DNA of 64,000 nucleotides from Parcubacteria group bacterium Gr01-1014_8 (lineage in GTDB: Bacteria > Patescibacteriota > Minisyncoccia > Phycocordibacterales > UBA2100): positions 1-64,000 of the forward strand of contig VMGC01000003.1 in the NCBI GenBank assembly GCA_007376385.1. Reading direction: 5' to 3'. Numbering within the stretch: the first letter of the stretch is position 1; each line of letters begins with the position of its first letter. This document shows positions 1 to 64,000 of this stretch, in pieces. The notes below the pieces were generated by a model. That model searched no databases and was not told where the DNA came from. It saw only the letters and a program-made list of their open reading frames with translations. Both the position numbers and the translations under genes were made by a program.

Positions 1-137
1 GCTCGTACAGCCACAACCATCCTTTCGTGCCTCTGAATATGTTGAATTGCCTCATTCTCCCCTAGTTAGAGGAGTGCCAAATGTATCTGAACTTATTCAA
101 CAATATTGACCTCTCTTTTTGACCTCGGGGGGCGGCT

Positions 138-389
138 ATGCTACTATGCCGCCACATGGTTCTCCTCCAGCAAGCGCTTCCCTACGTGCAAATAGGCCTT
201 TCGGTCCTATTAATGCTGGCTATTTTGCTGCAGAGAACAGGCGCATCGCTCGGCGGCGCATTCGGCGTCGACAACTTCAGCTCCGGTTTCCACACTCGCA
301 GGGGGTTGGAGAAAACTTTGTTCCAAGCTACCATTGTGCTCGGTATCCTTTTCGCTTTGTCAGCACTCGTTAATCTTATTATCAGTTGA
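138..389 (+). CDS. secG: preprotein translocase subunit SecG
   Basis: 83 aa with two TM segments and a conserved glycine-rich motif LLQ..GASLGGAFG, as in E. coli SecG. Confidence 0.7.
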   Translation: MLLCRHMVLLQQALPYVQIGLSVLLMLAILLQRTGASLGGAFGVDNFSSGFHTRRGLEKTLFQATIVLGILFALSALVNLIIS

Positions 390-545
390 GGATAGCGAGC
401 GACAAGAAGACATCTTGACGTCTTTTTGTCAGAGCGACGAAAACTGCGAATAATTATTTATTATTTTATCAGTTAGTTTTAGTTGTCGCGAGATACGCGC
501 GACACCCGGCATCAGTTCGGTTATCTCTCTTTTTGTCAGTGAATT

Positions 546-2432
546 ATGCAAGGTGAACAGCATCCAGACCATCTGCGTCACATTTCAGATGCAGAAGAGT
601 CACAATTAAATAACGAGCCCGTGCCTCAAGCACGAGCGCCTCTTTCTGCAACACTTACACAGGAGCGAGATATGTTTCAGCTCCGTTCACTCGAAAAAAT
701 CATGCACCGGCTCTCCCCCGGAGAGCGAATGCTTCTATACGGGCTATCAATTCTGCTTGTCGGAAGCGCGCTTGTCCTCCTCATCGATGTAAATAAGATC
801 GTAAGTACTACTGTACCTTCTCACGGCGGCTCTCTTAAAGAAGGGTCTGTTGGCACCCCCCGCTTCGTGAATCCGCTCCTTGCTATGTCTCAAACAGACC
901 AGGATCTTACTTCCCTTATCTATTCGGGACTCATGCGTGCGACTCCAAGCGGTGACCTGACGCCAGATCTCGCGAGCGGTTATGAAGTTTCGGATGATGG
1001 CACAACATACATATTCCATATTCGACCCAATGCGACATTTCACGATGGCCACGCCGTTACTGCAAAGGACGTCATCTTCACCGTTAGCCTCACTCAGAAC
1101 CAAAATATAAAAAGCCCGCGACTCGCGGATTGGGACGGGGTTACGGTAAGCGAAAGCGACGAAAAGACGGTCGTCTTTCAGCTTCCCCACGCATACGGTC
1201 CATTCCTTGAGAATACGCAGCTTGGAATTCTTCCCAAGCATCTTTGGGGCCTCGTACCACCTGAAGAATTTCCCTTTCACGCGCTTAATACACATCCGAT
1301 AGGAAGCGGGCCATATGCCCTTACTGATGTTAAGACAGATGATGCCGGTTCGCCTATTCTTTACGAGTTATCTTCATTCAATAAATTCACGCTCGGAACA
1401 CCTAATCTCAATTCGATCATATTTCGCTTCTATTCGAACGAAGAGGCGCTGCGCGCGGGATTCGTCGCAGGCGAAATAGATAGTTTTGCCGGTGTGTCTC
1501 CGGAAAGTGATTCCTTGCAAGAACGCCGCGATACCCGCGTCGTGCGAACAGCGTCAACAAGGATCTTCGGCATCTTTTTCAATCAGAACCATGCGACAGT
1601 ACTCTCGGACGCTTCTGTACGTGCCGCCCTTTCAGCGGCAGTTGATAGAGACTCATTGATCGACTCCGTACTCGGCGGCTTTGCAAAAAAAGCAGAAGGT
1701 CCTATTCCGCCTGGTCTTCTGCAGAATAGTAGAAGCGCAACAACCTCAAGCCTGCCTGCCGCGACGAGCACGGCGCAGGCAGGCGCGACATCATCTCAGG
1801 GAACAAGCAACGCGGAAAAGGCCCGCGGTATCCTTTCTCGCGGGGGCTGGAAATACGACGAAACGTCGAATTCGTGGACAAAAAATAAGCAGGTTCTCGC
1901 ATTTGCGCTTGCTACAGCAGATACTCCAGAGCTGTCTGCGACCGCAAATGCGGTTGCTGAAACCTGGCGCAACATTGGCGTAGATATAGATGTGCAGGTA
2001 TACCCTCTTGCAGAATTCAACGCGAACGTTCTCCGGCCACGGCAATATGATGCCGTCCTCTTTGGAGAGGTAGTTGGACGCACACTGGACCTGTTCGCAT
2101 TCTGGCACTCAAGCCAGCGTAATGACCCGGGACTGAATCTTGCTCTGTACACGAATACGCACGCAGACAAGCTGCTCGCTTCGGCACGAACCGAAGTCGA
2201 CCGCGACGCTCGCGAAGAACTCTACCGCTCATTCTCAAAAATAATCGGCGACGACCAGCCCGCGGTCTTCTTATACGCACCCGAATTCATGTACGTTGTA
2301 CCGCAAAACTTGCAGGGTCTCTCATTCGGCGCCTTGACCTCGCCGTCAGAACGCTTTTTGGCAGTTCACCAGTGGTACACGGACACCGAGAGGATCTGGA
2401 ATATATTCTCAAGCAATTCCGTGACTGAATAG
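546..2432 (+). CDS. ABC transporter substrate-binding protein, family 5 (oligopeptide/dipeptide/nickel type), N-terminal membrane anchor
   Basis: 628 aa. N-terminal TM helix, then a typical SBP_bac_5 core (DGTTYIFHIRPNATFHDGHAVTAKDVIFT). Confidence 0.8.
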   Translation: MQGEQHPDHLRHISDAEESQLNNEPVPQARAPLSATLTQERDMFQLRSLEKIMHRLSPGERMLLYGLSILLVGSALVLLIDVNKIVSTTVPSHGGSLKEGSVGTPRFVNPLLAMSQTDQDLTSLIYSGLMRATPSGDLTPDLASGYEVSDDGTTYIFHIRPNATFHDGHAVTAKDVIFTVSLTQNQNIKSPRLADWDGVTVSESDEKTVVFQLPHAYGPFLENTQLGILPKHLWGLVPPEEFPFHALNTHPIGSGPYALTDVKTDDAGSPILYELSSFNKFTLGTPNLNSIIFRFYSNEEALRAGFVAGEIDSFAGVSPESDSLQERRDTRVVRTASTRIFGIFFNQNHATVLSDASVRAALSAAVDRDSLIDSVLGGFAKKAEGPIPPGLLQNSRSATTSSLPAATSTAQAGATSSQGTSNAEKARGILSRGGWKYDETSNSWTKNKQVLAFALATADTPELSATANAVAETWRNIGVDIDVQVYPLAEFNANVLRPRQYDAVLFGEVVGRTLDLFAFWHSSQRNDPGLNLALYTNTHADKLLASARTEVDRDAREELYRSFSKIIGDDQPAVFLYAPEFMYVVPQNLQGLSFGALTSPSERFLAVHQWYTDTERIWNIFSSNSVTE

Positions 2433-2503
2433 AGGTGCCTTTCCTTTTTCCGAACTACACGCTATAACCTACAAGAGATTTACTAACCCTCCTATTACAC
2501 GAT

Positions 2504-4354
2504 ATGTTCCCTCAATCACATCCCCCTACCCCCCCAGGCCCAGGCCAAAGCGGCCGCGGTCCTCGGCCTCCCCGAAGAGGTTTTGCTTCACGGCGGCCTC
2601 CAAGACAGAGGCGAATGCGCGTCGAACACCAAACATCCTCGCGAGAACGTGCACGCACTGCAGCAGCACCTATACCACCTCCTTCAGCTGACACCGTTCG
2701 TATAATCCCTCTCGGAGGCGTTGAAGAGATAGGACGCAATATGACTGCCATCGAGTTCGGCAATGATATCTTCGTTCTCGACTGCGGATTCCAATTTCGC
2801 GAAGAAGAGACGCCTGGGGTTGACTACATATTGCCGAACACCGGGTATCTTGAAGAGCGCCGAGATAAAATTCGCGGACTTCTGATCTCCCACGGTCACC
2901 TCGACCACATCGGCGGCATCCCCTACGTTTTGGATAGAATAGGCAACCCGACCATTTACACCCGCCGTCTGACCGGCAAGATGATACAAAAGAGACAAGA
3001 GGAATTCGCGCAGACGACGCCGGCAAACATACGCGAAGTCGAAAAAGATGAGGTGATAAAACTTGGCGCAGCAACCATCCGTTTTTTTGGCGTAACTCAC
3101 ACTGTCCCCGACTCGATGGGCATCATTATCGAAACTCCATGGGGAGATGTCGTGTTCACCGGAGACATAAAACTGAATCACGATAATGGACAGCCCTCAG
3201 ATGAGGAAGTCCGGGAGTTTGGGGTATTCAAAAATCGCAAGGTTTTATGCCTCCTCATGGACTCAACGAACGTCTGGCAACCAGGATTCTCCATTCCTGA
3301 GAGAAATGTGTATGAGACGCTTGAGAATATCGTCAAGAATTCCCACGGACGACTTATCATCGCGATGTTTGCCTCGCACCTGGAGCGACTGATCCGCGTC
3401 GTGCATTTCGCAGAAAAATACGGAAAGAAAATAGTCATTGATGGCAGGTCAATGAGAACGAATATCGAGATAGCTCGCGAACTCGGATTGATAAAATACA
3501 AAGACGACACTGTCGTCGCGGTAGAAAACCTTGCGCAGTACCCGCCCGAAAGAATGGTCATCCTTGCGACCGGAGCTCAGGGAGACGAATTTGCATCCCT
3601 AGCTCGCATCGGGAATAAATCACACAAATATATCCGACTGCAGCCAACAGATACTATCGTACTTTCGTCATCCGTCATTCCTGGCAATGAACGAGCTGTT
3701 CAAAAACTGAAGGACAATCTCTCGCGCCAGGGAGCGCACATCATTACCTACCATGCATCTGACGTGCATGCCTCCGGCCACGGAAATCGAGAAGAAGCTG
3801 TCTGGATACATAAACAGGTCAAGCCAAAATTCTTCGTTCCTCTGCATGGCTATCACTACATGCTTCGCGTTCACGCTGATCTCGCAGAAGAATTGGGTGT
3901 GCCTGCTGCGAACACCGTTGTTCCTGACAATGGCTCTGTCATCGAAATAACGAAGGGAGAAAAAATAGTAAAGACCAACCACAAAGCCCCATCGGAATTG
4001 CGCGTCGTTGAAGGACACACCGTGAGCGAACTTTCCGACGTTCTGATGCGTGACAGAAAAGCGCTTGGGCAGGAAGGATTCTGTGTTGTCGTCGCGACAG
4101 TCGATAGACGAAGCGGGAGACTGCACAAATCTCCGGATATCATCTCGCGCGGGTTCGTATACCTGCGTGACAACAAAGAACTTATGGACCAGACTCGGCT
4201 CATCATCAGAAAAAGCGTCGAACAGTCCATGCGGAACCCGCGCTCGGCCGATCTAGATGCGGCGCGAGAAGATCTTGCCGATTCAGTTGCACGGTTCCTG
4301 CTTCAGAGGACAATGAAAAGACCAATAGTCATACCGGTCATTGTCAGCATTTAA
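2504..4354 (+). CDS. rnj: ribonuclease J (metallo-beta-lactamase/beta-CASP RNase)
   Basis: ISHGHLDHIGGIPYV zinc motif plus beta-CASP and C-terminal domain. An unusual Pro/Arg-rich extension of about 60 aa makes the true start uncertain. Confidence 0.9.
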   Translation: MFPQSHPPTPPGPGQSGRGPRPPRRGFASRRPPRQRRMRVEHQTSSRERARTAAAPIPPPSADTVRIIPLGGVEEIGRNMTAIEFGNDIFVLDCGFQFREEETPGVDYILPNTGYLEERRDKIRGLLISHGHLDHIGGIPYVLDRIGNPTIYTRRLTGKMIQKRQEEFAQTTPANIREVEKDEVIKLGAATIRFFGVTHTVPDSMGIIIETPWGDVVFTGDIKLNHDNGQPSDEEVREFGVFKNRKVLCLLMDSTNVWQPGFSIPERNVYETLENIVKNSHGRLIIAMFASHLERLIRVVHFAEKYGKKIVIDGRSMRTNIEIARELGLIKYKDDTVVAVENLAQYPPERMVILATGAQGDEFASLARIGNKSHKYIRLQPTDTIVLSSSVIPGNERAVQKLKDNLSRQGAHIITYHASDVHASGHGNREEAVWIHKQVKPKFFVPLHGYHYMLRVHADLAEELGVPAANTVVPDNGSVIEITKGEKIVKTNHKAPSELRVVEGHTVSELSDVLMRDRKALGQEGFCVVVATVDRRSGRLHKSPDIISRGFVYLRDNKELMDQTRLIIRKSVEQSMRNPRSADLDAAREDLADSVARFLLQRTMKRPIVIPVIVSI

Positions 4355-5285
4355 GGTACCCATTGCCTGCCCTTGAACCAATTTTGGCTTTCAGCGATGG
4401 GAATTGAACAGCGCAAGAATGAAAGGTTTCAACCCCCAAGGCAAGCCCTGGACTCTGGAAAACGAGCACCGCTCGTTTCCCAAATTCCGCGGCCTGTCTG
4501 CGTGCATCGCACAGGCCTAGTCCTTCAGAAACAAGCGACTGAAACGCAGTAGTATAGGCGTCTTTGTAACTGCGCCGAACGTCAGTGAGGGATGTATTTT
4601 TCGCGATCGCTTTTAAAATTGCTCCCCGCACTTGTCGCAAGGAACCCTCGAATCTTGATTGTTTTGAGTGATGTGTACTGCGTCGCGAGGGATTCGGATA
4701 CATGTGCTTGAGATGCGTCCCATAATCCATGAGCGCCGAATACCATATGCGCGGTTCCCGTCTACCAATTGCTGCTTCAACGATTGGAAACAGCTCTTTG
4801 TCCTCGACCTTCTTTTTTCTAGGAAAAAAATGGTGGATGAACACTGCGCGTATATTTGTTTCGATAAAAGTTTCAGGCATATTGAATGCGAACGCCCGAA
4901 CAGCTTTCGCCGTGTAATCCCCTATTCCCGGCAACGCACGCAGCTCTTCATAACTCTCGGGGATCTTTCCGGCGTGGTTCTGCACGATTGCACGCGCCGC
5001 GTCGTGCAAATACTTCGCTCGCCGATTATAGCCAAGTCCGCTCCACACGTTCAAGACATCTACGAGCGACGCTTGTGCCAGTTTTTTGACAGTCGGAAAT
5101 TTCTCCAGAAATTCTTTGTATTTTCCAATGACCCTATGAACCTGCGTCTGCTGAAGCATTATTTCGGAGATGAGTATCTTGTATGGATCTTCCGTTTTTC
5201 TCCAGGGCAGATCTTTCCGCCCATGCGCTCGAAAAAACTCCAGAACAGTTCGTCTAAACGAAGTGTATCTGGCGTCTGTTGTCAC
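4344..5285 (-). CDS. HhH-GPD DNA glycosylase, MutY/EndoIII-like, no obvious Fe-S cysteine cluster
   Basis: MLQQTQVHRVIGKYKEFLEKFPTV...LPGIGDYTA helix-hairpin-helix motif. The last 60 or so codons run through an intergenic-type repeat, so the 3' end is uncertain. Confidence 0.65.
   Translation of the reverse strand: MTTDARYTSFRRTVLEFFRAHGRKDLPWRKTEDPYKILISEIMLQQTQVHRVIGKYKEFLEKFPTVKKLAQASLVDVLNVWSGLGYNRRAKYLHDAARAIVQNHAGKIPESYEELRALPGIGDYTAKAVRAFAFNMPETFIETNIRAVFIHHFFPRKKKVEDKELFPIVEAAIGRREPRIWYSALMDYGTHLKHMYPNPSRRSTHHSKQSRFEGSLRQVRGAILKAIAKNTSLTDVRRSYKDAYTTAFQSLVSEGLGLCDARRQAAEFGKRAVLVFQSPGLALGVETFHSCAVQFPSLKAKIGSRAGNGYLKC
4411..4441. repeat. partial copy of the intergenic repeat family (shares gaaaggtttcaaccccc with the copy at 28939)
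   Basis: 17 nt exact match to 28939-28955. The adjacent 11-mer ggcaagccctg is the reverse complement of cagggcttgcc in the other copy. An imperfect hairpin lies nearby at 4440-4470. Confidence 0.4.
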
Positions 5286-5569
5286 GATGTTGGATTGTCT
5301 GAAACTGTGTGCACTTTTGGGTTTTCCTGTGGAATTATCAGAATAGCCAATAAATAAGCGATAACTCCCGGAAATATTCCAGTCACAAGCACAAAAAATA
5401 TGAATATCACTCGTAAGAGTGCCGAGTCAACACCAAAATACTCCCCGAAACCGCCGAGGACTCCTGCAAAGGTCATGTCCGTCTTACTCCGCAATAACTT
5501 TTTCATGACGCGATTATACCCCATGAGATAACGAACGAACAATTGCCGTGACAACTCGGTGGAACTCAA
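5282..5569 (-). CDS. PspC-domain membrane protein
   Basis: 95 aa. MTFAGVLGGFGEYFGVDSALLRVIFIFFVL resembles the PspC N-terminal domain, followed by a TM helix. Confidence 0.6.
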   Translation of the reverse strand: MSSTELSRQLFVRYLMGYNRVMKKLLRSKTDMTFAGVLGGFGEYFGVDSALLRVIFIFFVLVTGIFPGVIAYLLAILIIPQENPKVHTVSDNPTS

Positions 5570-5621
5570 GAAACAAAAGCTTGCAGCGAGAGCCTAGGAT
5601 ATGTATCTCACGGGTTATGCA

Positions 5622-6311
5622 CTAAGGCGTATATACGACATCCTTTCGCTCAACGACCACCTTCCACTTCATGCGTTTGGCCGTTTTATAGAGCTTCATA
5701 TTAGGGTTGAAACAGATGGGCTGTGCGACCATTTCTAGGAATGAAATATCCGATTCCGTATCGCCAACACCGATCGACCTCGTCAGGGTCAGGCCTTCAT
5801 TTTCTACCGCTCGACGTACGATATTTGCTTTGTTGTATATAAGATGCTCATCAACAACGCGCCCAGTAAACAGCTCCTGGGGGCCTATTTCATACACCAG
5901 CCCATATGCCTTATCAAAACCAAGACGCGGACAGAATTTATCCAACACGGTTTTGGGTGAATGCGACACAGCAAGCAAGAAATATCCTTTTTTCTTCAAT
6001 TCTGGCAAGAGGTCGCGCGTATAACGATATGTTTGCTTCCACCTCGCCTGCACCATCCTTTCAGCAGCATCTGCGAGCGCAGAATAGTGGAGACCCTTTA
6101 AATGTTTGCGAAATGCCTGGACCAGCGCATCAACGTACGCGCCATAGTCCCCTTCTCGGTCGAGCCATTTCTGCCTCTCTCGTTCGTAGACGGCTTCAGC
6201 CTCCTTTGGAAATGAGCCGTCTTTAATTAGTTGGTCTACAAGCTGGATGAGTAAACTTGAGCGAAAAATTGTGCCGTCGACGTCAAAAATCGCGACCCTA
6301 CGTTTCTCCAT
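5622..6311 (-). CDS. HAD-superfamily hydrolase
   Basis: N-terminal AIFDVDGTI motif I (DxDGT) and downstream HAD motifs. Confidence 0.7.
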   Translation of the reverse strand: MEKRRVAIFDVDGTIFRSSLLIQLVDQLIKDGSFPKEAEAVYERERQKWLDREGDYGAYVDALVQAFRKHLKGLHYSALADAAERMVQARWKQTYRYTRDLLPELKKKGYFLLAVSHSPKTVLDKFCPRLGFDKAYGLVYEIGPQELFTGRVVDEHLIYNKANIVRRAVENEGLTLTRSIGVGDTESDISFLEMVAQPICFNPNMKLYKTAKRMKWKVVVERKDVVYTP

Positions 6312-6335
6312 GTGCTCATCCTATCATCACCACTA

Positions 6336-6445
6336 CAAATAAAGGGTATTCATACCGCGGGGTATTCGACCCTATGTTGGCTCCTCGGTTCGGAAATGAA
6401 AGTTAATACTTTCTCGCTTCGCTCGCAACGCTCGCCAATAAAGAT
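6336..6445 (-). repeat. intergenic repeat family copy E (minus orientation), about 85 percent identical to copy A
   Basis: The reverse complement reads tttattggcgagcgttgcgagcgaagcga...tttcatttccgaaccgaggagccaacatagggtcgaatacc, matching 24289-24370. Confidence 0.6.
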
Positions 6446-6561
6446 CAGGTGGGGGCCAGAGCTTTTGAGTCCGCGAGCGAGTGAACGCTGCTTTCCGCAA
6501 GATTAGCCCCCCGCTTCCGCAACGATAATACTCTCGTACCTTATAACATCAAGCTCCGCCG

Positions 6562-7758
6562 TTACTGTTTCTTTCCTCCACCAACTTTTTTCAAAATATC
6601 TGACGTAAAACTGAATGTCATCTTTTTCTTGCCCTCGAACCTCTCCTCTCCTAATCTCATGAGCTCGAGTACGAGTTCCATGCTTGAAAGACCTGTTTTT
6701 TTCCAGTTGTGATGATACAGGCTCCCTGGCAGAGTATTCACTTCATTCACGTATACTTTTTTCGAGTCTGCGTGAACAAGAAAGTCCACACGCGCGATAC
6801 CTGCGAGATCAAGTGCCCTATATACCCGAACCCCTAGGTCTTTGATTTCCGCCGTAAGTTCGTTGCTTATCTTTGCAGGAATTTCACTGTATTCAGCATT
6901 TACTCCTCCCCCGCCGCCTTTTTTCCCCCCGGAAAGATATTTGTCGCTAAAGTCGAAAAATTCAGTCTTGTTCAATGGTCTTTCGCAGTGCGCGGTTCGA
7001 ATTTCGTCATTTCCCATGATGGGCAGTGTGATTTCGATGAGCGGCTCGACGCTTTCTTCAACGAGTATCTTATTGTCATAGTGCAGAGCAACTTCAATCG
7101 CATTTTCAAGTTCCGATCCACTTTTAACTTTTGCCATACCTATCGAGGAGCCGAGATGAACCGGCTTAACAAAAAGCGGCCATTTTAAGTTCTTGATGGA
7201 TGTTAAGAGCGCGTCTTTATTCTTCGCCCATTCAGGTTTTGTAAACCACACGTACGGAACGACCGGCATGCCTTCAGCGGCAATTACCTGTTTCGTAAGA
7301 ACTTTGTCCATCGCAACTGCCGAGCCGAAAATATCACAACCGACAAACGGTACATTCGCCATGCGGAGAAGTCCCATCAAGGAGCCGTCTTCTCCATATG
7401 TGCCGTGCATTGAGGGAAATGCAACATCTATCTTCACCGTCTTTTTAAGAAACCCCGGCCACACAAGTGAAAATCCATTTTCAAATGAAAGCTGCACTTG
7501 TTTCTGTTTTTTAAGATGAGCTTCGTAGTCTGGGTCCTTGAAGAACGTGAGGTTATTCATCGACTTTTCCGAATACCATGCGCCTTCTTTCGTAATGTAC
7601 ACTGGCCACACGTCAAATTGCCCGCTTGCAAGCAACGATTCGATGATGGGAATATGTGCAGTTATCGTCGAAACATCATGTTCCGCGCTGCGTCCTCCAA
7701 AAATAACCGCTATAGACTTCACTTCTTGATTATATGTCACACGTACTGGTCCGGCCAA
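6562..7758 (-). CDS. ddl: D-alanine--D-alanine ligase
   Basis: ATP-grasp fold, N-terminal VIFGGRSAEHDVS motif. Lies downstream of murF as in dcw clusters. Carries a Gly-rich insertion. Confidence 0.9.
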   Translation of the reverse strand: MAGPVRVTYNQEVKSIAVIFGGRSAEHDVSTITAHIPIIESLLASGQFDVWPVYITKEGAWYSEKSMNNLTFFKDPDYEAHLKKQKQVQLSFENGFSLVWPGFLKKTVKIDVAFPSMHGTYGEDGSLMGLLRMANVPFVGCDIFGSAVAMDKVLTKQVIAAEGMPVVPYVWFTKPEWAKNKDALLTSIKNLKWPLFVKPVHLGSSIGMAKVKSGSELENAIEVALHYDNKILVEESVEPLIEITLPIMGNDEIRTAHCERPLNKTEFFDFSDKYLSGGKKGGGGGVNAEYSEIPAKISNELTAEIKDLGVRVYRALDLAGIARVDFLVHADSKKVYVNEVNTLPGSLYHHNWKKTGLSSMELVLELMRLGEERFEGKKKMTFSFTSDILKKVGGGKKQ

Positions 7759-9137
7759 TCATTTTGCAAGAGGACAACGTCCCCTTTTACTGTCATGTGA
7801 GGAAGCGCGATGTATGCCGCAAGTCCGTCGTCAAACCATGTCATTTCTCCCGTAAATCCTGCTTCTCTCAAACCCTTCTCAATGTACAGAGTTACGGAAT
7901 TTTTTATCAATACGATCTTTTCGATGCCGGCTCTCGCAAGCTGTCTTCCTATCTCCTTGTGAACTTCTTCCGCTCGAGAACCCATTTCAACGAGGCCGGG
8001 CGTGACATACAAACGTCGGCCAGGCAGAGATGCCAGAAACTCTATAACAGCCTTCACCCCGTCTGGACTTCCGTTGTAGCTATCGTCAAGCGTCGTGACG
8101 CCATCCAAGACCTTCGGTTCAAGACGATGAGGAAATGCGGACGTTTTCGCGATGCCTGTCTCTATGTGCGAAGGAGCGAGGCCGATACTCGTCGCAATGT
8201 CTACCGCAACGGCAAGCGGACCTATCTGATGAAGTCCGAGCAGTTTTGAACGTACATGTATTGCTACACTCCCGTTCGCGAGCATGCACGATGTACCTTC
8301 AAGTCTGGTCTTCGCATCTGAAACTTTCCAGTTCCCAACACCCTCCCTGCTGTACAGAGTATGCTCCTTTAATGCTCTTCCTTGCGAAATATCATTTTCT
8401 GCGTTGACATATACGAATTTGTCTTGGAGATATTCTGCCAGCTCAAAAATTGTATCCGCCGTGTTTTCTAACGTGCCAAATTTCTCTAAATGCGCCTCGT
8501 TGACGCCGGTGATGATGCCAATAGACGGTCTCACAAATCTGCATAATTTCTTAATATCCCCACGATAATATTCTCCTAGTTCGAAGACCAGAACATCTTC
8601 GTCGCCTTTTAGAGACTTTACAAATCCCGCTATCCCCAGCGGCGTGTTGTAGCTCCCGGGAGGCGCCGCAACTTTTTTCCCTTCACTAAGGACCGTTTTT
8701 AAGATCTCTCGCATTGATGTTTTGCCGTAGCTGCCTGCGATGGCTATTTTGAGAGCCTTGTGACGTGAAAGTCTTTGTTTTGCCCTCCCAATAAGCAGCA
8801 ATTCTATTGGCAATTGGATCGCTCGAAGAGCAAGAACAACAAGGATGAGGCCGTATGCGAGAAGGAACGGCCACACCAGGAATGCAATACCAACTACAAG
8901 CGGCTTTCCTGTCGAAAATGCGAGTGCTAGCCAGAGCACGACTAGGCTCCACGCAAGTACATACAGCAGGATTGCTTTAGGAGTCCACACTAATTTCTTA
9001 CGGTGTTCAACAAATCGAAAATCCTCTACCCGGTGCAGCCACTTCACATAGTCGCGGATATTGTATTCGCTTGCCTGCAACATATAGATCAGCGAGCGAA
9101 CGGAACTCGGCAAATATCGTGAAAGCCAAGGCATCAT
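7737..9137 (-). CDS. murF: MurF-like Mur ligase with an N-terminal two-helix membrane domain
   Basis: IAIAGSYGKTS P-loop and LDDSYNGSPDGVKAV (MurF DDSYNANP motif). The first 115 aa or so are two hydrophobic helices in place of the canonical MurF N-domain. Confidence 0.8.
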   Translation of the reverse strand: MMPWLSRYLPSSVRSLIYMLQASEYNIRDYVKWLHRVEDFRFVEHRKKLVWTPKAILLYVLAWSLVVLWLALAFSTGKPLVVGIAFLVWPFLLAYGLILVVLALRAIQLPIELLLIGRAKQRLSRHKALKIAIAGSYGKTSMREILKTVLSEGKKVAAPPGSYNTPLGIAGFVKSLKGDEDVLVFELGEYYRGDIKKLCRFVRPSIGIITGVNEAHLEKFGTLENTADTIFELAEYLQDKFVYVNAENDISQGRALKEHTLYSREGVGNWKVSDAKTRLEGTSCMLANGSVAIHVRSKLLGLHQIGPLAVAVDIATSIGLAPSHIETGIAKTSAFPHRLEPKVLDGVTTLDDSYNGSPDGVKAVIEFLASLPGRRLYVTPGLVEMGSRAEEVHKEIGRQLARAGIEKIVLIKNSVTLYIEKGLREAGFTGEMTWFDDGLAAYIALPHMTVKGDVVLLQNDWPDQYV

Positions 9138-9886
9138 ATTGAAAATTCTTTTATCAAAGTCGAGACGCGGTCGGGTTTCTCTTGCTGAACAAAGTGCGTT
9201 GCACCATCTACAACCCGAAGAACCGATCCCGCTACAAGTGAATTGATGCGCTCACCCTGTTCAAGCGGCGTTATCGTATCGTTTCTCCCCCAGATAATAA
9301 GCGTAGGTAATGAGATACGCGCGGCAAAGGCACTCAAATCTTCACGTACCACGGCAACAAAGGTGTCCTTAAGAGCTCCGGCGGTAAAATAGTCACTTCC
9401 TATTTTTTCATAGAGTTTACGGCGAAGCTGGTTGCGCCATATGCTGAGAGGAGGAATTACTGTAAGCACCTTCCCTATCTTCGCAACGCCGCCGAGCACG
9501 CTGTTCCTGGATCCCCTCTGCTTTGCAAGTCCCGCCGCAGAAATAAGAATGATCCGGCGCGGCTTTAGAATCCCACTTCCAACACCCTTAATAACGATCC
9601 TGCCGCCAAGCGAATGGCCGATAATAGTATCAACATCGAGATTTAATTTACGGATGAATTCGTTCACAAAATTCACATATGCGGAGACATTCCATGGCTG
9701 TATTGATATTTCGCTTTGCCCAAAGCCCGGCAGATCGAGACGGACGACCCTATATGTATGCTTTAACTCCCGCGAAAGCGCATCAAACGTATGAAGTGTG
9801 TCTTTCCATCCGTGAAGCATCAACACAACCCGTCCGGAACCTTCGTCCTCATATTGTGTCGCTAGATCTTGAACGATAGTCTTCAT
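9134..9886 (-). CDS. alpha/beta hydrolase
   Basis: HGW...GHSLGG nucleophile elbow, 250 aa. Confidence 0.6.
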   Translation of the reverse strand: MKTIVQDLATQYEDEGSGRVVLMLHGWKDTLHTFDALSRELKHTYRVVRLDLPGFGQSEISIQPWNVSAYVNFVNEFIRKLNLDVDTIIGHSLGGRIVIKGVGSGILKPRRIILISAAGLAKQRGSRNSVLGGVAKIGKVLTVIPPLSIWRNQLRRKLYEKIGSDYFTAGALKDTFVAVVREDLSAFAARISLPTLIIWGRNDTITPLEQGERINSLVAGSVLRVVDGATHFVQQEKPDRVSTLIKEFSI

Positions 9887-9889
9887 ATC

Positions 9890-10567
9890 TCAGGTTTTTG
9901 GCCAGATCCGTGCGGCTTTCGGCCACAACTTCGTCAAAGGATGGCCTGCACAGTCGTGCCTGCGAGCTTTGCAAATATAACGTCCATACAGAACAAGTCC
10001 ATTGTTCATATATTTCCAGTCTTTCCGGGGAACTAATTTTTCGAGGTCTTTGGAAATCTTCGTAAGATCCGTGTGACCCGTCAGATCAAATTTTCGGGCA
10101 AATCGCTTCACATGAGTATCCGTCGCGATTCCCGGCCATACATCGTACAATTCTCCCAGAACAACATGAGCAGTTTTATACCCGACCCCCGGCAATTTCT
10201 GTAGCATCGCTGCGTCGCTCGGCACTTTGCCTTTGTATTGCTGTGCGACTATTTTTGCAGCCTGTATTATCGCCTTTGATTTATTCCGAAAAAACGAGAC
10301 TCGGGATACTTCCCTTTCAAGAACTTTGGCATCGGCTTTTGCGAATGCTTTTGCATCCTTGTATTTCCTAAAAAGCTCTTCAGTAACCTTGTTCACTAAC
10401 TTATCCGTGCATTGTGCTGAGAGAATGACCGCAACAACGAACTGAAACGGCGTTTTGTATTGTAATTCGCTTTTTGGTTCAGGGTATTTCTTTTTTAGAT
10501 ACCGTACGATCTCTTCTGCTCTTTTTCGCCGTTTCGCAGTAGGTATCATACGGCGACTCCCTGACAC
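9890..10567 (-). CDS. nth: endonuclease III family HhH-GPD glycosylase
   Basis: LPGVGYKTAHVVL HhH-GPD motif, C-terminal Cys-containing segment. Confidence 0.8.
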   Translation of the reverse strand: MSGSRRMIPTAKRRKRAEEIVRYLKKKYPEPKSELQYKTPFQFVVAVILSAQCTDKLVNKVTEELFRKYKDAKAFAKADAKVLEREVSRVSFFRNKSKAIIQAAKIVAQQYKGKVPSDAAMLQKLPGVGYKTAHVVLGELYDVWPGIATDTHVKRFARKFDLTGHTDLTKISKDLEKLVPRKDWKYMNNGLVLYGRYICKARRHDCAGHPLTKLWPKAARIWPKT

Positions 10568-10581
10568 ATTCTCCTCCCAAA

Positions 10582-11043
10582 TTAGTATTGCTGAATAAAG
10601 ATCGGCACTTCAACAGATGCATCGCGTTCCTCATCGCCAGAAGGATTATCTTTGTGCAGTATAAGAGTCGCAGGTCCACTGTAGACCTCGGTCAGTTTTA
10701 CTTCAGCTTTGAAAGGAACGAATTCTTCGGTCATCCATTCGCCTTCAGCTTCTGCATGCCCCATAGCGACCACTTTTCCCCCTTCTGCGACGACCTCGAC
10801 GGGAAAACTTGCCTCGAAGTACCAAGGGCCTCGTGCTTGTCCAAAAACGCTGAATTCACGAAGCACCGTCACACCTGCTGGGATATTGTCAATGACTATC
10901 ATGTCTTTATCCGCATTGTTGTAATGTATCTTTACTGAATTTCCTTCAAAAAACCCCGAACCGTAATCAGAGGTAAGAAACCATACAAGGCCCGCAAGGA
11001 GAGCGATGCCAATTACGCCGATCAGTATCATCTGTTTGCTCAT
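10582..11043 (-). CDS. membrane-anchored Gmad2-like Ig-fold domain protein
   Basis: N-terminal TM helix. GPWYFEASFPVEV...EWMTEEFVPF resembles the Gmad2 domain. Confidence 0.45.
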   Translation of the reverse strand: MSKQMILIGVIGIALLAGLVWFLTSDYGSGFFEGNSVKIHYNNADKDMIVIDNIPAGVTVLREFSVFGQARGPWYFEASFPVEVVAEGGKVVAMGHAEAEGEWMTEEFVPFKAEVKLTEVYSGPATLILHKDNPSGDEERDASVEVPIFIQQY

Positions 11044-11058
11044 ACGGCTGATTTTACA

Positions 11059-11487
11059 TTACCTTTTGACGAAACGCGAAACGATGAAGAGGGTTGCGGG
11101 GAGCAGCAACGACATTTGAAGTATCGGCGAAACAGCGACCCCTAATATTGGGATGATGGGCATTTCAGGAAGATATTGCCAGCGATCAAGCGCTAGACCT
11201 TTATATTCCACAAATAGGGCGATCAAAAAACCGAGCGCAACGAGCGCAAGGTAATCGGACATCCGCATTTCATGGATCCAATCGAGAGAGCGCCTGATGC
11301 CGCTTACGAGCGCGAACGCACCGAGCGTATATAACACATCCCCTATTGTTGCCATTAGTACAACCGGCATTCCGAGGGTCCAGCTTTCATAACCCGTATA
11401 GAGATGAACATGCCACGACTCCCATGCAAGATGCAATGTGAATGAGACAAGCACTATCAATGTCAGCGTGGCGTACAAAGACCTCAT
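11059..11487 (-). CDS. integral membrane protein (4 predicted TM helices), function unknown
   Basis: Hydrophobicity pattern only. Confidence 0.4.
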   Translation of the reverse strand: MRSLYATLTLIVLVSFTLHLAWESWHVHLYTGYESWTLGMPVVLMATIGDVLYTLGAFALVSGIRRSLDWIHEMRMSDYLALVALGFLIALFVEYKGLALDRWQYLPEMPIIPILGVAVSPILQMSLLLPATLFIVSRFVKR

Positions 11488-11491
11488 AGTG

Positions 11492-12478
11492 TTAGCTTCT
11501 TTTTCCGTCCACCAAGCGCATCAATAATTCCGCTATCTTGTCAGAGTCATGCCGAATAAGCGCGCGGCGCAGCACATCACCCTTCGCTTTCCTTGTAACA
11601 CCGTTCGCAAGGAGATCAGCGCCCACAAGTGCATGTCCGCCATGTGCGGCTTTTCCGAGTGTTACGGGCTCTCCTTCATCCCTATATTTGCGAAGCAACG
11701 CGGACCCGGGTTTTTTCGTGTTGTATACCACTGTGTCAAACATGTTCTTTTTTCCAATGCATTGCTCAAATGTCCGCACGTAATCCGCAACCTTGAAATC
11801 ATCGGTGTGTCCGTTCTTATTCATCAAATTGACAACGTACACCTTCTTCGCTTTCGAGCGTCGGAGCGCATCGCTTATCCCCGGTACAAGAAAATTTGGT
11901 ATGAGCGATGTGTACAGATCCCCTGGACCGACGACGATGAGATCTGCCTCTCGAATTGCTTGAAGTGCCTTAGGATTGGCTCGTCCTTTCGGCTTAAGAT
12001 ATATCTTCTTGATGCCGAAACGAGATAAAAGCTGGTAATCTCCGAGCGCATCCTCACCTTCGATGACTTTGCCATTCTTAAGCTGTGCAACCAGTTTTAT
12101 TTTGTCGAGCGTAACCGGAATGACACGACCCTTAATATTTAAAATAGTGCTCGCGAGGTCAAGCGCTTTATCCAGCGAGCCTGTCACGATCTCAAGCGTT
12201 GAAATAAAGATATTCCCAAAATTGTGGCCTTTCAGCTCGCCCTTGTCGAAGCGAAAATTCATCAACTTTCGCATAACCTGCGGAGCGCTTGAGAGTGCGA
12301 CAAGACATTGCCTGAGGTCACCAGGAGGAAGAACGCCAAATTCATCCATTAAGCGGCCAGTCGAGCCGCCATCATCAGACATCGTAACTATCGCTGAAAG
12401 CTCTACTGGGTACTTCTTCAAGCCCTGCAAGAGAGCAAATCTGCCGGTCCCGCCCCCTATCGTGACGATTTTCTTCAT
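11492..12478 (-). CDS. YvcK/CofD-family protein (UPF0052, gluconeogenesis factor-like)
   Basis: MKKIVTIGGGTG N-terminal motif and overall length typical of the family. Confidence 0.8.
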   Translation of the reverse strand: MKKIVTIGGGTGRFALLQGLKKYPVELSAIVTMSDDGGSTGRLMDEFGVLPPGDLRQCLVALSSAPQVMRKLMNFRFDKGELKGHNFGNIFISTLEIVTGSLDKALDLASTILNIKGRVIPVTLDKIKLVAQLKNGKVIEGEDALGDYQLLSRFGIKKIYLKPKGRANPKALQAIREADLIVVGPGDLYTSLIPNFLVPGISDALRRSKAKKVYVVNLMNKNGHTDDFKVADYVRTFEQCIGKKNMFDTVVYNTKKPGSALLRKYRDEGEPVTLGKAAHGGHALVGADLLANGVTRKAKGDVLRRALIRHDSDKIAELLMRLVDGKRS

Positions 12479-12539
12479 ACGATAATGGCCCCTATGTGAG
12501 GCCTCTTAGATGACGAGCATAGCACAAAGGCCTTACGGA

Positions 12540-13124
12540 CTAAAGGCTCGCTACCTGGGGTCGAACGCCGAATTTCTTAAGCTCCAGAACTAATGCTGAG
12601 AGCGGGAGACCCACTATATTCCAGTAATCCCCTTCAATTGCGTCCACAAGAATCCCTGCGCGTCCCTGTATTGCGTACCCTCCCGCAACCTGTAGCGGCT
12701 CGCCCGTTCGCACGTATGCATCAATTTCTTCTCTGTCAGCTGCACGTAAATGCACTCGCGTGGAAATTACTTTTTCGGCGCTCCTGCCGCTTTTCGAGTC
12801 CACGATGACAAACCCAGTAATGATGTCATGCCATTTACCGGAAAGCATGCGGAGCATTTCCTTTGCCCGCGTTGCGGTATGCGGCTTCCCCAATAACTCC
12901 TTTCCAAAAATAATGAACGTGTCAGCACCGATGATGAGCGCGTTCGGATGTTTTGCTGCGACTGCTTCCGCTTTTCCTCGGGCCATTTTTAGAGCAAGTT
13001 TCTTTGGAGATAGTTTGAGACCAAGATCTTCCTCGTACCCGCTCTCGATTACCTTGAATGGGAGTCCAGTCTTTTCGAGGATCTTCTTCCTCCACGGAGA
13101 TTGAGAGGCAAGAATTATCTTTCG
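12540..13124 (-). CDS. maf: Maf-family nucleoside triphosphate pyrophosphatase
   Basis: KIILASQSPWRKKIL Maf signature. The start is probably the internal Met at 13124; the ORF extends to 13202. Confidence 0.8.
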   Translation of the reverse strand, partial: RKIILASQSPWRKKILEKTGLPFKVIESGYEEDLGLKLSPKKLALKMARGKAEAVAAKHPNALIIGADTFIIFGKELLGKPHTATRAKEMLRMLSGKWHDIITGFVIVDSKSGRSAEKVISTRVHLRAADREEIDAYVRTGEPLQVAGGYAIQGRAGILVDAIEGDYWNIVGLPLSALVLELKKFGVRPQVASL

Positions 13125-13208
13125 CATAGACGCGAGTATAACTGGATTAGTCCACAGCGCCAGTTGTGCGCCAGCGTGTCGGTTGATAGTATGCATGCAC
13201 ACACCCCA

Positions 13209-13380
13209 TACGTATCAAGAGAGTGGCGATCCTCCTTCGTTAAAACTACGGACGGAGAGCGAAATCTGGTTCGATGACCCACCGGCAACTTGTCCTTCTA
13301 AACAAGGATAAAGTGCTAAATCCAGCCCTCACGGGAAGATACTTTAATACATATCTCCCTCGGGGAGATTATTAGTTTTC
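13209..13380 (+). promoter_or_regulatory. SAM-I (S-box)-like riboswitch with terminator hairpin, leader of metK
   Basis: UAUCAAGAGAGUGGCG, GGAGAGCGAAAUCUGGUUCGAUGACCCACCGGCAACU, AAGUGCUAAAUCCAGC and GAAGAUAC resemble the conserved S-box cores. Followed by hairpin ATCTCCCtcgGGGAGAT and a T-rich tract. Confidence 0.5.
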
Positions 13381-13405
13381 TGCATTAATAAATTAATTTA
13401 GAAAT

Positions 13406-14458
13406 ATGTTCCATTTACTTGAACGATACACAGTAGAGAGCGTGACGTGCGGCCATCCTGATAAGGTCTGCGACCAGATATCAGACGCCATTCTCGATGC
13501 GATGCTTGAGCAGGATCCATATAGCCGGTCAGGGGTTGAAACGTTCGGAAGCCACGGAACTCTCATGATAGGCGGAGAAGTAAAGACGAGGGCGAAAGTA
13601 GATTTTGAGAAGATAGCGAGAAAAGTCTACAAAGATATAGGATATACGGCAAAACTTGAAGTGCTTGTTCGTATCGCACAGCAGTCACCCGACATCGCCA
13701 TGGGAGTAGACACGGGAGGAGCGGGAGACCAAGGCATCATGTATGGATACGCGACAAACGAGACAAAGGAGATGCTCCCTCTCGGTGTTGTGCTCGTGCA
13801 TGCGCTTGCACGCCGCTTGGAAAAACTTCGACGCGATAAAACGCTCAAGTGGCTCCGTCCCGATGGAAAAACACAGGTTACGATCGCGAACGGCAAGGTT
13901 ATAACCGCACTTTGCTCGACGCAGCACGACAATAAAGTGTCGCAAGAGGAAATCAGAAAACAGCTCATCAAGCACCTATTCACGCCTGTTCTCGGTTCAG
14001 TAAAAAATATTGAGATCCTAGTCAATCCAACGGGACGGTTCGTCCAAGGCGGGTTTGAAGCTGACGCAGGACTGACAGGTCGCAAAATTCAGGTGGACAC
14101 ATATGGCGGTCTGATGCCGCACGGAGGCGGGTGTTTCTCCGGAAAAGAGCCGATGAAAGTGGATCGTTCTGCCGCGTACATGTGCCGTTTCGTCGCAAAA
14201 AATCTCGTTGCAAATAAATATGCGAAGAAGGCCTTAGTGTCTGTCGCATATGCTATCGGGCGAGCAGAGCCTGTGATGATCGAAGCATTTGACGAGAAGG
14301 GAAAAAATCTAACTTCTATCGTAACGAAGAACTTTGATTTCCGCCCGCAAGCCATTATTGAGAGACTCGACTTACGCCGCCCCATCTATCAGGAAACAGC
14401 AGCATATGGACACTTCGGCGTAGCGGGCCGCTCATGGGAAAAAATAATTAAAATTTGA
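13406..14458 (+). CDS. metK: S-adenosylmethionine synthetase
   Basis: GHPDKVCDQISDAILDA N-terminal signature, GAGDQGIMYGYA motif. Confidence 0.9.
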   Translation: MFHLLERYTVESVTCGHPDKVCDQISDAILDAMLEQDPYSRSGVETFGSHGTLMIGGEVKTRAKVDFEKIARKVYKDIGYTAKLEVLVRIAQQSPDIAMGVDTGGAGDQGIMYGYATNETKEMLPLGVVLVHALARRLEKLRRDKTLKWLRPDGKTQVTIANGKVITALCSTQHDNKVSQEEIRKQLIKHLFTPVLGSVKNIEILVNPTGRFVQGGFEADAGLTGRKIQVDTYGGLMPHGGGCFSGKEPMKVDRSAAYMCRFVAKNLVANKYAKKALVSVAYAIGRAEPVMIEAFDEKGKNLTSIVTKNFDFRPQAIIERLDLRRPIYQETAAYGHFGVAGRSWEKIIKI

Positions 14459-14550
14459 AGGGCAATCTTTGCTAGCGCGTCATTCGAAAATGAATACATG
14501 CGTTGCACTCACTTCCTCACAATCCTCGTTAGATAGGCTAGAATGCTCGG

Positions 14551-15207
14551 ATGAACAAGGCGTTCATTTTCGACATGGACGGCGTGCTCATAGACAGTGA
14601 GCGCATATGGCTTGCGCATGACAAACGGATTCTTGATGATTTATTTACCGGTGAGGCGCGCATTAAGATGGGGAATTCGATCGGACTGAACATACGAGGC
14701 ATTCATGAAAAGGCGGCGAGGATCGGACATCCCGTTGATATTAAGACACTCGCAAATGAGTACGGCCGTGTAGCACCCGAAGTGTATGAACTCTCTAAAA
14801 TCACACACGACATTGACGCTCTCGTAGAAAGATTGATCGGCTGGAACTTCATGCTTGGTGTCGTCAGCGCATCACCGCAACGTGATATCGCTAAAGTGCT
14901 CACTCGAATCGCCACTCGCAAGAAATTCGAGGTGACTGTTTCCCTCGCCGATCGACACGACCTTCAACCGAAACCCTCTCCCGATGGTTATCTCGAAGCG
15001 CTACGTGAACTGAATGCCGATGCCAAACAGTCTTTCATCTTGGAAGATTCGAATTACGGTATTGAAGCAGGAAAATCCGCCGGTTGTACAGTCATCGGCT
15101 ATCGCGGCAATCTGATCGATGGATACGAACAAACGGGAGCTGATGAATATGCTAACACGATGGACGATGTCGCGGAGATAGTGAAAAAGCGAGCTACTCA
15201 ACCGTAA
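14551..15207 (+). CDS. HAD-IA hydrolase (beta-phosphoglucomutase-like)
   Basis: FIFDMDGVLIDSE motif I. Confidence 0.75.
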   Translation: MNKAFIFDMDGVLIDSERIWLAHDKRILDDLFTGEARIKMGNSIGLNIRGIHEKAARIGHPVDIKTLANEYGRVAPEVYELSKITHDIDALVERLIGWNFMLGVVSASPQRDIAKVLTRIATRKKFEVTVSLADRHDLQPKPSPDGYLEALRELNADAKQSFILEDSNYGIEAGKSAGCTVIGYRGNLIDGYEQTGADEYANTMDDVAEIVKKRATQP

Positions 15208-17020
15208 CCGATTTCGCGAGATTGCGCGGCCGATCTACATTCAGCCCTTTTTCTTTCGCAAAATAGTACGCAAAAAGCTGCAACGGCACGACATTCAATA
15301 TGGGACTTAGCATCTCGATAGTTTCTGGGACGTACAGACAATCGTCCACAAGTTTTGCTATATCGCTATCGCCCTCACTTGCGAGCGCGATGACAGGACC
15401 TTTTCTAGCTTTTATCTCGTGGATGTTCGATATCATCTTTTCGTACATTGAATCTTTAGTAACTATCGCTATAGTCGGAAAATTCTCGTCTATCATTGCA
15501 ATAGGTCCGTGTTTCATCTCCCCTGCTCCGCACCCCTCAGCATGAATATACGAAAGTTCTTTTAATTTGATGGCACCCTCATACGCGACGGGATAATTGT
15601 ATTTGCGGCCGATAAATAGAAAGTCACGATTTTTAATATATTTCTTTGCTAAAGCCTCGATTTTTTGTCGGTTATCCAATATTCGCTGGACTTTTGCCGG
15701 CAATTCTTTCAGGGCTCGTGCGATCTCCTGTCCTTCCTCCTGCGTCATGCCCCGCAGTCTCCCCAAAAACATCGTGAGAAGGGCCAGCACCGTCATTTGA
15801 GAGAGGAACGCCTTCGTTGAGGCTACGCTAATTTCTGGACCCGCGTGATTGTACACGCCAGCGTCGGTTTCTCGAGCAATGGTAGAACCGACGGCATTCA
15901 CGATACCGAGTGTAAGAGCACCTCGCCTTTTTCCCTCTCGTACAGCCTCAAGGGTGTCGAGCGTCTCACCGGATTGCGATATCGCGAGTACTGCTGTTTT
16001 CTCATTAATGACCGGTTTCTTGTATCGAAATTCAGAACCTATCTCAACTTCAACCGGGATTTTTGCATGCTCCTCGAGCATGTATTCTCCTACCAACCCT
16101 GCATATGAAGCAGTGCCGCACGCAACAACAACGATGCGATCAACATTCTCGAGTTGAGCGCCCGCAGACTCCAGTCCTCCGAGCTTAGCGTTGCCTTTAT
16201 CAACGACCAATCTTCCCCGCAACGTATTCTCTATGACTTCCGGACCCTCCATGATCTCCTTGAGCATGAAGTGTTCATACCCGCCTTTTTGCGCTTCCTC
16301 TGCGTTCCACTCGATATTTTCCGGGCTTCGATGAACGCCAGTGGAATCAAGCTTGAATATTCTGTGCTTATCCGGCGTAATCACTGCGACTTCCCCATCC
16401 TCAAGAAACACAACAGTCCGGGTGTGAGGTAGGATCGGCGACGGATCAGACGCAATAAAATGCTCCTTGTCGCCAAGTCCGAGGACTATCGGCGAGCCCA
16501 TACGAGCAGCAATAATGCGCTCCGGTTCATGTTTGTATTGCATGGCGATGCCATATGTTCCCCGCACTTCATTCAGAGCGGCAAGCGCGGCTTTTTCGAA
16601 ATCATTCTCGCTTTTCATGTGTTCTTCCACTAAATGCACGAGGATCTCTGTGTCGGAATCAGATACGAAAATATGCCCGGTCTTTTCCAATCTCGCTTTC
16701 AGTTCCTTAAAATTTTCAATGATGCCGTTATGTACAAGCATTATCTGCCCCGTGCAATCGCTATGAGGGTGTGCATTTGCTTCAGTGGGTTCGCCATGCG
16801 TTGCCCAGCGAAGATGAGCGATGCCGCTCTTTCCTTTAAATTCCTTCGGCACCTTTTTTCGGAGCTCCGTTACGGCACCGGGAGTCTTTACATTGCCCGA
16901 TTCCGGCAGAAATATACCTGCCGAGTCATAACCTCGATACTCCAAGGAAAGCAGCCCATCCATTAGGACTGTAGCCGCATTTTTCCCTTTTGAGCCGGTG
17001 TAGGCGAATATTCCACACAT
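15194..17020 (-). CDS. glmS: glutamine--fructose-6-phosphate aminotransferase
   Basis: MCGIFAY catalytic N-terminus at the internal Met, so the 5' part of the 661 aa ORF is an artefact. Two SIS domains, C-terminal KSVTVE. Confidence 0.9.
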   Translation of the reverse strand: MCGIFAYTGSKGKNAATVLMDGLLSLEYRGYDSAGIFLPESGNVKTPGAVTELRKKVPKEFKGKSGIAHLRWATHGEPTEANAHPHSDCTGQIMLVHNGIIENFKELKARLEKTGHIFVSDSDTEILVHLVEEHMKSENDFEKAALAALNEVRGTYGIAMQYKHEPERIIAARMGSPIVLGLGDKEHFIASDPSPILPHTRTVVFLEDGEVAVITPDKHRIFKLDSTGVHRSPENIEWNAEEAQKGGYEHFMLKEIMEGPEVIENTLRGRLVVDKGNAKLGGLESAGAQLENVDRIVVVACGTASYAGLVGEYMLEEHAKIPVEVEIGSEFRYKKPVINEKTAVLAISQSGETLDTLEAVREGKRRGALTLGIVNAVGSTIARETDAGVYNHAGPEISVASTKAFLSQMTVLALLTMFLGRLRGMTQEEGQEIARALKELPAKVQRILDNRQKIEALAKKYIKNRDFLFIGRKYNYPVAYEGAIKLKELSYIHAEGCGAGEMKHGPIAMIDENFPTIAIVTKDSMYEKMISNIHEIKARKGPVIALASEGDSDIAKLVDDCLYVPETIEMLSPILNVVPLQLFAYYFAKEKGLNVDRPRNLAKSVTVE

Positions 17021-17075
17021 AAATGGGTATGACGTCAATCTAGCACAATTGTTTCCAAAATATCCATATGCGGCC

Positions 17076-18134
17076 CTATATTCCCTCGAACACGGCGTCT
17101 GCAATATCGCTCCGAAACACATTGATTGCCGAGTTATCAGCCGGTCGTTTTGGATATGTTCTGTTGGTAAGGAGCACAAAAGCTACATCGCGCTCGATAT
17201 CACACACAACACTGCAACCGGTAAAACCAGTTTTTCCGAACGTGTGGACACTGCTGTGCTTGCCCATAAAATGAGGCTGGTTTAACTCCCATCCCAGACC
17301 GGTTGAATCGCCCAGTTCCTGGATCTGATTCGTTGCCATGTTGCGTATTGTTTTATTTGAAAAATATCGTCGCCCATCTAACTTCCCTCCTTTTAACAGC
17401 ATCTCAAGAAAGATCACTAGATCAGGCGCACATGAAAAAAGTCCTGCGTGTCCGACGACTCTTTCTTCGCGAGCAAAAACGCGTGCGCTTTCGTCGTGAA
17501 CTATTCCCCGCAGTTCCCCGCCACCTGACATCTCTGTTGGCGCGATCTCGCTCTGTAATTGTCTGCCCGGCAAAAAACCTGTCCGTTTCATTTTGAGCGG
17601 TCTAAAAAAATTGTCGCTCGCAGCTTGTCCAAGACCCACGCCAAATACACGTTCAACAATAAGACCAAGGAGCAACGCTGGCGTATTCGAATAACGAAAG
17701 ACAGACCCTGGCTTTGACGTTGGCTTTTGAGAGTAGACGAACTGCAAGATCTCGTCAGCAGTCTTACTAACAAGACTAGAGAGCGCTACGCCGTCAATTG
17801 TGTACGTGAGAAGATGTGTGATCGCTACGCTTTCTGCGGAACCACCATTATACTCCGGCACATACTTCATGACGGCATCGTCCAGTCGAAGCGCACCTTT
17901 ATCAAGAAGCGTGAGTGCAAGCGATGCCGTTGGAATTGATTTTGTGATAGACGCCACATCATAGATGGTGTCTTCAGCAACAAAGGAAGACGCCTCGGAA
18001 TAAGTTTGCCTCCCGAACGGATAGAACTTCCGCTCACCATTTGTTTTCACGATCCCCACGATGCCTCCCGGACAAACGCACTCTTCGATAGCCTGTATGC
18101 TCCGCTCAGCTAATCGCTCCTCAAGAGACCTCAT
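17076..18134 (-). CDS. serine hydrolase, beta-lactamase class C / penicillin-binding-protein-like
   Basis: SITKSI (SxxK) active-site motif, 352 aa. Confidence 0.7.
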   Translation of the reverse strand: MRSLEERLAERSIQAIEECVCPGGIVGIVKTNGERKFYPFGRQTYSEASSFVAEDTIYDVASITKSIPTASLALTLLDKGALRLDDAVMKYVPEYNGGSAESVAITHLLTYTIDGVALSSLVSKTADEILQFVYSQKPTSKPGSVFRYSNTPALLLGLIVERVFGVGLGQAASDNFFRPLKMKRTGFLPGRQLQSEIAPTEMSGGGELRGIVHDESARVFAREERVVGHAGLFSCAPDLVIFLEMLLKGGKLDGRRYFSNKTIRNMATNQIQELGDSTGLGWELNQPHFMGKHSSVHTFGKTGFTGCSVVCDIERDVAFVLLTNRTYPKRPADNSAINVFRSDIADAVFEGI

Positions 18135-18703
18135 TCCTTGAATAATAGCGCACGGAGTTCTTCTTTCCTTTTTTCATCCAATCGCGCCCGCCACAGCAAA
18201 AATCGTGTTGCGGTTGAGCGAAACTTTGGATCATCACAGAGACTAAGCAGTTCATCAAATGAAACGAGGCGGGATAGTATTTTTTCTCCCGGCTCAGGGT
18301 TTGGTTCCTGTTTCTTCCTGCAATTTCGCGCGACAAAAATATGAATAGTCCACTCTATCTTCCCGGATGGCATTTCTTCACCTGCCAACTGCCAGTCGTC
18401 GGATGTGTAGCCTGTCTCTTCGAGCAATTCGCGCTTCGCTGCGGGTAGCGGCTCCTCCCCAGGTTCAACACGTCCGGCAGGCATCGTGACAAATTCGCCA
18501 CTGTCCGGTTGCTGTTCGTCATGAACACATATTTTATCGCCGACTATTGCGAATATTTCTACCGTATCCGGTCGCTTCAAGCGCTCAAAAGTCCTAACGG
18601 TTCCATCGAAGACCTGCTGTTGCCACTGCCACACTTCAAAAATCTTTCCCTTGAAAACCATCTTTGCTTCAGGCGGCATGGGTTTTCTCCAACTTGCGGT
18701 CAT
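18131..18703 (-). CDS. NUDIX hydrolase
   Basis: Nudix box GRVEPGEEPLPAAKRELLEETG. Confidence 0.75.
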   Translation of the reverse strand: MTASWRKPMPPEAKMVFKGKIFEVWQWQQQVFDGTVRTFERLKRPDTVEIFAIVGDKICVHDEQQPDSGEFVTMPAGRVEPGEEPLPAAKRELLEETGYTSDDWQLAGEEMPSGKIEWTIHIFVARNCRKKQEPNPEPGEKILSRLVSFDELLSLCDDPKFRSTATRFLLWRARLDEKRKEELRALLFKE

Positions 18704-18707
18704 ATAC

Positions 18708-20093
18708 TTATTTGTACAGGATCTCCTTCGCTCGCTCGCGGATGTCTATTGGATAGATGCCTGTAAAACATGAGGTGTTCAACTGCGATTCCGGAACACC
18801 GATCGCATCGATCATGCCTTGATACGAGAGGTATTGAACCGACGTTGCCCCAAGGAAGTCACGGATCTCATCGACAGATTTTGTCGCGGCAATAAGCTCA
18901 TTCTGCTTCGCGATATCTATGCCGTAAAAATCTGGATATTTAACGGGCGGCGATGAGACTACAAAATGTACCTCTGATGCTCCCGTTTCGAACAGCATTC
19001 GAACAATTTTCTGCGATGTGGTGCCGCGAACTATAGAATCATCGACGACAATGACGCGTTTTTGGCGGATAACACTGTCCCGTGGATTCAATTTCATTCG
19101 CACGCCTTGTTCGCGCAAATGCTGTTCTGGCTGGATGAATGTGCGTTGAATGTAGCGATTCTTCCCAAGCCCGAATTCCAGCGGGATGCCGGCCTCGCGC
19201 GCATAACCGAGCGCTATCGGAGTAGCGGTATCGGGAACCGGAATGACCACGTCTGCTTCTATCCTTTTTTCGCGTGCAAGCTGGGCGCCGAATTTTTTCC
19301 TCACTTCATATACAGATCTTCCAAGCAGCTCGCTTGAAGCTCGCGTAAAATATACAAATTCAAACACATCGAGCTTCAGGTTCCCCGGCTTTAACTGCTC
19401 ACTTCGGAGGCCGTTCTCATCAATGATGATCATTTCGCCCGGTTCCACGTCACGAACGAACGATGCTCCGATCGGATTGAACGCGCACGTCTCTGATGCG
19501 ACTATCCAACCTCCGTTGAGTTGTGCGAGTGAAAGCGGCCGAATGCCGCATTCATCGCGAATAGCAATAAGTTTATCCTTTGAAAGAATGAGGATGCAAA
19601 AAGCTCCGGTTATGAGTGGAAATGTTTTTCGAACCGCATCCTCAAGCGTCATACCGTCTTTCACATATTCGGCAATAGCGTCAGCAACAAAACGCGAATC
19701 TGATATGTCGGATACATCGTGACCCCGAGACTTCAAGAAATCCTGCAAAGCCGCTGTAGACGGCAAATTGCCGTTGTGCGCGAGTGCGATCGCATCGTTG
19801 GCGACGAGAATGGGTTGCGCGTGCGCCAATTTTGAGCCCGCGGCTGTTGAATAGCGATTGTGGCCTATGGCAATGTGGCCGTGAAGCTTTTTTATTGAAT
19901 CCTCAGAAAAGACTTGAGCCACAAGTCCCATGTCCTTGTGGCAATATAATCTCGTACCATCTGCTGTCGATATGCCGGAGCTTTCTTGTCCGCGATGTTG
20001 GAGCGAGTAGAGGCCGAAATACGCAAGCCGCGCGGCCTCAAGTCCTTTCCCATGAACTCCAAACACCGCGCATTTCTCTTTGATTTCTTCCAT
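18708..20093 (-). CDS. purF: amidophosphoribosyltransferase
   Basis: Propeptide then CAVFGV catalytic Cys, Ntn glutaminase domain, PRTase motif VIVVDDSIVRGTT. Confidence 0.9.
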   Translation of the reverse strand: MEEIKEKCAVFGVHGKGLEAARLAYFGLYSLQHRGQESSGISTADGTRLYCHKDMGLVAQVFSEDSIKKLHGHIAIGHNRYSTAAGSKLAHAQPILVANDAIALAHNGNLPSTAALQDFLKSRGHDVSDISDSRFVADAIAEYVKDGMTLEDAVRKTFPLITGAFCILILSKDKLIAIRDECGIRPLSLAQLNGGWIVASETCAFNPIGASFVRDVEPGEMIIIDENGLRSEQLKPGNLKLDVFEFVYFTRASSELLGRSVYEVRKKFGAQLAREKRIEADVVIPVPDTATPIALGYAREAGIPLEFGLGKNRYIQRTFIQPEQHLREQGVRMKLNPRDSVIRQKRVIVVDDSIVRGTTSQKIVRMLFETGASEVHFVVSSPPVKYPDFYGIDIAKQNELIAATKSVDEIRDFLGATSVQYLSYQGMIDAIGVPESQLNTSCFTGIYPIDIRERAKEILYK

Positions 20094-20118
20094 ATGACAT
20101 TATAACACACTTTCCGAA

Positions 20119-21228
20119 TTACGCATCAGGGAACGCTTCCTTTATCTCTTTTGCGAGATACGGATTCCACATAGCTCCCGTTGCACTCATCACTATATCA
20201 GCGCCAACATTCCGGTATTCTTTGAAATCCTGTGGACTTGTAACGCCTCCAACGCCGACAATCGAAAAATCTGCCTTCAACTTCCGTCGGGCACCAACGA
20301 GCCGCTTTGCCATATCGAGTCCTGCCCACTTGATGGCGTGCCCGCATACTCCGCTTTTTAGCCTCATCGGCAACCCTGGGAGCGCTTGCTTGCCGCTTTT
20401 GTCTACTACTGGAGCTGCTATTGTATTTATCGAAGCGATCGCATTGGCATATTTTGTCGCAATTCTCCCGAGCTCCTCGACATCGGCATCGTCATTGTAA
20501 TAACCTACCTTAAGGATTAATGGCAATGTTCCTATAGCCTTTCGGATCGCTTCCGAAACGCGCTCTGTCATATCGAGGTTGTAACAGACAAGCCCCTCGT
20601 TCCCGATATTAGGACACGAGAGATTTGCTTCCAATATTTTCGCTCCAGTTTGCGCAGACAATCTTCCTGCCTCGGCAAAATCCGCGACAAACTCATCCGC
20701 ACTCTGCCCCTCACGCACGGTACCCATAAAACTCATGACCATGACTTGCCCGGTACCTGCCGCAGAAACGGCTTTTTTTGCGTCTTCTTGCCATACATTT
20801 GGGGGGCGCGAGGGCACGCCGAATGAATTCGTTATCGAAAGCGGCTCGCTATATTCCGTGTCCGCCACAAGCGGCTGCCCAGCTCTCTCCAGCGTCAGAT
20901 CGCCCTCTATGTTCACGGACAGCACATTCGGGAATGGATGGCACGGAAATTCATTTGCGCGTGCCGTTTTATAGACCGGCACGTCAAATCCTTTTCGGAA
21001 TGCCGCCGCAACATATTTAGAATTAAGGAGCGGGCCCGCAGGGATACCGAGCGGATAGTTTATTTTGATTCCCAAAAAGTCGAAACGCGGCTCCCCTTCC
21101 GCAACACGTATACCGTCCGCAAAACCGTTAAAGGGACCTTTTGTGTAATTATCCTCATAACTCAGCAGTGGATCATAGAACGGGGCCCGCAACATGTGTG
21201 CATCATACCACCAAGCTCTATCGCTCAA
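20119..21228 (-). CDS. dihydroorotate dehydrogenase-family flavoprotein (TIM barrel)
   Basis: ILEANLSCPN motif, FMN-binding GVGGV near the C-terminus. Confidence 0.6.
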   Translation of the reverse strand: MSDRAWWYDAHMLRAPFYDPLLSYEDNYTKGPFNGFADGIRVAEGEPRFDFLGIKINYPLGIPAGPLLNSKYVAAAFRKGFDVPVYKTARANEFPCHPFPNVLSVNIEGDLTLERAGQPLVADTEYSEPLSITNSFGVPSRPPNVWQEDAKKAVSAAGTGQVMVMSFMGTVREGQSADEFVADFAEAGRLSAQTGAKILEANLSCPNIGNEGLVCYNLDMTERVSEAIRKAIGTLPLILKVGYYNDDADVEELGRIATKYANAIASINTIAAPVVDKSGKQALPGLPMRLKSGVCGHAIKWAGLDMAKRLVGARRKLKADFSIVGVGGVTSPQDFKEYRNVGADIVMSATGAMWNPYLAKEIKEAFPDA

Positions 21229-21276
21229 AATTAGCCCGGATGTGCATTATCCAAGGCGCCCTGATATTTTGTCTAT

Positions 21277-21738
21277 TTAACGCACCCTCTTAAACCGCAG
21301 AGTCTCTCCATCCACATAGGTAAGTTCCAGTTCATCATCGCTTGATCTATCGACCGTAAAAAACATAACTTCGTTAGGCGTCATTATTTTCATATACGAT
21401 AATCCTTCGCGAATAGGAAACGGGGTTGGTTCATCTGTTGGGCTCATGAATGTATACCAATTTGCCTCTGAAGTAGCCGACGCGTCTCCTTCATACCTGT
21501 CAATAACTGAAAAATCCGGCTTGAATTCGCGCGTAAATTTCGCATCTTCAGCGCTTTTCCACACACCCACGATCGTATTCGCTGGTGTTTCAGCTTTTTT
21601 GGCATGTATTGCCGGATTCACTTCCTTTGTATCGTGCGACGGTTCAAACACTCCTAATTTCCCGAAGTAGTATCCAACTCCAGCGCCGACGGCTATAACG
21701 ACAACAACAAGCAGAACGATCCTCATATCGATTGACAT
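21277..21738 (-). CDS. hypothetical membrane-anchored/secreted protein
   Basis: N-terminal hydrophobic helix, no recognisable domain. Confidence 0.35.
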   Translation of the reverse strand: MSIDMRIVLLVVVVIAVGAGVGYYFGKLGVFEPSHDTKEVNPAIHAKKAETPANTIVGVWKSAEDAKFTREFKPDFSVIDRYEGDASATSEANWYTFMSPTDEPTPFPIREGLSYMKIMTPNEVMFFTVDRSSDDELELTYVDGETLRFKRVR

Positions 21739-22298
21739 TATACTCCCGCAATTGACCTCGCCACGAGCCCGGTTACATATATACCGATAAAGTTCATACA
21801 GAACATAACAAGAAAAAAACGTTCTTTGCGAATGTTTGAGAAACCAAGGAGCGCGAGTCCAAGCTCATCTGGCAGTGGAGAAGCGATAATAAGAGCACCA
21901 ATAAAAGGAAGCAGTCGGTGGATGAGTCTTGTGTGCCACATTGCCTTGAAACGCATCGGCATGGTTGCATGCGATATCAGATATTTCACGTCCTCGGAAA
22001 ATTTGTCACGAACAATCCAGAACAGCACATAATCGCCACACACCGCCCCAACAGCGCCGATCAAGGCGACGCTCCATATGGAAGTGTCCACTGATAACTG
22101 ACCAAGAACAACAATTGAGGGTGCAATAGTCAGCATTGACGTACAGAAAAAACCCGCCACAAAACTTCCCACCTGGGCGAAACCATCAGTCGTTGATATG
22201 AGCACATGGACGATCCCTGAGCGGATGATAAGCGCAGCAAAGAGAACACTCGCTAACAGCGAGCCGCTCAAATGAATGAGGTGGTATTTTCCCTTCAC
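21738..22298 (-). CDS. hypothetical integral membrane protein
   Basis: Multiple TM helices. Start overlaps the stop of the downstream gene. Confidence 0.4.
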   Translation of the reverse strand: MKGKYHLIHLSGSLLASVLFAALIIRSGIVHVLISTTDGFAQVGSFVAGFFCTSMLTIAPSIVVLGQLSVDTSIWSVALIGAVGAVCGDYVLFWIVRDKFSEDVKYLISHATMPMRFKAMWHTRLIHRLLPFIGALIIASPLPDELGLALLGFSNIRKERFFLVMFCMNFIGIYVTGLVARSIAGV

Positions 22299-22327
22299 AG
22301 ATGCATTGTAACCGAAACAAATATGTC

Positions 22328-23215
22328 TTAAGAAAAATACGTCTGGATCAAGAGGTCATATCGCCATTTTTGTATTTTTGGCCACTTATGCATGCGAGCG
22401 GTGGACCATACTGCTCGAAGGAACGCAAGATCCGCAGCATATGCTGATATCACGGGAAGCTGGTATTTGGCCGCAAGCTTATCGAGCATAAGGAAGTAGC
22501 GGCGCTTTTGCTCGTTCGAATACCGATACCGAGCGTAAAATTCGTAGCTGCGATCGTCCGGATGCAGATCAATGTGAATGAGGGCGGTAACCAGGTCAAA
22601 TCCAAAGGGAGCTTGAAAAAAATGCTCCAGATCTATGACGCCCGCCGCGAATAGATTTCTCGGATTGAAATCTCCATGTGAGAGAACAAAAGGAAATGCT
22701 GAAAGCCGTTCGGACGCCTCGTCGAATCTGCTTTGGATCTTTCGCGCGAGACCGGGCAGTTCTTTACAGAGCTCACCCAAAAATATGCCTGAAGCAAGTT
22801 CTGAAGGGGGGCCCTGAGTCGTATGCGTAGTCATTTGCGCTTCTGCGTACTGCAGAACGACTTGTAACAACTCGCGAAAATGCTCTTCAGAGATCGCCCC
22901 GTTTGTTTGCCAATCTTCTTCAAAATTATCGCCTATGCTTTTATCTCCCAGCGACTTTTCGATAAAATATGCCTTGTCGCCCAGTGTTCCCGAATCAAGA
23001 AGTGCCGCAACCGGATAGCCGGCATTCTCCATCATTGTATGAACCTCAAGATGGCGAGAAATAGATGCGGGTTCACCAACACGTACATATTCACCATTTC
23101 CCCTATATACCCCTGTTACCCCACCCTGCTGTAACACCACAAGTTCAAAAGTCTTTCCTCCTATGGTAATAAACTTTTCCATATACGCTCTACGGATGGA
23201 AGTAGAATGCGACAC
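22328..23215 (-). CDS. aminoglycoside phosphotransferase (APH)-fold kinase
   Basis: HGDFNPRNLF catalytic motif (HGDxxxxN) and DLE/D motifs. Confidence 0.6.
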   Translation of the reverse strand: MSHSTSIRRAYMEKFITIGGKTFELVVLQQGGVTGVYRGNGEYVRVGEPASISRHLEVHTMMENAGYPVAALLDSGTLGDKAYFIEKSLGDKSIGDNFEEDWQTNGAISEEHFRELLQVVLQYAEAQMTTHTTQGPPSELASGIFLGELCKELPGLARKIQSRFDEASERLSAFPFVLSHGDFNPRNLFAAGVIDLEHFFQAPFGFDLVTALIHIDLHPDDRSYEFYARYRYSNEQKRRYFLMLDKLAAKYQLPVISAYAADLAFLRAVWSTARMHKWPKIQKWRYDLLIQTYFS

Positions 23216-24239
23216 CGATAATGATGTACGCGGTCAATAACTGCAATCCCTCGAACCAATTGCTCTCCCCGTCTTCAATAACGAGATTAGCGATCAACAC
23301 TGCAAGCACTACCGTCACCAATTCGAACATACCGAATACAAGCGTGACGTGTGTTTCAAAGAAAAAACTAAGAAGAACCAGGAGCGGCGCGATGAGCATC
23401 GCTATTTGAGTCGCCGAGCCGAGCGCTATTTGAATCGACAGATCCATTCGATTCTTTATAGAAACCAGAATTGCGGAACTGTGTTCTGCGACGTTCCCAA
23501 TGATAGCGACAAAAATGACTCCGATGAACATCTCCGTCCACCCGAGGCTCTGTACTATTGGCTCAACTGCTCCGATGAGAAGCTCGCTCATCAATGCTAT
23601 CGCTGCAGTCGAAGAGAAAAGCACGATAAGACTCTTTCTATTGCTCCAATGACTTTCATACTCCGCTACTTCTTCAACATACAAATGTTTATGCGTGTAC
23701 AGCGAAAATATGAGGCTCGCACCATAGATGCCTATCATGAGAACCGCAACTGCGATACTAAGATCCTCAATGACGGCTGTTTCAACACCAGGAGCAGTCA
23801 AGAGAAATATTGCGGGCATCACAAGTGCAATGACAGCAAGTAAGAGGGTCGAACCGCTTGATAGAACAGCTGTTCTATTGAACTTCTGTGATGAGAATAC
23901 GAGACCTCCCGCAAACATCGACGCACCCATAACAAGGAGAATGTTTCCTACGATCGAACCGATTATTGATGCCTTCACTATTCCGATAAGTCCAGCTCGG
24001 AGCGCAAAAAAAGCGATGATGAGTTCCGCTGCGTTCCCGAAAGTCGCATTCAAGAGTCCCCCTACTCCGACGCCTGCACGACGAGCCAGATGGTCAGTCG
24101 CTTCTCCGATGAATTTAGCAAGTGGAATTATTGCAAGCGCAGATAGAAAGAAAAGTACGAGCGGCGGGGTGTCCAACAACGAGGCAAAGAGAGCCACCGG
24201 GACAAACACAAGCATCCCTACAAACAGCTTATTCAGCAT
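23190..24239 (-). CDS. Ca2+/H+ (CaCA family) antiporter
   Basis: Two alpha repeats GNAAELII and GNVAEH, 10 to 11 TM helices. Confidence 0.85.
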   Translation of the reverse strand: MLNKLFVGMLVFVPVALFASLLDTPPLVLFFLSALAIIPLAKFIGEATDHLARRAGVGVGGLLNATFGNAAELIIAFFALRAGLIGIVKASIIGSIVGNILLVMGASMFAGGLVFSSQKFNRTAVLSSGSTLLLAVIALVMPAIFLLTAPGVETAVIEDLSIAVAVLMIGIYGASLIFSLYTHKHLYVEEVAEYESHWSNRKSLIVLFSSTAAIALMSELLIGAVEPIVQSLGWTEMFIGVIFVAIIGNVAEHSSAILVSIKNRMDLSIQIALGSATQIAMLIAPLLVLLSFFFETHVTLVFGMFELVTVVLAVLIANLVIEDGESNWFEGLQLLTAYIIIGVAFYFHP

Positions 24240-24288
24240 TGCAGAATAGTACCGTGTTGGCGTCTCAATGCAAAAGAGATACAGAGAC

Positions 24289-24405
24289 GTTTATTGACGA
24301 GCGTTGCGAGTGAAGCGAAAATGTACTCATTTTCATTTCCGAGCCGAGGAGTCAACACAGGGTCGAATACCCTTTATCTGGCATTGCCGTCGAAAACGGC
24401 AATGT
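24289..24405 (+). repeat. intergenic repeat family copy A, with a downstream 9 bp hairpin
   Basis: tttattgacgagcgttgcgagtgaagcgaaaatg...cattttcatttccgagccgaggagtcaacacagggtcgaataccc, then CATTGCCGTcgaaaACGGCAATG. Confidence 0.6.
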
Positions 24406-24480
24406 TGATTCGTCTCGGCATAGCGACTCATTACCAAATAGGCCGCTCTGACACCTCGCAGCATACTGCGAGAGCTGGCT

Positions 24481-24960
24481 TTACTTTGCGAGAAGACGTT
24501 TGTTTCTGAAAGGAGCGGTAAGAAAACGAATGAGACGACTTTTCAAATAGAAATCGATGGAGTGCGGTACAAGGTCAATATGTGCAATGAAGACAACGAG
24601 CCCGCGAATTTGCTCTCTAGCATCAACCGTATTCTTCCCAACGTACCCATATTCTTGCCCAATTCGTACAACCGCAAGAAGCATGGACGCGAACAACATG
24701 ATCGGGAGAAATGGCCCCGCAGAGTAAACTCCAACAAATCCCAAGAACCACAAAACAAACAGTATCGACGCACTAGCGGAAAGTGACGGCATAGACCTAT
24801 TCAGACGCTTAGCTTCTACTTCACTTACCTCACGTAGGGTTGCTTCCCCCTTGGCCGCTCGTTTCGAGACGCCATACCAAGTCTTTTGAACAGGTATCCA
24901 TATACCCTCTGAATATCGACGTGTTTTAGGCTTATTTGGACGTTTTGACGTTGCTTTCAT
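24481..24960 (-). CDS. hypothetical membrane protein
   Basis: Two central TM helices and a basic N-terminus, no domain recognised. Confidence 0.4.
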   Translation of the reverse strand: MKATSKRPNKPKTRRYSEGIWIPVQKTWYGVSKRAAKGEATLREVSEVEAKRLNRSMPSLSASASILFVLWFLGFVGVYSAGPFLPIMLFASMLLAVVRIGQEYGYVGKNTVDAREQIRGLVVFIAHIDLVPHSIDFYLKSRLIRFLTAPFRNKRLLAK

Positions 24961-25171
24961 ATATGTTCAGGGCTCTTTGGGACAAAGGATCGCGCCTCAA
25001 AAAGTGGAATGGCACAGTATCAAATAGCTGCCCTCTTGACAACAAGCACGGATATCGTCCTGTCTTCTTTCCTCCCTTTGAGCGTCTAGAAAGCCGCGAT
25101 ACAATCGCCACTCGGGAAACTAGCTCGCGGTATCTTTTCTGGCGTTCAATACTGCTCTCCCTGAGAGAAAG

Positions 25172-27340
25172 TTGTGCGTCAGCATAGTCTCAACGGCAAT
25201 GGTTTTTTTCGACCCAAGCGGAGTCAGAAAGATAGTATTTGGGATAACGGTTTTTGTCATTCTCGTACTTCTTAGTGCAACACTCTTTGGCAGCTCACAA
25301 TATTTGAAGAATGCACGCATCTTTGCAGAAACGGCATATGCTCCGGTCAATTGGAGCGAACCCCAATTTGAAAAAACACTGGCGCTTACGTTCGACGACG
25401 GCCCTAAGCCCATATACACAGAGGAAATTGTGTCAGTTTTGAAAGAAAATGATGTTCCGGCAACCTTTTTTCTTGTTGGGGAGCAGATGATACGCCATCC
25501 CACGATAACTCGCTCGATCGTCTCGAACGGCTTTGATGTCGGCAATCACTCTCTGACACACTCGCGAAACATCCATTCGAGCTCTGAACGCATACATCGC
25601 GAAATAGTTGCGACCGATCGTATCTTGAGCGCTATTACCGGCCACTCAAGCATATTCTACCGGCCGCCTTATTTGTTGGATCAGGAATTTGGAAGTATTG
25701 ATGGGATGAGCATTGACAGCGACGTCATTAGAACGATCGAGGAGGTAGGGCCAATTGTGGTCGGTGCGGATGCAGGCGGCGAAGATTGGGAAACAGCAAT
25801 ACGGGCAGATGCGGACATTATTTATGAGCAGGTTGCCGCAGATGCGAGGGACGGACATCATGTCATCTTGTTGCACGATGCGGCGGGAGCGGGAGCAACT
25901 GCCGATGCGCTGAGAGAACTCATCCCTGCATTGAAAGCTGAAGGATACAGATTCGTCCCGCTCTCCTTCTATTTCGGTCTCACCCGGGAACAGGCCATGC
26001 CGGAAGTTGGAATTGGCGTCATACTATCAGAAGCAGTTCTCACCCTTCTCGTTTTTACGGAAGTCAGCGGCGGTGCACTGCTATACATATTAGTTGTTTC
26101 AATGGTTGTTATTGCAGTCGCTCGCATCTGGTTCATCATTTTGGTCCGCCGTATCATTGTTCCGCTTGTTCGAACGCCTAGGTTTCGCGGTATTCTTCCT
26201 TCTGTCTCGGTCATAATTCCAGCACATAACGAGTCCGCGAACATTGAGGCGACCATTCATTCCGTCATGTCGGGAAGTGTAACGCCGGAGGAAGTAATCG
26301 TTGTCGATGATGCCTCGAGCGATAATACGGCGAAACTCGTCAGAGAACTTCAAGTGAAATACGATCCGCGTTTGAGATTGCTGCAGAAGGAGCGCGGCGG
26401 CTCGAAAGCCGCCGCGCTGAATGCTGGTCTTCCCGAAGCGGCCGGAGATGTTCTTGTCTGTATCGACGCTGATACAACTGTGAGCCGGCACGCTCTTAGG
26501 AGACTCCTGTATCATTTTCATGATACAAAAGTCGGCGCGGTCGCAGGCAAAGTGTACCCTGCGTCACTGCGTTCTTTCTTTGAGAAACTGCAATATCTTG
26601 AATACGTGCAAGCGCAAAATTTGGATAAAGAAGTATTTTCGGTCGTGAACGCAGTCGGCATCGTACCCGGTGCCATCGGAGCTTGGAGAAAAACCGCAGT
26701 CGTGAACGCAGGCGGCTACTCCCTCGACACTGTCGTTGAAGATCAAGACCTTTCACTCGCGCTTCTTCTCAGAGGCTGGAATATCGTGTATGAACCGGAA
26801 GCCCTCGGATACACGGAAACTCCTACCAGCGCCCAGACGTTCTTCAAACAGCGATTCCGCTGGGTTCATGGAACGATGCAATGTTTTCGCAAATACGAGG
26901 CGTGGTTTGCTTCCCCGTTCGCTCCCCGGATGGGTTTTATCGTCCTGCCGAATCTACTCTTGTTCAACCTCATCATTCCGCTCGCCGCACCTCTTGTTGA
27001 TATTGCGTTCTTCGCGAGCGTCTTTGGTATATTCAACGTCCCGCTTGTAGCGACAATATTCATTTTCTTTATTCTTTTTGATCTTCTCTATGCCTACGAA
27101 GGCCTGCGGCTTGAAGAAAAACCGACGTATTCACTCATTCCACTTATTCCTATTCAGCGCTGGGTATACCGATACATTGTCGCCGCGGCAATGTTCAAAA
27201 GCGTAGTCGCTGCACTCGCCGGTACATTAGTGGTGTGGGCAACTCCCTCACGCCGCGGCACAGCGTCGCGTGAATGGGCACTTGTGCAAGCGAAAGCAGA
27301 ACGACTTCAAACTCAAATATCAAAGATCTCTACCGACTAA
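25172..27340 (+). CDS. fused polysaccharide deacetylase (NodB/CE4) - family 2 glycosyltransferase (processive synthase-like) membrane protein
   Basis: Signal anchor, TFDDGP and NodB His motifs, TM segments, then GT2 motifs DDASSDNT, DADT and QRFRW. Confidence 0.8.
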   Translation: MCVSIVSTAMVFFDPSGVRKIVFGITVFVILVLLSATLFGSSQYLKNARIFAETAYAPVNWSEPQFEKTLALTFDDGPKPIYTEEIVSVLKENDVPATFFLVGEQMIRHPTITRSIVSNGFDVGNHSLTHSRNIHSSSERIHREIVATDRILSAITGHSSIFYRPPYLLDQEFGSIDGMSIDSDVIRTIEEVGPIVVGADAGGEDWETAIRADADIIYEQVAADARDGHHVILLHDAAGAGATADALRELIPALKAEGYRFVPLSFYFGLTREQAMPEVGIGVILSEAVLTLLVFTEVSGGALLYILVVSMVVIAVARIWFIILVRRIIVPLVRTPRFRGILPSVSVIIPAHNESANIEATIHSVMSGSVTPEEVIVVDDASSDNTAKLVRELQVKYDPRLRLLQKERGGSKAAALNAGLPEAAGDVLVCIDADTTVSRHALRRLLYHFHDTKVGAVAGKVYPASLRSFFEKLQYLEYVQAQNLDKEVFSVVNAVGIVPGAIGAWRKTAVVNAGGYSLDTVVEDQDLSLALLLRGWNIVYEPEALGYTETPTSAQTFFKQRFRWVHGTMQCFRKYEAWFASPFAPRMGFIVLPNLLLFNLIIPLAAPLVDIAFFASVFGIFNVPLVATIFIFFILFDLLYAYEGLRLEEKPTYSLIPLIPIQRWVYRYIVAAAMFKSVVAALAGTLVVWATPSRRGTASREWALVQAKAERLQTQISKISTD

Positions 27341-27391
27341 CACATTCGCTCTGTTGTGCCCGGCACTTCCTCGTTCTCACTCGGTCATCGT

Positions 27392-28084
27392 TCAACGTTC
27401 GGTCACGATATCCAGCCAAGGACCCTGCGATACGGCCTCGTTCGCAACATGCCGCCATTCCACTTCTGATACATCACCAGCGTGTAAACAATCGCGCATT
27501 GCAGGAGAGAGGTCGATACCTGCCCATTCGCCCTGTTCATTCGCTGGCCACTCAGCATCTCCAAACACGTAGTCCACATCATCTGTCTCATGTGGTCCTA
27601 CATCCTCCCACTGACCGAAGCATGATTTTCCTCTCAGCCGTACCTCGATCCAGCGGTCTTTCAAAAGCGTCGTGCGTGCGCTACTCTCGTTCCACGGGAT
27701 CATGTCTGAATTGTTTTTTCTTTTATCCCTTCGCATGTCATTGTATGGCAGAGCAACATAGAAGGGATTTTCTTTGGGTGTGAAGGCGCATGGCTGATAC
27801 CCACAACGTTCTTCTGGGTCATCAACGCCCCCGAAATGCTCCTCCCAATCCTCGTCCCATGCGCTGGCGCTGTTGTGTATGAACGCGTTGTCCTCGGTCG
27901 CTCCCTCGCCCACCCAAAAAACCGTTGCTTTGGCCGTTTTCCACCCCTCTCGATCCATCCCATTAGACACCGCGCTTGCGGCTGAAAAGTCGAAAAGCGT
28001 GGCCGAATACTGCCAAAAAATCAGAAAAACGAGCGCACAAAGAGCGCCTGCAATCGCTCCAATAATGAGTCGGCGGTCCAACAT
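27392..28084 (-). CDS. membrane-anchored protein with a possible RlpA/expansin-like double-psi beta-barrel domain
   Basis: IEVRLRGKSCFGQWEDVGP...GIDLSPAMRDCL resembles a DPBB fold. Start is probably the internal Met before the TM helix; the ORF extends to 28252. Confidence 0.4.
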   Translation of the reverse strand: MLDRRLIIGAIAGALCALVFLIFWQYSATLFDFSAASAVSNGMDREGWKTAKATVFWVGEGATEDNAFIHNSASAWDEDWEEHFGGVDDPEERCGYQPCAFTPKENPFYVALPYNDMRRDKRKNNSDMIPWNESSARTTLLKDRWIEVRLRGKSCFGQWEDVGPHETDDVDYVFGDAEWPANEQGEWAGIDLSPAMRDCLHAGDVSEVEWRHVANEAVSQGPWLDIVTER

Positions 28085-28223
28085 GGCCACGCATTGTACC
28101 AAAAGAGTACCGTTTGGACGTATTGCGCCTTTTTTTGTGACAAGAACCTTACAATGTCGGTTAGAAAACATTAAAAAGCCTGCCGCAAGTACAAGTTCTA
28201 GTTTCATTTGAGACAATAAAGCA

Positions 28224-28940
28224 GTGAAAGCTATTTTCTTTATTCTTGTCATTTCGTTCTTCAGCGCAGTTCAGTGGGTATCAAATATCGCGCTTCCTCC
28301 TCTTCCTCCCTCAACCGCACAGCAGACTGCTTCTGTTTCCATCTCCACGACAGATACAACCGAAACTTCGCCAACATCAAAAAAGTCAGAGCAAAATACT
28401 GCCGCATCTTCGCTGGTGCCAAAACAGTTGCCCGCGGCTTCGACACAACAACCTCATCCGTCCAACAAATTTCCCGAGCAGACAACCCCTCCGACACCGA
28501 TCACATTATCTGTAGAAACTGAAAAAGATTTCTTAACAAAAGTTGAGATAGAAATATTCTTGCTTACTAATAAAGAGCGCACAGCACTGGGACTCCCCTC
28601 GCTTGTCACAGATACTGAGCTTGCGGCAATTGCTGAAGCACACAGCAAGGACATGCTCATGAACGACTACTTCTCGCATGAAGATAAGAGCGGATGCAGT
28701 TCATCATGCCGGGCAAATAACAGAGGATACTCTTGGTCAACAATTGGAGAGAATATTTATATGATGTCCGGTTACGAACTTTCCGCAACAGAAGCTGCCG
28801 CAATGATCGTACAGGGCTGGATGAACAGCCCCGGACATCGTGCAAATATCCTGCGTCCTGCCTTTACTCACCTTGGCGTCGGTGTTGTTGCGGAAGGGAA
28901 AAACGTCTATTCAACGGCGCTTTTCGCGAAACCGAGATGA
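28224..28940 (+). CDS. secreted CAP/SCP/PR-1-like domain protein with Ser/Thr/Pro-rich linker
   Basis: Signal peptide, low-complexity T/S/P/Q linker, C-terminal CAP domain (EAHSKDM...GHRANIL...HLGVGV). Confidence 0.7.
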   Translation: MKAIFFILVISFFSAVQWVSNIALPPLPPSTAQQTASVSISTTDTTETSPTSKKSEQNTAASSLVPKQLPAASTQQPHPSNKFPEQTTPPTPITLSVETEKDFLTKVEIEIFLLTNKERTALGLPSLVTDTELAAIAEAHSKDMLMNDYFSHEDKSGCSSSCRANNRGYSWSTIGENIYMMSGYELSATEAAAMIVQGWMNSPGHRANILRPAFTHLGVGVVAEGKNVYSTALFAKPR

Positions 28941-29046
28941 AAGGTTTCAACCCCCAGGGCTTGCCGCGGGATTTTGAACCTGTGCTGTCTACGTCGCTCG
29001 GAAATGCGAAACCTGCGCTTTCGCATTTCGCGTGCTACCCTCGACA
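28938..29046 (-). repeat. intergenic repeat family copy B (diverged, minus orientation) between convergent genes
   Basis: Contains GAAATGCGAAAcctgcgcTTTCGCATTTC (29001-29029), catttccgagc and acaggttcaaaatccc. Its 3' end gaaaggtttcaaccccc is shared with 4411. Confidence 0.5.
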
Positions 29047-29054
29047 GATAAAAA

Positions 29055-30371
29055 CTACTGAAGCTTCTGGTTTGCGATATTCATTTCTTCCAGTTCGATC
29101 TGCACTTCTGCCGGGACCTCCTGGGATGTGTCCTTTTTTAACAATCGGAACGATCCGCCTACGATCGCAACAATTGTCGCGATACCGCCGATTGCAAGAC
29201 CCCAGCGCGCACCAACATATTCGCCGATCCAACCCACAAGCGGCCCTCCAAGCAACGTGCTGCCGGTGATCGCCATTGTCCAGAGCGCCATTACTCGTCC
29301 GCGCATCTCAGGCACGCTTTCCAGTTGAACCATCGTGTTTGCAGAAGAAGACATGTTGATCGAGAACAAGCCGACCAAGATCATGCCACCTATCGCAGAA
29401 ACTAACGTTGGAGCGAGAGCAGTGCCAATGATGGAGATACCGAATAAAAGCCCGAAAATTACAAAGAGATGGGGCGCGACAGTATGTCTGCTTGCAGCAT
29501 ATAGGCCGCCAATTACTGACCCGATGCCAAAAGCCGACATAAGAGCCGCATACGCGCTCACATCGGAAAGAAACGTTTGCTCTGCAAATATCGGGAGACT
29601 TATCTGAAACTCGTACGCGAATGTACCAATAACTGCGATCATTATCAAGATGCCCCGAATACGAGGCATCGATTGTACGTAGCGAAACCCCGCCCGCAAT
29701 TGCCCCGATCTTGTGCCTATGGGTGGCGAGCGATGTAATTCTTTTTCTTTCATCAAAAAGAGCATCCATATGACAGCCACGTAGGTGAATGCATTGAATA
29801 GAAAACAAAATGCGATGCCAGCGGTCGCGATAAGAATTCCTCCGATTGACGGCCCTACTGCTCGCGCAAGATTATTGACCGTTGAATTAAGACTCACAGC
29901 ATTATTCAGGTGTTTCGCATCTACCATTTCAGATACAAACGTCTGACGTGTGGGATTATCAAAGATCCGGATGAGACCCCATACGAAAGCAAACACGAAA
30001 AGCATCCACGTACGCATAGTGCCCGCATACACAAGAACACTCATGCAAAGGGCAAGGATGCCGAGCGCCGCTTGGGTAAGCAGCAATATCTTCCGCTTGT
30101 CGAAGCGATCCGCCACAACACCTCCCCACACACCAAACACTAAGAGCGGGAAAAACTGCGTCGCAACGATCAAACCGAGCTTGCTACCGGACCCAGTAAC
30201 TTGGAGCGCAAGCCATCCAAGAGCGATCAATTGCATCCAGGTACCTGAAAGAGATACCGCCTGACCGATAAAATATAGACGATAATTACGAATAGCGAGC
30301 GACGCAAAAATCCGCCCGAAAAATACCCCGATTTGTCGCATCGTGCCATGATAGCGCACATTCAATCTCAC
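29055..30371 (-). CDS. MFS transporter
   Basis: 12 TM helices, MFS-type loop motif. Confidence 0.8.
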   Translation of the reverse strand: MRLNVRYHGTMRQIGVFFGRIFASLAIRNYRLYFIGQAVSLSGTWMQLIALGWLALQVTGSGSKLGLIVATQFFPLLVFGVWGGVVADRFDKRKILLLTQAALGILALCMSVLVYAGTMRTWMLFVFAFVWGLIRIFDNPTRQTFVSEMVDAKHLNNAVSLNSTVNNLARAVGPSIGGILIATAGIAFCFLFNAFTYVAVIWMLFLMKEKELHRSPPIGTRSGQLRAGFRYVQSMPRIRGILIMIAVIGTFAYEFQISLPIFAEQTFLSDVSAYAALMSAFGIGSVIGGLYAASRHTVAPHLFVIFGLLFGISIIGTALAPTLVSAIGGMILVGLFSINMSSSANTMVQLESVPEMRGRVMALWTMAITGSTLLGGPLVGWIGEYVGARWGLAIGGIATIVAIVGGSFRLLKKDTSQEVPAEVQIELEEMNIANQKLQ

Positions 30372-30403
30372 AGTTCTCTTTCGGAGACTTCCTTAATCTT
30401 TGT

Positions 30404-30474
30404 TGCCAGACTTGGACTCGAACCAAGATACTCGCCTCCAGAGGGCGATGTCCTACCGTTAGACGATCTGGCAA
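30404..30474 (-). tRNA. tRNA-Gln(CUG)
   Basis: Hand-folded cloverleaf: acceptor TGCCAGA/TCTGGCA, anticodon loop CTCTGGA, T-arm CTTGG-TTCGAGT-CCAAG. Confidence 0.8.
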
Positions 30475-30522
30475 TGATGCGGAAATTCCACAACGTGGCT
30501 CACAATAACTGAAATGTGCACG

Positions 30523-31482
30523 TTATTCAATCACACATACCCTCTTGTCTCTGGACAATTTAACCGGTATTTCCGCAATAGACTGGACGCCATCTTTGTC
30601 AAACGTGACACGAAGCAAAAGTCCTGTGCTGACCTCATCGTTCCAATACTGGTCAAACACAAAGTTTCCGAGGGAGTAGTAGATATCTTTGCCGTTATAT
30701 AGTTCGTGCTCCTGAACTATGTGAGGATGGGAGCCAATAACAATTTCCGCCCCCGCGTCTACGAACGAATGTGCGAGCTGCCGCATTGGTTTTGTTGGAG
30801 GCACATATTCCTCGCCCCAATGCGCATACACAACAACCACTCGTTTGCTTTCTGCTTCCGTTCGCACCTGCTCAACAACAGGATTAAGCTCGCCTGCCCC
30901 GTTAGAAGCCGAAAGCTTTCTAACTGGGGTCCAATCGCTCCAATTCACGAATGAGAATGGAATTCCGTTTATTTCTAAGCGCGCAACACGATCTGACTCG
31001 GTGGAGTCCGGATCACCGAAATACTGAATTCCCGCACCATCAAGCCATTTTTTGGTTTGCAACAATCCCTCGCGACTGAAATTCATTATGTGATTATTCC
31101 CAATATTTACGAGAGACATATTATGCCGCTTCAAAAGAGTCGCCGTACTCGTCGAAAATGTAAACGTAACATTTTCAGGCGTGTCTACTTTGCTTCCAAG
31201 ACTCAAAGACGAATGGGTCGTGATCGGACCTTCAAGATTCGCGACAACAACATCCGAGCTCAATAGTGTCTCCCGTATGCAGGAAAACACATGGTCATCC
31301 CCGTTCTCTCGCATTGTTTCGCGAACAGAGCGGTCGAACATCATGTCGCCTCCAAAAAGAATTTGGGCATCTTTTTTTGCTGGCAGAAGTGAAAAAAAGA
31401 CCGCGTGCGGCGCTTCTGCCGGAAGCGGCAACAGACTGCCGAACATGAGGATCGAGAGAAAAAACAGAACCATAACGCACAT
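30523..31482 (-). CDS. CapA-family metallophosphoesterase
   Basis: Signal peptide, metallophosphatase motifs GGDMM, NLEGP, GNNH, HWG, GSHPH. Confidence 0.6.
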   Translation of the reverse strand: MCVMVLFFLSILMFGSLLPLPAEAPHAVFFSLLPAKKDAQILFGGDMMFDRSVRETMRENGDDHVFSCIRETLLSSDVVVANLEGPITTHSSLSLGSKVDTPENVTFTFSTSTATLLKRHNMSLVNIGNNHIMNFSREGLLQTKKWLDGAGIQYFGDPDSTESDRVARLEINGIPFSFVNWSDWTPVRKLSASNGAGELNPVVEQVRTEAESKRVVVVYAHWGEEYVPPTKPMRQLAHSFVDAGAEIVIGSHPHIVQEHELYNGKDIYYSLGNFVFDQYWNDEVSTGLLLRVTFDKDGVQSIAEIPVKLSRDKRVCVIE

Positions 31483-31997
31483 TAAGGATTTGCACCCCGC
31501 AAATCGTGTTTCAAGAATTCTCCTACTTTTCCTTCAGTACTCGCTTTTATGAAACGCTTTACAAGATCTACCATCACAGGAACTTCCAAATAGTCGATGA
31601 TGATCGCAACCCACGCGAGCCAAAGCGGAAGTGCAACAGGAACGGAGCCGATGAGTGATGCAACAACGAATTCGTCACTGATCCAAAAGAGATGCAGCCA
31701 TTGCAAATTAAGAAAAAGCAGATAGACAAGCGCAGAGTAACCCCACTTACTCCTCAGCTCATTGATGTAGACGAACGAGACCGAGATAAGTGCGGGAATT
31801 TCTGTGTAATCAACCAATATAATGAACAGCTGATGAACAGCTGAGAGCGAAAAAAGCGGTACGCCAAATGCTTTCGCCCACACAACCTCTCCGAAAAGCC
31901 ATACGAGATGCGCAATTTGCAACAAAAAAAGACTGAGCGCAATAGATACATTCAAAATATACGTCCGCTCGTACCATGCCCAAAAAACCTTCCACAT
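31482..31997 (-). CDS. hypothetical integral membrane protein
   Basis: 5 TM helices, no domain recognised. Confidence 0.4.
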   Translation of the reverse strand: MWKVFWAWYERTYILNVSIALSLFLLQIAHLVWLFGEVVWAKAFGVPLFSLSAVHQLFIILVDYTEIPALISVSFVYINELRSKWGYSALVYLLFLNLQWLHLFWISDEFVVASLIGSVPVALPLWLAWVAIIIDYLEVPVMVDLVKRFIKASTEGKVGEFLKHDLRGANP

Positions 31998-32032
31998 ATG
32001 ACAATAGTATCACTCACACTTACGGGTGCGGA

Positions 32033-33076
32033 TCAATTAATGTGCGAGAGAGAATGAGGCTTTCCTTCTGCGATAGAAGCATGCGTGATACGGATGAATA
32101 CCGCTTTTTTATGAAATTCCGGGATAGTTTTTGCACCAACGTAACCCATACCTACCTGCAATCCTGAAGCAAGATCAGCGATTATCTCTGAAACAGGTCC
32201 TTTGTACGGAACAAGCGCTTCAACTCCTTCCGGCACAGCTTTACGCCCATGTGTAAAGTAGCGTTCAGCACCTGATGCTCCGGAGATGACCGCTTTAGAG
32301 CCCATGCCGCGATACTCTTTGAATTTTTCACCGCCTTTTTCTACCACCTTCCCTGGCGCCTCGTCAGTACCGGCGAAAAGATTGCCGCCCATCACCGCAG
32401 ATGCTCCTGCTGCAAGCGCCTTTGCGACATCGCCCGATGTTCGGATCCCTCCGTCGGCAATGACCGGGATCTTTTTTTTCTGCGCAACAGAAGCAACATC
32501 AATGATCGCAGAGAGCTGAGGAACGCCAACTCCCGAAATGATCCGCGTCGTGCAGATGGAGCCGGGACCGACTCCGACTTTTACGGCATCCGCAAATTTG
32601 CACGCTTCTTTTGCCGCCTCGGCAGTAGCGATATTGCCAAATATGAGTTTGGAGTGCTTCAGGCCTTTCTTTATCTTCCGTGCGCTATCGAGTACATTCA
32701 GATTGTGTCCGTGCGCGCAGTCAATAACAATCGCGTCACATCCCACATCATCAAGCGCTTTTGCGCGGTCAACGGCAAAAGGACCGCATGCCGCGGCTAC
32801 TTTGACACCAACTTTTTTTACCTCTTTTACCATCTTCACTTGCTCCTCAATTGAACAATTCCGATGCAAGACACCAAGGGCGCCAAGCTTCCCCAGCGCA
32901 ACAGCCATAGCGCTGTCAGTCACCCTGTCCATCGCAGCAGAAATGAACGGCAGCGAGAGATTGATACCGGCGATCTTTGTTTTTAGAGACGCCTCCGATG
33001 GTTCCATCCTGCTAGCGGCAGGACGAATGAGAACGTCGTCGAATGTAAATCCTTTTACGTAAAGCTTTACTCCCAT
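32033..33076 (-). CDS. IMP dehydrogenase/GMP reductase family protein lacking the CBS subdomain
   Basis: [11 protein letters not shown] catalytic loop. 347 aa is too short for GuaB with CBS pair. Confidence 0.75.
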
Positions 33077-33110
33077 GTCCTACCGTAGCACAAATATCGT
33101 GGTTTGTACA

Positions 33111-33863
33111 CTAACGCTTTTTTATTGTTGCGACCACCGCGCAATGGTCGCTGACACCATCTTCAAGAGAGACGTTTGACGCCGTATATGCAGGCGTCGT
33201 AAAAAGCCCGTCGACCATCTTGTCCGCTATCTCATTTCGCTTTGTTCTTGCTGCCCGATGCAGAGTGAGGTCAATACTCGTTTTATATTCGAGTGGAATG
33301 TTGTCTGTGTACCTCCTCGCAAATTCTGAAAATATTTCCCCTCCGCGTGGCGCGTTAAAATCCCCAGTGAGAACAAACTCCCCCGCCGCGTCGAGAATGG
33401 GAAGTAGCGCGGCGAGATCTTTTCTCTGATATTCGTCAGGTTTTCCATTAGGTGTCCAGCCGAAATGTGTCGTTCCTATCGTGTACGATGTATTGCCGGT
33501 ATGAATGGTGCCGAAAAGCACCATTGCGTGCTCGCTTTCAAACTTGCTTTTTGAATCTGGAAAGTCAAATGTTTTAGGAGGAGAGCCAGCTATCCCACGA
33601 TAGTAGTGTACGTGCGTATCCATTGGAAAACGAGATAATATCCCAAGACCAGTTGGCGCAGGATGGCCTTCCGAAGGATGGATACTCATCGGCACAAACG
33701 CAAAGTGCCGCATCGAAAGTGCATCCAGAAATCTCGGAATGTCCGGTTCGCGCAATTCCTGCAGGCAACACACATCAGGCTTTCGTTCTTTCAAAAATGG
33801 AAGAACGGTATCCAAATGGAGCGCTCGCTCAATGTTGAGGGAGACGAGTCGTATGCTCGCCAT
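33111..33863 (-). CDS. endonuclease/exonuclease/phosphatase (EEP) family protein
   Basis: LQELRE, GDFN, SDHCAV motifs. Confidence 0.7.
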   Translation of the reverse strand: MASIRLVSLNIERALHLDTVLPFLKERKPDVCCLQELREPDIPRFLDALSMRHFAFVPMSIHPSEGHPAPTGLGILSRFPMDTHVHYYRGIAGSPPKTFDFPDSKSKFESEHAMVLFGTIHTGNTSYTIGTTHFGWTPNGKPDEYQRKDLAALLPILDAAGEFVLTGDFNAPRGGEIFSEFARRYTDNIPLEYKTSIDLTLHRAARTKRNEIADKMVDGLFTTPAYTASNVSLEDGVSDHCAVVATIKKR

Positions 33864-33866
33864 ACC

Positions 33867-35534
33867 TTACTTCCCTTTCTTGCTAGCCGCTTTGATGAAC
33901 GCCGTAAAGAGAGGGTGCGGAGTAAGCGGCCGAGCACGCAGCTCCGGATGATATTGAGTACCGACGTAGAATGGATGGACATTCTTCGGCAATTCCGCGA
34001 TTTCCATCAAATAGCTCCTGTCCGGCGAGACCCCAGAGAATACAAGTCCTGCTTTTTCCAACTTCTCGACGTACTCCGGATTTATCTCATAGCGGTGGCG
34101 ATGACGTTCTGAAACTTCCTTCACGCCATACGCTTCTCGAACCACCGAACCCTCTTTCAAAAGACAAGGATACGCACCGAGTCTCATAGAGCCTCCATAA
34201 TCGCTACGCGCCAATTTTTCTTTTTGCTCTGGAAGAATATCTATGACCGGATACGGAGTGTTCGGGTTTATTTCCGTCGTATTCGCATTCTCCATGCCGG
34301 CCTTGTGCCTCGCATATTCAATAACGAGCATATGAAGGCCGTAACAGAGACCAAAATATGGAATGTTGTTCTCGCGCGCAAATTTCGCAGCTTGGATCTT
34401 TCCCTCAATCCCAGTCTCACCAAACCCCCCCGGGACTATGATGCCGTCATACTGACTCAATTCCGAGACAGACATCTTTCCGTTTTGAATATCTTTTGCA
34501 TTTATCCATGCAATCTTCGGTTTCACTCCGAGTTCATATGAAGAGAATTTGATGGCTTCAATAACGGAAAGGTAAGCGTCTGAAAGTACAAAATCGCCTG
34601 TATCAAAATATTTCCCGACAATACCGATGTTCACGACATCACGGCCGTTATGCGCATGTTCCGCAAATTTTTTCCATTCATTCAAATCGGATTCACCTCG
34701 TGCGCGTTTTCCGAGAGCTTTCAACAAAATATCGGAGAGGCGGTCACGTTCGAAATTCGACGGCACATCGTAAATAGAATCTACGTCTGGAGCAGAAATT
34801 ATATTATCAGCATGCACGTTGCATGATATCGCCAACTTTTCTTTTCGCTTATGGTCAAGCGGCATACGACTTCGCGCAATAATGATGTCAGGCTGGACTC
34901 CGTATGAGTTCAGCATTCTGACAGCATTTTGAGTTGGCTTGGTTTTCATCTCCCCTACCGTTCCCGGTATCGGCAGATATGACACCATCACGAAAAGAAC
35001 ATTTTCCGGACGTTCAAGGTGCATGACTCGCGCGGCATCGATAAAGAGGGCATTTTGAAAGTCGCCCACTGTTCCACCGATCTCGATCACAGAAACATCG
35101 GACTTTGAGAGTTTTGCCGCACGTTTAAGTCTATCCATTATCTCATCGCGTACATGCGGTATCGCCTCCACACACTTTCCGTCATACCCAAGATTTCTTT
35201 CTCTCTCTATCACTGACTTATAAACCATCCCGCTCGTCATATAATCTTCCGGCCCTAGATCGCGGTCTAAGAATCGCTCATAGTTCCCCATATCTTGGTC
35301 TGTCTCAAGTCCTGAATCGAGCACAAACACCTCTCCGTGCTCTATCGGATTCATCGTACCCGCATCCACATTGAGGTACGGGTCTATTTTTACGAGATTT
35401 ACCAAAAGTCCCCGAGCGGAGAGGATCTTTCCTATGGACGCGGTCGCTATGCCCTTCCCGACGGCTGACATAACACCTCCGATGACGAAGATGTACTTGT
35501 GTCCATCTTTTTTACGCGCACGCGGTGCAGGCAT
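33867..35534 (-). CDS. pyrG: CTP synthase
   Basis: N-terminal synthetase domain and C-terminal class I GATase (GLCYGLHM). Confidence 0.95.
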   Translation of the reverse strand: MPAPRARKKDGHKYIFVIGGVMSAVGKGIATASIGKILSARGLLVNLVKIDPYLNVDAGTMNPIEHGEVFVLDSGLETDQDMGNYERFLDRDLGPEDYMTSGMVYKSVIERERNLGYDGKCVEAIPHVRDEIMDRLKRAAKLSKSDVSVIEIGGTVGDFQNALFIDAARVMHLERPENVLFVMVSYLPIPGTVGEMKTKPTQNAVRMLNSYGVQPDIIIARSRMPLDHKRKEKLAISCNVHADNIISAPDVDSIYDVPSNFERDRLSDILLKALGKRARGESDLNEWKKFAEHAHNGRDVVNIGIVGKYFDTGDFVLSDAYLSVIEAIKFSSYELGVKPKIAWINAKDIQNGKMSVSELSQYDGIIVPGGFGETGIEGKIQAAKFARENNIPYFGLCYGLHMLVIEYARHKAGMENANTTEINPNTPYPVIDILPEQKEKLARSDYGGSMRLGAYPCLLKEGSVVREAYGVKEVSERHRHRYEINPEYVEKLEKAGLVFSGVSPDRSYLMEIAELPKNVHPFYVGTQYHPELRARPLTPHPLFTAFIKAASKKGK

Positions 35535-35629
35535 AGAACTTCGGTCTCTACTCTAACACATTGAATTGTACATGGCACGCTGCTGAAAAATCGACCTACG
35601 CCCTGTGGAGAACAACGCCGAAGGTCAGA

Positions 35630-36571
35630 TCACGACCGCAGATACCTCCTTACTGCCAGATAACTGGAAAGCGCGCCAAGTCCCATACCTACTGCCGTAA
35701 GAACAACAAAAAGGAGTGCGAAATTATCGACATAGTAGGCGAAAGAGTCAAAAGAGCCGAAAAGAACTTCGGAAGACGCATCGAGACCCACCAGTACCGG
35801 GTAAAAGAGAAGGACGGGATACAGAAGCACAAGAACGACGATCGCGGAAATGACGCCATACAATACTCCCGCAATTACGAACGGGCCGCGCACATACCAT
35901 CGGCCGGCGCCTACCAAATTCATAACCCCTATCTCATCTCTCGATGTGTATATGGCAAGCCTTATCGTATTAAATGTTATCAACAATGAAGACAGGGCCA
36001 TGACGATCTCTTTCGCGATGCCGTTCTTTCTCGATGTATCGATTATTTCCGATAGACGATCAATCGCGGTCTTATTTTGGTGATAGTTAACTTTGCTGAT
36101 CGCGGAACCATCTTGCGAGGCCTGCTGCGCTTCGAGAAACTTAGCAACATTCTCATATTGAGACGTCTGTTTCGCCTGAACAGCGAGCGATGCCCCGAGC
36201 GGATTGTCAGTTAATTGGTCAAGCGCTTGTAGAGTCAATTGATCATTTTTGTGCCGCTCGCGAAATTCCGTTAGAGCTTGCTCGCGGCTTGTATACGTCA
36301 CGATCGCAACCTCCGGAAGCGCCTCAAGTGCCTTCTTAATGTTCATAACCTGCTCCTCCGATGCGTTTGTTGCAAAATAAACGTTTACGTCAACTTTTTC
36401 CGTAAGCTGACGGAGAGTCTCATTCATCGCCGCATCGGAAATTATTACATTGGTGAGCACAAATAACGTGACGCTCATCATGAGAACGGCACTGAACGAC
36501 ACGAACCCATTGCGGATGAATCCGATCAATCCATATCGCGCGACTCTTTTTGTTGTTACCCAAGACGACAT
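35630..36571 (-). CDS. ftsX: cell division ABC transporter permease FtsX
   Basis: TM1, large extracytoplasmic loop, 3 C-terminal TM helices. Immediately downstream of ftsE. Confidence 0.8.
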   Translation of the reverse strand: MSSWVTTKRVARYGLIGFIRNGFVSFSAVLMMSVTLFVLTNVIISDAAMNETLRQLTEKVDVNVYFATNASEEQVMNIKKALEALPEVAIVTYTSREQALTEFRERHKNDQLTLQALDQLTDNPLGASLAVQAKQTSQYENVAKFLEAQQASQDGSAISKVNYHQNKTAIDRLSEIIDTSRKNGIAKEIVMALSSLLITFNTIRLAIYTSRDEIGVMNLVGAGRWYVRGPFVIAGVLYGVISAIVVLVLLYPVLLFYPVLVGLDASSEVLFGSFDSFAYYVDNFALLFVVLTAVGMGLGALSSYLAVRRYLRS

Positions 36572-36580
36572 ATATGCATT

Positions 36581-37270
36581 CTACAGTATGTATTTTCCTT
36601 GTTTGTCATCGCGTACCACTCTTCCCAGCTCAAGCGTTACAACGCGGCGTCCTACATTATCAACAACTGATTTATTGTGCGTTGTGAGGAGCACTGTCGT
36701 GCCAAGATCGTTGATCTTTTTCAAGATTTCCACGACATCGTGAGTGTTTATCGGATCGAGATTTCCTGTTGGCTCATCTGCGATGAGAACATCGGGTTGA
36801 TTCACGAGCGCGCGAGCGATGGCAACACGCTGTTGTTCGCCTCCCGAAAGCTCTTTGGGAAAGTTCCACATTTTTTCCGAGAGGCCTACAAGGTCGAGAA
36901 CATGCGGGACATCGGCTTGAATATCTTCGTCAGTTCTGCCCGAGACTTCCATCGCGAACGCGACATTCTCATACACATTTTTCGTCGGCAACAGCCTGAA
37001 GTCCTGAAATATCGTGCCGATGCTTCGACGAAGTTCGAGCAATTCTTTATCGCTGAGACCTGCTATTTCGCGTGAGCCGAAATAGACCGCGCCTTCAGTC
37101 GGAAATACCTCTGCAAAAAGCATCTTTAAGAGGGTTGTTTTCCCTGCACCCGAGTGTCCGACTATCGAAACGAACTCTCCCGGTTCTATTTGGAGTGTAA
37201 TGTCCTCTACTGCTGCTCTTCCTCCATTGTAAAATTTCGTGACTTTGTCGTAATAGATCATGGTAGACAA
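36581..37270 (-). CDS. ftsE: cell division ATP-binding protein FtsE
   Basis: Walker [10 protein letters not shown], signature [15 protein letters not shown]. Confidence 0.9.
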
Positions 37271-37353
37271 GCGCTTAAGCTTACTTAAAGACGTTACCTC
37301 AGACCTCCTTTCGTTTCCGGACTTTCAACCAATGTGAGCCATTATACCCTGTC

Positions 37354-38238
37354 CTAGCGGGCATCCAAGGACTTTTCTGCATCAATGAAGGATTGTATGT
37401 CCCCTCCGAGCACTTTTTCAACGTCCCTGCGTTCATGCTCCGTTCTGTGGTCCTTCACCAATTGATATGGATGGAGCGTGTATGAACGGATCTGACTTCC
37501 CCATTCTATCTTTGTCGAAGTGCCTGCCGAAAGTCCTCGCGCCTCCTTATCTTGTGCTTCTTGCCGCATTTTAAACAGTTTCCCTCGAAGCATTTCAAGC
37601 GCTTTTTCTCGATTTTGGAGTTGACTCCTCTCGCTCGTGACATGCACGGAGATTCCAGTCGGTTTATGTGTCATTCGCACCGCCGTGTCCCGCTTGTTCA
37701 CATTTTGTCCGCCTGGACCACCTGAACGTGCAACGGTAATTTCAAGCTCTTGCTCAGGAATGTGCGATTCGCCGACATCGGGTAATTTCGGCAATATCTC
37801 AACTAACGAAAAAGAAGTTTGCCTCTTACCTGCAGAATTAAACGGGGACATGCGGACGAGTCTATGAACGCCTGCCTCTCTTTTTAAAGCTCCGAAAACA
37901 CCGGAGCCCGCTATCTCAAACGAGACGCTTCGGTATCCTCCCATTGTATTTTGATTTGAATCAATAAGTCCTGCCTGCCATCCTTTAGATGCCGCATACT
38001 TTCCATACATTTCAAAAAGAATGCGCGAGAAATCCTCCGCATCGTCTCCCCCAGCTCCAGAAACTATCGACACTATCGCATCCCCTTTGTCGTAGCCTTC
38101 ACTCCCTGCAAGCTGTTGTTTCAAATGTTGATACTCCTTCAATATTTCCTGCGCTTTATCTTTATTGCTCCAAAAGTCCGGCGCTCTCATCGCTGTCTCA
38201 ATATCCCCAATTCTTTTTTCGATAAGTTCTTTTTGCAT
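37354..38238 (-). CDS. prfB: peptide chain release factor 2 (short form, no programmed frameshift)
   Basis: SPF tripeptide ([15 protein letters not shown]) and GGQ motif ([11 protein letters not shown]). Single continuous 294 aa frame. Confidence 0.85.
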
Positions 38239-38239
38239 A

Positions 38240-38315
38240 TGGAGCCACCTCCCGGGCTTGAACCGGGGACCTACCCCTTACGAAGGGGTTGCTCTACCAA
38301 CTGAGCTAAGGTGGC
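38240..38315 (-). tRNA. tRNA-Thr(CGU)
   Basis: Cloverleaf GCCACCT...AGGTGGC, anticodon loop TTCGTAA, T-arm CCCGG-TTCAAGC-CCGGG, encoded CCA. Abuts the prfB start codon. Confidence 0.85.
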
Positions 38316-38372
38316 GCAGGCCAATCCTACGGCAATATAGCCACATTTTCAACGCAAACACTTTATACACCG

Positions 38373-38708
38373 TTGACACCGTATCCGATTGTACTCGGTT
38401 ATACTTACTATATGACTGATCGTAGTCGTATTAGACCTCTCGAACAAAAACATGCATATAAGTTTGGTGATCTGGTTCGCTTAAGCTCCACAATTCCAGG
38501 ATCAGTGCTACCACTTGTAACAGATCGCTTCCAGCCTGGAAAACCATACCGCGTCGTAGCAGTAAAAGAGCCGATGATCTACCTTATGCACCCAAACATC
38601 GAATTGAACCGTGCTATCAATTTTAATCCTGATACTGATGTAGATAAGCCACGGTACGGATTTATCAGAAACATCGGCATCAACCTTATTGAGCCGATGC
38701 CCAACTGA
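38373..38708 (+). CDS. hypothetical protein (111 aa) flanked by a tRNA-Thr and a partial duplicate of it
   Basis: ORF only, no recognisable motif. Only plus-strand ORF in a minus-strand block. Confidence 0.35.
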   Translation: MTPYPIVLGYTYYMTDRSRIRPLEQKHAYKFGDLVRLSSTIPGSVLPLVTDRFQPGKPYRVVAVKEPMIYLMHPNIELNRAINFNPDTDVDKPRYGFIRNIGINLIEPMPN

Positions 38709-38782
38709 CAAAGCGGAGCACCTCCACCCTCAGTCACAGGATGAGTTTTAATACACCGTCTTTTCTTTCTCATGAGCCACCA

Positions 38783-38850
38783 TCCCATAAGGACCGCCCG
38801 CTCAACTGAGCTAAGGCGGCAACTTCGTTATCCTACGGCAGATTGGACTA
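38783..38850 (-). pseudogene. tRNA-Thr-derived fragment (internally deleted duplicate including upstream flank)
   Basis: caactgagctaaggcggc matches the tRNA-Thr 5' half (1 mismatch over 18 nt) and the downstream flank atcctacggca matches exactly. The reverse complement keeps ends GCCGCCTTAGCTCAGTTG...GGTGGCTCA but lacks the anticodon arm. Confidence 0.5.
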
Positions 38851-38890
38851 ATTTCCAATTTTCGGAACAGAGACTTTCAATTGGTCTTAT

Positions 38891-39838
38891 CTATTCAGAA
38901 AGAACCTTCATGACACGGTCGACCACCGTGGCCCTTGTACCAAGAGCATAGTGTCCTACGCCTTCGATTACGAAATACGGGACTTTGTTTTCTTTCAACG
39001 CAGGCCCTAGGAGATCGCTCGGATATAAATGATCCTTGTCCCCAATCCCGGCAGAGACGCGAACTCCCTTTTCGATAAGCGCCCTTACCATCGGCGCGAC
39101 GTAAGTTACTGCGACCTCGTCAATTTGTGCTTCAGCACCGAGATCTCCACGCATGGTCTGTTGCATTCCGAACATCTCGTAATCTATCTCGGCGCTCGGC
39201 AAAAAAGACTTGTCGTGCTCCCCGCCTGGCATCATCCCCAACTGCCGTAATTTACTCTTGAGAAGGACCCCGAAATTAATCGATGCCGTCTTAAGACGAA
39301 GTGGGTCGTCGCCCTCAATCATTCCAGCAGGAGCATAGAGAAAGATCTTTCGAAAGAGCTCCGGTCGGAGCGTGGCGGCCAGCACTGCAGACACGGCACC
39401 CGCAGAATGGGCTATGACATCTATGGGTTGTGGTATGGCCAGGTTTTCCAACATCTCTATCGAACCAATGGCTCGTTTCACTTGAGCATCAGAAAAGACG
39501 CACTTTTCTTTTTTCCACTTCGCTAATTCCTTTTTCGCATTTTGTAATTTTTCTTCTCCTTTGAGCTTATTCTTCGATCCGAACTGGTCAATTTCTACAT
39601 TTTCTGCAGCAAAAAAAGATTTTCCCTTATTGTAAAGGCTTTCTAGAAATCCCTTATAGGTGGTGTATGACAATCCTAGGCCGGGCAAGAAATATACTGT
39701 GGGATCGCTGGAATTTTCTGCTTGCATTAAAGTGTATCTGATTTCTTGATCGCCCACTCGAACACTATGTGTGCACTTGTGAAAGAGATCTCTGAAAGGA
39801 TCTCCTAATGATTGCGGTTGTTCAAGTAGTGTGTGCAT
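38891..39838 (-). CDS. alpha/beta hydrolase family protein
   Basis: IAHSAGAVSA nucleophile elbow, 315 aa. Confidence 0.5.
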   Translation of the reverse strand: MHTLLEQPQSLGDPFRDLFHKCTHSVRVGDQEIRYTLMQAENSSDPTVYFLPGLGLSYTTYKGFLESLYNKGKSFFAAENVEIDQFGSKNKLKGEEKLQNAKKELAKWKKEKCVFSDAQVKRAIGSIEMLENLAIPQPIDVIAHSAGAVSAVLAATLRPELFRKIFLYAPAGMIEGDDPLRLKTASINFGVLLKSKLRQLGMMPGGEHDKSFLPSAEIDYEMFGMQQTMRGDLGAEAQIDEVAVTYVAPMVRALIEKGVRVSAGIGDKDHLYPSDLLGPALKENKVPYFVIEGVGHYALGTRATVVDRVMKVLSE

Positions 39839-39995
39839 ACATTGAAATATTTGAGTCTCAATTGTACTCCACTCGAACCTATTTTGCCGAACACTGCTGA
39901 TGTCGCGTGCTCCGCGCGCGGAAATCCCATTCCCCCCTACGCGGCGCTTCGCGCCGCGCGTATTTCGGCCTCTGAAAAGCCATTGAGTTTGATTC

Positions 39996-40280
39996 TGGAG
40001 CCGATGTCCGGGATTGAACCGGAGACCTCGTTCTTCGCTTACACCTCTCCTTTAGATATTCGAGAGGGCTAGACTGTATCTTCCCCCCACTTTTTTTGAA
40101 TTCTTAAAGTGGGGGACCCTTGTCAGTCGTTCGGGCGAATCAAGCAAAATGCTCGTCGCCACGGTCTGAACCTTTCGAGGCCTTTAACCGTAATTCGGGA
40201 TTCATTCAGACGTTACCGCCCGAATGGGCAGGGGTCTGCGACCCACCAAGAACGTGCTCTACCAACTGAGCTACATCGGC
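39996..40280 (-). tRNA. tRNA-Thr(GGU) interrupted by a group I intron between positions 36 and 37
   Basis: Exon 1 40245-40280 (GCCGATGTAGCTCAGTTGGTAGAGCACGTTCTTGGT), exon 2 39996-40035 (AAGAACGAGGTCTCCGGTTCAATCCCGGACATCGGCTCCA). Spliced product folds as a canonical 76 nt tRNA. Confidence 0.65.
40036..40244 (-). ncRNA. group I self-splicing intron (about 209 nt, no ORF) in the tRNA-Thr(GGU) anticodon loop
   Basis: 5' exon ends in U; intron ends in G (AAGCG). S-like element GAAGAUACAGUCUAG, R-like UUCAGACCGUGG able to form P7. P1 possible as GGU|GGG with CCUGCC giving U-G at the splice site. Long hairpin CCCCCACUUU...AAAGUGGGGG. Confidence 0.6.
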
Positions 40281-40408
40281 TAAAACATTTGCTCCGCAAA
40301 TGTTCGCCCGAACATTCGGGATTGAATGTTTTAGGGCCTATTGCGCTTATATCAGCGCAAATCGATACTAGCACGCACCCTCTAATTTCTCCATGATAAA
40401 ATTGCCAT

Positions 40409-40630
40409 ATGACGGAAATAGAGAAACATCCGCTCAAATATTTGAGCGAAAATATGGGCGTCGCGCTTGGGCTCGTCTTGATATGGCGTGGCCTGTGGTA
40501 CGGGCTCGACGCGATAGATATGTGGGTGTTTGGAGGTACGCACATGTTCACTGCTATTTTCGGCGTGCTGCTCGGGGTCCTTATTTTGTATCTTCCGCAT
40601 CGCGATCTGAGTGCTCTTGAACGGCTGTAA
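40409..40630 (+). CDS. hypothetical small membrane protein (73 aa)
   Basis: Two hydrophobic helices. Upstream of gdhA on the same strand. Confidence 0.3.
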   Translation: MTEIEKHPLKYLSENMGVALGLVLIWRGLWYGLDAIDMWVFGGTHMFTAIFGVLLGVLILYLPHRDLSALERL

Positions 40631-40666
40631 TATCTCTTTTCACGAAGTTGTCGTAAGATACTCCGA

Positions 40667-41908
40667 ATGGCTGTCGTAAATCCGTTCACGTCATATATTG
40701 AACGCCTCGCACGCGCTGCGCGCGCCTTGGGACTCTCGGAAGTCGAAAAAAAACGATTGTCAGAGCCAAACAACATTGTAGATACTCAGATAGAACTTAC
40801 GCGTGATAATGGAACAGTAGAAAGACTCCGCACCTACCGCGTACAATTCAATAATGCACGCGGGCCGTATAAAGGCGGGATCCGCTTTCACAAGGCGGCG
40901 GACTTAGACGAAGTAAAGGCGCTGGCTGCGGCCATGGCAATAAAGTGTGCGGTAGTTGATATTCCGATGGGAGGCGCTAAAGGAGGTGTCCAATTTGACC
41001 CAAAGCAATATTCAGAAGCGGAAATAGAGCGAGTCGCACGAGCATTCATCCGAGCTATGGGTGATGCAATCGGCGCCGACAAAGATATTCCCGCGCCAGA
41101 CGTATACACCAACAGCAACATAATGGGCATCATGCTGGATGAGTTTCAAAAAATGCACGGCCGAAATGAACCCGCCATGATAACGGGAAAGCCGCAGGGA
41201 CTCGGCGGAATAGTCGGTCGTGACACAGCTACAGCACAAGGCGGTGTGTATGTGCTCGATTACTTTGTGAGTGCTCTTGGTTTCAAGAAAAAAGGTCTGC
41301 GCGTCGCAATACAAGGGTTTGGGAATGCGGGGGCTACCGCTGCAAAGATCTTGAGCGGAGATGGACACAGTATCGTCGGCATTTCCGATAGCAGCGGAGC
41401 TCTCCTATTCGAAACTGGGCTGGACATAGACAAACTCCTTCTTGAAAAAAACAAAAGCGGCGAGTTAAAAGATACGCGTGCAAGAATCGCAACAAATCAG
41501 GAGCTATTAGAAACGGACTGTGATGTTTTGATACCTGCCGCACTCGACAATCAACTGACCGTTGAAAATGCGCCTCGGGTAAAAGCAAAAATAATACTGG
41601 AATTGGCCAACGGGCCAACTACTCCGGAGGCGGACGTGATTTTCGGGCAACGAGACATTACTGTCATCCCCGATGTACTAACTAACGCGGGGGGAGTTAC
41701 CGTATCCTATTTTGAATGGCTGCAAAATCGGGAAGGAAGCATCTGGTCGGAAGAAAAAGTACGCGAGCAATTGAAAGAAATAATGACAAAAGCATCCGGC
41801 GTTCTATGGAAAAAATCAAAGGAACTGAATGTCCCCCTCCGAGATGCGGCGTTCCTTCTTGGCGTTGAACGAATTGTGAGTGCTATGAGGACCCGGAGGG
41901 CTGTCTAA
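40667..41908 (+). CDS. gdhA: glutamate dehydrogenase (Glu/Leu/Phe/Val dehydrogenase family)
   Basis: Catalytic K motif IPMGGAKGGV, Rossmann GFGNAG. Confidence 0.9.
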   Translation: MAVVNPFTSYIERLARAARALGLSEVEKKRLSEPNNIVDTQIELTRDNGTVERLRTYRVQFNNARGPYKGGIRFHKAADLDEVKALAAAMAIKCAVVDIPMGGAKGGVQFDPKQYSEAEIERVARAFIRAMGDAIGADKDIPAPDVYTNSNIMGIMLDEFQKMHGRNEPAMITGKPQGLGGIVGRDTATAQGGVYVLDYFVSALGFKKKGLRVAIQGFGNAGATAAKILSGDGHSIVGISDSSGALLFETGLDIDKLLLEKNKSGELKDTRARIATNQELLETDCDVLIPAALDNQLTVENAPRVKAKIILELANGPTTPEADVIFGQRDITVIPDVLTNAGGVTVSYFEWLQNREGSIWSEEKVREQLKEIMTKASGVLWKKSKELNVPLRDAAFLLGVERIVSAMRTRRAV

Positions 41909-41909
41909 C

Positions 41910-41927
41910 GCGCGAGTGAAGGGACTT
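41910..41927. repeat. 18 nt exact duplicate of the tRNA-Asp 3' end (T-stem/acceptor), 140 nt from the gene
   Basis: gcgcgagtgaagggactt is identical at 41910-41927 and 42067-42084. Starts 2 nt after the gdhA stop. Confidence 0.5.
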
Positions 41928-42030
41928 TTTCTCCCCCGCTTTGCATTTGCAAAGCTCCTCCGAAACCGGCCGCCCTCGCTCGAACCAGTGGCGCTCGGGT
42001 CGGCTTCAAGTCCCGTTTTGCATAGCAAAA

Positions 42031-42059
42031 CAAAAGAGTCCCATAGTGGGACTCTTTTG
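42031..42059 (-). terminator. intrinsic terminator downstream of tRNA-Asp
   Basis: 12 bp perfect stem CAAAAGAGTCCCA/TGGGACTCTTTTG, followed on the minus strand by TTTTGCTATGCAAAA. Confidence 0.55.
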
Positions 42060-42067
42060 TCTCGCTG

Positions 42068-42141
42068 CGCGAGTGAAGGGACTTGAACCCTCGACCTTTC
42101 CCGTGACAGGGGAACGCTCTAACCAGCTGAGCTACACCCGC
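42068..42141 (-). tRNA. tRNA-Asp(GUC)
   Basis: Acceptor GCGGGTG/CACTCGC, anticodon loop CTGTCAC, T-arm GAGGG-TTCAAGT-CCCTT. Confidence 0.85.
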
Positions 42142-42229
42142 AAGTGAGGAACAAAGAGATGCGTGCACGCTCTTTTTCCGGACGCCGCGGGTGCATCCTA
42201 AACACATCCCGCAAGGCCCGTACAATATA

Positions 42230-42493
42230 TCACTTACGCCTCTTTTTCAAACCTTTATGACCTAAGAGATATTTAACGACATCGATACCCGAAACAGCGG
42301 CCCACACGCTATTTGTGAGCATGAACGGAACTACTCCTTGATCATACGCGTAGACGAAAAGACCTACCCCACTCACAAAATTGATGAAGTCATACCAAAA
42401 ACTTTCCGCCTTAAGTTTGCCGTACTCGTTGGCGATAAACGCGGAAAGAGTAAGGAGGGCAGATGCAATGCCCAGGATTTCTATGCTACTCAC
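42230..42493 (-). CDS. hypothetical small membrane protein (87 aa) between tRNA-Asp and tRNA-Met
   Basis: Three hydrophobic helices, basic C-terminus KGLKKRRK. Confidence 0.35.
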   Translation of the reverse strand: MSSIEILGIASALLTLSAFIANEYGKLKAESFWYDFINFVSGVGLFVYAYDQGVVPFMLTNSVWAAVSGIDVVKYLLGHKGLKKRRK

Positions 42494-42512
42494 CTTAGTA
42501 TTCTACTACAGG

Positions 42513-42586
42513 TGCTGGGGGACGGGATCGAACCGTCGACCTAGCGCTTATGAAACGCTCGCTCTAACCGACTGAGCTACCCCAGC
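42513..42586 (-). tRNA. tRNA-Met/Ile2(CAU), elongator type
   Basis: Acceptor GCTGGGG/CCCCAGC, D-loop AGTCGGTTA, anticodon loop TTCATAA, T-arm GACGG-TTCGATC-CCGTC. Confidence 0.85.
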
Positions 42587-42630
42587 GTTTCGCCAGAATA
42601 GCATTTTTGACAGGCGACTCAACTATTTTG

Positions 42631-42782
42631 TTGCGGGGGCGGGCTTGGTCAGGAATAATTCGCTTGCCGACGCAAGCGAATTTTCACGACCCTGGCTCGC
42701 AGTCTCGCGCGCGCTCGACATCGCTCCGCCTTGCAAGTCCCGACGAGAAGTGCGAAGGCACTTCTCTCCCCCGCACAACCCG
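42631..42782 (-). ncRNA. about 150 nt structured element with tRNA-fMet-like acceptor termini but no T-arm (degenerate tRNA paralog or tRNA-like ncRNA)
   Basis: 3' end ttgttgcgggggcggg is identical to the 3' end and flank of the adjacent tRNA-fMet. 5' end UGCGGGGG pairs with the 3' end. Contains a 9 bp hairpin GAGAAGUGC/GCACUUCUC, an 11 bp hairpin AAUUCGCUUGC/GCAAGCGAAUU and a possible anticodon-like stem UCGGG/CCUGA. Confidence 0.35.
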
Positions 42783-42790
42783 ATCACAGC

Positions 42791-42817
42791 AAAAAATCCG
42801 CGCGAGGCGGATTTTTT
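42791..42817. terminator. bidirectional intrinsic terminator hairpin between tRNA-fMet and the tRNA-like element
   Basis: AAAAAATCCGCgcgaGCGGATTTTTT, perfect 11 bp stem flanked by A and T runs. Confidence 0.5.
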
Positions 42818-42827
42818 GCTGTACTTG

Positions 42828-42899
42828 TTGCGGGGGCGGGACTTGCACCCGCGACCTTCAGGTTATGAGCCTGACGAGCTACTACTGCTCCACCCCGCT
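42828..42899 (-). tRNA. initiator-like tRNA-Met(CAU) with non-canonical D and T loops
   Basis: AGCGGGGUGGAGC...CUCAUAA...CCCCGCAA resembles E. coli tRNA-fMet. A1:A72 are unpaired. D-loop AGTAGTA lacks G18G19 and T-loop is TGCAAGT instead of TTCRANY. Confidence 0.6.
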
Positions 42900-42906
42900 A
42901 CAGATG

Positions 42907-42942
42907 ATGATACCGCGATTGAGACTCCGAACGCAAGCGAAT
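42907..42942 (-). promoter_or_regulatory. putative sigma70-type promoter for tRNA-fMet
   Basis: Minus strand reads TTGCGT, 18 nt spacer, TATCAT, 7 nt, then tRNA +1. Confidence 0.3.
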
Positions 42943-43042
42943 TTTATTTGCGACGTAGAGCGAGTGAAATGCAAAAGAGCACTTTTGCATTTCCGAGCCG
43001 AGGAGCAAACACAGGTTCAATACCTCGCAGCTTTGCTGCGAG
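42942..43042 (+). repeat. intergenic repeat family copy C with downstream hairpin
   Basis: gcgagtgaaatgcaaaagagcacttttgcatttccgagccgaggagcaaacacaggttcaatacc, then CTCGCAGCtttgGCTGCGAG. Confidence 0.6.
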
Positions 43043-43096
43043 ACAGGGCGAGCGAAGCGAGCTCCATAATACCTCGGGGCTTGCTCCGAGGGACCT

Positions 43097-43786
43097 TTAT
43101 TCAATATATTTGAATTCTCTAAAAACGCGCTCATACATTCGTATCACGCGTTTTGCTTCGCGCGCATCAAGCTGAACATTTGCACTATCGTGCACAACAC
43201 GATTTCTTATTTTGTGAGCTTCCCACGCGAAATCGATCGAATTGAATGCCTCAATAGGAATTTGCTTCATTTTATCTGCCATTGTTTCCCCTTTATATCC
43301 GAGCACATCCAAGAGGTCATTCAGCATGATATCCGCTTCAAGTATGGCAAGCCGCCATTTTTCCACATCTTCTGAATTCACCTGCTCCCAAATTCGACGC
43401 CAGCGAAGCTGTGTCCTAGACAGATCTTGGCTGACAATTGGTCGAGCACCGGCAGCCATAGCTGTTCGCTCAATGCGGCGTATCTGCAGGATGCGCACAA
43501 CGCAATAGATGATGCCGGCGCCAAGGACAAGTGAAAGAAATGTTGCAAGGGGAAATATCGGCCCCCAGAAATTTAGGATCGTATCGACTGACCAGCCGGT
43601 CGTCACCTCCTGCTGTATCGACTGCACGATTGGCGTTGGCTCCGGATAGACACTGGGATCATAGGTAAAGGGCGAGGGCGGCGGTGCGTCTCCGTAGCCC
43701 GCATCATAGAACCACGCCAAGGTAACGCTCTCAAAAAAATGAACTACTGCCCAGTAGGCATCTCCAAGTGAACTTCCTCCATTCAT
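43097..43786 (-). CDS. hypothetical single-pass membrane protein with a cytoplasmic RNxxxH (HEPN-like) motif domain
   Basis: About 80 aa N-terminal segment, one TM helix, then a basic stretch and a 130 aa alpha-helical C-domain containing EAHKIRNRVVHD (Rx4H). Confidence 0.4.
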   Translation of the reverse strand: MNGGSSLGDAYWAVVHFFESVTLAWFYDAGYGDAPPPSPFTYDPSVYPEPTPIVQSIQQEVTTGWSVDTILNFWGPIFPLATFLSLVLGAGIIYCVVRILQIRRIERTAMAAGARPIVSQDLSRTQLRWRRIWEQVNSEDVEKWRLAILEADIMLNDLLDVLGYKGETMADKMKQIPIEAFNSIDFAWEAHKIRNRVVHDSANVQLDAREAKRVIRMYERVFREFKYIE

Positions 43787-43795
43787 TCGCCTATT

Positions 43796-45211
43796 CTACC
43801 GCGTTTGTTCAATATCCTTGCCGATTGTAAACAACATCTCTTCCCCACCATGCGAACCAATGGCTTGAAAGCCTACTGGGAGCTCTTTCCCATCGCGAGT
43901 GACAGTACCCGCGGGCACAGATATCGCAGGAACGCCTGCAAGATTTACAGGTACGGTGAAAATATCTGCCGCGTACATAGCGAGAGGATCGTCCGATTTT
44001 TCTCCGATCTTAAACGCGGGAATTGGCGATGTGGGTGTTGCAACAGCATCAACCGATTCAAATGCTTTTTTAAAATCCTCACGGACGAGGGAGCGAACAG
44101 CACGAGCCTTACGATAGTACGCGTCAGCGTAACCCGATGAGAGCACAAATGTTCCTACTAAGATCCGGCGCCTGGCTTCGGGACCGAATCCACGTCCTCG
44201 CGTTTTTGTGTATACATCTCCTATTGTTTCTGCGGGTTCAGAAAGACCATAACGTATACCGTCAAAGCGCGCCAGATTCGTAGACACTTCGGCCGGATTA
44301 ATAATGTAGTACACAGCAAGAGAGTATGTGAGATTCGGCAATTCGATGTCTCGGATCTCATACCCTGCTTTCCGCAAATTATTGAGCACACTCTCGAACC
44401 GCAAAGATACATCTTTTTCCACTCCACTTGAGACGAACGCGCGAGGTACCCCTATCACCTTCGGCTTTTTTACGTACACAGCTGTATCCGGAAGCGACGT
44501 ACTGTCGTTAGTATCGTGCCCTCGTATCGCGTTAAACACAGCCTCAACATCGCCGACTGTTTTGCCGATGGGGCCGATCTGATCAAGAGATGACGCAGCT
44601 GCCATTAATCCGAAGCGCGACACTGCACCGTACGTTGGTTTCAAACCGACAACACCGCAAAGAGCCGCGGGCTGGCGAATTGAGCCGCCAGTGTCACTTC
44701 CGAGACCGACCAGAGCCATATTCGCCGCAACCGCCGCCGCAGGTCCTCCCGACGTCCCGCCAGCAACACGCGATGTATCGTACGGATTCTTGGTTACGCC
44801 ATACGCTGAATTTTCCGTCGAGGAGCCAAGAGCAAATTCATCCATATTTGCTCGTCCCAAAAATACCGCTCCCTCATTTTTTAGCTTTGTTGTTACGGTT
44901 GCATCATACGAAGCTACATAGCTCTCCAATATCTTGGAGGCAGCGCTCGCATGTCGCCCTTTTATTAAAATATTGTCTTTTATCGCAACAGGAATTCCAG
45001 TAAGAGATAATGCATTGCCTTCTCGTATGCGTTCGTCCGCTTCTTGTGCTTCAGCGAGCGCTGTTTCCGCCCATACTTCTAAATACGCATGAATATCAGG
45101 GTCGCGCAGGGCTATCTCTTTTAAATAGGCTTCGGTTAGTTCTCTCGCTGAAAATTTCTTGGCATCGAGTGCGCGTCTGGCCTCCATAACCGTAAGTGCT
45201 GATAGTTCCAT
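43796..45211 (-). CDS. gatA: Glu-tRNA(Gln)/Asp-tRNA(Asn) amidotransferase subunit A
   Basis: Amidase signature GGSSGGPAAAVA with Ser-cisSer-Lys triad context, 471 aa. Confidence 0.9.
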   Translation of the reverse strand: MELSALTVMEARRALDAKKFSARELTEAYLKEIALRDPDIHAYLEVWAETALAEAQEADERIREGNALSLTGIPVAIKDNILIKGRHASAASKILESYVASYDATVTTKLKNEGAVFLGRANMDEFALGSSTENSAYGVTKNPYDTSRVAGGTSGGPAAAVAANMALVGLGSDTGGSIRQPAALCGVVGLKPTYGAVSRFGLMAAASSLDQIGPIGKTVGDVEAVFNAIRGHDTNDSTSLPDTAVYVKKPKVIGVPRAFVSSGVEKDVSLRFESVLNNLRKAGYEIRDIELPNLTYSLAVYYIINPAEVSTNLARFDGIRYGLSEPAETIGDVYTKTRGRGFGPEARRRILVGTFVLSSGYADAYYRKARAVRSLVREDFKKAFESVDAVATPTSPIPAFKIGEKSDDPLAMYAADIFTVPVNLAGVPAISVPAGTVTRDGKELPVGFQAIGSHGGEEMLFTIGKDIEQTR

Positions 45212-45213
45212 AC

Positions 45214-47534
<2,321 letters not shown>

Positions 47535-47586
47535 TTACAAGGTAGAGCCTGTCGATGCCAGTAGCCAATGTAGGGTCGAAAAACGC

Positions 47587-47997
47587 CTAGTACCGCAATT
47601 CGACGGAACGCTGAAGCGCACGAGCACTCGTCCCAATAGAAGCACAGCTAGTGCTGTATCCGTCCGAGTGAATAGTGGTCCGAGGATAAAAGTTTCGTTT
47701 CGTTACAACTACTCTCACGCAGCGCCCGTTTGGTTCGAATTCGTACGAGAACGTCACCGTCCACGGAGCATACGATGCCTGGCTATAGTACGAGCCTTCG
47801 GCGTAGTAAGAAGACTGGCTGTAGTACGTGCTTTGCGAATAGTATGTTGATTGACTGTAGTATGTACCTTGAGAATAGTACGTCCCCTGCGAATAGTATC
47901 CGCCTTCACCATACGCAGCGTATGCAAAAAAGGGCACCGCGCTCAACAAAAAGACAAGAGCAAACAGAAACTTCTTCTTTTGTTGCGATACGTTCAT
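47587..47997 (-). CDS. secreted tyrosine-rich tandem-repeat protein (YYSQxT hexapeptide repeats)
   Basis: Signal peptide, then (G/S)TYYSQ repeated about 7 times, encoded by an 18 nt tandem DNA repeat. Confidence 0.55.
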   Translation of the reverse strand: MNVSQQKKKFLFALVFLLSAVPFFAYAAYGEGGYYSQGTYYSQGTYYSQSTYYSQSTYYSQSSYYAEGSYYSQASYAPWTVTFSYEFEPNGRCVRVVVTKRNFYPRTTIHSDGYSTSCASIGTSARALQRSVELRY

Positions 47998-48002
47998 GTA
48001 CT

Positions 48003-48314
48003 CTATTGAGCTTGGGTCGTTACGTTAACGGTTTGACCATCGCACGTTATTTGCTCAGGCGGAGATGACGTTGAAAATAGCTCATGACGAATATCCCAAT
48101 AGAGCGCACATTCTGCCCCAGTGTCTGCAGCGTAAAATGCGAATTGCGAATCTCTTCCTATGGAAGAAAGAATGACGCTTTTACGCGCGATGGTTACGAT
48201 AGCCAGTCCCAGCGCGAGTGAAAGCGAGGCGATAAGAGCCGAAAGAAGGAGTGTAAAACCGCGGCTTTTTTCCTTTGGAAATTTCATATCAATATCATTA
48301 CAACGCGCTGCCAT
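48003..48314 (-). CDS. pilin-like / pseudopilin protein
   Basis: KSRGFTLLLSALIASLSLALGLAIV N-terminus is pilin-like but lacks Glu at +5. Confidence 0.5.
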   Translation of the reverse strand: MAARCNDIDMKFPKEKSRGFTLLLSALIASLSLALGLAIVTIARKSVILSSIGRDSQFAFYAADTGAECALYWDIRHELFSTSSPPEQITCDGQTVNVTTQAQ

Positions 48315-49068
48315 CTTCTACCCAGCGGTATAAGTTCTCGGAGATGGTGAACGAACGCGGTTGAAACGAACCGCTACGCCACTGTACAGTCACGCTGACC
48401 CTTATTTCGTCTGGTGCATTTATGAACTTGACATGCGCGGTACGCGTAAAGCGCGTTGCAGTCCATCCCGACAGGCCTCGGCCATACCCATACAAATTAC
48501 CATCTGTCTCTAGCGGTGGACATGTGCCGGATGTACATACGCTTGCGTCCATGTAATTGTCGCGTGTATCTATAACGAACGGGGCATCATTCGGGATGCC
48601 TTCAAGCAAGTCTACAGCTGTGCCCAAAGCGTTCTCTAGTATGTGCCCGTCACGTACGGATCGAACTGATTCAATCGCCTCTTGTGCCAGATGGAACGCC
48701 GTTATCTGATCTCTCGCATAGAAAGCAGTGGCCAGACTTTGCGCGACGAGTCCCATCGGAACCACGATAGCTATTGTGAGGAGCGAGATCGCTACCAACG
48801 TCTCAATGAGCGAGAACCCCGAACTGTCAGATGCTCTTTGCGGATCACGCAATAAAAAAGCCCGCCCCGCCGTTCCTCGCCTCATAGAGGCGAGGTATTC
48901 CGCGGGACGGGACCAGGCTTTTGTTTTGGAATAGGAATCGACCACCGTCGATTCGAGTTTAGTGTGCATCCCCGCAGCAAGCTGCGGGATATTGCACGCC
49001 AATAAAAGACCGGACATCGGTTTTCCTTGACTTGAAGCGCGTGAACCTGGACGCAGATGCTTTATCAT
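48298..49068 (-). CDS. type IV minor pilin (prepilin N-terminal domain)
   Basis: GFSLIETLVAISLLTIAIV class III signal with E+5. Confidence 0.7.
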   Translation of the reverse strand: MIKHLRPGSRASSQGKPMSGLLLACNIPQLAAGMHTKLESTVVDSYSKTKAWSRPAEYLASMRRGTAGRAFLLRDPQRASDSSGFSLIETLVAISLLTIAIVVPMGLVAQSLATAFYARDQITAFHLAQEAIESVRSVRDGHILENALGTAVDLLEGIPNDAPFVIDTRDNYMDASVCTSGTCPPLETDGNLYGYGRGLSGWTATRFTRTAHVKFINAPDEIRVSVTVQWRSGSFQPRSFTISENLYRWVEDGSAL

Positions 49069-49703
49069 AGGTCTAGTATTCGCTGCGCCGCCGTCGCTTG
49101 TATGGAATAGGTAGTCTTTGTTTTTACTTTTGCTGCACCAGCAATGCCTTTCACGACAATAACGACTTTAGGCTGAACAGTATCACCCGGCGTAGTGCCC
49201 ACTACGTAAAACGCCATCTCTTCAATACTGACCTCTTCTGCCGTTATGGGAAATTCTGTTCCCCCTCCATTTTCAGATTTATATATTCGTTTCGTTTCTG
49301 CATCATATCGGTACCTCCACTGGTCATTAACATCACTTGAACTTCCGCCGAAAGGCTCGAACGCGAAGGACGTACCGGGAGTATCCGCGCAATCCTGCGG
49401 GATTGTCTGCGTCCCGCTGCCGCAATGATAGGTACTGCCCATGCGGATAGCGCGCACCATGCCATCAAGGGCTATGTTCAAATTATTCATCACTGATTCG
49501 AGCGCCCGAGCTTTTCTGTTGGCATCAATGAGAGAAACGAGCGCCCCGAGACCAACGAGCATAACGATCGCAAAGAGCCCCACTGAGACGACCATTTCGA
49601 CAAGCGAAAATCCGGGGGAGTGTCCTCCATGGAATACAGAACGCGAGGAATGAGGGTGAATCCCCTTTTTTTCCGTACTCCTTGCCGTTGATCTTGGTTC
49701 CAT
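49065..49703 (-). CDS. type IV minor pilin
   Basis: PGFSLVEMVVSVGLFAIVML prepilin motif. Confidence 0.7.
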   Translation of the reverse strand: MEPRSTARSTEKKGIHPHSSRSVFHGGHSPGFSLVEMVVSVGLFAIVMLVGLGALVSLIDANRKARALESVMNNLNIALDGMVRAIRMGSTYHCGSGTQTIPQDCADTPGTSFAFEPFGGSSSDVNDQWRYRYDAETKRIYKSENGGGTEFPITAEEVSIEEMAFYVVGTTPGDTVQPKVVIVVKGIAGAAKVKTKTTYSIQATAAQRILDL

Positions 49704-49704
49704 A

Positions 49705-50385
49705 CTATCGTACTGAGATCTGCCCTGTCGCTTCGACGATGATCGACTTCGTATCTCCTCGAGGTGAACGAACGACTATCCGCGCGTTCTGCTGACAATT
49801 CGCGAGTGAGAGAAGACACGAGAGATCATTCGCACTTATAAGCGCATCCGGTTCCGGTCGTCTAAAGAGAATATCCAACTTCGAGACCGCCGTACATGTG
49901 CTTGCGTCCGCACCTGCGGGTACGCAAAGCCTGCCGACCGAAAATCCACCTGCAAGCGTCGATGCTTGCTGCAGCTCGCACGTCGCTGAAGAACTGGAAT
50001 CAGGACAATCATACAAACCATTCTCGATGACCGCGTCCGCAAAGATCTGGTAGGACGTAGGGTCAGAACTCGCGAAATGCATTCCATAGGATGCCCCGAA
50101 ATTACCGGCGCCGAAGCGCTGCACGGCGATGCCATAGACTTGCGTCTGGCTTACGGAGAGGGCGACATCATACGTCAAATTTTCCAACGTTATTGCCGCC
50201 CCGAATTTTGAATAATTTGCCAGGAGAATTGATGAAATGATCACAAAGATTGCCGTAACAACCATGAGCTCGATCAGCGTGTATCCTCCATCAGAAGATG
50301 CTTCCGCCGCGTCAGAACCTTTTTTTGAACGCGTTCGTTCACTTCCCCGCACAACGCTTCCTACGGAAGAAAAGGAATGGATATG
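49705..50385 (-). CDS. type IV minor pilin (start uncertain)
   Basis: GYTLIELMVVTAIFVIISSILLA prepilin motif. The annotated 365 aa ORF overlaps pilD in another frame, so a later GTG/ATG start is assumed. Confidence 0.6.
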   Translation of the reverse strand, partial: HIHSFSSVGSVVRGSERTRSKKGSDAAEASSDGGYTLIELMVVTAIFVIISSILLANYSKFGAAITLENLTYDVALSVSQTQVYGIAVQRFGAGNFGASYGMHFASSDPTSYQIFADAVIENGLYDCPDSSSSATCELQQASTLAGGFSVGRLCVPAGADASTCTAVSKLDILFRRPEPDALISANDLSCLLSLANCQQNARIVVRSPRGDTKSIIVEATGQISVR

Positions 50386-51170
50386 CCGTATACGTTCAAT
50401 TGCCATACTAGTATGCAGCTTGCGATGAGAAAGGGACCAAAGGGAACCTCGCTCTCCATTGTAAAGCGCGGAGCGCCCCTGCTCAATGGAGTTATCCCAA
50501 TCTTCTCCGCATACGCAAGAAGCACAGGAAGCGGGAGTAAGATACAGACACTTACGACGGCACCGATAATGAACGCACATAGTATGGCAAAAGGACCCGC
50601 GATGGGTCCTAAAAGAAAACCAATAGTAAATGCAAGTTTTACGTCGCCGAGTCCCATCCATTTGCCTCTCGACACAAGCCACAGCGAAAAAAGCGGCGTT
50701 GCAGTGGCAAGAGCGCCAAGAACTACGTATGTAATTTGGGACGCCTCTTCCATCGCAAGGAGGCCATACACAAATGCGACTACGCCCGCTGCATAGCTCC
50801 ACACATCAGGAATAACTGTGTGGTATATATCGTACACAGTGATCGCTACAAAGAGTGCCATGATGAGCACTCCTAAGATCTTTAATTCGATAGGAAGCGG
50901 GGAAAGACCCACCAGAACAAAAAGTAGCGCCGTTCCTATTTCAACCAGTGGATATTGCAAAGATATGCGATTCTTGCAATAGCGACATGCGCCCCCTAAG
51001 TAGACAAAAGAAAACACGGGTACGAGATCGACAACCTTGAGTACCGTCCGACACGAAGGACATGCGCTTCTTCCCATCAAATCCCGCTTCCCTTCTCGCA
51101 GGATAAGCACATTCACAAAACTCCCAATGATCAACCCAGATGCGCCAAAGAGGAATGCTTCGAGGACCAC
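50361..51170 (-). CDS. pilD: prepilin peptidase (A24 family)
   Basis: N-terminal CxxC...CxxC zinc motif, 6 to 8 TM helices, catalytic Asp context. Confidence 0.85.
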   Translation of the reverse strand: MVLEAFLFGASGLIIGSFVNVLILREGKRDLMGRSACPSCRTVLKVVDLVPVFSFVYLGGACRYCKNRISLQYPLVEIGTALLFVLVGLSPLPIELKILGVLIMALFVAITVYDIYHTVIPDVWSYAAGVVAFVYGLLAMEEASQITYVVLGALATATPLFSLWLVSRGKWMGLGDVKLAFTIGFLLGPIAGPFAILCAFIIGAVVSVCILLPLPVLLAYAEKIGITPLSRGAPRFTMESEVPFGPFLIASCILVWQLNVYGISIPFLP

Positions 51171-51246
51171 AGGGAAAAGAATAGCACAACGCCCCCTCCT
51201 TGGGGGCGTTGTGTATCCGCTCTTTTAGGCGGTAGAAGACTTTCCC

Positions 51247-51756
51247 CTACGGCTTCACGCAATACGACGGATCATCACATGTGGTAGCGCCACCTGCGAG
51301 CCCCGCCCAAAGTCCGTCAACGTCACCGAGTGGAACCGCGCTAGCGCCTCCTTCGATAACTGATTTAATGACGTAGCTAGAGCACGGCACTGCCGTACAT
51401 GCTGCACCTGCCCCGTCGGCAGAAGCATACGAGTACACGTACGAACCACTGTTCGTCGGGTCACTTGATATCTGTGAGATGAACTGCTCTGTGACAAGAG
51501 CCCCAAGTCCGCTGGCAGCACCCATGTCTGTTGTGCCAGACACACCACCCGCAACAACTGCTGGGTATGATTGGTGCGCATCGTAGTACAACTCAAGCGC
51601 TAACTGCATTTGCTTCATGTCCGCGATGCGGCGTGCATCACGTCCCTTCTTTCGCGCGCTGTTCAAGGACGCAAGAACGACGGACGAAAGAATACCGATG
51701 ATGGCGATAACCACCAATAGTTCAATGAGAGTGAAGCCTCTCGATGTTCGATTCAT
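51247..51756 (-). CDS. pilA: type IV major pilin (PilA-like)
   Basis: RGFTLIELLVVIAIIGILSSVVLASL. Start is probably the internal Met before the leader. Confidence 0.8.
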   Translation of the reverse strand: MNRTSRGFTLIELLVVIAIIGILSSVVLASLNSARKKGRDARRIADMKQMQLALELYYDAHQSYPAVVAGGVSGTTDMGAASGLGALVTEQFISQISSDPTNSGSYVYSYASADGAGAACTAVPCSSYVIKSVIEGGASAVPLGDVDGLWAGLAGGATTCDDPSYCVKP

Positions 51757-51791
51757 AAAATAAGATTTATTACTAATGTTACTAATAATGG

Positions 51792-52265
51792 CTAATTGCA
51801 ACCGGATCGAACGCTTCCGTTTGCATCAACGTATACCATTCCAGGGGTCGTCCGGGGCCCCGTTCCGACTTCCAGATATGCACACGCTTGCCAATTCTGG
51901 GTAGTCGCCCCCCCTGTTGAGAGATCCGCCTGCGTACCGATGGCATAATCGCATGCACTGCCCGATCCTTCAGTGCAGGCGGTGGTGGAGCCGGAGGGAT
52001 CTTTATATGCCGACAGATCTGGCGTCGTACACGTGCTGACTCGAGCTGCCCCTGATGTGCAACCTACAAAGGTCGTAGCAGCTCCACCCGTATCAGCAAT
52101 GGCAACTGCGTTGCCTATTTGGCGAAGATCCTCTACGCGGCGCGTATCGCGGCCTTTTTTACGAGCATTATTCAAGGACGCCAAAATGACCGAGGACAAG
52201 AGCCCAATAACCGCAATAACCACCAATAGTTCAATGAGAGTGAAGCCTCTGTTTTTTTCTTGCAT
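51792..52265 (-). CDS. pilA: type IV major pilin paralog (PilA-like)
   Basis: MQEKNRGFTLIELLVVIAVIGLLSSVILASL. Confidence 0.8.
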   Translation of the reverse strand: MQEKNRGFTLIELLVVIAVIGLLSSVILASLNNARKKGRDTRRVEDLRQIGNAVAIADTGGAATTFVGCTSGAARVSTCTTPDLSAYKDPSGSTTACTEGSGSACDYAIGTQADLSTGGATTQNWQACAYLEVGTGPRTTPGMVYVDANGSVRSGCN

Positions 52266-52365
52266 AGCGGATCATTAACACAGCGTCTCCCCACTTTTCA
52301 CAGGGCGGCCGCCTAATTATACGGAATTATTGACGTCATTGGCGTCTGCCTGTGGATAGCTTCAT

Positions 52366-53574
52366 CTAGAGACCCGACGCAATGTTGTAGATAGGAACAA
52401 GAACAGCCGCGAGCAGTATTGCAACCCCAAGGGCGAGCCCTACGATCATCACCGGCTCGATAAGAGAAACAAGAGTATCTATTGCATTATTGACTTCCCG
52501 CCGATAGTAACGCGACATCGTGTCCAGAATATTGCCCATATTGCCGGTCTCCTCTCCTATCTTCATCATCGCGACGATGATACCCGGAACTTCCGGATGT
52601 TTGCGGAATGCTTCGGATACGGGGAGTCCCGCCTTCACATCGGTAGCAACTTCTGTTAATACTTTTTCATAGGTGACATCGCCCACAACGCTTGCAGTGA
52701 TCTCAAGCCCGCGCAGCATTTGAATGCCACTTTTTAACATTGTTGCGAGGTTGTCGGACATGCGGGAGAGGTAAAGCTTTCGATAAATGACGCCAATGAT
52801 CGGCATCTGCAATCTTGCTCGCGAGAGAAAAAGCATGCCGTTCTCGCTCTTGCCATATCGGAATATGAAAACGCCGCTAATAACAAGAAGGACCCCCAAG
52901 AGTAATATGTAGTTTGATAGAAATGTGCTTATGCCTATGACTATTCTTGTGTAAATAGGCACGGCCTGTCCTACCTCCTCAAGCATCAGCGCGAGACGCG
53001 GTATGACAAGAGTGAGCATAAGGATCATAACAACCACGAACGTAAGCAGAATGAACGCTGGATAGACGAGCGCATTTTTCGCTTTTTGCGTGATCTCATA
53101 GTTTCTGTCGAGGTACTCCGCAAGAAATGCGAACGTCTCGTCTAATTTACCCGTTTCCTCGCCGGCGCGAACCATGTTCACATAGAACGGCGAGAACACA
53201 TCTGGCTGACGCGAAAGAGCAGCCGCTATAGAGCTTCCACTTTGAATGTCATTCGCGACTTCAGTGAGTTTTTCGGCAAGCTTCGGTGTTCTCGCCTCAG
53301 CTGCTAGCAATCTGAATGCGCGAAGCGCAGATACCTGTGCTTCGAAAAGCGTGGTTATCTGGCGCGACACCATCACAAGATCGGAACTCTTTATCCTGTC
53401 AAATATCGCAACACGCGAAGTGAACGATTGCTTGATCTCAACCGGTTCTATGGAAGAGATGATCAAGCCTCTTCTCTGTATTGCGGTGATCGCAAGGTCT
53501 ATGTTCACCGCATCAATGGTGCCAGTGCGCTCTGTCCCGGTTTGATCAAGTGCTTTGTAAGAAAAAATTGCCAT
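52366..53574 (-). CDS. pilC: type IV pilus platform protein PilC (GspF family)
   Basis: Two T2SSF repeats, 3 TM helices, 402 aa. Confidence 0.9.
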   Translation of the reverse strand: MAIFSYKALDQTGTERTGTIDAVNIDLAITAIQRRGLIISSIEPVEIKQSFTSRVAIFDRIKSSDLVMVSRQITTLFEAQVSALRAFRLLAAEARTPKLAEKLTEVANDIQSGSSIAAALSRQPDVFSPFYVNMVRAGEETGKLDETFAFLAEYLDRNYEITQKAKNALVYPAFILLTFVVVMILMLTLVIPRLALMLEEVGQAVPIYTRIVIGISTFLSNYILLLGVLLVISGVFIFRYGKSENGMLFLSRARLQMPIIGVIYRKLYLSRMSDNLATMLKSGIQMLRGLEITASVVGDVTYEKVLTEVATDVKAGLPVSEAFRKHPEVPGIIVAMMKIGEETGNMGNILDTMSRYYRREVNNAIDTLVSLIEPVMIVGLALGVAILLAAVLVPIYNIASGL

Positions 53575-53595
53575 GAAAACAGAATATCGAGCTGT

Positions 53596-54657
53596 CTACA
53601 ACAACTTTTGCAACACATTCGGGTTTAGAGAATACTGGTACGCGCTTTCCACCGATATCTCCCCCTTCCCTACAAGTTCAGCGAGGGAACGGTTCATGTC
53701 TATCATTCCTTCAGTCGAGGATGTTTCAATGACCGTATTTATCTCATGAGTTCTCTTTTCGCGAATGAGGTTCGCGACCGCTTTATTATTTATAAGAAGT
53801 TCGTATGCCGGGATCAATCCGCCTGATATGCGCGGGATGAGACGTTGTGAGAAGATCCCGGCGAGAGACGCCGCAAGCTGAAGGCGTATTTGGTCTTGCT
53901 GGTTCGCAGGGAAAGTGTCAATGATACGGTCGATGGTCTGCGCGGCATTGTTCGTATGAAGCGTCGAAAAGACCAGATGACCGGTTTCAGCCGCTGTAAC
54001 AGCAGCGGCCATCGTCTCTGGTCCTCGCATTTCCCCTACCAAGAGAACGTCAACGTCCTCTCGGAACGCAGATAGAAGCGCGGAAGCGAAGTCTTTTGTG
54101 TCAATGCCAACCTCTCTCTGATCTATCAATGATTGTTTCGGAGTGTGCACATATTCTATCGGGTCTTCCACCGTGACGATATGTTCCATACGCTCCGTAT
54201 TGATGAGTTCGATCAAAGACGCAAGCGTCGTCGTCTTTCCTTGCCCCACCGGGCCTACCACCAAAAAGAATCCTTGTGATTTTCGCGCGAACGACTCCAA
54301 CACGTCGGGGAGATTCAATTCTTGCACGGAACGTATCGTCTTAGGGATAAGCCTCAGAGCGATGCCGACGGCACCGCGCTGAAAGAACGCATTACCTCTG
54401 AAACGGGTACCGTCCTCAGTCTGATACGCAAAATCTACTTCCTTGGTATCAAAGAATCGTTTCTGTTGTTCCGGTGTCAGGAGCGCTTTCGCGAACCCAA
54501 GCGTATCTTCCGGAGTTAGAACTGGTTCTTTCAACATTGGCGAGAGCGAGCCCGCTACGCGTATGGTGGGATGTGCTTCTGTTGAAAAATGAAGGTCAGA
54601 TGCACCTTCATGTATGACCACATTAATATACTTTGCCAGTGTTTGAGGATAATCCAT
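53596..54657 (-). CDS. pilT: type IV pilus retraction ATPase PilT
   Basis: GPVGQGKTTT Walker A, Asp box, His box, 353 aa (no N-terminal GspE domain). Confidence 0.85.
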   Translation of the reverse strand: MDYPQTLAKYINVVIHEGASDLHFSTEAHPTIRVAGSLSPMLKEPVLTPEDTLGFAKALLTPEQQKRFFDTKEVDFAYQTEDGTRFRGNAFFQRGAVGIALRLIPKTIRSVQELNLPDVLESFARKSQGFFLVVGPVGQGKTTTLASLIELINTERMEHIVTVEDPIEYVHTPKQSLIDQREVGIDTKDFASALLSAFREDVDVLLVGEMRGPETMAAAVTAAETGHLVFSTLHTNNAAQTIDRIIDTFPANQQDQIRLQLAASLAGIFSQRLIPRISGGLIPAYELLINNKAVANLIREKRTHEINTVIETSSTEGMIDMNRSLAELVGKGEISVESAYQYSLNPNVLQKLL

Positions 54658-54801
54658 ATGAAATCCCTAAGAGGAAAGCGAGTGTGTTGCTCCCTTCTCC
54701 CGACTCATGCACGCTACACACGACATTGTAACCTATTTTTTGTACGCACATGAGGAACTGTGTGAAGAAGTGGGATTTCTGTTTATACCTCTAGCGAGTC
54801 C

Positions 54802-54904
54802 GGGTGCCGGATGCGGTTTGTAGGGACCCCGCAGCCGACAGACGAGGACTCGAGGATTTTTCTAGAAAGAAAAATCCGTGCCCGGAAAACCGCATCCGGC
54901 ACCC
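54802..54904. repeat. 103 bp nested inverted-repeat element between the REC-domain gene and pilT
   Basis: Outer 18 bp perfect inverted repeat GGGTGCCGGATGCGGTTT...AAACCGCATCCGGCACCC. Inner 10 bp palindrome GGATTTTTCTagaAAGAAAAATCC. Confidence 0.6.
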
Positions 54905-54913
54905 TGCGAGCGT

Positions 54914-55360
54914 CTATTTCTTTCCTATGGCCTCCATCGTCATCGTGACCACCTCCGAAGGTATCATGCTTGCCTTAACGACATACTTATCGACACCAAG
55001 CTTTTCCGCCTGCACTTTGTCACCATCATTGCTCTGATTCGTGAGGGCTATTGTTTTTGCACCCTCCGCTAATTTCTCTTCTTTGACTCTACTCAAGAAA
55101 CTAAATCCATCGTCCCCTGGCATGACAATATCGAAAAGAATAGCCGCAGGCTTAAGACCTCCTCGAAGCACCGTGAGAGCGTCCGCTGTAGACTGGCATG
55201 CCTCAACCGCAAATCCCTTCTGCATGAACTTCATACTGTACATATCAAGAAGGAAGTGGTCGTCATCGACTAGCAGGATGGTTCCATTCTGCCCCGGGGA
55301 GGACGCGGGCATAGATGGCTTTTGCGGCCCACTCGCGCTATTTTGTTTTTCTTCAGCCAT
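54914..55360 (-). CDS. CheY-like response regulator receiver (stand-alone REC) in the pilus locus
   Basis: ILLVDDDHFLLDM...DIVMPGDDGF, phospho-acceptor Asp and conserved Lys context. Confidence 0.8.
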   Translation of the reverse strand: MAEEKQNSASGPQKPSMPASSPGQNGTILLVDDDHFLLDMYSMKFMQKGFAVEACQSTADALTVLRGGLKPAAILFDIVMPGDDGFSFLSRVKEEKLAEGAKTIALTNQSNDGDKVQAEKLGVDKYVVKASMIPSEVVTMTMEAIGKK

Positions 55361-55377
55361 ACAGGATCATTTCTCTT

Positions 55378-57123
55378 TTAAACATCTGTAGTCTCTGTTT
55401 CAGTTTTTGCTGCAACCTCCTTCTCGGTTTCATCTGCCAAAAGCAAGGTACTCAAGGAATCAATCTCAGAATAAGGAACCATTTTTGCGAACGACTTCAG
55501 CATAGCATCCTCTCTCATCGTGAGCATTCCCTGCGCGCGAGACACCCGCCACAATTCCGACTCGACGGGATTCTTTAGGACAATATGCTCGATGTCCGAC
55601 CCCATTTCCATGACCTCAAAGACTGCCATTCTTCCCTTTAATCCTGTCATGCAGCCGGGTGATTTCTCCGGTTCAAATATTGTGTCCGGTACCTTGAATC
55701 GGTATTTTTCCGGAAGACTTGAAAGCTGCTCTTCGATGTTCTTTCTGATAGATGGCGTCATGGGGACTTCCTTCCCTGTCCCTGCACAGAGTGTGCGCAC
55801 AAGCCGCTGGGCAACCGAAGCGATGAGAACAGGCGGAATAAGGTAGGGTTCCACGCCCATATCGATGAGCCTCGGAATCGTCCCAACTGCATCGTTCGTG
55901 TGGATGGTCGAGAGCACCAAGTGACCCGTAAGCGCCGCCTGCACGGCAAGTTTTGCCGTTTCTGCATCGCGGATCTCACCCACCATGATGATATCGGGGT
56001 CTTGTCGGAGTGTCGTACGAAGGCCAGTCGCGAAGGTGTATCCTATCTCAGGCCTGACTTGTGATTGCGTAATACCTTCCACGTAATACTCGATCGGATC
56101 TTCGAGTGAAAGCACGTTCTTATGTTCCCTGTCCAGCTCTGATAGCATTGAATACAACGTCGTCGATTTACCGCTTCCCGTGGGACCCGAGATGAGTACC
56201 AAGCCGTGCGGCTGTTTTATCGCGTTGCGTAACAATTTCAGATTTCTCTCCGAGAGTCCGATTGAATCGAGGGGAATAAATCCCTTATCACGGTCAAGGA
56301 TCCGAACAACAACCTTCTCACCATTGGATGAAGGAAATGTGGAAACACGAAAGTCTATCTGCCTTTGCTCAATAGAAGCAGAAAAACGTCCATCCTGTGG
56401 TTTTCGTTGTTCATCGAGCCGTATTGAGGCCAAAACCTTGATACGTGCGACAAGCGCTCGATGAGTATTTGCCGGCAGAATAACACTCGTATGAAGATCT
56501 CCATCCACTCGGTAACGAACGCGAACTCCCGTCGGTGTCGGTTCGATGTGGATGTCGGACGCATTACCATCAATGGCATACCTAAGGATAGTGGACACTA
56601 TCTTTATCGTCGGCGCATCCTCCTGAATGACTTGTGTCGGCCCCTCTTTCGGCTTTGCGTTCCCAAGGTCCAATAGCGCTTGATCCAATTCATCCGTCGG
56701 CGGCCGCGTGTCTGATTCAGTTTGCAAGTCAGACACCGCTTGGTCCACGTCACCACCGAGAACGCGATACATTGCAATGACCTTCTTGAGATCCTCTTCT
56801 GATATTCGGAACACTTTGAAAGGAACGCCGGTCTTTCGTGCGATGAAGTTCAACGCGTCGATGCCTTCGATATCATCCGGATCAACCATGCCGACTTCCA
56901 AGACTCCTTCTTCAAGAGAAACGGGGGCAAAACGATAGTGCTCCGCCGCTTCTTGCGGAATGAACTTCAACACTTCGTACGGGATTTTGGTGTCTCCGAG
57001 AGCCTTTGAAGGAATATCAACAGATATATCCCCCGCGGCTCCTGGGGAAAAGTTGCTCGGTACCGGATTTGTTACTATCGGCTGGATTATGGTCATACTA
57101 CGTTCATCAACGTCACGCTGCAC
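55378..57123 (-). CDS. pilB: type IV pilus assembly ATPase PilB (GspE family)
   Basis: N-terminal GSPII_E_N domain, Walker A GPTGSGKSTT, tetracysteine-like region. Confidence 0.9.
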   Translation of the reverse strand: MQRDVDERSMTIIQPIVTNPVPSNFSPGAAGDISVDIPSKALGDTKIPYEVLKFIPQEAAEHYRFAPVSLEEGVLEVGMVDPDDIEGIDALNFIARKTGVPFKVFRISEEDLKKVIAMYRVLGGDVDQAVSDLQTESDTRPPTDELDQALLDLGNAKPKEGPTQVIQEDAPTIKIVSTILRYAIDGNASDIHIEPTPTGVRVRYRVDGDLHTSVILPANTHRALVARIKVLASIRLDEQRKPQDGRFSASIEQRQIDFRVSTFPSSNGEKVVVRILDRDKGFIPLDSIGLSERNLKLLRNAIKQPHGLVLISGPTGSGKSTTLYSMLSELDREHKNVLSLEDPIEYYVEGITQSQVRPEIGYTFATGLRTTLRQDPDIIMVGEIRDAETAKLAVQAALTGHLVLSTIHTNDAVGTIPRLIDMGVEPYLIPPVLIASVAQRLVRTLCAGTGKEVPMTPSIRKNIEEQLSSLPEKYRFKVPDTIFEPEKSPGCMTGLKGRMAVFEVMEMGSDIEHIVLKNPVESELWRVSRAQGMLTMREDAMLKSFAKMVPYSEIDSLSTLLLADETEKEVAAKTETETTDV

Positions 57124-57222
57124 GCAAAAAACATGTATATCAGTGCTTCCCAGTATACCGCGCTTCGCTCGCTGTCACATTTCAACACTCAAGAACATCG
57201 AGACGGTCCCCTTCAAAAGCGG

Positions 57223-57585
57223 CTATCGGCGAGGCGACGTGCTTGTGGCCTGCTTTCCCTGTCCTGCATTGAGAGGAGCGAACGGATTCAAGCGTCCGAC
57301 TGGTTCAGGTATGATTTGACTCCCAAAATCCTGCAGCGTTTGGAAGGCAGGGTCTGAAAAAATGCTTCCCTCCAGAGCAACTGCACGTAGTTGAAGGAGT
57401 GTGGCAACGAGGTCTTTGTCAGACGCGGTGCCGGCCGTTGTAAAGTCTTCTGTTACCAACAGATCCGGCGAGCTCGAATCACCGCTGAGTCCAAACCACG
57501 CTCCCACGCCCACTATTATGGCGAGGCCGCCGATGACAATTTTGTTTCTAACTATCATTTCAAACATATTCATTATTTTAGCCAA
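57223..57585 (-). CDS. hypothetical pilus-associated membrane protein (PilP-like position)
   Basis: 120 aa with an N-terminal TM helix. Located between pilO and pilB. Confidence 0.3.
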   Translation of the reverse strand: MAKIMNMFEMIVRNKIVIGGLAIIVGVGAWFGLSGDSSSPDLLVTEDFTTAGTASDKDLVATLLQLRAVALEGSIFSDPAFQTLQDFGSQIIPEPVGRLNPFAPLNAGQGKQATSTSPRR

Positions 57586-58136
57586 TACGTCCTCACCGTT
57601 ACGTCGTAGCGATACGTCGGATTGACCTGGGTCTGCTGCCCCTCAGCATTCATCGAGAGTGACACGAGATCAACGATGCGCAAACTTTTCTCCAATTCTT
57701 CCATGAATTGCACAAAGCTTTCGTACGAGCCGGAAGTCGTGAATTTGAATGTTAGGGAGTCAAAGGCGCGATTGCCGCCGCCTATCACGCCGCTCACGGT
57801 TTTTGTAGCTTCTGCTGGCGTGCCAATGACGACATTCTGGAGTCCGAGCCCGAATCTGCTTGCGATATTGTCGAGGTCCAGAACGAGTCGCACATTGTCA
57901 ACGTGATCCGGCAGCAATTTATGCAAGCGTTCTATGTCTTGCGGATCAAACGCATTGTAACGGGAGAGGAGAGATTGTTTTAATCGCTGCAATTCTCCCG
58001 CCTTGTCCAAGGCCTGGTTATATTCAGTTATTTGCGCTTGCAGGACACGGGTTTGATCGTACGTCGGTTTCGTATAAAAAAAGAAGATCGCAACGGACAT
58101 TGCAAGTCCCGCAATAGCTATAATGGTACGTGACAT
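57573..58136 (-). CDS. pilO: PilO-like pilus assembly protein
   Basis: N-terminal TM, coiled coil, C-terminal ferredoxin-like region. Gene order pilM-N-O. Confidence 0.5.
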   Translation of the reverse strand: MSRTIIAIAGLAMSVAIFFFYTKPTYDQTRVLQAQITEYNQALDKAGELQRLKQSLLSRYNAFDPQDIERLHKLLPDHVDNVRLVLDLDNIASRFGLGLQNVVIGTPAEATKTVSGVIGGGNRAFDSLTFKFTTSGSYESFVQFMEELEKSLRIVDLVSLSMNAEGQQTQVNPTYRYDVTVRTYWLK

Positions 58137-58141
58137 ATATC

Positions 58142-58819
58142 TTATTGCGCGTCGGTACTCTCCGGTAGTCCTTCAGGAGGAAGCGGGAGAGCGCCGGTTG
58201 GTTGTTGTTGCTCTTGCACCTCCGGAGCTGCTACTGCGCCAAATTGGCCATACCGCAAGGCTGAAGGGTTTACGAGTGCCCCAAGGTCAAAGTGTACGCC
58301 GTCTATTTGCCTATTGATGTTAGAAAATATGGGACTTGCGATGGCGCCGCTTTTGCTGAGGTAATCCGCCTGCAAGGCTATCGAGTTTACACTCATGGCG
58401 ATACCTCGCATTTTTACGTTCATGTTATGCGCATCGACTGCTTGAAAATCAAGATTGGTGAACGCAACTGTCTGAAGCGTCAGTTGCTCAAGCAAATGGA
58501 AAAAGATGGAAGGTGCGATGTGTTCAGAGAGCACCTGGTCGGCTGCACTCATGCGGTCGTCCAAACGCGTTAATTCCTGGATGAGCGCCGGTTCAAACGC
58601 AGCCTTTGCTCTCTCGAGTTGTTCAAGCTTGCTTGAAGTGGAGGTCTTCAAAAATTGTTCATAGAGAAACACTCCGACCGCCAAAGCGACAGACGCCACG
58701 AGCAGTACTATCGCGATGAGGACAAAAAGGTCGGAGAGACCAGGGCCGCGACTATACGATGGCGCAGCCGGAATGGTCGCGTCCCGAGGAATGAATGAAG
58801 ATTTAATGCCGGTTTCCAT
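58142..58819 (-). CDS. pilN: PilN-like pilus assembly protein
   Basis: Single TM then coiled-coil. Immediately downstream of pilM. Confidence 0.55.
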   Translation of the reverse strand: METGIKSSFIPRDATIPAAPSYSRGPGLSDLFVLIAIVLLVASVALAVGVFLYEQFLKTSTSSKLEQLERAKAAFEPALIQELTRLDDRMSAADQVLSEHIAPSIFFHLLEQLTLQTVAFTNLDFQAVDAHNMNVKMRGIAMSVNSIALQADYLSKSGAIASPIFSNINRQIDGVHFDLGALVNPSALRYGQFGAVAAPEVQEQQQPTGALPLPPEGLPESTDAQ

Positions 58820-58828
58820 AAAAACTGT

Positions 58829-59980
58829 TCAGCGGTGCTGCAACTCACGAAGCGCTAACCCCACCGCAACTGCAAACCCTGGACCGATCTCGCGAAGAAC
58901 CTTGTCGAGAAACGCAGGCGTCTCAGTTCTCGCGAACGGATTCGCTATCTCGACTTCTGTTTGCAATAGTTCGTTCGCGTGAGCGGCAAGGCCGGGAAGA
59001 GAAGCTCCGCCACCAGTAAGTATCGCGCGCGATACATTTTTGTTGTATCGCTTCCCGTAGCTCAATAGTACCCGATTCGCTTCCGAAAACACTCGTTCAA
59101 GTGTTGATAACAGAGCAACCTTTATTTTGTCGTTCTCATCAGCTGAAAATGCCGAGGCTTCCACAAGGCCATGTTCCCTTTTTATCCTCTCCGCCTTTTC
59201 GAAATCCCAGTTCAAGGAACGCGCAAGGTTCTCCGTCATATGCTGCCCCCCGTGTGTTACGAGATGTGTTACCCGCACGATGCCTTTCTCCACCACATAC
59301 ATCTTCGTTGTCGCAGCGCCTAGGTCTATGACAAGAACCGGAGCCATTCCATGGCCAAGAGATGAGCGTATCGCACTGAAGATCTCTATTTCATAGAATT
59401 TTATGGAGAGCCCCGTTTCAGATGCTATGGTCTGATATGCACGTACGGTCTCATTGTGTATCGCAACCAAGAGCACCTCCTGGCCCTTTGATTGCATCGG
59501 TGTTTTTTCGGTTATGCGATCAAATGCGGCTTCCTCAGCCTCATCTTGCGGTATAACGAACCAATCGAGCATAACTTCTGAAGCCGGCAACGGAATATAT
59601 TTGCGAGCCTCGATAGGGATCATTCGTTTTAACTGGTCCGAATCAACTTTTGGCATATCAAGCACCGAGACAAGGCTTGACGAGAATGGAATTGAAAGGC
59701 CCCCAGCGCGTGCTGTCACGTTGGCTTCGCGAATAAGATCGAGAATGGCTTCGGCGGTCTTTTCTGGCGTTAATTTGACGGCCTTCCCAATAGAAACGTC
59801 CCCATACGGTCCGAGGGCTATCTCGCCATATGTCTCAAGGATCGCAGCGCCATGGGCAGGCCGAAGTTGTACTATTTTTGCCGATGAGGCGCCAATATCA
59901 ATACCAAGTACACTTCCTGTTCCCGACTTGAATCCGAGTGAGGCACCTAGTTGCGAGAAGGATGGAAGTGAAAAAGCCAT
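58829..59980 (-). CDS. pilM: type IV pilus assembly protein PilM (actin-like ATPase fold)
   Basis: LGIDIGASSAKIVQL phosphate-1 motif, 383 aa. Confidence 0.8.
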   Translation of the reverse strand: MAFSLPSFSQLGASLGFKSGTGSVLGIDIGASSAKIVQLRPAHGAAILETYGEIALGPYGDVSIGKAVKLTPEKTAEAILDLIREANVTARAGGLSIPFSSSLVSVLDMPKVDSDQLKRMIPIEARKYIPLPASEVMLDWFVIPQDEAEEAAFDRITEKTPMQSKGQEVLLVAIHNETVRAYQTIASETGLSIKFYEIEIFSAIRSSLGHGMAPVLVIDLGAATTKMYVVEKGIVRVTHLVTHGGQHMTENLARSLNWDFEKAERIKREHGLVEASAFSADENDKIKVALLSTLERVFSEANRVLLSYGKRYNKNVSRAILTGGGASLPGLAAHANELLQTEVEIANPFARTETPAFLDKVLREIGPGFAVAVGLALRELQHR

Positions 59981-60086
59981 ATACTTGCTAAAGAGTCCAG
60001 ACGTTAACAGTTATACAAAGAAGCATACGGCAACGGAAAAAAGCCGAATGGCACGTGAGCGAATTGTACCATGGCTAAAGCTGGCC

Positions 60087-60416
60087 CTATTCAATACCAT
60101 CTATCTTAGCAGCAAGAATGAAGTCGTTTTCTGATAGTCCATGCATCGAATGTGTCGAGAGTTCCACCCCAACCCCACCCCACTTCAAGACAATGTCCGG
60201 ATGATGACCTTCGGCTTCTGCAATTTCGCCAATTTTGTTCACAAACGCGAGTGCTTCCTTAAAATCCTTCAGCTTAAAGGAGCGGGACATCTTTTTTGCG
60301 TCATCCGACAGCCGCCACTCTGGAGTTTGTTTCCTCAGTGTCTCTGCCTCATCTCGCGTCAGCGGTACAGCGCCCACCTCGCATGGTATGCATTTTTTCT
60401 GCAGCAACGTCATGAC
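60087..60416 (-). CDS. pterin-4a-carbinolamine dehydratase (PCD/DCoH)
   Basis: EGHHPDIVL motif [EH]-x-H-H-P. Start taken at the internal Met, since the longer ORF would overlap comFC. Confidence 0.7.
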   Translation of the reverse strand, partial: VMTLLQKKCIPCEVGAVPLTRDEAETLRKQTPEWRLSDDAKKMSRSFKLKDFKEALAFVNKIGEIAEAEGHHPDIVLKWGGVGVELSTHSMHGLSENDFILAAKIDGIE

Positions 60417-60427
60417 ACAATAGTAGC

Positions 60428-61072
60428 ATGATGCGTTTTTTTCGAGCCATATTTGATGCGATTCTCCCGCAAAAAGCACGGGTCGCACGAACACAGACCT
60501 ACACATTGAAAGATTTGGAGCTTTCGCCTACGACTCACGAAGCATACGGAGTACAGATAACAACGCTGATGTCATATCGAACGAAAGCAGTTGAAGATCT
60601 CATCCGCGCTTTGAAATATGACGGGGCAAAACACGCATCACATGCCCTCGCAGAAGCACTTGGAGAATATCTGCAAGAAGAGATCGCCCACATCAAGCTG
60701 TTTTCCTCAAAATCAGTGCTTCTCGTTCCTATATCCCTTCACAGTGAACGTCTTCGAGAACGCGGATTTAATCAGATAGAAGTTGTGCTCAATGCATTGC
60801 CAGAAGAATTCAAGAACGGGAAGCTCACAACTCTCTCGCCTCGTACGCTCACGCGCATTCGCAACACCCCACAACAAACAAGGCTTTCAAGAAATGAACG
60901 TCTGAAGAACGTAGAAGGTGCGTTCGCCGTTTCGGACGAAAAGACGCTTCAAGATACGCATGTCATTCTCATTGATGATGTAACAACTACCGGAGCAACG
61001 CTTTCGAGTGCGGCACAAACACTCAAGAAAACAGGAGTATCATTTTCAATGATTGCTCTCGCACGAGCATAA
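60428..61072 (+). CDS. comFC: ComF family phosphoribosyltransferase-domain protein
   Basis: C-terminal PRTase motif VILIDDVTTTGATL. Confidence 0.75.
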   Translation: MMRFFRAIFDAILPQKARVARTQTYTLKDLELSPTTHEAYGVQITTLMSYRTKAVEDLIRALKYDGAKHASHALAEALGEYLQEEIAHIKLFSSKSVLLVPISLHSERLRERGFNQIEVVLNALPEEFKNGKLTTLSPRTLTRIRNTPQQTRLSRNERLKNVEGAFAVSDEKTLQDTHVILIDDVTTTGATLSSAAQTLKKTGVSFSMIALARA

Positions 61073-61183
61073 ACTGCGGGCTTGGCGGGATTCAGACTTT
61101 GTAAGCGAGGCATCACAAGGGTATCTTAGCGAGTTTCTTGAGAGGTTATTGAGGTGTCTGGATCGCCCCAACTGTACGGCGTG

Positions 61184-61774
61184 TTATTCGAGTGACACAC
61201 CTATATCGCCATCAAACTGGCCCTGCTTTACGTTGATACTGTTTGCCTTGATGAAATTTCTGTAGACAAGTTTGCCAGCAATATCTAACTTATGGAATAT
61301 CTCCATATAATTCCAGAATATGCCTTTGCTATATTTCGAATACTGTTTTTGATGAAGAGTCTCATTTGCTGCTTTATCTTTTTTAATGTCGCCCCATAAA
61401 GTCGTAATCGCATTTTGAACATCGCTTGCAAAAGATGGCACGTAGATAAGAAGTCCCTGATTAAAGAAACCTAAATGTTCGCTCTGTGCAGACGGGTCCG
61501 CAGTAGGAACAACTGCGCCCTTTGCGACATAGCTATGCGATACTCCGTTTCGAAACAACTCATAAATCAATTCTGCAATTGGATGATATTGAGGCGGCAT
61601 GTACACACTCTTGCAAAAGGCAACAAAGTTATTCTTGGTAGTACCGGGCCCGGTTTTTCCTGTTATGAAACTCCCACACATTTCCATGGCGGTAAATACC
61701 GCACTTGCCCACAGGAGGGTGCCTTTTTCATTTGGGCCGATAGAGTTTACTAAGTCCTCGAAAAAGATTGCCAT
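61184..61774 (-). CDS. hypothetical protein with an RNxxxH motif (possible HEPN-like)
   Basis: 196 aa with ELFRNGVSHSY (Rx4H), no other recognisable domain. Lies between comFC and tRNA-Ser. Confidence 0.4.
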   Translation of the reverse strand: MAIFFEDLVNSIGPNEKGTLLWASAVFTAMEMCGSFITGKTGPGTTKNNFVAFCKSVYMPPQYHPIAELIYELFRNGVSHSYVAKGAVVPTADPSAQSEHLGFFNQGLLIYVPSFASDVQNAITTLWGDIKKDKAANETLHQKQYSKYSKGIFWNYMEIFHKLDIAGKLVYRNFIKANSINVKQGQFDGDIGVSLE

Positions 61775-61992
61775 ATTGAAAATTGTAGCTCCGACTGTGC
61801 TCTTCGGGTACTCGGGTCAGTCCGATAAAAAAGTCTTCGGGCGGTGAGATATTAGTCTTTGCTCGAACCCACTTCGCACGCGCGGAGCGCGTGGTGGCTT
61901 GAAACTGAAGCGTACGCCCCGATTCCGCTGACTCTCGCCTCTGCCGCGCCGCTTTGCGGCGCGGCTCTGTCCGAACTCGAAGTTTCTATCTG

Positions 61993-62081
61993 CGGAGAGG
62001 GAGGGATTCGAACCCTCGAGACAGTTTTACCCGCCTAACACGTTAGCACCGTGCCGCCTTCGACCACTCGGCCACCTCTCC
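61993..62081 (-). tRNA. tRNA-Ser(GCU)
   Basis: Acceptor GGAGAGG/CCTCTCC, 3 bp D-stem, anticodon loop GTGCTAA, long variable arm, T-arm GAGGG-TTCGAAT-CCCTC. Confidence 0.85.
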
Positions 62082-62270
62082 CTCGATTCGCTTACGCGAA
62101 TCATATCGGAAGGAGGCCTCGCCCTTCGGGCTCCCTAAAGCCTGCTCGGCACTTGCCTCGCATTGGCTTTTTCCGCATTCGCGGAATCGGATGAAATAGA
62201 CGCCAGGTCATATTTCATGGCCACCTCTCCAACCGCACTACCCTATCATAGAACAATAGGGTTTTCTAAA

Positions 62271-62624
62271 TCACAAAACTTTGTGTATCAACCAAGAGAG
62301 AAGCGACAGAACGATGGCACCCAATACCGCACTCCAGAAACCTGCGATAGAAAATCCTGGCACTATCCACGTCATTGCATAAAAAAGAAATGCGTTCAAA
62401 ACAAAAGCAAACAGTCCGAATGTGATGAGAGTGATCGGGAATGTAAGGATCTGCAGAACGGGACGAATAACGGTTACAATGACTGACCATACGAGTGCGA
62501 CTAAAAGAACTGTCGTCCATCCGCCTGCAATTGTTATGCCTGGGACAATGTTGACGGTTAATAGCACCGCCGCGACGTTCCCTGCATATTTCAAGAGAAA
62601 GTGCATGCGTTCATGATACGACAT
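62271..62624 (-). CDS. YvlD/phage-holin-family-4-like four-helix membrane protein
   Basis: 117 aa with 4 TM helices, pattern similar to the Phage_holin_4_2/DUF360 family. Confidence 0.55.
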   Translation of the reverse strand: MSYHERMHFLLKYAGNVAAVLLTVNIVPGITIAGGWTTVLLVALVWSVIVTVIRPVLQILTFPITLITFGLFAFVLNAFLFYAMTWIVPGFSIAGFWSAVLGAIVLSLLSWLIHKVL

Positions 62625-62985
62625 AAAGCACTCCCAGGCAAAACACCCGCCAGCTTTCGGCTGATGGGTGTCTTTTAGTTCCGAATTTCAGCGCTACTCC
62701 TGTTCTTCCTCTGCCATGCCTTCCAACAGGTCTTCATCCAGCTCTTCACTTTCCTCGGCTGGTTCATTCCCCTCATCATCGTTAGACATCATCATAGATA
62801 TGCAACGCTATCCTGATAACGAGCATTCGCTCGATATCGTGTCTTCGCGGGGATGACAATGAAAGCAAGCTTTCGCTTCGCATCCTCGCTAGCCACGATA
62901 ACACCGCTATCGTACCGATACCTACCCCGCGTGCAAGCGATAGGGGTGTGAATAACTTTTGGGGAGCATATAATTCCTCTACCTC

Positions 62986-64000
62986 ATGAACGCCTCCGAT
63001 ACCATCACCGCGCATTTTCGCCTCACTAAGCCACAAATTGCGGCTCTCCGACGACTTGGACTAATAACTATTGCTGATATCTTGCGCCATTTTCCTGCAC
63101 GCTATGAGAGAGCCGGCGAATCATCAGACATCTCCCATTTGGTAGCGGGACAAAAAGTAACCCTCTATGGAGAGTTATCGAAACTTGAAGCAAAGCGATT
63201 ATGGAAAAGTCGCCGCACAGCAACAGAAGGTATCTTCGAAGACGCGACCGGAAAAGTGAAAGTGCTCTGGTTCAATCAACCTTACATCGCAAAAATGGCG
63301 CCGCAAATGCAGCTTGTTAAATTAACAGGTTCCGTTGCCGGCAAAAACAAACCATATATCACTAATCCTGAAATTGAGACGTTGCCACCAGGCTTCATAC
63401 CTCCGGTGCAAAGTGAAAAATTGTTCAACGTGGCACGATCTGAACCAACACCAACCTCCATTTTCCCCGTCTATCCGGAAACGCGCGGTATTACGTCTCG
63501 TTGGTTCTTTCACGCCTTGGAACGCATTTTTGGATCGAACACACATATCACGCTCGAAGATCCTCTCCCAAGTAATGTACGAGAAAGATACCACCTACCC
63601 GATCTTTCTACATCGCTTATGTGGGCGCATAAGCCGGAAAAGGAATCGCATGCAGAAGTCGCGCGAAAACGTTTTGCGTTCGAAGAAATTTTTGTGCTCA
63701 ACGTCATGCGTGCGAAAGAACGCGCAGAAAATGACGCACTGCCTTCATTTCAAATAGATAATGCAAAAGAACATGCAGTGCATTTTCTCGAAAGCGTGTC
63801 GTTCAAAGCGACGCGCGCGCAGCATGTAGCGATAGAAGACATCCTCGCTGATCTTAAGAAAAATCACCCGATGGCACGGCTCCTCGAAGGTGATGTTGGA
63901 AGCGGCAAAACCCTTGTCGCCGCAGCGACTGCATATGCGATCGTAAATTCAAGACCTCGAGGACAGACCTTCGGCACGCTCCAGGTCGGTTATATGGCGC
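62986..64000 (+). CDS. recG: ATP-dependent DNA helicase RecG (5' part, continues beyond the window)
   Basis: N-terminal wedge/OB domain then helicase motif I GDVGSGKT. No stop codon before the window end. Confidence 0.8.
   Translation, partial: MNASDTITAHFRLTKPQIAALRRLGLITIADILRHFPARYERAGESSDISHLVAGQKVTLYGELSKLEAKRLWKSRRTATEGIFEDATGKVKVLWFNQPYIAKMAPQMQLVKLTGSVAGKNKPYITNPEIETLPPGFIPPVQSEKLFNVARSEPTPTSIFPVYPETRGITSRWFFHALERIFGSNTHITLEDPLPSNVRERYHLPDLSTSLMWAHKPEKESHAEVARKRFAFEEIFVLNVMRAKERAENDALPSFQIDNAKEHAVHFLESVSFKATRAQHVAIEDILADLKKNHPMARLLEGDVGSGKTLVAAATAYAIVNSRPRGQTFGTLQVGYMA

Follow-up and report, generated by a model that had tools for sequence, protein, structure and literature searches.

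A gene-less structured family at the 3′ ends of Patescibacteria tRNA genes, and a candidate insertion element beside tRNA-fMet

Folded single strands can act as recombination sites, as in the integron attC sites and the attP(+) hairpin of the CTX phage, and functional tRNA 3′ trailers exist, in the form of the 3′ETS sRNAs. CIMEs (cis-mobilisable elements) are elements that keep attL and attR, and have lost their integration genes (PMC5704250). There are also tRNA-like RNAs that are matured by the tRNA enzymes, such as mascRNA at the 3′ end of MALAT1 (PMC8457004) and the bacterial Y RNA YrlA (PMC4201824). Finally, the tRNA genes of Patescibacteria carry group I introns (PMC13011429).

Here, we analyze a feature located after a tRNA-fMet gene in a 64-kb window (by window we mean the whole stretch of DNA analyzed). 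The explanation that we favor, with moderate confidence, is that an insertion element of roughly 200 bp, gene-less and highly structured, sits at the tRNA-fMet 3′ end, and that the feature forms its body. How such an element would move, and what its RNA would do, is something that we infer. Full-text literature searches did not turn up any account of elements of this kind; apart from the group I intron paper, all that came back were general studies of CIMEs and of tRNA-like RNAs.

Like the integrative elements that target tRNA genes, and like CIMEs, the proposed element would insert near the 3′ end of a tRNA gene, for which it would supply a replacement 3′ end. As with those elements, the displaced end makes a direct repeat (16–29 nt here), and we observe tandem accretion, presence/absence polymorphism, and integrase islands at the same tRNA-fMet site. 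Unlike them, it is only ~200 bp long with no parent in sight, and unlike the autonomous ones it has no integrase or recombinase of its own. Its interior, unlike that of CIMEs, is a covarying multi-helix fold common to more than 30 copies at four tRNA species. It also has an internal antisense to the att/tRNA segment, whereas a classical attP needs none. With MITEs, it has in common being small, non-coding, complementary end to end (by the helix P0, see below), stably folded, and in need of a function provided in trans. Unlike MITEs, only a single intact copy is present in the 64 kb, co-resident copies belong to different subtypes instead of being near-identical, the duplication is variable (16–29 nt) and equal to the tRNA end instead of a short fixed target-site duplication, and the element ends are target-derived.

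The element and its fold in the window

The tRNA-fMet gene, the proposed target, lies at 42827–42899 on the minus strand (ARAGORN; Rfam RF00005, 60.8 bits). It has anticodon CAT, an A1/A72 mismatch and an unusual T-loop UGCAAGU, and its CCA is not encoded. From about C56 onward, the 3′ part of this tRNA is the proximal copy of a repeat. A sequence repeat search finds a 16-nt exact direct repeat, TTGTTGCGGGGGCGGG on the plus strand, that occurs exactly twice in the window, at 42628–42643 and at 42825–42840; shuffled sequences are expected to give 0.53 matches even when up to 3 mismatches are allowed. The copy at 42825–42840 reads CCCGCCCCCGCAACAA on the minus strand, and it covers the acceptor 3′ strand of the tRNA and 3 nucleotides of its flank. 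The original prediction, made from the sequence of the window, was thus right that the last 16 nt of the feature copy the acceptor and flank of the adjacent tRNA, and the element that it delimited is real, except that the repeat starts 3 nt outside the start that it gave.

Between the tRNA and the element body there is a terminator-like hairpin that we call X (42786–42822, minus strand; inverted repeat I3), a 16-bp perfect inverted repeat preceded by an A-tract and followed by a U-tract, with U-tracts on both strands. Relatives have analogous hairpins at the same position, and in one of them (L118; we refer to contigs and loci by L numbers) the X segment belongs to the indel described below. 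In L103, the window's hairpin sits directly 3′ of tRNA-fMet and the element is absent; possible explanations are that X is native to that locus, or that an element there was lost by deletion. As X is a strong terminator-like hairpin ahead of the element, read-through from the tRNA would be limited in the window. A consensus scan found no promoter for the element.

The element body begins ~47 nt downstream of the tRNA-fMet gene. R1, a covariance model built in this analysis, matches it end to end at 42626–42780 on the minus strand (model positions 1–158; 158 bits, E = 3.8e-37). The minus strand folds with −77.4 kcal/mol (z = −4.3), and 0/200 shuffles fold as well. The predicted structure is a three-way junction closed by a mimic of the acceptor/T-stem, with hairpin domains P1 to P3.

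The closing helix, P0, has UUGUGCGGGGG as its 5′ strand (42768–42778, minus strand), and in the minimum-free-energy fold this strand (42778–42768) pairs with CCCCCGCAACAA (42639–42628), so the 5′ end does close the molecule with the 3′ end as had been proposed. This 5′ strand is complementary to tRNA-fMet over the 3′ strand of the acceptor, the discriminator and the trailer, and members of the family beside other tRNAs retain P0 with different sequences. Within P0, we observe an acceptor-like 7-bp stem, GCGGGGG (42774–42768) with CCCCCGC (42639–42633), followed by an A in the position of the discriminator; the 3′ strand of this stem is identical to that of tRNA-fMet. A second antisense segment, which we call anti-T (CGGGACUUGCA, 42732–42742, minus strand; inverted repeat I9), is the 5′ strand of a long-range helix, PL. 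Its 11 nt perfectly complement UGCAAGUCCCG, the T-loop and T-stem 3′ strand of the upstream tRNA. The 3′ strands of both PL and P0 are provided by the distal copy of the tRNA 3′ end (42628–42647, minus strand), which the repeat search identifies as CAAG-CCCGCCCCCGCAACAA. It matches tRNA positions ~56–76 plus 3 nt with one U missing, that is, a 20-nt repeat with one gap, and it probably represents the original end of the tRNA after displacement. The tRNA-like termini of the feature then consist of a piece duplicated from the upstream tRNA, which runs from the T-loop to a few nucleotides past the discriminator, together with 5′ antisense segments; jointly they imitate an acceptor/T-stem stack.

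The interior domains all lie on the minus strand. P1 (42745–42766) is a perfect 9-bp hairpin with loop CUUC, evident both in the sequence and in the comparative structure. Its branch point corresponds to the acceptor/T-stem junction, and in the family, both sides of its modelled pairs vary (6/6). The comparative structure gives P2 (42694–42730) as short helices that stack, GGC/GCC and GCG/UGC, and a hairpin, with invariant unpaired nucleotides in the motifs GGAGCG and GCGAG. It gives P3 (42647–42691) as a basal helix GGUC/GACC, an extension, and a perfect 11-bp hairpin (42657–42682) with loop region GCGUCGGC; in A2, 15/15 of the P3 pairs change on both sides. The hairpins of P1 and P3 are the two perfect ones, of 9 and 11 bp, noticed originally. 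An anticodon-stem-like pair UCGGG/CCUGA noticed with them does not hold: in the comparative structure, the partner of CGGG is a CCCG in the 3′ copy, and the base of P3 is formed by pairing between CCUGACC and GGGUCGUG.

Could the feature be instead a degenerate tandem duplicate of tRNA-fMet (a pseudogene), or the remnant of an intron-containing paralogue? Its 5′ part, UGCGGGGGAGAG...CUCGUCGGG, does resemble the acceptor strand, the D-arm edges and a stem strand of tRNA-fMet, and its 3′ end is identical to the tRNA; moreover, introns are common in the tRNAs of the phylum (PMC13011429), with one in the window at 40036–40244. The comparative data contradict both versions, and we regard them as highly improbable. 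The anticodon loop, the T-loop and the T-stem 5′ strand are all absent, in agreement with the original observation that T-arm and anticodon loop are missing: no cloverleaf tRNA, T arm or anticodon loop is found in 42626–42780 by ARAGORN, with or without intron search, or by Rfam, at gathering thresholds or at E ≤ 10. What lies inside is a conserved multi-helix scaffold, homologous to elements that follow tRNA-Asp, tRNA-Met and tRNA-Thr, and with compensatory changes in 32/38 pairs. Genuine intron-bearing tRNA-fMet genes among the relatives carry their insert in the anticodon loop with both exons intact, and in L123 one such gene and an element are side by side. The group I signal (RF00028) is absent from the element.

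The element has similarities to the group I introns of Patescibacteria in being structured, non-coding, lineage-enriched, tRNA-associated and free of homing endonuclease genes. Unlike them, it follows a complete tRNA instead of interrupting an anticodon loop, lacks a group I core, and is flanked by a target duplication. The window does have a group I-type intron-split tRNA 2.4 kb from the element, with a weak RF00028 signal at 40045–40114.

Relatives of the element and covariation

Relatives were collected in one metagenome scan seeded with a tRNA-fMet 24-mer, which resulted in 75 loci sharing the tRNA-fMet type, most of them with the same type as the window. The window element belongs, as an intact copy, to an uncatalogued family of gene-less structured elements at tRNA gene 3′ ends in Patescibacteria (CPR), whose members are non-coding, ~110–200 nt long, and found in 30+ related metagenome contigs. 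The covariance search in relatives that had been suggested reports 40 R1 matches with E < 1e-3 in the 75 metagenome loci, almost all of them 8–50 nt downstream of a same-strand tRNA, be it fMet, elongator Met, Asp or Thr-CGU. Homologous positions do not hold an ordinary intact tRNA, the outcome originally named as refuting; they carry the same structured element or nothing. Numerous copies are truncated (L134, L140 and L092 are examples).

A structure-blind MAFFT alignment of the family has 91.3% of its helix cells paired, versus 33–45% when the partners are slid. It shows changes on both sides in 32/38 pairs, and a covariation score of 0.513 versus 0.06–0.12. In a 45-sequence alignment to the model, 93% of the cells are paired, and 37/38 pairs change on both sides. 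The covariation support for a candidate structured RNA is strong. Open reading frames across the element are short, and the compensatory substitutions argue against coding.

Covariation alone fits an RNA or a same-strand folded single-stranded DNA. As for the strand, the non-Watson-Crick helix cells read on the tRNA-sense strand include 46 G.U versus 15 A.C, and this excess favors the tRNA-sense strand. In the Thr- and Met-linked members there is no terminator between tRNA and element, so there the element is necessarily co-transcribed with the tRNA. These results bear on whether the feature could be a small RNA of the opposite (plus) strand, with a 5′ end GUUGCGGGGGCGGG antisense to the tRNA-fMet 3′ end, that converges with the tRNA on a shared bidirectional terminator. 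The plus strand folds well (−74.5 kcal/mol, z = −5.2), and the hairpin at 42786–42822 has U-tracts on both strands as such a terminator would. However, the G.U excess is on the other strand, the terminator-less members are contiguous with the tRNA transcript, and R1 scores ~140 bits lower on the reverse strand, a difference due in part to sequence content. A plus-strand RNA has in our view very little chance of being the explanation.

A more serious contender, unlikely as we think it is, is a host gene for a small RNA. The RNA in question would come from a tRNA trailer, with a terminal helix shaped like the neighbour's acceptor/T-stem so that RNase P, RNase Z and the CCA-adding enzyme could mature it, and with a scaffold that binds a protein or ligand; presence and absence would reflect gene loss, and the copies at different tRNAs would be old paralogues. 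The strong covariation and invariant junction nucleotides agree with it, as do the fixed position after a same-strand tRNA, the co-transcription of Thr- and Met-linked members, the housekeeping context without mobile genes, and the excess of G.U over A.C on the tRNA-sense strand. Like mascRNA, YrlA and the functional trailers, the element is a predicted non-tRNA transcript from a tRNA transcription unit, with an acceptor/T-stem-like stack near a tRNA-type processing signal. Unlike mascRNA and YrlA, it has no mimic of a T-loop or D-loop, and it copies a specific neighbour tRNA with its trailer, not a generic shape. The Rfam models for YrlA and tRNA do not match the element. Of the three options originally offered for the feature, a tRNA-like regulatory RNA is the only one to survive, in a different sense than was meant.

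The insertion reading is supported by how the ends behave. In the closing helix, a copy of the 3′ half of the tRNA that lies upstream, whatever its type, is always paired with an antisense to that half. The antisense varies accordingly: CGGGACUUGCA for fMet, CGAGAUUUGAA for Thr, GGGACUCGAA for Asp, and GCGGAAUCGAA for Met. The tRNA-end duplications are 16–29 nt long (16 exact in the window), and all begin at about C56. The scaffold subtype does not follow the tRNA type, and scaffold subtypes are common to different tRNA types: the Thr-linked L127 is 86% identical to the fMet-linked L130, and the antisense of L130, CGAGAC, is intermediate between the Thr and fMet types. Distal copies are decaying, by a 1-nt deletion in the window, by a C>U in L118, and heavily in L123, while the antisense remains perfectly complementary to the functional tRNA. 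The same antisense/copy logic is found with a second, unrelated type of scaffold (L149, L090, L105). The mismatch of subtype and tRNA type, the pattern of decay and the unrelated scaffold count against a host gene, as do nested or tandem partial modules and the many truncated copies.

Searches outside this collection were negative. No Rfam 15 family matches over the element body; at E ≤ 10, the window reports only weak sub-threshold FsrA and isrK matches that also span the terminator hairpin, and seven other members report nothing at E ≤ 1. In IMG/VR, an exact scan for the tRNA-fMet 3′ end had 0 hits, and three scaffold patterns had 0, 11 and 32 hits, none confirmed by the model. A blastn comparison to INPHARED phages and PLSDB plasmids found no element match. 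The window has no second copy of the element, by blastn-short or by R1 with filters off; E2, an analogous element after tRNA-Asp, scores only 5.6 bits with R1. The closest GTDB genome, a Saccharibacteria MAG (L007; glutamate dehydrogenase 71% identical), is syntenic, its contig ends before tRNA-fMet, and its tRNA-Asp is without an element.

Occupied and empty sites

Three comparisons with orthologous flanks oppose an occupied site to an empty one: L118 versus L131/L154, L123 versus L110/L150, and L149 versus L090/L105. In all three, the indel is bounded by a 17–29-nt duplication of the tRNA 3′ end, a signature that site-specific integration in the T-loop leaves behind, with the reservation that gain and precise loss by recombination between repeats yield the same alleles. 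In relatives, the native trailer and terminator sit after the distal copy. The three comparisons are between related contigs; for the window's own species, the other assembly available, an independent ENA contig (L004/L006), is occupied (L004) by a 100% identical element sequence. Extra 3′ modules in L123, L155 and L108 look like serial insertions at a regenerated site, and co-resident copies belong to different subtypes. Indels bounded exactly by the duplicated tRNA segment argue against a host RNA gene.

The same site also receives large islands. L152 has a 7.4-kb island with a tyrosine integrase, Shedu, a reverse transcriptase and a 24-nt repeat, and the same integrase family is present in L099, L101 and L115 with an attP-like site. 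L113 has a 9.5-kb serine-recombinase island. By tblastn, the serine recombinase of L113 seemed similar to the element region of L123, a resemblance that failed on inspection. In the window, the neighbourhood consists of housekeeping genes, with mobile genes absent. We found no recombinase, integrase or reverse-transcriptase homologues in the 64 kb. The adjacent 229-aa protein, considered as a recombinase, is membrane-protein-like with no match in Pfam, NCBIfam or PDB, and it is tied to tRNA-fMet by synteny only.

Such islands suggest another origin: the element could be a scar, the attR-side arm left after the genes of a large island were deleted, similar to a cis-mobilisable element, with a structure that is incidental or was a regulatory RNA of the parent. 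A direct repeat of the tRNA 3′ end flanking a gene-less segment fits the definition of a CIME (PMC5704250), and relatives have gene-carrying islands integrated at this tRNA. But the islands in L152, L113/L104, L155 and L134 have their own junctions, with the element, if present, beyond them and with its own terminator; in no locus is the scaffold joined to island genes. Nor would random decay be expected to leave more than 30 independent ~150-nt remnants with structure-preserving substitutions. We consider a scar quite unlikely. In the loci examined, we saw neither a free form of the element nor a parental one, and no copy at the far end of a gene-carrying element.

Proposed mechanism and implications

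Under the insertion explanation that we favor, the unit that enters would be a tRNA 3′ part, its own terminator (42786–42822), the antisense/P1 segment, and the scaffold, all together. Entry would be by site-specific recombination within the segment from the T-loop to the 3′ end, as in the integrative elements that target tRNAs, and the original tRNA end would be displaced to 42628–42647, where it has already lost one base. Because the element encodes nothing, the recombinase would have to act in trans; in related contigs, islands with tyrosine and serine recombinases occupy the same tRNA-fMet site. The junction of an excised circle would be the scaffold end ...UGACC joined to AAGUCCCG...X. 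It counts against the insertion reading that a 190-bp double-stranded circle is an awkward substrate for an integrase.

The folded strand would be the tRNA-sense one, and its simplest origin would be co-transcription with the tRNA, or read-through RNA from it. The antisense segments would pair with the copy of the tRNA 3′ half into a bipartite helix (7 + 9 bp) similar to an acceptor/T-stem, closing the three-way junction. Such a helix would sequester the duplicated tRNA end, preventing mispairing with the essential tRNA, and it would give RNase P, RNase Z and the CCA-adding enzyme processing sites of the tRNA type. Two alternative pairings are possible: in fold A, the tRNA coexists with the closed element, and in fold B, the tRNA 3′ half is paired to the antisense.

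A bolder reading, which we put forward tentatively and judge rather unlikely, is that of a new class of gene-less mobile element whose attachment site would be presented by a single strand, of RNA or of DNA, in folded form. The helix between antisense and copy would reproduce the end of the tRNA gene as a duplex, and the conserved scaffold would be an active cofactor, either a structure that recruits the recombinase or a ribozyme. The free form would be a ~190-nt dumbbell of copy, terminator hairpin, antisense/P1 and scaffold, and a changed helix would retarget the element to another tRNA. This would fit the unrelated scaffolds with the same end logic, the antisense tracking the functional tRNA half, and the presence of one subtype at different tRNAs. 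As in attC and the CTX attP(+), inverted copies of a core (42768–42778 and 42732–42742) pair with the copy at 42628–42647 or with the tRNA 3′ half in a mimic of the duplex target, and a single-strand insertion of that type would give the observed order of tRNA end, X, antisense, scaffold and displaced tRNA end. Unlike those sites, we see no link to IntI or XerCD, no R/L boxes and no dif-like sites; the spacer is conserved in sequence and structure, and the target is a tRNA gene.

Some consequences are practical. The elements resemble pseudo-tRNAs, and their inverted and direct repeats of the tRNA end break or mis-join assemblies, as at the tRNA-fMet of the window, whose junction could be chimeric. 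The annotation of tRNAs in CPR genomes should mask or model them. With a fold of 150 nt and a helix rewritten for each target tRNA, the element is a good system in which to study how a gene-less element homes to tRNA genes. The finding bears on the tolerance of tiny genomes to selfish DNA, on tRNA genes as integration hot spots, and on folded single strands as recombination substrates outside integrons and CTX-type phages. If the insertion explanation is true, Patescibacteria carry a widespread and unannotated family of structured non-coding elements that colonises the 3′ ends of essential tRNA genes.

An element with tRNA-fMet-like ends and its surroundings

The structured element at 42626-42780 (minus strand) lies downstream of its proposed target gene, tRNA-fMet (42827-42899, minus strand), with a 16-bp terminator-like hairpin, X (42786-42822, minus strand), between the two; all 6 tRNA genes that a tRNA scan finds in the window are on this strand. 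The 16-mer TTGTTGCGGGGGCGGG occurs exactly twice in the window: at 42628-42643, and at 42825-42840, where it is the 3′ acceptor strand of tRNA-fMet plus flank. Read on the minus strand, the element starts with UUGUGCGGGGG and ends with CCCCCGCAACAA, which pair with each other. Inside, a 9-bp hairpin (42745-42766) and an 11-bp hairpin (42657-42682) are both perfect, and 11 nt at 42732-42742 repeat the tRNA-fMet T-loop and T-stem 3′ strand perfectly in inverted orientation. The folding energy is -77.4 kcal/mol (z = -4.3). The repeat, the pairing ends and the two hairpins confirm the original prediction of a structured element with tRNA-fMet-like ends. The predicted absence of a T-arm agrees with tRNA and Rfam scans, which detect neither a tRNA nor any other Rfam family within the element, but the proposed UCGGG/CCUGA pairing does not hold, as comparative data assign both strands other partners. 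The element is 100% identical in an independent ENA contig of the same species, and that it is a real feature is strongly supported.

The neighboring genes are housekeeping genes (ligA, gatC, gatA, glutamate dehydrogenase, prfB), together with a 229-aa membrane protein and a CBU_0592-family protein, and no recombinase is present in the 64-kb window. The closest genome match is an uncultured Saccharibacteria MAG, with partly conserved gene order and a glutamate dehydrogenase 71% identical, which places the organism in the Patescibacteria (CPR). A 15-nt exact repeat, ACGCAAGCGAAUUUU (plus strand), links 42670-42684, the 5′ strand of the element's P3 hairpin, with 42931-42945, which is 32 nt upstream of tRNA-fMet and overlaps a -35-like TTGCGT; the match could be what is left of a further element copy, or a coincidence (E~0.01).

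The tRNA-fMet gene (42856-42899 and flanks; 4690-5175 in contig L001 and 7160-7385 in L004) is also a recombination or assembly junction. One contig of ENA sample ERZ27284378 runs from the gatA side of the window and the tRNA 5′ part into a canonical T arm, ACAGGUUCAAAUCCUGU, with CCA encoded and 16S rRNA next; another runs from a different upstream region and tRNA 5′ part, CGCGGGGUAGAGCAGUGGCAGCUC, into the T arm of the window and the element. The exchange point falls inside 27 nt that both contigs have in common. Either two fMet genes have truly undergone an inversion, or one of the assemblies contains a chimeric join; the version in the window is the clade-typical tRNA. A short contig from a sister sample (L003, 960-1165) matches the window from the 229-aa gene to 42983, and then continues with ~106 unique nt and window 4517-4615, which is either another structural variant or an assembly ambiguity near the tRNA cluster.

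Several tRNA genes here are unusual. Position 55 of tRNAs is nearly universally U (pseudouridine). The T-loop of the lineage's initiator tRNA (42841-42847 in the window, and the 75 related loci L087-L161) reads UGCAAGU, with G at position 55; the tRNA further shows an A1/A72 mismatch, its CCA is not encoded, and in about 17 of the 75 related genes the anticodon loop contains an intron-like insert. Standard scans miss a split gene at 39996-40280 (minus strand), whose exons, 40280-40245 and 40035-39996, give a canonical tRNA-Thr(GGU) with encoded CCA. Its 209-nt intron (40244-40036) follows U36 and ends in G, and the gene has a weak Rfam group I match (40045-40114); the syntenic counterpart in the Saccharibacteria MAG (L007) is without the intron. 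ARAGORN -i reports Arg(gcg) i(35,209), and the same disagreement at 36/37, ARAGORN Arg(GCG) vs. tFind Thr(GGU), has been tabulated for Patescibacteria introns (PMC13011429). At 38760-38830 (minus strand) there is a miniature pseudo-tRNA-Thr, GCCGCCUUAGCUCAGUUGAGCGGGCGGUCCUUAUGGGAUGGUGGCUCA, which keeps the tRNA-Thr 5′ acceptor strand, the D-arm start and a 3′ acceptor strand to match, but has lost most of the body; 14 nt are identical to tRNA-Thr(CGU) at 38298-38311.

A family with a conserved fold

Relatives were collected by an exact scan of metagenome contigs with the tRNA-fMet T-arm/acceptor 24-mer, resulting in 75 loci, a set biased by this mode of collection. In 6 of the 75, a second copy of the tRNA 3′ end lies 164-193 nt downstream, and alignment reveals a homologous element there. 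Motif and nhmmer searches raised the membership to about 30. From a MAFFT alignment of 19 members, RNAalifold produced a consensus of 38 pairs, with compensatory changes in 32 of them, and the same alignment was the source of the covariance model R1. The window copy belongs to this family (158 bits, E = 3.8e-37), and R1 has 40 matches at E < 1e-3.

The MAFFT alignment, which is blind to structure, has 91.3% of cells paired, vs. 33-45% when the partners are slid, and a covariation score of 0.513 vs. 0.06-0.12; 0 of 500 shuffles reached the observed values. In the model-based alignment of 45 matches, 93% are paired and 37 of the 38 pairs show double changes. The family has a conserved fold, in which a hairpin, P1, sits at the junction and a long-range helix, PL, resembling an extended T-stem, encloses two hairpin domains: P2, whose GGAGCG and GCGAG motifs include invariant unpaired nucleotides, and P3. 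The acceptor-like helix P0 is outside R1 and is kept with differing sequences in many members. On the tRNA-sense strand, G.U pairs (46) exceed A.C pairs (15); the covariation itself fits RNA and folded single-stranded DNA alike, and cannot tell them apart.

Ends derived from the upstream tRNA

Nearly all matches are 8-50 nt downstream of a same-strand tRNA, which is fMet, elongator Met, Asp or Thr-CGU. The 3′ end of the element repeats 16-29 nt of that tRNA, starting near C56 of the T-loop and stopping a few nt past the discriminator, and its 5′ segments are antisense to this sequence, reading CGGGACUUGCA next to fMet, CGAGAUUUGAA next to Thr, GGGACUCGAA next to Asp and GCGGAAUCGAA next to Met. 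The antisense reaches T-loop positions 54-55, outside the duplicated segment (CA vs. UG in fMet, AA vs. UU elsewhere), and it is still perfect where the distal copy has decayed (one U missing in the window, C>U in L118, heavily in L123). Thus, the antisense tracks the functional tRNA end and not the distal copy. The minimum free energy fold of the whole tRNA-hairpin-element transcript (-149.8 kcal/mol) agrees: in it the antisense pairs with the 3′ half of the tRNA, and the distal copy with the tRNA 5′ strand, a predicted state that co-transcriptional folding may well avoid.

The element behaves as a discrete unit. In three comparisons of close contigs (L118 vs. L131/L154, L123 vs. L110/L150, L149 vs. 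L090/L105), with flanks about 87-90% identical, it is present in one and absent from the others, and the limits of the indel are the duplicated tRNA segment; the direction, gain or loss, is ambiguous. The distal copy is followed by the native trailer and terminator, and the proximal copy by a different, element-linked terminator hairpin. Site-specific integration into a tRNA gene, at the T-loop/3′ end, leaves this arrangement. Scaffold subtype does not track tRNA type: the scaffold of a Thr-linked element (L127) is 86% identical to that of an fMet-linked one (L130), in which the antisense stands between the Thr and fMet versions, and Met and Asp likewise have cross-type neighbors. Additional partial 3′ modules are present at several loci, and L103 has hairpin X of the window and no element. 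No free or parental form was seen among the related metagenome loci, and phage, plasmid and IMG/VR collections gave no match to the family.

Proposed insertions at tRNA ends and the nature of the element

Other elements share these sites. Behind some tRNA-fMet genes lies a second, unrelated scaffold (type 2) whose ends have the same antisense/copy design (L149 3330-3509, L090 5658-5771, L117 280-393, L105 1439-1553); its start, GGGGGCGGGACUUGG, is antisense to the 3′ half of the tRNA, its end is CCCCCGCAACA, and in L149 it stands in tandem behind a type-1 element. In relatives, the same tRNA-fMet 3′ end is also the integration site of gene-carrying islands: 7.4 kb in L152 (97-7640), with a tyrosine integrase, Shedu (SduA), a reverse transcriptase and a 24-nt flanking repeat, and 9.5 kb in L113 (2520-12030), with a large serine recombinase, Prim-Pol primase and Schlafen-like ATPase, the serine-recombinase island occurring in L113/L104. 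Relatives of the L152 integrase adjoin an attP-like copy, as at L099 620-1856. In island loci the element lies on the far side of the island junctions and therefore does not belong to the islands.

Downstream of tRNA-Asp (42067-42141), E2 (41905-42025, minus strand) has the same architecture: a terminator hairpin (42024-42066), the tRNA-Asp T-loop/T-stem in inverted form (42002-42014 vs. 42078-42090), and, ~70 nt further, 18 nt that duplicate the tRNA-Asp 3′ end exactly (41910-41927 = 42067-42084), with GCGGGGGAGAAAA ahead of them. E2 scores only 5.6 bits with R1 and has no homolog outside the same species; it is a relative that has decayed or else a scaffold of another type. In L105 (1053-975), a partial degenerate second tRNA-Met, from anticodon arm to 3′ end, lies between the elongator tRNA-Met and the trailing element, which suggests repeated duplication at the site.

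Among the options originally raised, a tRNA-like RNA comes nearest to the truth; we reject a degenerate tRNA-fMet duplicate, and also an intron remnant, as the element is not a group I intron of the type known in the phylum (PMC13011429). Our preferred reading is a structured element without genes that has integrated at the 3′ end of a tRNA, a variant of the known tRNA-targeting kind. The closest systems are tRNA-targeting integrative elements and gene-less CIMEs (as defined in PMC5704250), which have att duplication and accretion in common with it, but it differs in size, conserved structure and internal antisense to the target. A literature search found no published description of such elements. 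We think it unlikely that this is a structure-guided mobile element of a new type. Integron attC and CTX-phage attP are folded single-strand sites, and by analogy the antisense/copy pair may resemble them; as RNA, the element resembles the tRNA-like processing mimics mascRNA and YrlA, yet matches no Rfam model.

The unit of tRNA 3′ part, hairpin X, antisense/P1 and scaffold would have entered by recombination within the tRNA 3′ segment, with a recombinase probably supplied in trans, and the 16 nt at 42628-42643 would be the displaced original tRNA end. Hairpin X, ahead of the element, should lower transcription in the window. The conserved fold would act in RNA co-transcribed with the tRNA, where it may sequester the duplicated tRNA end and offer tRNA-type processing sites.

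Follow-up and report, generated by a model that had tools for sequence, protein, structure and literature searches.

To our knowledge, the HEPN RNases described in bacteria belong almost exclusively to conflict systems: toxin-antitoxin pairs, abortive infection (Abi) systems, CRISPR accessory nucleases, and anticodon nucleases. [quoted passage not shown] Bacterial HEPN domains fused to a TM helix have been predicted within the Abi2/Swt1 clade (Anantharaman et al. 2013). In the published anatomy of the domain, an Rx4-6H motif ends helix 3, its arginine is directly followed by a polar residue (N, D, or H), helix 2 carries a conserved acidic residue, and an insert separates helix 2 from helix 3 (PMC3710099). 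Ire1 spans the membrane once, with a sensor domain on the far side and, in the cytoplasm, a HEPN-type RNase that is activated by dimerization or oligomerization (PMC3710099).

The window analyzed here is the whole stretch of 64,000 nucleotides (positions 1 to 64,000 of contig VMGC01000003.1, assembly GCA_007376385.1) from Parcubacteria group bacterium Gr01-1014_8. At positions 43097..43786 on the minus strand it contains a complete open reading frame with an ATG start codon, encoding 229 amino acids plus stop, whose product is 100% identical to NCBI 'Uncharacterized protein G01um10148_638' of the same organism. The features of the protein are as follows:

43553..43786, minus strand: residues 1-78, N-terminal segment, hypervariable, acidic, and Pro-rich; predicted extracytoplasmic
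43496..43552, minus strand: residues 79-97, TM helix
43418..43495, minus strand: residues 98-123, arginine-rich juxtamembrane helix plus linker, on the cytoplasmic side
43100..43417, minus strand: residues 124-229, HEPN domain
43331..43339, minus strand: E150-A151-D152, acidic residues of helix 2, from conservation
43214..43216, minus strand: H191, a second histidine one helical turn before R194, strictly invariant
43190..43207, minus strand: R194-N195-R-V-V-H199, the Rx4H motif (codons AGA AAT CGT GTT GTG CAC)

From its N terminus the protein thus runs through a variable extracytoplasmic region, a conserved TM segment, and a juxtamembrane helix rich in Arg, and it ends in a cytoplasmic HEPN domain. 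Residues 79-97 are its strongest hydrophobic 19-mer (Kyte-Doolittle 2.13), and AlphaFold2 models a single long helix at 77-114 that includes the TM segment (pLDDT 86-98), followed by a low-confidence linker. Because residues 1-78 contain no K or R (and eight D or E) and residues 98-125 contain six K or R, the positive-inside rule predicts an N-out, C-in topology, in agreement with the earlier note, which had described an extracytoplasmic N terminus of about 80 residues and one TM helix. Among close family members the TM residue Y94 is present in 120/120 (134/151 in distant members), and R98, R103, and E106 of the juxtamembrane helix are invariant or nearly so. The N-terminal segment behaves differently, with residues 1-63 aligning in just 2 of the 80 species loci. 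These residues are absent altogether from forms of about 195 amino acids, and in distant members the region is replaced by an ectodomain with a first TM segment and SH3_3-type repeats; 83 of the 103 members with a long N terminus have an extra N-terminal TM segment.

The HEPN domain is predicted to contain helix 1 (124-136), helix 2 (141-162), an insert (163-183), helix 3 (184-199), and helix 4 (208-224), with EAHKIRNRVVHD corresponding to residues 189-200 and the Rx4H motif lying at the C-terminal end of helix 3. The earlier note had called an Rx4-6H motif diagnostic of HEPN RNases; by itself the motif is not significant, with R-x4-6-H occurring in 49% of shuffles of the protein, R-x4-H in 20%, and RN-x3-H in 0.8%. 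What raises the Rx4H above chance is its conservation, the fold, and its position, and on these grounds the assignment of a cytoplasmic HEPN-type domain is supported. All four anatomical features of HEPN domains are found here: the placement of the motif, the polar residue after the arginine, the acidic residue in helix 2, and the insert between helices 2 and 3. R194 and N195 are present in all 120 close and all 151 distant members, as are H191 and W188; E150 is found in 120/120 and 139/151 (with another 10 having D), and D152 in 120/120 and 150/151 (>99%). The R and H picked out by the earlier note are this conserved motif, in the structurally expected place, and its refuting condition (R and H not conserved among homologs) is barely touched: the arginine is invariant, and H199, the canonical catalytic histidine, is present in 110/120 close and 148/151 distant members (92-98%) and is changed to Q, K, or N in 10 of the 120 close relatives, which are otherwise intact. 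All ten of these members retain H191.

Searches of curated libraries assign the protein to no family. No curated Pfam HEPN model reaches its cutoff for the query or for the consensus of the members, and the protein has no match in NCBIfam, PADLOC, or PHROGs. The closest Pfam relative is HEPN_Swt1 (PF18731), which the query matches at 13.3 bits (E of 0.1) against a gathering cutoff of 27.5 bits, although the alignment covers essentially the full model (positions 7-112 of 115); the consensus sequences reach 15.5-17.1 bits, and the best of the 120 members has an E value of 4.4e-4. Subthreshold matches to HEPN-type models recur across the family, with HEPN_Swt1 matching 47/120 members, CTD11 34/120, and pEK499_p136 21/120. 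DUF4145 and LemA, families that the earlier note had suggested checking, do not match the query in Pfam at E≤10, and neither is among the 25 listed of the 63 families matched by any member at E≤1. There is likewise no Pfam match to a kinase or KEN domain. Sequence and profile searches of PDB chains, using full-length and domain-only profiles, gave just TM-helix or chance matches, and Foldseek against the PDB found nothing significant (best E of 0.18). The nearest structural matches include HepT toxins, LsoA, AbiA, and HepS; four-helix bundles can look alike through convergence. Literature searches on HEPN domains in Patescibacteria/CPR, on membrane-anchored or SH3-containing HEPN proteins, and on CPR GatCAB or gatB did not find the family, and Pfam, NCBIfam, PADLOC, and PHROGs clearly share a gap in missing it.

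When compared by description with the TM-fused Abi2/Swt1 group (for which the exemplar is from Salmonella), this family shares an extracytoplasmic segment ahead of the TM helix, a TM helix immediately before a cytoplasmic HEPN domain, and an intact Rx4H, and its best subthreshold Pfam relative is the Swt1-like HEPN model. The two differ in that the segment preceding the TM helix is hypervariable here but a conserved all-alpha globular domain in the TM-fused group, and in that this family is restricted to Parcubacteria/Patescibacteria and fixed in a gatC-gatA operon. No experimental study of either group was found in the searchable literature. The best functional analogy for the family is Ire1, although there is no kinase or pseudokinase, the TM segment and HEPN domain are separated by only about 25 residues, the HEPN domain is canonical and not circularly permuted as in the KEN domains of Ire1 and RNase L, and no sequence relationship was detected. 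The HepT toxins SO_3166 (PDB 5yep) and an AMPylated HEPN toxin (PDB 8xdj) have structural-alignment identities of 10-11%, but unlike HepT the protein is membrane-anchored and clade-fixed and has no adjacent MNT antitoxin gene.

The genes upstream of the HEPN gene are those of a ligA-gatC-gatA operon:

43796..45211, minus strand: gatA, amidase subunit of GatCAB (Pfam Amidase)
45214..45525, minus strand: gatC (Pfam GatC)
45522..47525, minus strand: ligA, NAD-dependent DNA ligase (Pfam DNA ligase domains)

Because only 9 nt separate the end of gatA from the HEPN start codon, we place both genes in the same operon; a scan for operon promoters and terminators found sites no more commonly than in shuffles. 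In the Kaiserbacteria-type clade the HEPN gene is the last of a ligA-gatC-gatA-HEPN string that begins with ligA. Most loci retain the ligA-gatC order, now and then with an insertion between the two genes, gatC is upstream of gatA in all loci examined, and gatA lies directly upstream of the HEPN gene in 69 of 70 species-representative loci. The gap to gatA ranges from a 1-nt overlap to 29 nt. In a sample anchored on GatA instead, the HEPN gene follows gatA in 44/46 loci at GatA identities of at least 54%, and the association varies with identity: 32/32 at 58% or more, 12/14 at 54-57%, and 0/15 at 50-53%. The protein does not replace GatB, as a genuine gatB (GatB_N, 344 bits) is present, though detached, about 4 kb downstream in a clade member (locus L072).

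The family is large, with 1378 homologs at E≤1e-3 and 2724 clusters at 50% identity in an exhaustive profile search, and its members are confined to Parcubacteria/Patescibacteria metagenome-assembled genomes; a scan of 2.9 million viral contigs found no relative. Across species loci the median identity of the HEPN domain is 60.5%, compared with 61.8% for LigA and 54.8% for GatC. The domain thus diverges about as slowly as LigA, at a housekeeping-like rate, and the gene is inherited vertically, clade-fixed, and not mobile. There is also a small homologous sister family (16 clusters found; for example, NCBI 'hypothetical protein KJ616_01785 [Patescibacteria group bacterium]') with the same layout, HEPN fold, and position after gatC-gatA, but with no Rx4H, having K-E-V-L-E-K-M-L in its place. 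Its flanking genes also differ, being aaRS-mreB-gatCA-X-tmk-pheST, versus ligA-gatCA-X-tRNA in the main clade (X denoting the HEPN gene). Given a sister family lacking Rx4H, the selected function may not need catalysis.

On its other side the HEPN gene is followed by tRNA genes or by variable genes. The tRNA neighbors reported by the earlier note are real:

42827..42899, minus strand: tRNA-Met, 73 nt (ARAGORN, Rfam)
42511-42586, minus strand: tRNA-Met
42067-42141, minus strand: tRNA-Asp

Most related loci have the same 73-nt tRNA-Met next after the HEPN gene, in one orientation or the other, and the downstream tRNA-Met/Met/Asp/Thr cluster represents conserved synteny. Interpretation of the cluster as an integration hot-spot is rejected, since these tRNA genes also lie downstream in the majority of relatives.

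The reading we favor, and which we hold to be moderately probable, is that the protein belongs to a large, so far unnamed family of inner-membrane proteins found throughout the Parcubacteria, and that its HEPN domain is an RNase of normal physiology, and not a component of an Abi or toxin-antitoxin system. Put more broadly, the best reading of the locus is a membrane-tethered HEPN protein, constitutive and co-expressed with gatCA, that serves either as an RNase or as an RNA-binding module. [quoted passage not shown] By analogy with other HEPN RNases, the active form is probably a dimer that pairs two Rx4H motifs, and by analogy with Ire1, it may be the conserved TM/juxtamembrane segment and the variable ectodomain (with its SH3-like repeats in distant members) that control the pairing. 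The role could be in RNA processing, RNA turnover, or signal-dependent RNA cleavage. A plausible but unlikely alternative is that the domain is noncatalytic, serving as an RNA-, tRNA-, or protein-binding module at the membrane that acts with GatCA(B), with the R, N, and H residues having a role in binding. The gatC-gatA-X triad is retained over deep divergence and with differing flanks, the frequent stop/start overlap with gatA suggests translational coupling, and H199 is dispensed with in the ten close relatives noted above; moreover, HEPN domains lacking the motif act as nucleic-acid-binding domains (PMC3710099). Nonetheless, the invariance of R194 and N195, the 92-98% conservation of H199, and the conservation of E150 and D152 form an active-site-like pattern, the observed link to GatCA is one of gene order, and gatB is present though detached, so that no GatCAB subunit has been replaced. 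A more specific proposal, which we consider improbable, is that the HEPN protein is a functional third partner of GatC and GatA, in the slot usually taken by gatB. It might tether the amidotransferase or its tRNA substrates to the membrane, or alternatively cleave or sequester tRNA(Gln/Asn) for quality control or regulation of indirect aminoacylation, and one sister lineage would be able to do without the RNase motif. In favor of the proposal, the gatC-gatA-X order survives deep divergence, changes in the flanks, and loss of the motif, the stop and start codons in these loci often overlap, and gatB, though present, lies detached.

The earlier note had envisaged an Abi or toxin-type effector at a tRNA hot-spot. 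On such a reading the variable ectodomain would sense an attacking phage or a damaged envelope, whereupon the HEPN RNase would shut the cell down. Such a role would not be out of keeping with the domain, as most bacterial HEPN families belong to conflict systems (PMC3710099), HepT toxins, LsoA, AbiA, and HepS are among the nearest structural matches, and a hypervariable, SH3-swapped ectodomain joined to a conserved effector is the pattern of an immune sensor. However, the gene is clade-fixed at one chromosomal position within a housekeeping operon, its HEPN domain diverges in a housekeeping-like manner, and the tRNA cluster is conserved synteny. We found no defense genes among the neighbors and no antitoxin, MNT, or other partner gene (no nucleotidyltransferase Pfam family is present in the flanking genes of the annotated loci), and the downstream genes vary. 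With PADLOC also giving 0 families and none of the viral contigs carrying a copy, we regard a conflict role as improbable, and the proposal as made is not supported. Finally, the protein could be an ordinary four-helix bundle on a membrane anchor, with no HEPN kinship and an Rx4H that arose by chance. The frequency of R-x4-6-H in shuffles (49%), the lack of a significant PDB match with Foldseek, the empty PDB profile searches, and the failure of every Pfam HEPN match to reach its cutoff are what such a resemblance would give, but the placement and conservation of the motif described above make it very improbable.

Unlike the HEPN RNases of conflict systems, this family behaves as part of the core gene set of a major lineage that is uncultivated (Parcubacteria/Paceibacteria), with thousands of clusters, one copy at one chromosomal position, housekeeping-like divergence, and predicted co-transcription with the tRNA amidotransferase genes. 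Should the protein prove to be an active RNase, bacteria would have their own counterpart of the 'domesticated' HEPN proteins of eukaryotes (Ire1, Las1, and Swt1), and the protein would also be a candidate for the membrane-bound RNA-processing enzyme of these reduced genomes. A functional link to GatCA would, in turn, suggest that indirect tRNA aminoacylation includes a hitherto unknown step associated with the membrane.

The repeat adjacent to the HEPN gene (copy C of the earlier note) is also real, with positions 42960-43018 matching 24306-24364 at 80%, and with a third copy at 6381-6398. It has no Rfam match at the gathering score or at E≤1. A second 229-amino-acid open reading frame, at 5622-6311 on the minus strand beside repeat copy A, was considered as a possible paralog, but BLASTP finds no similarity between the two proteins. 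The surrounding window carries housekeeping genes, among them one for RNase J.

The reading frame at 43097..43786 (minus strand, ATG start) encodes a 229-aa protein identical to an NCBI entry named 'Uncharacterized protein' from Parcubacteria group bacterium Gr01-1014_8. Its sole strong hydrophobic segment spans residues 79-97 (Kyte-Doolittle 2.13). Residues 1-78 contain no Lys or Arg and eight Asp or Glu, and six Lys or Arg fall within the 28 residues following the TM helix; because of this charge distribution and the positive-inside rule, we assign an N-out/C-in topology, in agreement with the earlier note, which described a membrane-anchored protein with an extracytoplasmic N terminus and one TM helix. 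The Rx4H motif (R194-H199, coding positions 43190-43207) lies within EAHKIRNRVVHD (residues 189-200). By itself, a short Rx4-6H motif carries little weight: shuffling the protein sequence yields R-x4-6-H in 49% and RN-x3-H in 0.8% of shuffles.

Scans of the protein against NCBIfam, PADLOC, and PHROGs gave no match, and those in Pfam are sub-threshold only (Swt1-like HEPN, PF18731, 13.3 bits versus a cutoff of 27.5, aligning residues 111-223 with model positions 7-112 of 115), so that it is assigned to no known family, as was originally proposed. Among 120 homologs, 47 match PF18731 (best E 4.4e-4), 34 match CTD11 of ABC-3C systems, and 21 match the HEPN model pEK499_p136; the family consensus sequences also fall below the PF18731 cutoff. 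The family failed membership tests for Pfam HEPN_Swt1, HEPN-MNT, PADLOC defence systems, and KEN, as well as for DUF4145 and LemA, which had been named as candidates for checking.

Predicted structure gives stronger support for HEPN than the curated libraries. An AlphaFold2 model built from a 120-sequence alignment has a mean pLDDT of 86 (92-98 in the C-terminal domain), with C-terminal domain helices at 124-136, 141-162, 184-199, and 208-224 and an insert at 163-183. Foldseek comparison of the model with the PDB gave nothing significant (best E 0.18), the highest-probability matches, none significant, being HEPN proteins, and searches of PDB sequences with family profiles gave no match. In the published anatomy of the superfamily, Rx4-6H closes helix 3, a polar residue follows the Arg, helix 2 carries a conserved acidic residue, and an insert separates helix 2 from helix 3 (Anantharaman et al. 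2013, PMC3710099). The domain agrees with this description at each point: R194...H199 ends helix 184-199, the polar residue is N195, the conserved helix-2 acidic residues are E150 and D152, and the insert is present. The HEPN-like domain proposed earlier is thus supported at the superfamily level by model fold, anatomy, and the conserved Rx4H, and we consider a chance resemblance to HEPN highly improbable.

The site is intact and nearly invariant, with both the Arg and the His conserved among homologs. R194 and N195 are present in 120/120 close homologs and, together with H191 and W188, in 151/151 representatives of the broad family. H199 is present in 110/120 close homologs and in 148/151 broad-family representatives, among which D152 is found in 150/151 and E150 in 139/151 (with Asp in 10 more). 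The ten close homologs with Gln (seven), Lys (two), or Asn (one) in place of H199 (P0006, P0009, P0017, P0019, P0020, P0024, P0034, P0064, P0069, and P0074) all fall in the sub-clade nearest the window protein, and keep H191, R194, N195, W188, and the remainder of the domain. H191, an invariant second histidine one helical turn ahead of R194, may act as an auxiliary or alternative catalytic residue; HEPN families with an alternative histidine exist (PMC3710099).

A word-indexed search recovered 1378 homologs, every one of which comes from a Patescibacteria/Parcubacteria MAG (Kaiserbacteria, Paceibacterota, and Minisyncoccia), and an exhaustive profile search recovered 2724 clusters at 50% identity (E<=1e-3), 722 of them with E<=1e-30. 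The conserved unit (profile positions ~64-224) runs from a short motif ahead of the TM helix through that helix and a juxtamembrane helix to the HEPN domain, and is C-terminal in all members; the region preceding it is 0 to 545 residues long. Of the 103 members in which 60 or more residues precede the core TM helix, 83 have a further N-terminal hydrophobic segment, and the longest members carry three to seven extracellular repeats of the type GPxYxxGxRYWYVDFESGPDGWV; those of homolog P0179 match Pfam SH3_3 above cutoff (42.7 bits). The window protein is a short form, with ~78 acidic, Pro-rich N-terminal residues and no strong first TM segment. In distant members P0169, P0179, P0218, and P0158 (loci L087 and L088), a basic tail at the N terminus leads into a first TM helix, then repeats matching SH3_3 or Tudor_5, and finally TM-HEPN, a domain content that suggests a wall- or ligand-binding ectodomain.

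The HEPN gene starts 9 nt past gatA in the order ligA-gatC-gatA-HEPN gene, downstream of a type IV pilus cluster, and shares an operon with gatCA. Of 80 GTDB species-representative loci, drawn from 334 species having a relative, 70 have enough upstream sequence, and in 69 of these the immediate upstream neighbour is gatA in the same orientation. Spacing among loci ranges from a 1-nt overlap to 29 nt, and the linkage is kept in the distant SH3-repeat members despite different other neighbours; in one rare exception (GTDB locus L056), ~4.4 kb is inserted between the two genes. Against ascertainment bias, 80 metagenomic loci were sampled via GatA alone, and those with at least 900 nt downstream were counted.

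Loci with a family gene after gatA, by GatA identity to the window
66% or more: 10/10 loci
58-65%: 22/22 loci
54-57%: 12/14 loci
50-53%: 0/15 loci

Within one clade, therefore, the family gene is fixed, and beyond that clade it is missing; its inheritance is vertical. Three GatA-anchored exceptions (L132, L134, and L139; GatA identity 53-55%) have other genes after gatA, namely a multi-TM protein, a 454-aa protein, and convergent genes. Divergence of the effector domain is housekeeping-like and the ectodomain is variable: over the 80 species loci, median identity is 60.5% for the HEPN domain, 61.8% for LigA, and 54.8% for GatC, and the N-terminal 63 residues are alignable in 2/80.

The position after gatA is also occupied in loci outside the main clade (L160 and L169) by a TM protein of ~200 aa, representing a sister family of 16 Patescibacteria/Parcubacteria clusters. 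The two families are homologous (hhalign of their alignments, probability 92%, E 5.8e-7, over 91 columns covering the whole domain), and the sister HMM detects main-family reading frames down to E 7e-10. These are TM plus HEPN-fold proteins in which Rx4H is replaced by K-E-V-L-E-K-M-L. The gene directly follows gatC-gatA, overlapping the gatA stop, in the neighbourhood class II aaRS-mreB-gatC-gatA-X-tmk-pheS-pheT, where X is the sister gene:

L160, 1702-2325: sister-family gene
L169, 4292-5035: sister-family gene
L171, 4001-4627: sister-family gene
L172, 4001-4591: sister-family gene
L173, 4001-4600: sister-family gene

The arrangement gatC-gatA-X therefore predates the main clade and persists where the catalytic residues have been lost. 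Replacement of gatB by the HEPN protein is ruled out, as in clade member L072 a genuine gatB (GatB_N, 344 bits; GatB_Yqey, 86 bits) follows secA ~4 kb downstream of the HEPN gene, the two genes together lying ~1.4-4 kb downstream:

L072, 8139-10640: secA
L072, 10770-12197: gatB

This lineage thus has gatB, at a site separate from gatC-gatA.

We think it somewhat probable that the window protein is a constitutive membrane-tethered RNase. It would be made constitutively and act as a metal-independent endoribonuclease at the inner face of the membrane. HEPN RNases function as dimers, and this protein probably does so too. The conserved TM/juxtamembrane segment and the ectodomain could control activity, analogous to Ire1, an idea already put forward for TM-fused HEPN domains (PMC3710099). 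A non-catalytic role in RNA, tRNA, or protein binding, tied to GatCA, is favored by the sister family without Rx4H and by the relatives without H199, and seems unlikely overall given the near invariance of the site elsewhere.

The abortive-infection or toxin effector at a tRNA hot-spot suggested in the earlier note is not supported, and we judge it improbable. The tRNA genes and the repeat that it named are both present, and most relatives share the downstream tRNA-Met/tRNA-Met/tRNA-Asp/tRNA-Thr cluster, the orientation of which varies; it is backbone synteny, and an integration hot-spot is ruled out. No relative of the family was found in 2.9 million viral contigs and no antitoxin-like partner in any annotated locus. 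All that still favors an effector is that bacterial HEPNs in general tend to belong to conflict systems and that the ectodomain varies as a sensor would. Other window genes are housekeeping (RNase J, Mur ligase, PurF, GlmS, CTP synthase, PilB, and an ABC substrate-binding protein), including:

2504-4354, plus strand: RNase J (beta-CASP and RNase_J_C, from domain content)

The organism thus has at least one canonical housekeeping RNase besides the putative HEPN RNase.

TM-fused HEPN is a kind already known. Three groups of TM-associated bacterial HEPN domains have been listed, one belonging to the Abi2/Swt1 clade, its HEPN domain following a single conserved TM helix (PMC3710099). The Parcubacteria family has this architecture and nearest (sub-threshold) Pfam relative in common with that group, but differs in lacking its conserved all-alpha N-terminal domain, in being confined to Parcubacteria, in being a fixed gatCA operon member, and in having a sister family that lacks the motif yet occupies this operon position. 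A search of the accessible literature found no paper on this very large, uncharacterised, core-like HEPN family of an uncultivated lineage, whose tie to gatCA is deeply conserved.

An intergenic element of ~85 nt has three copies in the window:

42945-43030, plus strand: copy C
24290-24375, plus strand: copy B
6360-6445, minus strand: copy A

Its core, CATTTCCGAGCCGAGGAG, has 3 matches in the window versus 0.06 expected. Each copy forms a hairpin whose stem sequence differs with pairing kept (AUGCAAAAG/CUUUUGCAU, GAAAAUG/CAUUUUC, and GAAAGU/ACUUUC), followed by a conserved single-stranded stretch; folding z-scores are -4.5 (C), -3.1 (B), and -0.3 (A). Copy C takes up the space separating the HEPN stop codon from tRNA-Met. 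A terminator-like hairpin follows it on the plus strand (43072-43091), placing the copy in convergent orientation to the HEPN gene. In one relative the element recurs at this position in opposite orientation (L052, 6753-6768). An Rfam search with the element gave no match; it may represent a small RNA gene or else a miniature mobile element. An independent assembly encoding an identical protein (L090; ENA k139_135950, 90,687 nt) ends ~485 nt past the HEPN gene, close to copy C and the tRNA cluster, which would fit assemblies breaking at the repeat or at the tRNA genes.

Other repeats are present in the window. At 47767-47899, just upstream of ligA, a 43-nt unit occurs four times with overlaps (spacing 36, 36, and 18 nt; identity 65-74%). 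This looks like an 18-nt periodic repeat, and the gene lying upstream of ligA possibly encodes a repetitive peptide there. Two 42-nt stretches (4419-4460 and 28937-28978; 79% identical) both start ATGAAAGGTTTCAACCCCCA (MKGFNPQ...) and may mark where two paralogous genes begin, possibly with a shared signal or pilin-like leader. A 122-nt direct repeat (51620-51741 and 52129-52250; 76% identity, 509 nt apart) falls in the pseudopilin/type IV pilus region and probably reflects paralogous pseudopilin genes.

Follow-up and report, generated by a model that had tools for sequence, protein, structure and literature searches.

The type IV pilus gene cluster

The window (the whole 64-kb stretch of DNA that was analysed) comes from an uncultured Parcubacteria (CPR) host represented by a MAG. 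The PilT protein encoded in it is identical to a protein of 'Parcubacteria group bacterium Gr01-1014_8'; among its homologues, the nearest belong to Parcubacteria/Kaiserbacteria MAGs. Pfam assignment of the type IV pilus genes gave the order pilM-N-O-x-pilB-REC, a 256-bp spacer, then pilT-pilC-pilins, with all genes on the minus strand:

58829-59980, minus strand: pilM
58142-58819, minus strand: ORF at the pilN position, with no significant Pfam family
57573-58136, minus strand: pilO
57223-57585, minus strand: small ORF
55378-57123, minus strand: pilB
54914-55360, minus strand: REC, stand-alone response-regulator receiver, 148 aa
54658-54913: REC-pilT spacer, 256 bp
53596-54657, minus strand: pilT, 353 aa, T2SSE ATPase
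52366-53574, minus strand: pilC
51792-52265 and 51247-51801, minus strand: two pilins
about 50361-51077, minus strand: pilD (coordinates mapped from the L001 gene call)
48298-50802, minus strand: three ORFs with an N-terminal methylation motif, probable minor pilins

Just downstream of the methylation-motif ORFs is ORF 47587-47997, which has no Pfam match and contains an imperfect 18/36-nt tandem repeat (2.8-4.3 copies, window 47779-47898).

Genes are densely packed in this genome: intergenic DNA makes up 4.8 kb of the 64 kb, and the REC-pilT spacer is among the largest intergenic regions. A 103-bp inverted-repeat element lies in this spacer, with 9 nt between it and the REC stop codon (54914-54916) and 144 nt between it and the pilT ATG (54657-54655); the first-pass annotation had correctly placed it between these two genes. 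The same annotation had considered the adjacent REC protein as a binding partner of the element in case it had output domains. Pfam identified a Response_reg domain at residues 28-130 and neither an output nor a DNA-binding domain. REC, being a receiver domain only, cannot be the DNA-binding partner, and an EMSA with REC is not apt.

Structure of the palindromic element

The element and its surroundings are made up as follows:

54906-54910: GCGAG, right copy of a 5-nt direct repeat in the flanks, separated from the arm by 1 nt
54887-54904: right arm, 18 nt, AAACCGCATCCGGCACCC on the plus strand; forms the 5' side of the stem in mRNA sense
54820-54886: core between the arms, 67 nt
54854-54877: inner A/T-rich hairpin, 10 bp, formed by GGATTTTTCT (54854-54863), loop AGAA and AGAAAAATCC (54868-54877)
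54829-54840: degenerate inner copy of the right arm, CCGCAGCCGACA versus CCGCATCCGGCA (10/12)
54802-54819: left arm, 18 nt, GGGTGCCGGATGCGGTTT on the plus strand; forms the 3' side of the stem in mRNA sense (minus strand)
54794-54798: GCGAG, left copy of the flanking direct repeat, 3 nt outside the arm; possible target-site duplication
54658-54801, minus strand: remainder of the spacer, between the element and pilT

The inverted repeat is real. As the first-pass annotation had described, the repeat search found two 18-nt arms that are 100% complementary and enclose 67 nt. The inner 10-bp palindrome of that description is present as well, with a loop of 4 nt (AGAA) in place of 3 nt and a second arm of 10 rather than 11 nt. 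In the predicted fold the inner hairpin and a weaker second hairpin form a three-way junction closed by the 18-bp stem, with an energy of -62.6 kcal/mol (z = -4.4) for the minus (mRNA-sense) strand and -62.8 kcal/mol (z = -5.1) for the plus strand. The degenerate inner copy of the right arm is able to pair with positions 54805-54816 of the left arm, giving a short alternative REP-like hairpin.

The claim that an 18-bp perfect inverted repeat is beyond chance in 64 kb held up in simulation. The maximum length of a perfect inverted repeat (within 300 nt) was 10-15 nt, and never 18, in 150 sequences of 64 kb generated by first-order Markov models of the window. When the window was searched with the 18-mer, allowing up to three mismatches, only the two arm sites were found (0.04 expected). 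Chance is thus excluded, as no simulated sequence reached 18 nt and the 18-mer is confined to two sites. An assembler artefact is excluded too, since the 291 nt spanning the element are 100% identical in the ENA ERZ27284378 and Logan SRR8863434 assemblies.

The GC content of the element (59%) is above that of the window (49%) and of the remaining spacer (46%), and neither arm resembles the adjoining sequence (blastn with word size 7, in the window). For the core, searches of the window and of viral contig, phage and plasmid databases found no similarity to other sequence. Four open reading frames cross the element. The GCGAG repeat in its flanks is possibly a 5-bp target duplication and could also be due to chance: a 5-mer common to both 10-nt flanks is expected at 3.6% of positions, and the two copies are offset from the arms by 3 and 1 nt.

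Orthologous loci in related genomes

Orthologous loci were reached by exact-protein look-up of PilT homologues; the identities below are those of each PilT to the PilT of the window:

Window: PilT 100%, REC-pilT spacer 256 bp
L005 (closest relative): PilT 94%, REC-pilT spacer 97 bp
L006/L144 (sister genome GCA_964373725.1): PilT 90%, REC-pilT spacer 137 bp
Contig of P0004 (gene table only): PilT 88%, REC-pilT spacer 12 bp
L133: PilT 87%, REC-pilT spacer 12 bp
L134/L135: PilT 87%, REC-pilT spacer 15 bp
L139/L140: PilT 87%, REC-pilT spacer 1 bp
L136-L138: PilT 86%, REC-pilT spacer 7 bp

In these seven relatives, with PilT proteins 86-94% identical to that of the window, the spacer ranges from 1 to 137 bp. 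By blastn the element is absent at all six related loci with readable DNA; the seventh has a 12-bp spacer, as taken from the gene table. Two of the roles suggested by the first-pass annotation, an attenuator and an operator for pilus regulation, do not survive this comparison as conserved functions: an element missing from 6/6 readable relatives is not a conserved attenuator or operator, nor a conserved regulator of pilus expression, and the operator is further contradicted by a REC protein with no DNA-binding domain. The same annotation had stated that its reading would be refuted if orthologous loci lacked the element with no effect on expression; the lack is what was found in the six readable relatives, and it goes against a conserved regulatory role.

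Spacers of 1-15 bp in five relatives point to a tight pilB-REC-pilT-pilC operon as the ancestral state. By the same comparison, a spacer opened only in the subclade formed by the window, L005 and L006, and the palindrome appears only in the genome of the window. REC ends at the same place in the window and in L005, and the two spacers have in common the part from TTCACAC (54766-54760) through GGTTACAAT to the pilT ATG (compared by eye). GGTTACAAT includes a -10-like hexamer, TACAAT, at 54730-54725, and we infer that the shared part holds the pilT promoter and leader. What the window has in addition to L005 is 9 nt after the stop codon, the 103-nt element and about 35 nt beyond it (by eye). Beyond the element itself, about 44 nt of its surroundings are missing from L005 too, so that L005 offers no clean empty site; nor does L005 have any hairpin in its spacer despite the same promoter-like region. 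Spacer content differs among the window, L005 and L006; the spacer is thus fast-evolving in this subclade.

Palindromic elements in the pilus operons of relatives

In the sister genome, the 18-kb contig CAYJVW010000015.1 of GCA_964373725.1 (L144) has hairpin or inverted-repeat elements of 100-140 bp in almost every spacer of the pilus operon, a load far denser than that of the window's genome. Palindromic elements were located on this contig at the following positions:

1743-1779, 2939-3060, 4367-4501, 6575-6878, 7277-7418
8496-8598, 10953-11013, 11747-11882, 13223-13259, 14427-14512

Some are inverted arrays of 7-nt tandem repeats (AAGTATC/GATACTT, TAGCTTC/GAAGCTA and CTATACG/CGTATAG). The AAGTATC/GATACTT family has two homologous copies, in the pilM-pilN and REC-pilT spacers, and further inverted arrays occur in the pilT-pilC, pilin-pilD and pre-ligA spacers. 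The REC-pilT palindrome of this genome (L006/L144) has 37-nt arms with 89% complementarity, 68 nt apart (-46 kcal/mol, z = -7). Another family is defined by its terminal repeats, the ACCCGCACACCAAMTT ends of 16-22 nt; its copies, at least four, have only these ends in common and differ in their cores. They sit in the pilO-next, pilB-REC and pilD-3' regions, show apparent flanking direct repeats of 4-6 nt (read by eye) and often abut the ATG of the next gene.

A long hairpin between pilT and pilC was found at 3586-3656 of L134 (ENA ERZ27293400 contig) and is the same in L135. It consists of GAAGGCA heptamers, with perfect arms of 15 nt extending to about 24 bp (-53 kcal/mol, z = -4.6), and the pilT-pilC spacer that holds it is 113 bp long versus about 10-20 bp in others.

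The element of the window is like these palindromes in anatomy and unrelated to them in sequence. Homology to the inverted-repeat elements of L144 was considered and rejected; the arms containing CCGCA are alike only partly and in the wrong orientation. REPIN-like miniature palindromes, with conserved ends and free cores, thus multiply in this clade and insert between pilus genes. The multi-copy families of L144 support a mobile palindrome as the reading of our element by analogy, not by homology.

Search for further copies and for a cognate transposase

The first-pass annotation had proposed a search of the genome for copies with the same 18-bp terminal repeats. No second copy was found in the window (18-mer with three mismatches; blastn with word size 7), and none in 9.5 kb upstream and 7.7 kb downstream of it in the same genome, which brings the DNA searched to about 81 kb in all. 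The loci of relatives contained no copy (blastn); viral contigs, phages and plasmids gave chance single-arm matches or nothing. A six-frame peptide search with the four open frames of the element, concatenated, was meant to catch spurious ORF calls on other copies and had no match in 5.8 billion proteins. In the GTDB genomes (596 Gb) a single 18-mer, too short to be specific in a database of this size, matched more than 119 loci; among the matches listed all were single-arm chance matches, largely in Micromonospora contigs, with a maximum extent of 23 nt and with no row from the source genome. The two-arm pattern had one match in the JGI metagenomes, an unrelated high-GC actinobacterial hairpin adjoining a 407-aa ORF that resembles glgC by eye. 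The element is therefore a singleton across everything searched, a negative that is weak given the limited power of the searches. Occurrence in multiple copies is what defines MITEs and REPINs, and these searches found a single copy.

Two transposase genes of the same genome lie near the window, one of the Y1_Tnp and one of the rve family; neither has arms in common with the element. The Y1 transposase gene (217 aa, PF01797, 29.8 bits) occupies 3996-4649 of L141 (ENA contig k139_616945), and the locus as a whole (L141 3876-4670) precedes the window start by about 6 kb. On its two sides the gene has a perfect 25-nt palindrome, ATGACCGACATCGTATGTCGGTCAT, and an inverted copy of it, and two degenerate copies lie upstream. 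RAYT/REP units and IS200-like elements are laid out in this way; here the arrangement occurs in a CPR genome. ATGACCGACATCGTATGTCGGTCAT is absent from the window and unrelated to the element. The Y1 gene was rejected as the cognate RAYT, because its ATGACCGACAT-type palindromes do not match the arms of the element. The rve-family transposase is at 8470-9510 of L141.

Comparison with known mobile palindromes

REPINs, described in Pseudomonas fluorescens SBW25, are doublets of REP sequences that form hairpins and are mobilised by RAYT transposases (PMC3116915, PMC3337134). In a REPIN two conserved 16-nt inverted ends and a variable spacer make up a long hairpin (PMC3116915). Our element likewise has short inverted ends (18 nt) around a spacer, and it shares with REPINs a unit size of about 70-110 bp, an extragenic location and a predicted single long hairpin in ssDNA or mRNA. 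It differs from them in copy number (one copy here, tens to hundreds in REPINs), in its arm, which is not itself palindromic as a REP is, and in the transposase: a RAYT gene is flanked by the same REP, whereas the only Y1 gene found here has a different palindrome. The 12-nt core of the arm, TGCCGGATGCGG, resembles what we take to be the E. coli REP core, a curiosity. REP palindromes carry a GTAG or CGTC tag at one end (PMC3733652); the element has a GTAG at 54820-54823, adjoining the left arm on its inner side and not at the outer end.

The CREE/nemis elements of Neisseria are 104-157 bp long (104-108 or 153-157) and have inverted repeats. They are co-transcribed, their mRNA hairpins are bound or cleaved by RNase III and the expression of neighbouring genes is altered. 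They have a 26-bp repeat, a conserved core, a target-sequence duplication and an IHF site, are present more than 100 times in a genome and occur only in Neisseria (all PMC2649163). With its 103 bp our element falls in the same size class; it also has terminal inverted repeats, is inserted between operon genes, and an mRNA hairpin with RNase III is the mode of action proposed for it below. In contrast to CREE, it has no sequence similarity to them, no evidence of multiple copies and no promoter-generating ends.

Among bacterial MITEs are ERIC, RUP and the Rickettsia palindromic elements. The element resembles MITEs in being short, non-coding and intergenic, with perfect 18-nt terminal inverted repeats, a composition unlike that of its flanks and presence or absence between close relatives; it differs in that neither a family of copies nor a cognate IS sharing its ends was found and in that its target-site duplication is ambiguous (for a review of bacterial MITEs, see PMC10969869).

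Origin of the element

With moderate confidence, we read the element as a palindromic insertion of the MITE/REPIN kind, non-coding and specific to this lineage. The first-pass annotation had offered an attenuator, a protein-binding operator and a MITE-like insertion, and of the three only the insertion fits the evidence. Its terminal repeats, its small size and the absence of coding capacity speak for it; a second copy and an unambiguous target-site duplication were not found. Given the copy number, the want of a transposase with the same ends and of a clean target duplication, the element is classed as MITE/REPIN-like only and is filed as a 'MITE/REPIN-like singleton', not as a member of a family. 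The probable course of events is that a spacer opened in this subclade between the pilB-REC and pilT-pilC parts of the cluster and that the element arrived in it by transposition or a similar insertion, with GCGAG as the possible 5-bp target duplication.

The hairpin could instead be a functional terminator or attenuator working without a U tract, which ends the pilB-REC transcript before the pilT promoter and is maintained by selection on structure, not by mobility. We consider this possible, if unlikely. The stem is perfect and very stable and, as in an intrinsic terminator, lies just past a stop codon on the transcribed strand; this is the place expected of such a signal, 9 nt beyond REC and upstream of the TACAAT site shared with L005. 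Relatives, moreover, independently bear unrelated long hairpins (L006 between REC and pilT, L134 between pilT and pilC). However, the 'loop' has 67 nt and its own substructure, and the transcribed strand has no U-rich tail. A canonical Rho-independent terminator is in fact rejected on this ground: the stem is followed by GGACUCGCUAGAGG, not by a U tract, and a terminator scan gave no site. The genome does employ canonical terminators. One, after the second pilin gene of the same operon, reads ACACAACGCCCCC-AAGGA-GGGGGCGTTGTG followed by CTATTCTTTTCCC, with 12 bp in the stem, 5 nt in the loop and a tail rich in U. Next to tRNA genes there are two further short-loop hairpins flanked by A/T runs. 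The real terminators of this genome thus have stems of 12-16 bp, loops of 3-5 nt and U-rich tails. Also against a terminator, L005 has the same promoter-like region and no hairpin, and REC and pilT are separated by just 1-15 bp in five relatives, so that no terminator function of this sort is needed in the clade. A known structured RNA was searched for separately: with Rfam 15, neither a search of 1 kb that allowed E values up to 10 nor scans of the whole window gave a match on the element.

Another explanation, in our judgement rather unlikely, is that the palindrome was made in place by replication template switching or fold-back and involves neither mobility nor function. Perfect arms would fit a recent templated event, the degenerate inner copy of the right arm is suggestive of local duplication, and the fast evolution of the subclade spacer and the singleton status in all searches agree with an origin on the spot. 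Against it stand a GC content higher than that of the flanks, arms unlike the adjoining sequence and the flanking 5-nt direct repeat, as well as the multi-copy elements of similar anatomy in the sister genome.

The hairpins of the relatives raise a broader idea, which we regard as improbable: that this clade (Kaiserbacteria-like Parcubacteria) repeatedly acquires, and perhaps selects, unrelated intercistronic hairpins in the pilus operon as 'punctuation'. The instances in the clade have stems of 18-37 bp around cores of 37-100 nt. If the idea were true, the hairpins would act as signals for RNA processing or stability and thereby determine the stoichiometry of motor, platform and pilin proteins, in organisms having very few classical regulators.

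Phase-variation switches have the general layout of inverted repeats around a short segment upstream of a surface-appendage gene. The element matches this layout, so a recombinase might flip the 67-bp core between the 18-bp repeats and vary the expression of pilT-pilC. We hold this to be very improbable. The core is very short for inversion and has no promoter-like site inside, and the inverted repeats of relatives are unrelated in sequence. No recombinase gene was found in the pilus cluster or in the ORFs scanned at window 43097-51189 and 60141-63757, and the element has one orientation in all three assemblies, with the Logan contig running straight through it; this single orientation and the absence of a recombinase from the scanned genes argue against an actively inverting switch. 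Hardly credible at all is an operator through which a DNA-binding regulator, the adjacent REC included, controls pilT: symmetry of the sequence and a site upstream of pilT are all that favours it, whereas the centre-to-centre distance of the half-sites, 85 bp, is unlike that of known dimeric operators, REC has no DNA-binding domain and the element is absent from all relatives with readable DNA.

Possible effects on pilus gene expression

The element would be co-transcribed as the 3' end or an intercistronic part of the pilB-REC message, because there is no terminator between them. In the transcript, a three-way hairpin of high stability (about -60 kcal/mol) is predicted to begin 9 nt past the REC stop codon. 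Its 18-bp stem may block 3'-exonucleases or serve as a target of RNase III; the action of RNase III on hairpins is documented for Correia elements (PMC2649163), and an action of this kind has been proposed for REPs (PMC3733652). The hairpin would then insulate pilB-REC from pilT-pilC, the latter probably being driven by their own promoter-like site (TACAAT) within the 144 nt downstream. Any effect on RNA is most likely a by-product of the insertion, and we are considerably less confident of a measurable effect of the RNA hairpin than of the insertion itself.

Taken alone the element is of little importance: being a singleton insertion that is missing from most relatives, it cannot belong to the core of pilus regulation. 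It does mark the place where a normally tight pilB-REC-pilT-pilC operon is split in one lineage. The split operon provides a natural test of whether an intercistronic hairpin affects how the extension and retraction motors are balanced. Seen beside the sister-genome contig with its many hairpins, the element hints that streamlined CPR genomes may carry active families of miniature palindromes. Miniature palindromic elements in CPR are a topic with almost no literature; our search for work on palindromic or MITE elements in these bacteria, including a load of the L144 type, found nothing relevant.

Other features of the window

A dispersed intergenic repeat of about 75-85 nt is present in three copies with 80-88% identity:

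6360-6442, minus strand: dispersed repeat
24290-24372, plus strand: dispersed repeat
42960-43018, plus strand: dispersed repeat

The repeat has a small hairpin and a conserved stretch, TTTCATTTCCGAGCCGAGGAGCCAACACAGGGTCGAATACC. Rfam gave no match to the repeat, which may represent either a small RNA family or some other kind of repeat element.

The upstream contig k139_616945 extends to about position 4556 of the window, which lacks the final 60 nt of that contig. Near the contig end there is a 42-nt repeat (4419-4460 and 28937-28978, 79%). The discrepancy (window about 4419-4560) may be an assembly break or an assembly difference.

At window 41910-41927 and 42628-42643 the 3' ends of tRNA-Asp and tRNA-Met are repeated exactly over 16-18 nt, 157 and 197 nt away from the genes themselves. 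Two intergenic regions here, 41909-42066 and 42587-42826, are unusually structured (-67.5 kcal/mol, z -5.5; and -107.5 kcal/mol in 240 nt, z -6.8). The copies and structured regions could be remnants of att sites, pseudo-tRNAs or an unrecognised RNA; the ORF beside a tRNA-end copy (40667-41908) is a glutamate dehydrogenase, not an integrase. A third structured intergenic region, 62082-62270, is next to tRNA-Ser (-70.9 kcal/mol, z -6.3), with only weak sub-threshold matches in Rfam.

At window 13209-13345 (plus strand) there is a sub-threshold match to the SAM-I riboswitch (RF00162), with 34.8 bits against a gathering score of 44.4 and E = 4.5e-4. The match spans the full length of the model and lies in the 203-nt spacer upstream of ORF 13406-14458.

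Follow-up and report, generated by a model that had tools for sequence, protein, structure and literature searches.

A serine tRNA gene in an uncultured member of the Parcubacteria as the probable junction of conserved core genes with an insertion hot spot

In an uncultured Parcubacteria bacterium, is the short gene cluster next to a serine tRNA gene a genomic island in miniature, or a piece of conserved chromosome that happens to look like one? We analysed a window (the whole stretch of DNA considered here) of 64,000 nt and, within it, the segment at approximately 61184–62797, which the initial annotation had read as one tRNA-associated island of phage-derived or defence/toxin-type genes. Every feature listed in that annotation was recovered at its position (Table 1); the segment as a whole is probably not a single island, and represents instead a junction of conserved core genes with an insertion hot spot.

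Table 1. Features at and around tRNA-Ser(GCU), numbered along the window
Feature	Position	Strand	Evidence or remark
ComF-like phosphoribosyltransferase gene	60428..61072	+	Pfam Pribosyltran, E = 1.8e-7
Orphan 196-aa gene, HEPN-like family	61184..61774	-	Contains ELFRNGVSHSY; R75-N-G-V-S-H80-S-Y82
Perfect 10-bp G+C hairpin GCCGCGCCGC AAA GCGGCGCGGC, no T tract, downstream of tRNA	61943..61965	-	Inverted repeat
Conserved tRNA-Ser trailer, GATAGAAACTTCGAGTTCGGACAG on minus strand	61960..61991	-	Aligns with L037 and L126
tRNA-Ser(GCU)	61992..62081	-	ARAGORN; Rfam 54.7 bits
Structured leader/insert of ~149 nt, directly 5′ of tRNA	62082..62230	-	MFE -80.2 kcal/mol, z = -5.05
Promoter-like -10 box TATGATAGGGT	62240..62250	-	9 nt upstream of the 12-nt tRNA copy
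YvlD/PF04020 four-helix membrane protein, 117 aa	62271..62624	-	Pfam PF04020 Phage_holin_4_2, E = 9.4e-28
Hairpin followed by TTTT, between acidic ORF and YvlD gene	62643..62671	-	-16.9 kcal/mol
33-aa acidic ORF, MMMSNDDEGNEPAEESEELDEDLLEGMAEEEQE, 48% D+E	62694..62795	-	Head-to-head with recG
recG, 5′ part only, runs off the window	62986..64000	+	Pfam RecG_wedge, E = 1.8e-14

Relatives were compared as metagenomic contigs (L-numbered loci), many of them short. A metagenome scan returned 23 contigs with a YvlD orthologue at 62–73% identity. In all 17 of these that also carry recG (RecG identity 59–72%), recG and the YvlD gene are divergently oriented, and none of the 17 contains the 196-aa gene. 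A search begun from the acidic peptide recovered the identical gene order in further contigs, bringing the related Parcubacteria contigs in which the acidic micro-ORF and the YvlD gene stand head-to-head with recG to more than 20. A two-component pair has been inserted in L115 and L116, yet the peptide gene still adjoins recG, the anchor of the conserved block (complete gene present in L002). The comF gene belongs to the core and delimits the variable slot at its other end: it lies 1.2 kb from the YvlD gene in the window against 2.7–3.3 kb in L039 and L047, and in L015 it is directly followed by tRNA-Ser(GCU). These comparisons show the core arrangement of this Parcubacteria (Paceibacteria-type) clade, in which recG is divergent from the gene for a small polyanionic protein and the latter is followed by the YvlD/PF04020 gene, with tRNA-Ser(GCU) close by. 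Insertions accumulate on both sides of this tRNA gene, and its 3′ side in the present genome accommodates a single low-G+C orphan gene.

The membrane protein described as Phage_holin_4_2/YvlD-like is indeed a member of PF04020, matching the profile with a high score and from end to end (positions 1–105 of 105). The Pfam name of this family ('mycobacterial 4 TMS phage holin') is one of the points that speak for reading the whole 1.6-kb stretch as one island, the others being the presence of a HEPN-like gene, the use of tRNA-Ser(GCU) for integration in relatives and the existence of a copy of a tRNA end. The genomic setting argues against it. The neighbours of the YvlD gene in more than 20 loci are recG, tRNA-Ser, DUF5652, aminotransferases and secE-nusG, with no lysis cassette or prophage genes found around it in any of them; the YvlD gene and the acidic ORF both have ordinary G+C, and the only PHROG match was weak and partial (E = 3e-4). 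The supposed phage origin found no link, either in PHROGs or in a fold comparison with viral structures. Unlike a phage holin in the functional sense, the YvlD gene is chromosomal, conserved, adjoins recG and lies outside any lysis or prophage context; because this context is chromosomal and non-phage, the holin name is a family label rather than a demonstrated function, and the gene is, judging by synteny, part of the clade core and not island cargo. Neither an integrase nor an att-type 3′ repeat delimits the segment in the window, and the 12-nt tRNA copy (see below), which comes from the 5′ end of the tRNA, marks the border of an RNA insert of 137 nt rather than of a gene cluster. Variable content combined with atypical composition, as expected of an island, was found for 61184–61774 only, which is absent from the syntenic relatives, the other half of the region (62271–62795, with the YvlD gene and the acidic ORF) being conserved. 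The single-island interpretation is therefore largely refuted by synteny and we regard it as very improbable; what survives of it is the HEPN-like 196-aa gene next to a tRNA-Ser that is used for integration in relatives.

The minus-strand acidic ORF is present as described and is conserved at the amino-acid level across related loci. Positional homologues on the same strand occur in 19 of these, and a profile search of 5.8 billion sequences retrieved 28 proteins, all of 44–61 aa (E-values down to 1e-9). The family combines a D+E content of 36–58% with a short amphipathic patch and an aromatic residue that is conserved close to the C-terminus; its motifs are M-x-[FY] at the N-terminus, DDAL-x-EVLD-EDEDE in the centre and EE-x-[WY]-E at the C-terminus. 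Alternatively, the ORF might be untranslated, its GA-rich stretch serving the YvlD gene or recG as a 5′ UTR or a regulatory element, as would fit the lack of a normally spaced Shine-Dalgarno sequence, the overlap of a promoter-like hexamer with the start codons and the short window copy devoid of the conserved aromatics. Against this, the frame is open in at least 19 loci with the start and the C-terminal [WY]-E-stop conserved, the profile retrieves only full-length proteins, and strong purifying selection is evident, with pS greater than pN in every one of 136 pairs (dN/dS ~0.1; pN 0.07–0.3, synonymous sites saturated), making an untranslated element extremely unlikely. We conclude from these codon-level patterns that the product is very probably a real, translated protein, predicted to be a disordered polyanion, and from its position that its gene belongs to the core of the conserved recG block and is not island cargo. 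A TAnnnT-like box located 6–8 nt before the ATG in many loci suggests a leaderless mRNA. The copy in the window, which is divergent as well as short (33 aa) and lacks both aromatic residues conserved in relatives, may be decaying. The family is clade-restricted, as no such ORF precedes recG in 26 more distant loci, whose RecG identity is ≤58%. The hairpin and T tract reported after the ORF were also found, with an outer stem at 62643–62671 and an inner stem at 62650–62664; a hairpin right after the stop codon recurs in L035, L044, L047, L050, L051, L115 and L117, and that of the window is a probable, possibly partial, terminator.

Small polyanions or tails that mimic nucleic acid or dock partners include the SSB C-terminal tail, the C-terminal domain of the RNA polymerase delta subunit, DNA-mimic proteins and Pup. 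The acidic family resembles these, by analogy, in its very high D+E content, amphipathic patch and C-terminal aromatic residue. It differs from SSB (IPF) and Pup (GGQ/E) in ending with [WY]-E, and from Pup in having no ligase or proteasome genes near it, and searches detected no sequence relation between the family and known small polyanionic proteins. Our best guess, held with low confidence, is that the acidic protein acts as a nucleic-acid-mimicking or partner-docking regulator tied to recG or YvlD.

Within the segment, only the 196-aa gene, foreign-looking in both composition and distribution, is clearly accessory. Its G+C is the lowest among the 53 long ORFs in the window (z = -3.05), no syntenic relative carries it, and only three close homologues were found among 5.8 billion proteins, in three unrelated gene contexts, one of them 34 nt 3′ of a tRNA-Ser(CGA). 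A mobile unit with conserved flanks was considered and rejected, DNA homology among the four homologues being confined to the ORF plus ~14 nt upstream. An exhaustive search of 1.84 billion representatives extended the family to 47 clusters, whose distant members directly adjoin DUF5677 genes and a gene for an AriA/PtuA-like ATPase, have restriction-modification and Fic genes in their vicinity, and form operons with AriA/PtuA-type ATPases and DUF5677 proteins (e.g. ATPase, HEPN-like protein and DUF5677 in L118 and L122). No antitoxin, sensor or partner gene was found in the window or beside the three close homologues; as for an MNT antitoxin, no ORF separates the 196-aa gene from comF on one side or from the tRNA on the other, and the neighbours of the homologues are unrelated. 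Since no integrase or att repeat was found flanking the gene in the window, its being the remnant of an element is unsupported. In one homologous contig a tRNA-Ser gene had been annotated as coding sequence, giving a protein a false N-terminal extension.

The initial annotation had recognized no domain in this protein beyond ELFRNGVSHSY, and this holds true: neither it nor 45 family members gave a match in Pfam, NCBIfam, PADLOC, PHROGs or PDB sequences, HEPN families included. An AlphaFold model made from only 4 sequences had a pLDDT of 35.6; a later structure model reached a pLDDT of 88.7 and a pTM of 0.85, and Foldseek searches with the 196-aa model against PDB and BFVD gave nothing significant. 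R75 is invariant across 45 family sequences, at least 90% of which share G34, F53, Y63, G77, H80 and D118. In the model, R75 stands at the C-terminal end of helix 61–78, with H80 in the following loop; the residue after R75 is N, C, H, D or S in the family. Helix 19–38 contains E31, a position taken by E or D in most members, outside any Ex3[KR] context. HEPN domains have been described by an Rx4-6H motif with a polar residue after the R and by a second acidic residue in helix 2, often within Ex3[KR] (PMC3710099). The 196-aa protein fits this description in the position of the motif, the polar residue and an insert between helices 2 and 3, and may fit it in the helix-2 acidic residue.

The modelled four-helix up-down bundle with its helix 2–3 insert likewise resembles those of HEPN RNases (HepT, PDB 7ae2 and 5yep; AbiV, ApeA and Abi2), the Rx4HxY spacing of the window protein also occurs in the HepT toxins of HEPN-MNT modules, and the neighbours of distant family members are those of defence islands. 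On the other hand, there is no detectable sequence similarity to HEPN families and no MNT antitoxin or partner at the window locus, the protein adds a beta-hairpin (87–111) and a long fifth helix (152–177) to the HEPN layout, and its family has a conserved C-terminal G-D-I-x-[VI]-S motif. It could be a helical protein with some function other than that of a nuclease, in which the R...H motif and the HEPN-like bundle are convergent and the position at tRNA-Ser is due to chance; we consider this unlikely. We infer that the protein represents a HEPN-fold family not described before. Given the Rx4H motif at the end of helix 3, it would most likely be a metal-independent RNase, probably a dimer like other HEPN enzymes, with a role as toxin or as effector in defence. 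AMPylation is unlikely to regulate it because the Tyr after the His varies across the family. The earlier view of this Rx4H protein as an accessory gene of toxin or defence type at tRNA-Ser is supported.

What, then, makes the tRNA gene a site for such acquisitions? tRNA-Ser(GCU) is itself a core gene, and in relatives it is an integration target. Large serine-recombinase elements occupy its 3′ end in relatives, the recombinase ORFs of L034 and L113 terminating within the 3′ part of the orthologous gene, and in L037 and L126 an insert of 177 nt, flanked by a tRNA 3′-end repeat, separates the tRNA 3′ end from the trailer. L126 and L034 have identical leaders, yet the serine-recombinase element of L034 is missing from L126. 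In the window, lineage-specific sequence starts past the conserved trailer, and the G+C hairpin at its edge recurs in the fold of 61775–61991 (z = -2.5). Like these tRNA-targeted integrative elements, the window has a tRNA duplication (nucleotides 1–12) that leaves the gene intact; unlike them, it has no recombinase or 3′ repeat around the 196-aa gene, and its duplication is of the 5′ end and encloses only ~137 nt of structured non-coding sequence. The L034 and L113 recombinases had no match in the window beyond the tRNA overlap. Three candidate traces were discarded: the best local match to the tRNA downstream of it, a candidate att repeat, was equalled in score by 67% of shuffles; a stretch at 61075–61098, which by eye resembles the tRNA 3′ end at 17/24 positions, was not significant; and no remnant of the DUF5652 gene that lies beside the tRNA in relatives was found in the YvlD–tRNA spacer of the window.

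The 5′ side of the tRNA holds the structured leader, whose predicted fold has a closing stem (P1) around four hairpins and a further hairpin after it. The leader opens with 12 nt (GGCCACCTCTCC, 62219–62230) that exactly copy tRNA nucleotides 1–12 (62070–62081). The partial tRNA-Ser duplicate of the initial annotation is therefore confirmed as a sequence; rather than a cluster border, it marks the start of a conserved, structured insert of ~150 nt. Taken alone the 12-nt repeat is marginal, being matched as well by 2.4% of shuffles of the 189-nt spacer; it is not a chance match, because it is kept at the same position in other genomes. The leader is 85–89% identical over 150–170 nt in L034 and L037, where proteins are ~70% identical, and in both a similar -10-like box precedes the tRNA copy. 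A comparable box (TGTGGTAnnnT or TATGATAAGGT) lies ~12 nt before the true tRNA 5′ end in insert-free relatives, consistent with the box at 62240–62250 being a promoter -10 element; a sigma-70 scan made no call there. The layout shows a structured insert of ~137 nt following tRNA nucleotide 12 and bounded by the duplication of nucleotides 1–12, which keeps the tRNA gene intact; the insert would be transcribed within the tRNA precursor and then freed by RNase P. Searches of Rfam at a permissive threshold returned only the tRNA itself and sub-threshold matches overlapping it, and no family for the leader; covariance-model matches to the leader were exclusively beside tRNA-Ser.

The element may be a recently spread, non-autonomous mobile insert or an integration scar at the tRNA 5′ end, as its patchy distribution among relatives, the target-like duplication that bounds it (nucleotides 1–12; 18 nt in L009), the promoter box kept ahead of the upstream copy and the further insertions at the same tRNA-Ser(GCU) would suggest. 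Its DNA identity exceeds that of neighbouring genes, which could reflect recent spread rather than function, and the tRNA folds without need of it: a switch, in which a complement within the element would block tRNA folding unless sequestered by the upstream copy, was discarded since the minimum-energy fold is the cloverleaf whether the copy is present or not. We give considerable weight to such an insert without function while leaning somewhat against it, for it lacks terminal inverted repeats, neither the window nor the other loci searched with the model contained a second copy, its fold is very stable (z = -5.05), and both compensatory changes keep helices, one of them in the stem made by the tRNA copy. 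The full element is represented by three distinct sequences, whose consensus fold of 50 pairs includes 2 compensatory ones, a value reached by 66 of 500 shuffles. The element holds the complement of its own tRNA copy; the copy follows lineage-specific tRNA substitutions (C or U at Ser nucleotide 12 and at Ile nucleotide 6), the complement co-varies with the copy in the Ser element, and an analogous copy-plus-complement arrangement, forming a hairpin, is found in the orthologous tRNA-Ile(UAU) leaders of two genomes, which likewise speaks against an insert without function. A bolder proposal is that the insert represents a new kind of tRNA-linked RNA (a functional leader RNA, or a small element that recognizes its target tRNA by base-pairing with the 5′ end); the tRNA-Ile(UAU) hairpin would then be of the same kind as the Ser element. 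Independently of this, the recG-linked microprotein could be a clade-specific regulator of DNA repair. All of this we hold to be a long shot.

Reading the locus as a probable junction of core genes and hot spot exposes an annotation trap in CPR genomes, where a 'phage holin' label and an unannotated acidic micro-ORF, both belonging to the clade core, mimic island cargo. Three uncharacterized families are defined here, namely a HEPN-like family of ~50 clusters, a recG-tied polyanionic protein and a structured tRNA-Ser leader insert. To our knowledge, CPR bacteria have few known defence systems, and the distant HEPN-like members encoded with AriA/PtuA-type ATPases and DUF5677 proteins represent a candidate new defence module. 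Finally, tRNA-Ser(GCU) is a recombination hot spot at both of its ends in these reduced genomes, which bears on how CPR bacteria acquire accessory genes.

The features reported by the initial annotation are all present in the sequence, but its reading of them as a miniature tRNA-associated island of phage-derived or defence-type genes holds only in part. The 196-aa gene, an orphan with an R75-N-x3-H80 motif, is foreign and lies at an insertion-prone tRNA, whereas the YvlD gene and the acidic ORF form a conserved recG-linked block: synteny is kept for the order recG-peptide-YvlD but not for the 196-aa gene, which is missing from every syntenic relative. The segment combines the recG-linked conserved block with a tRNA whose 5' side carries an unusual structured insert and with one horizontally acquired orphan gene.

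Coordinates of the features in the window and in relatives or homologues (L-numbers denote their loci; L002 is the window's own genome, past the window end)
Feature	Location	Strand
ComF-like PRTase	window 60428-61072	+
196-aa ORF	window 61184-61774	-
CTACAATTT(T)CAA ahead of 196-aa gene start	window 61775-61790	-
tRNA-Ser(GCU)	window 61992-62081	-
12-nt copy of tRNA 5' end	window 62219-62230	
PF04020/YvlD-type 117-aa ORF	window 62271-62624	-
Hairpin + TTTT	window 62643-62671	-
33-aa acidic ORF	window 62694-62795	-
recG	window from 62986	+
tRNA-Ser(CGA)	L001:9995-10083	
P0003 as annotated	L001:10001-10705	
CTACAATTT(T)CAA ahead of P0003	L001:10101-10116	
P0003 true start (GTG)	L001:10117	
Palindromic inserts between acidic ORF and YvlD gene	L036:3808-3930; L037:3756-3880; L039:3864-4000; L041:3852-3990; L040:373-500; L049:3829-3920; L113:5148-5270	
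Region compared with the recombinase loci, lacking the element	L126:4543-4900	
Serine-recombinase gene overlapping tRNA-Ser(GCU)	L034:1928-3694	-
Serine-recombinase gene overlapping tRNA-Ser(GCU)	L113:7306-8859	-
177-nt insert 3' of tRNA-Ser	L037:5063-5240	-
177-nt insert 3' of tRNA-Ser	L126:4633-4810	+
HicA-like and RHH/HicB-like genes	L017:4130-4701	-
DUF5652 gene	L033:1593-1856; L113:6845-7138; L115:7494-7769; L117:6879-7145; L126:4079-4327	
tRNA-Ser(GCU) and second predicted tRNA-Ser	L011:4522-4755	
tRNA-Ile(UAU) leaders with 5'-end copy	L002:4425-4518; L117:20-113	
Distant family member and DUF5677 gene	L118:2205-5483; L122:4001-5423; L123:19-1441	

Metagenomes scanned with the YvlD-type protein gave orthologues (62-73% identity) on 23 contigs, 17 of which carry recG (59-72% identical), divergent from the YvlD gene in all 17. 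The same order, recG <- -> peptide -> YvlD, was recovered for all three profile-retrieved peptides looked up independently on long contigs, and also in L126-L128. In L115 and L116 the peptide gene still adjoins recG but is separated from YvlD by an inserted response regulator and histidine kinase. The proposed phage holin was not borne out: 'holin' is here a Pfam family name only, no lysis or prophage context surrounds the gene in any locus examined, and it is an ordinary family member. In seven loci, G+C-rich palindromic inserts of ~100-130 nt, bracketed by CGCTCGC ... CTCGCTAA, separate the acidic ORF from YvlD and resemble insertions of small repeats or MITE-like elements; the insert-free loci L033 and L038 have CGCTCGCTT at this position.

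In 17 loci the spacer between recG and YvlD holds a small, very acidic ORF (43-61 aa, 31-58% D+E) read in the same direction as YvlD, and two more loci have a variant ending in EEEE. The consensus reads M-x-[FY]-[HR]-D-D-E-E ... S-D-D-A-L-x-E-V-L-D-E-D-E-D-E ... E-E-K-x-W-E. A profile search of 5.8 billion proteins retrieved 28 sequences (all 44-61 aa, E down to 1e-9), every one unnamed or 'hypothetical' and none with a Pfam domain; the microprotein family is new. The ORF proved conserved at the amino-acid level, with pS exceeding pN in 136/136 pairs, dN/dS of 0.09 for the L036/L037 pair and, between L051 and L115, 84% protein identity at a pS of 0.95. With a conserved position, saturated synonymous sites and few non-synonymous differences, it is a real protein gene of the clade core; it is absent in lineages with RecG identity <= 58%. 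The window copy is a divergent member, possibly decaying, since it is the shortest (33 aa) and lacks aromatic residues near either end. No Shine-Dalgarno sequence precedes the acidic ORFs; in many of them the ATG lies 6-8 nt past a TAnnnT-like box, a proximity that suggests leaderless mRNAs. A hairpin directly past the stop codon is common.

The 'partial tRNA-Ser duplicate' exists as a 12-nt copy, but it marks the start of a conserved structured leader insert. The 189-nt YvlD-tRNA spacer folds at -80.2 kcal/mol versus -56.4 for shuffles (z = -5.05). About 150 nt of it recur with 85-89% identity immediately 5' of tRNA-Ser(GCU) in L034 and L037, loci whose proteins reach only ~70%. This conserved stretch runs from the first nucleotide of the copy (tRNA nucleotides 1-12) to the tRNA border. 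In the consensus fold, the copy and GGCCUCCUUCC close a stem around four hairpins, with a sixth helix before the tRNA. Compensatory changes affect two pairs, including one of the closing stem, a result that three sequences do not make statistically decisive. Element-free relatives have a promoter-like TGTGGTAnnnT box ~12 nt ahead of the tRNA, and an equivalent box precedes the copy in the window, L034 and L037. In the simplest history, 137 nt would have been inserted behind tRNA nucleotide 12, with duplication of nucleotides 1-12. The element has no Rfam family, and may be a functional leader RNA or a small tRNA-targeting element. A simple folding switch was not supported by folding.

Comparable copies occur elsewhere. 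In L009, from a more distant genome, the element is shorter: an 18-nt copy is joined by a hairpin of 12 bp and a near-perfect complement of 17 nt. Analogous in architecture, the tRNA-Ile(UAU) leaders of L002 and L117 start, ~13 nt past a TATAAT box, with a 9-nt copy of their own tRNA 5' end (CCGCCCGTA in one genome, CCGCCTGTA in the other, each in step with its tRNA) that pairs with a downstream complement. Own 5'-end copies of at least 9 nt lie within 300 nt upstream of 7/64 tRNAs examined (~0.2 expected).

The 3' side of tRNA-Ser(GCU) also receives insertions. Large serine-recombinase ORFs in L034 and L113 terminate inside the orthologous tRNA, its 3' part forming their last 11-18 codons, and CI/Cro-like repressors follow the L113 ORF. 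L126 shares the leader sequence of L034 exactly but not the recombinase element, which suggests an integrative element polymorphic at this tRNA. In L037 and L126, a G+C-rich 177-nt insert, absent from the window, separates the tRNA 3' end from the conserved trailer GATAGAAACTTCG; it contains the T-arm-like GGGGTTCGAAAGC and closes with an imperfect copy of the tRNA's 3' terminus (CCCATCCCCTCCGCA). The HicA-like (82 aa) and RHH/HicB-like (108 aa) genes directly 3' of the tRNA in L017, a more distant relative, are another accessory module at the same slot. A DUF5652 small membrane-protein gene adjoins the tRNA in most relatives; in the window, tblastn found no remnant of it and the structured leader occupies the YvlD-tRNA spacer. 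L011 has another predicted tRNA-Ser 62 nt from tRNA-Ser(GCU), in divergent orientation and bearing the unusual anticodon ACT.

Since nearly every relative has a different set of genes between YvlD, the tRNA and comF, the 196-aa gene occupies a slot where foreign DNA lands, although neither a recombinase nor a 3' repeat of the tRNA is left around it in the window. Its G+C (0.42 against 0.49 +/- 0.023, z = -3.05) is the lowest among the window's 53 long ORFs. The protein is identical to GenBank 'MAG: hypothetical protein G01um10148_660' and has only three close homologues among 5.8 billion proteins (65-74% identity), each in a different context, DNA similarity ending at the ORF borders. Two of the three copies with readable upstream sequence (window, L001, L004) lie directly 3' of a tRNA-Ser gene. 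The L001 homologue (P0003) is annotated 38 residues too long, its false N-terminus (VAEWLKALVSKTSGLERVSGVRISPSPP...) being translated tRNA-Ser(CGA); it truly starts 34 nt past this tRNA, on the same strand. Directly ahead of the start in the window and L001, in otherwise unrelated contexts, CTACAATTT(T)CAA is conserved and resembles a -10 box 7 nt ahead of the ATG/GTG, like the box before the acidic ORFs. The start region hints at a leaderless mRNA.

Searched exhaustively with HMMER, 1.84 billion representatives yielded only 47 family clusters. In a 45-sequence alignment R75 alone is invariant, G34, F53, Y63, G77, H80 and D118 are conserved in at least 90%, and the motif is [FLY]-R-[NCHD]-G-x-x-H-x-[YFW]. 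The list obtained for the 196-aa protein, for which Foldseek gave no significant match, was dominated by HEPN-fold proteins of many families (YutE, the C-terminal domains of kanamycin and streptomycin nucleotidyltransferases, Csm6, SO_3166, 4nqf, TTHA0636, AbiV, AF0298, sacsin HEPN, Csx1, Las1, LsoA and MtlR). In HEPN proteins the R is followed by a polar residue, helix 2 carries a conserved acidic one, and helices 2 and 3 are often separated by inserts (PMC3710099). The model would match each point: helix 19-38 carries E31, a short inserted helix spans 46-54, and R75-N76 end helix 61-78, with H80 in a loop before helix 112-143. The gene belongs to a new, putatively HEPN-like family.

Genes of the window subfamily are solitary, with no antitoxin-like neighbour. 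In Daviesbacteria (L118-L120) a distant family gene directly follows an ATPase matching PARIS AriA and Septu PtuA models and precedes a DUF5677 gene, with a restriction-modification pair and two Fic genes adjoining; in L122 and L123 the family gene is again directly ahead of DUF5677, in a tight pair. A preprint counts DUF5677 among the domains enriched near defence-associated recombinases (PMC12632615). The gene context of the distant members supports a conflict role, and the family gene with DUF5677 (and the AriA/PtuA-like ABC ATPase) is a candidate for an undescribed defence module.
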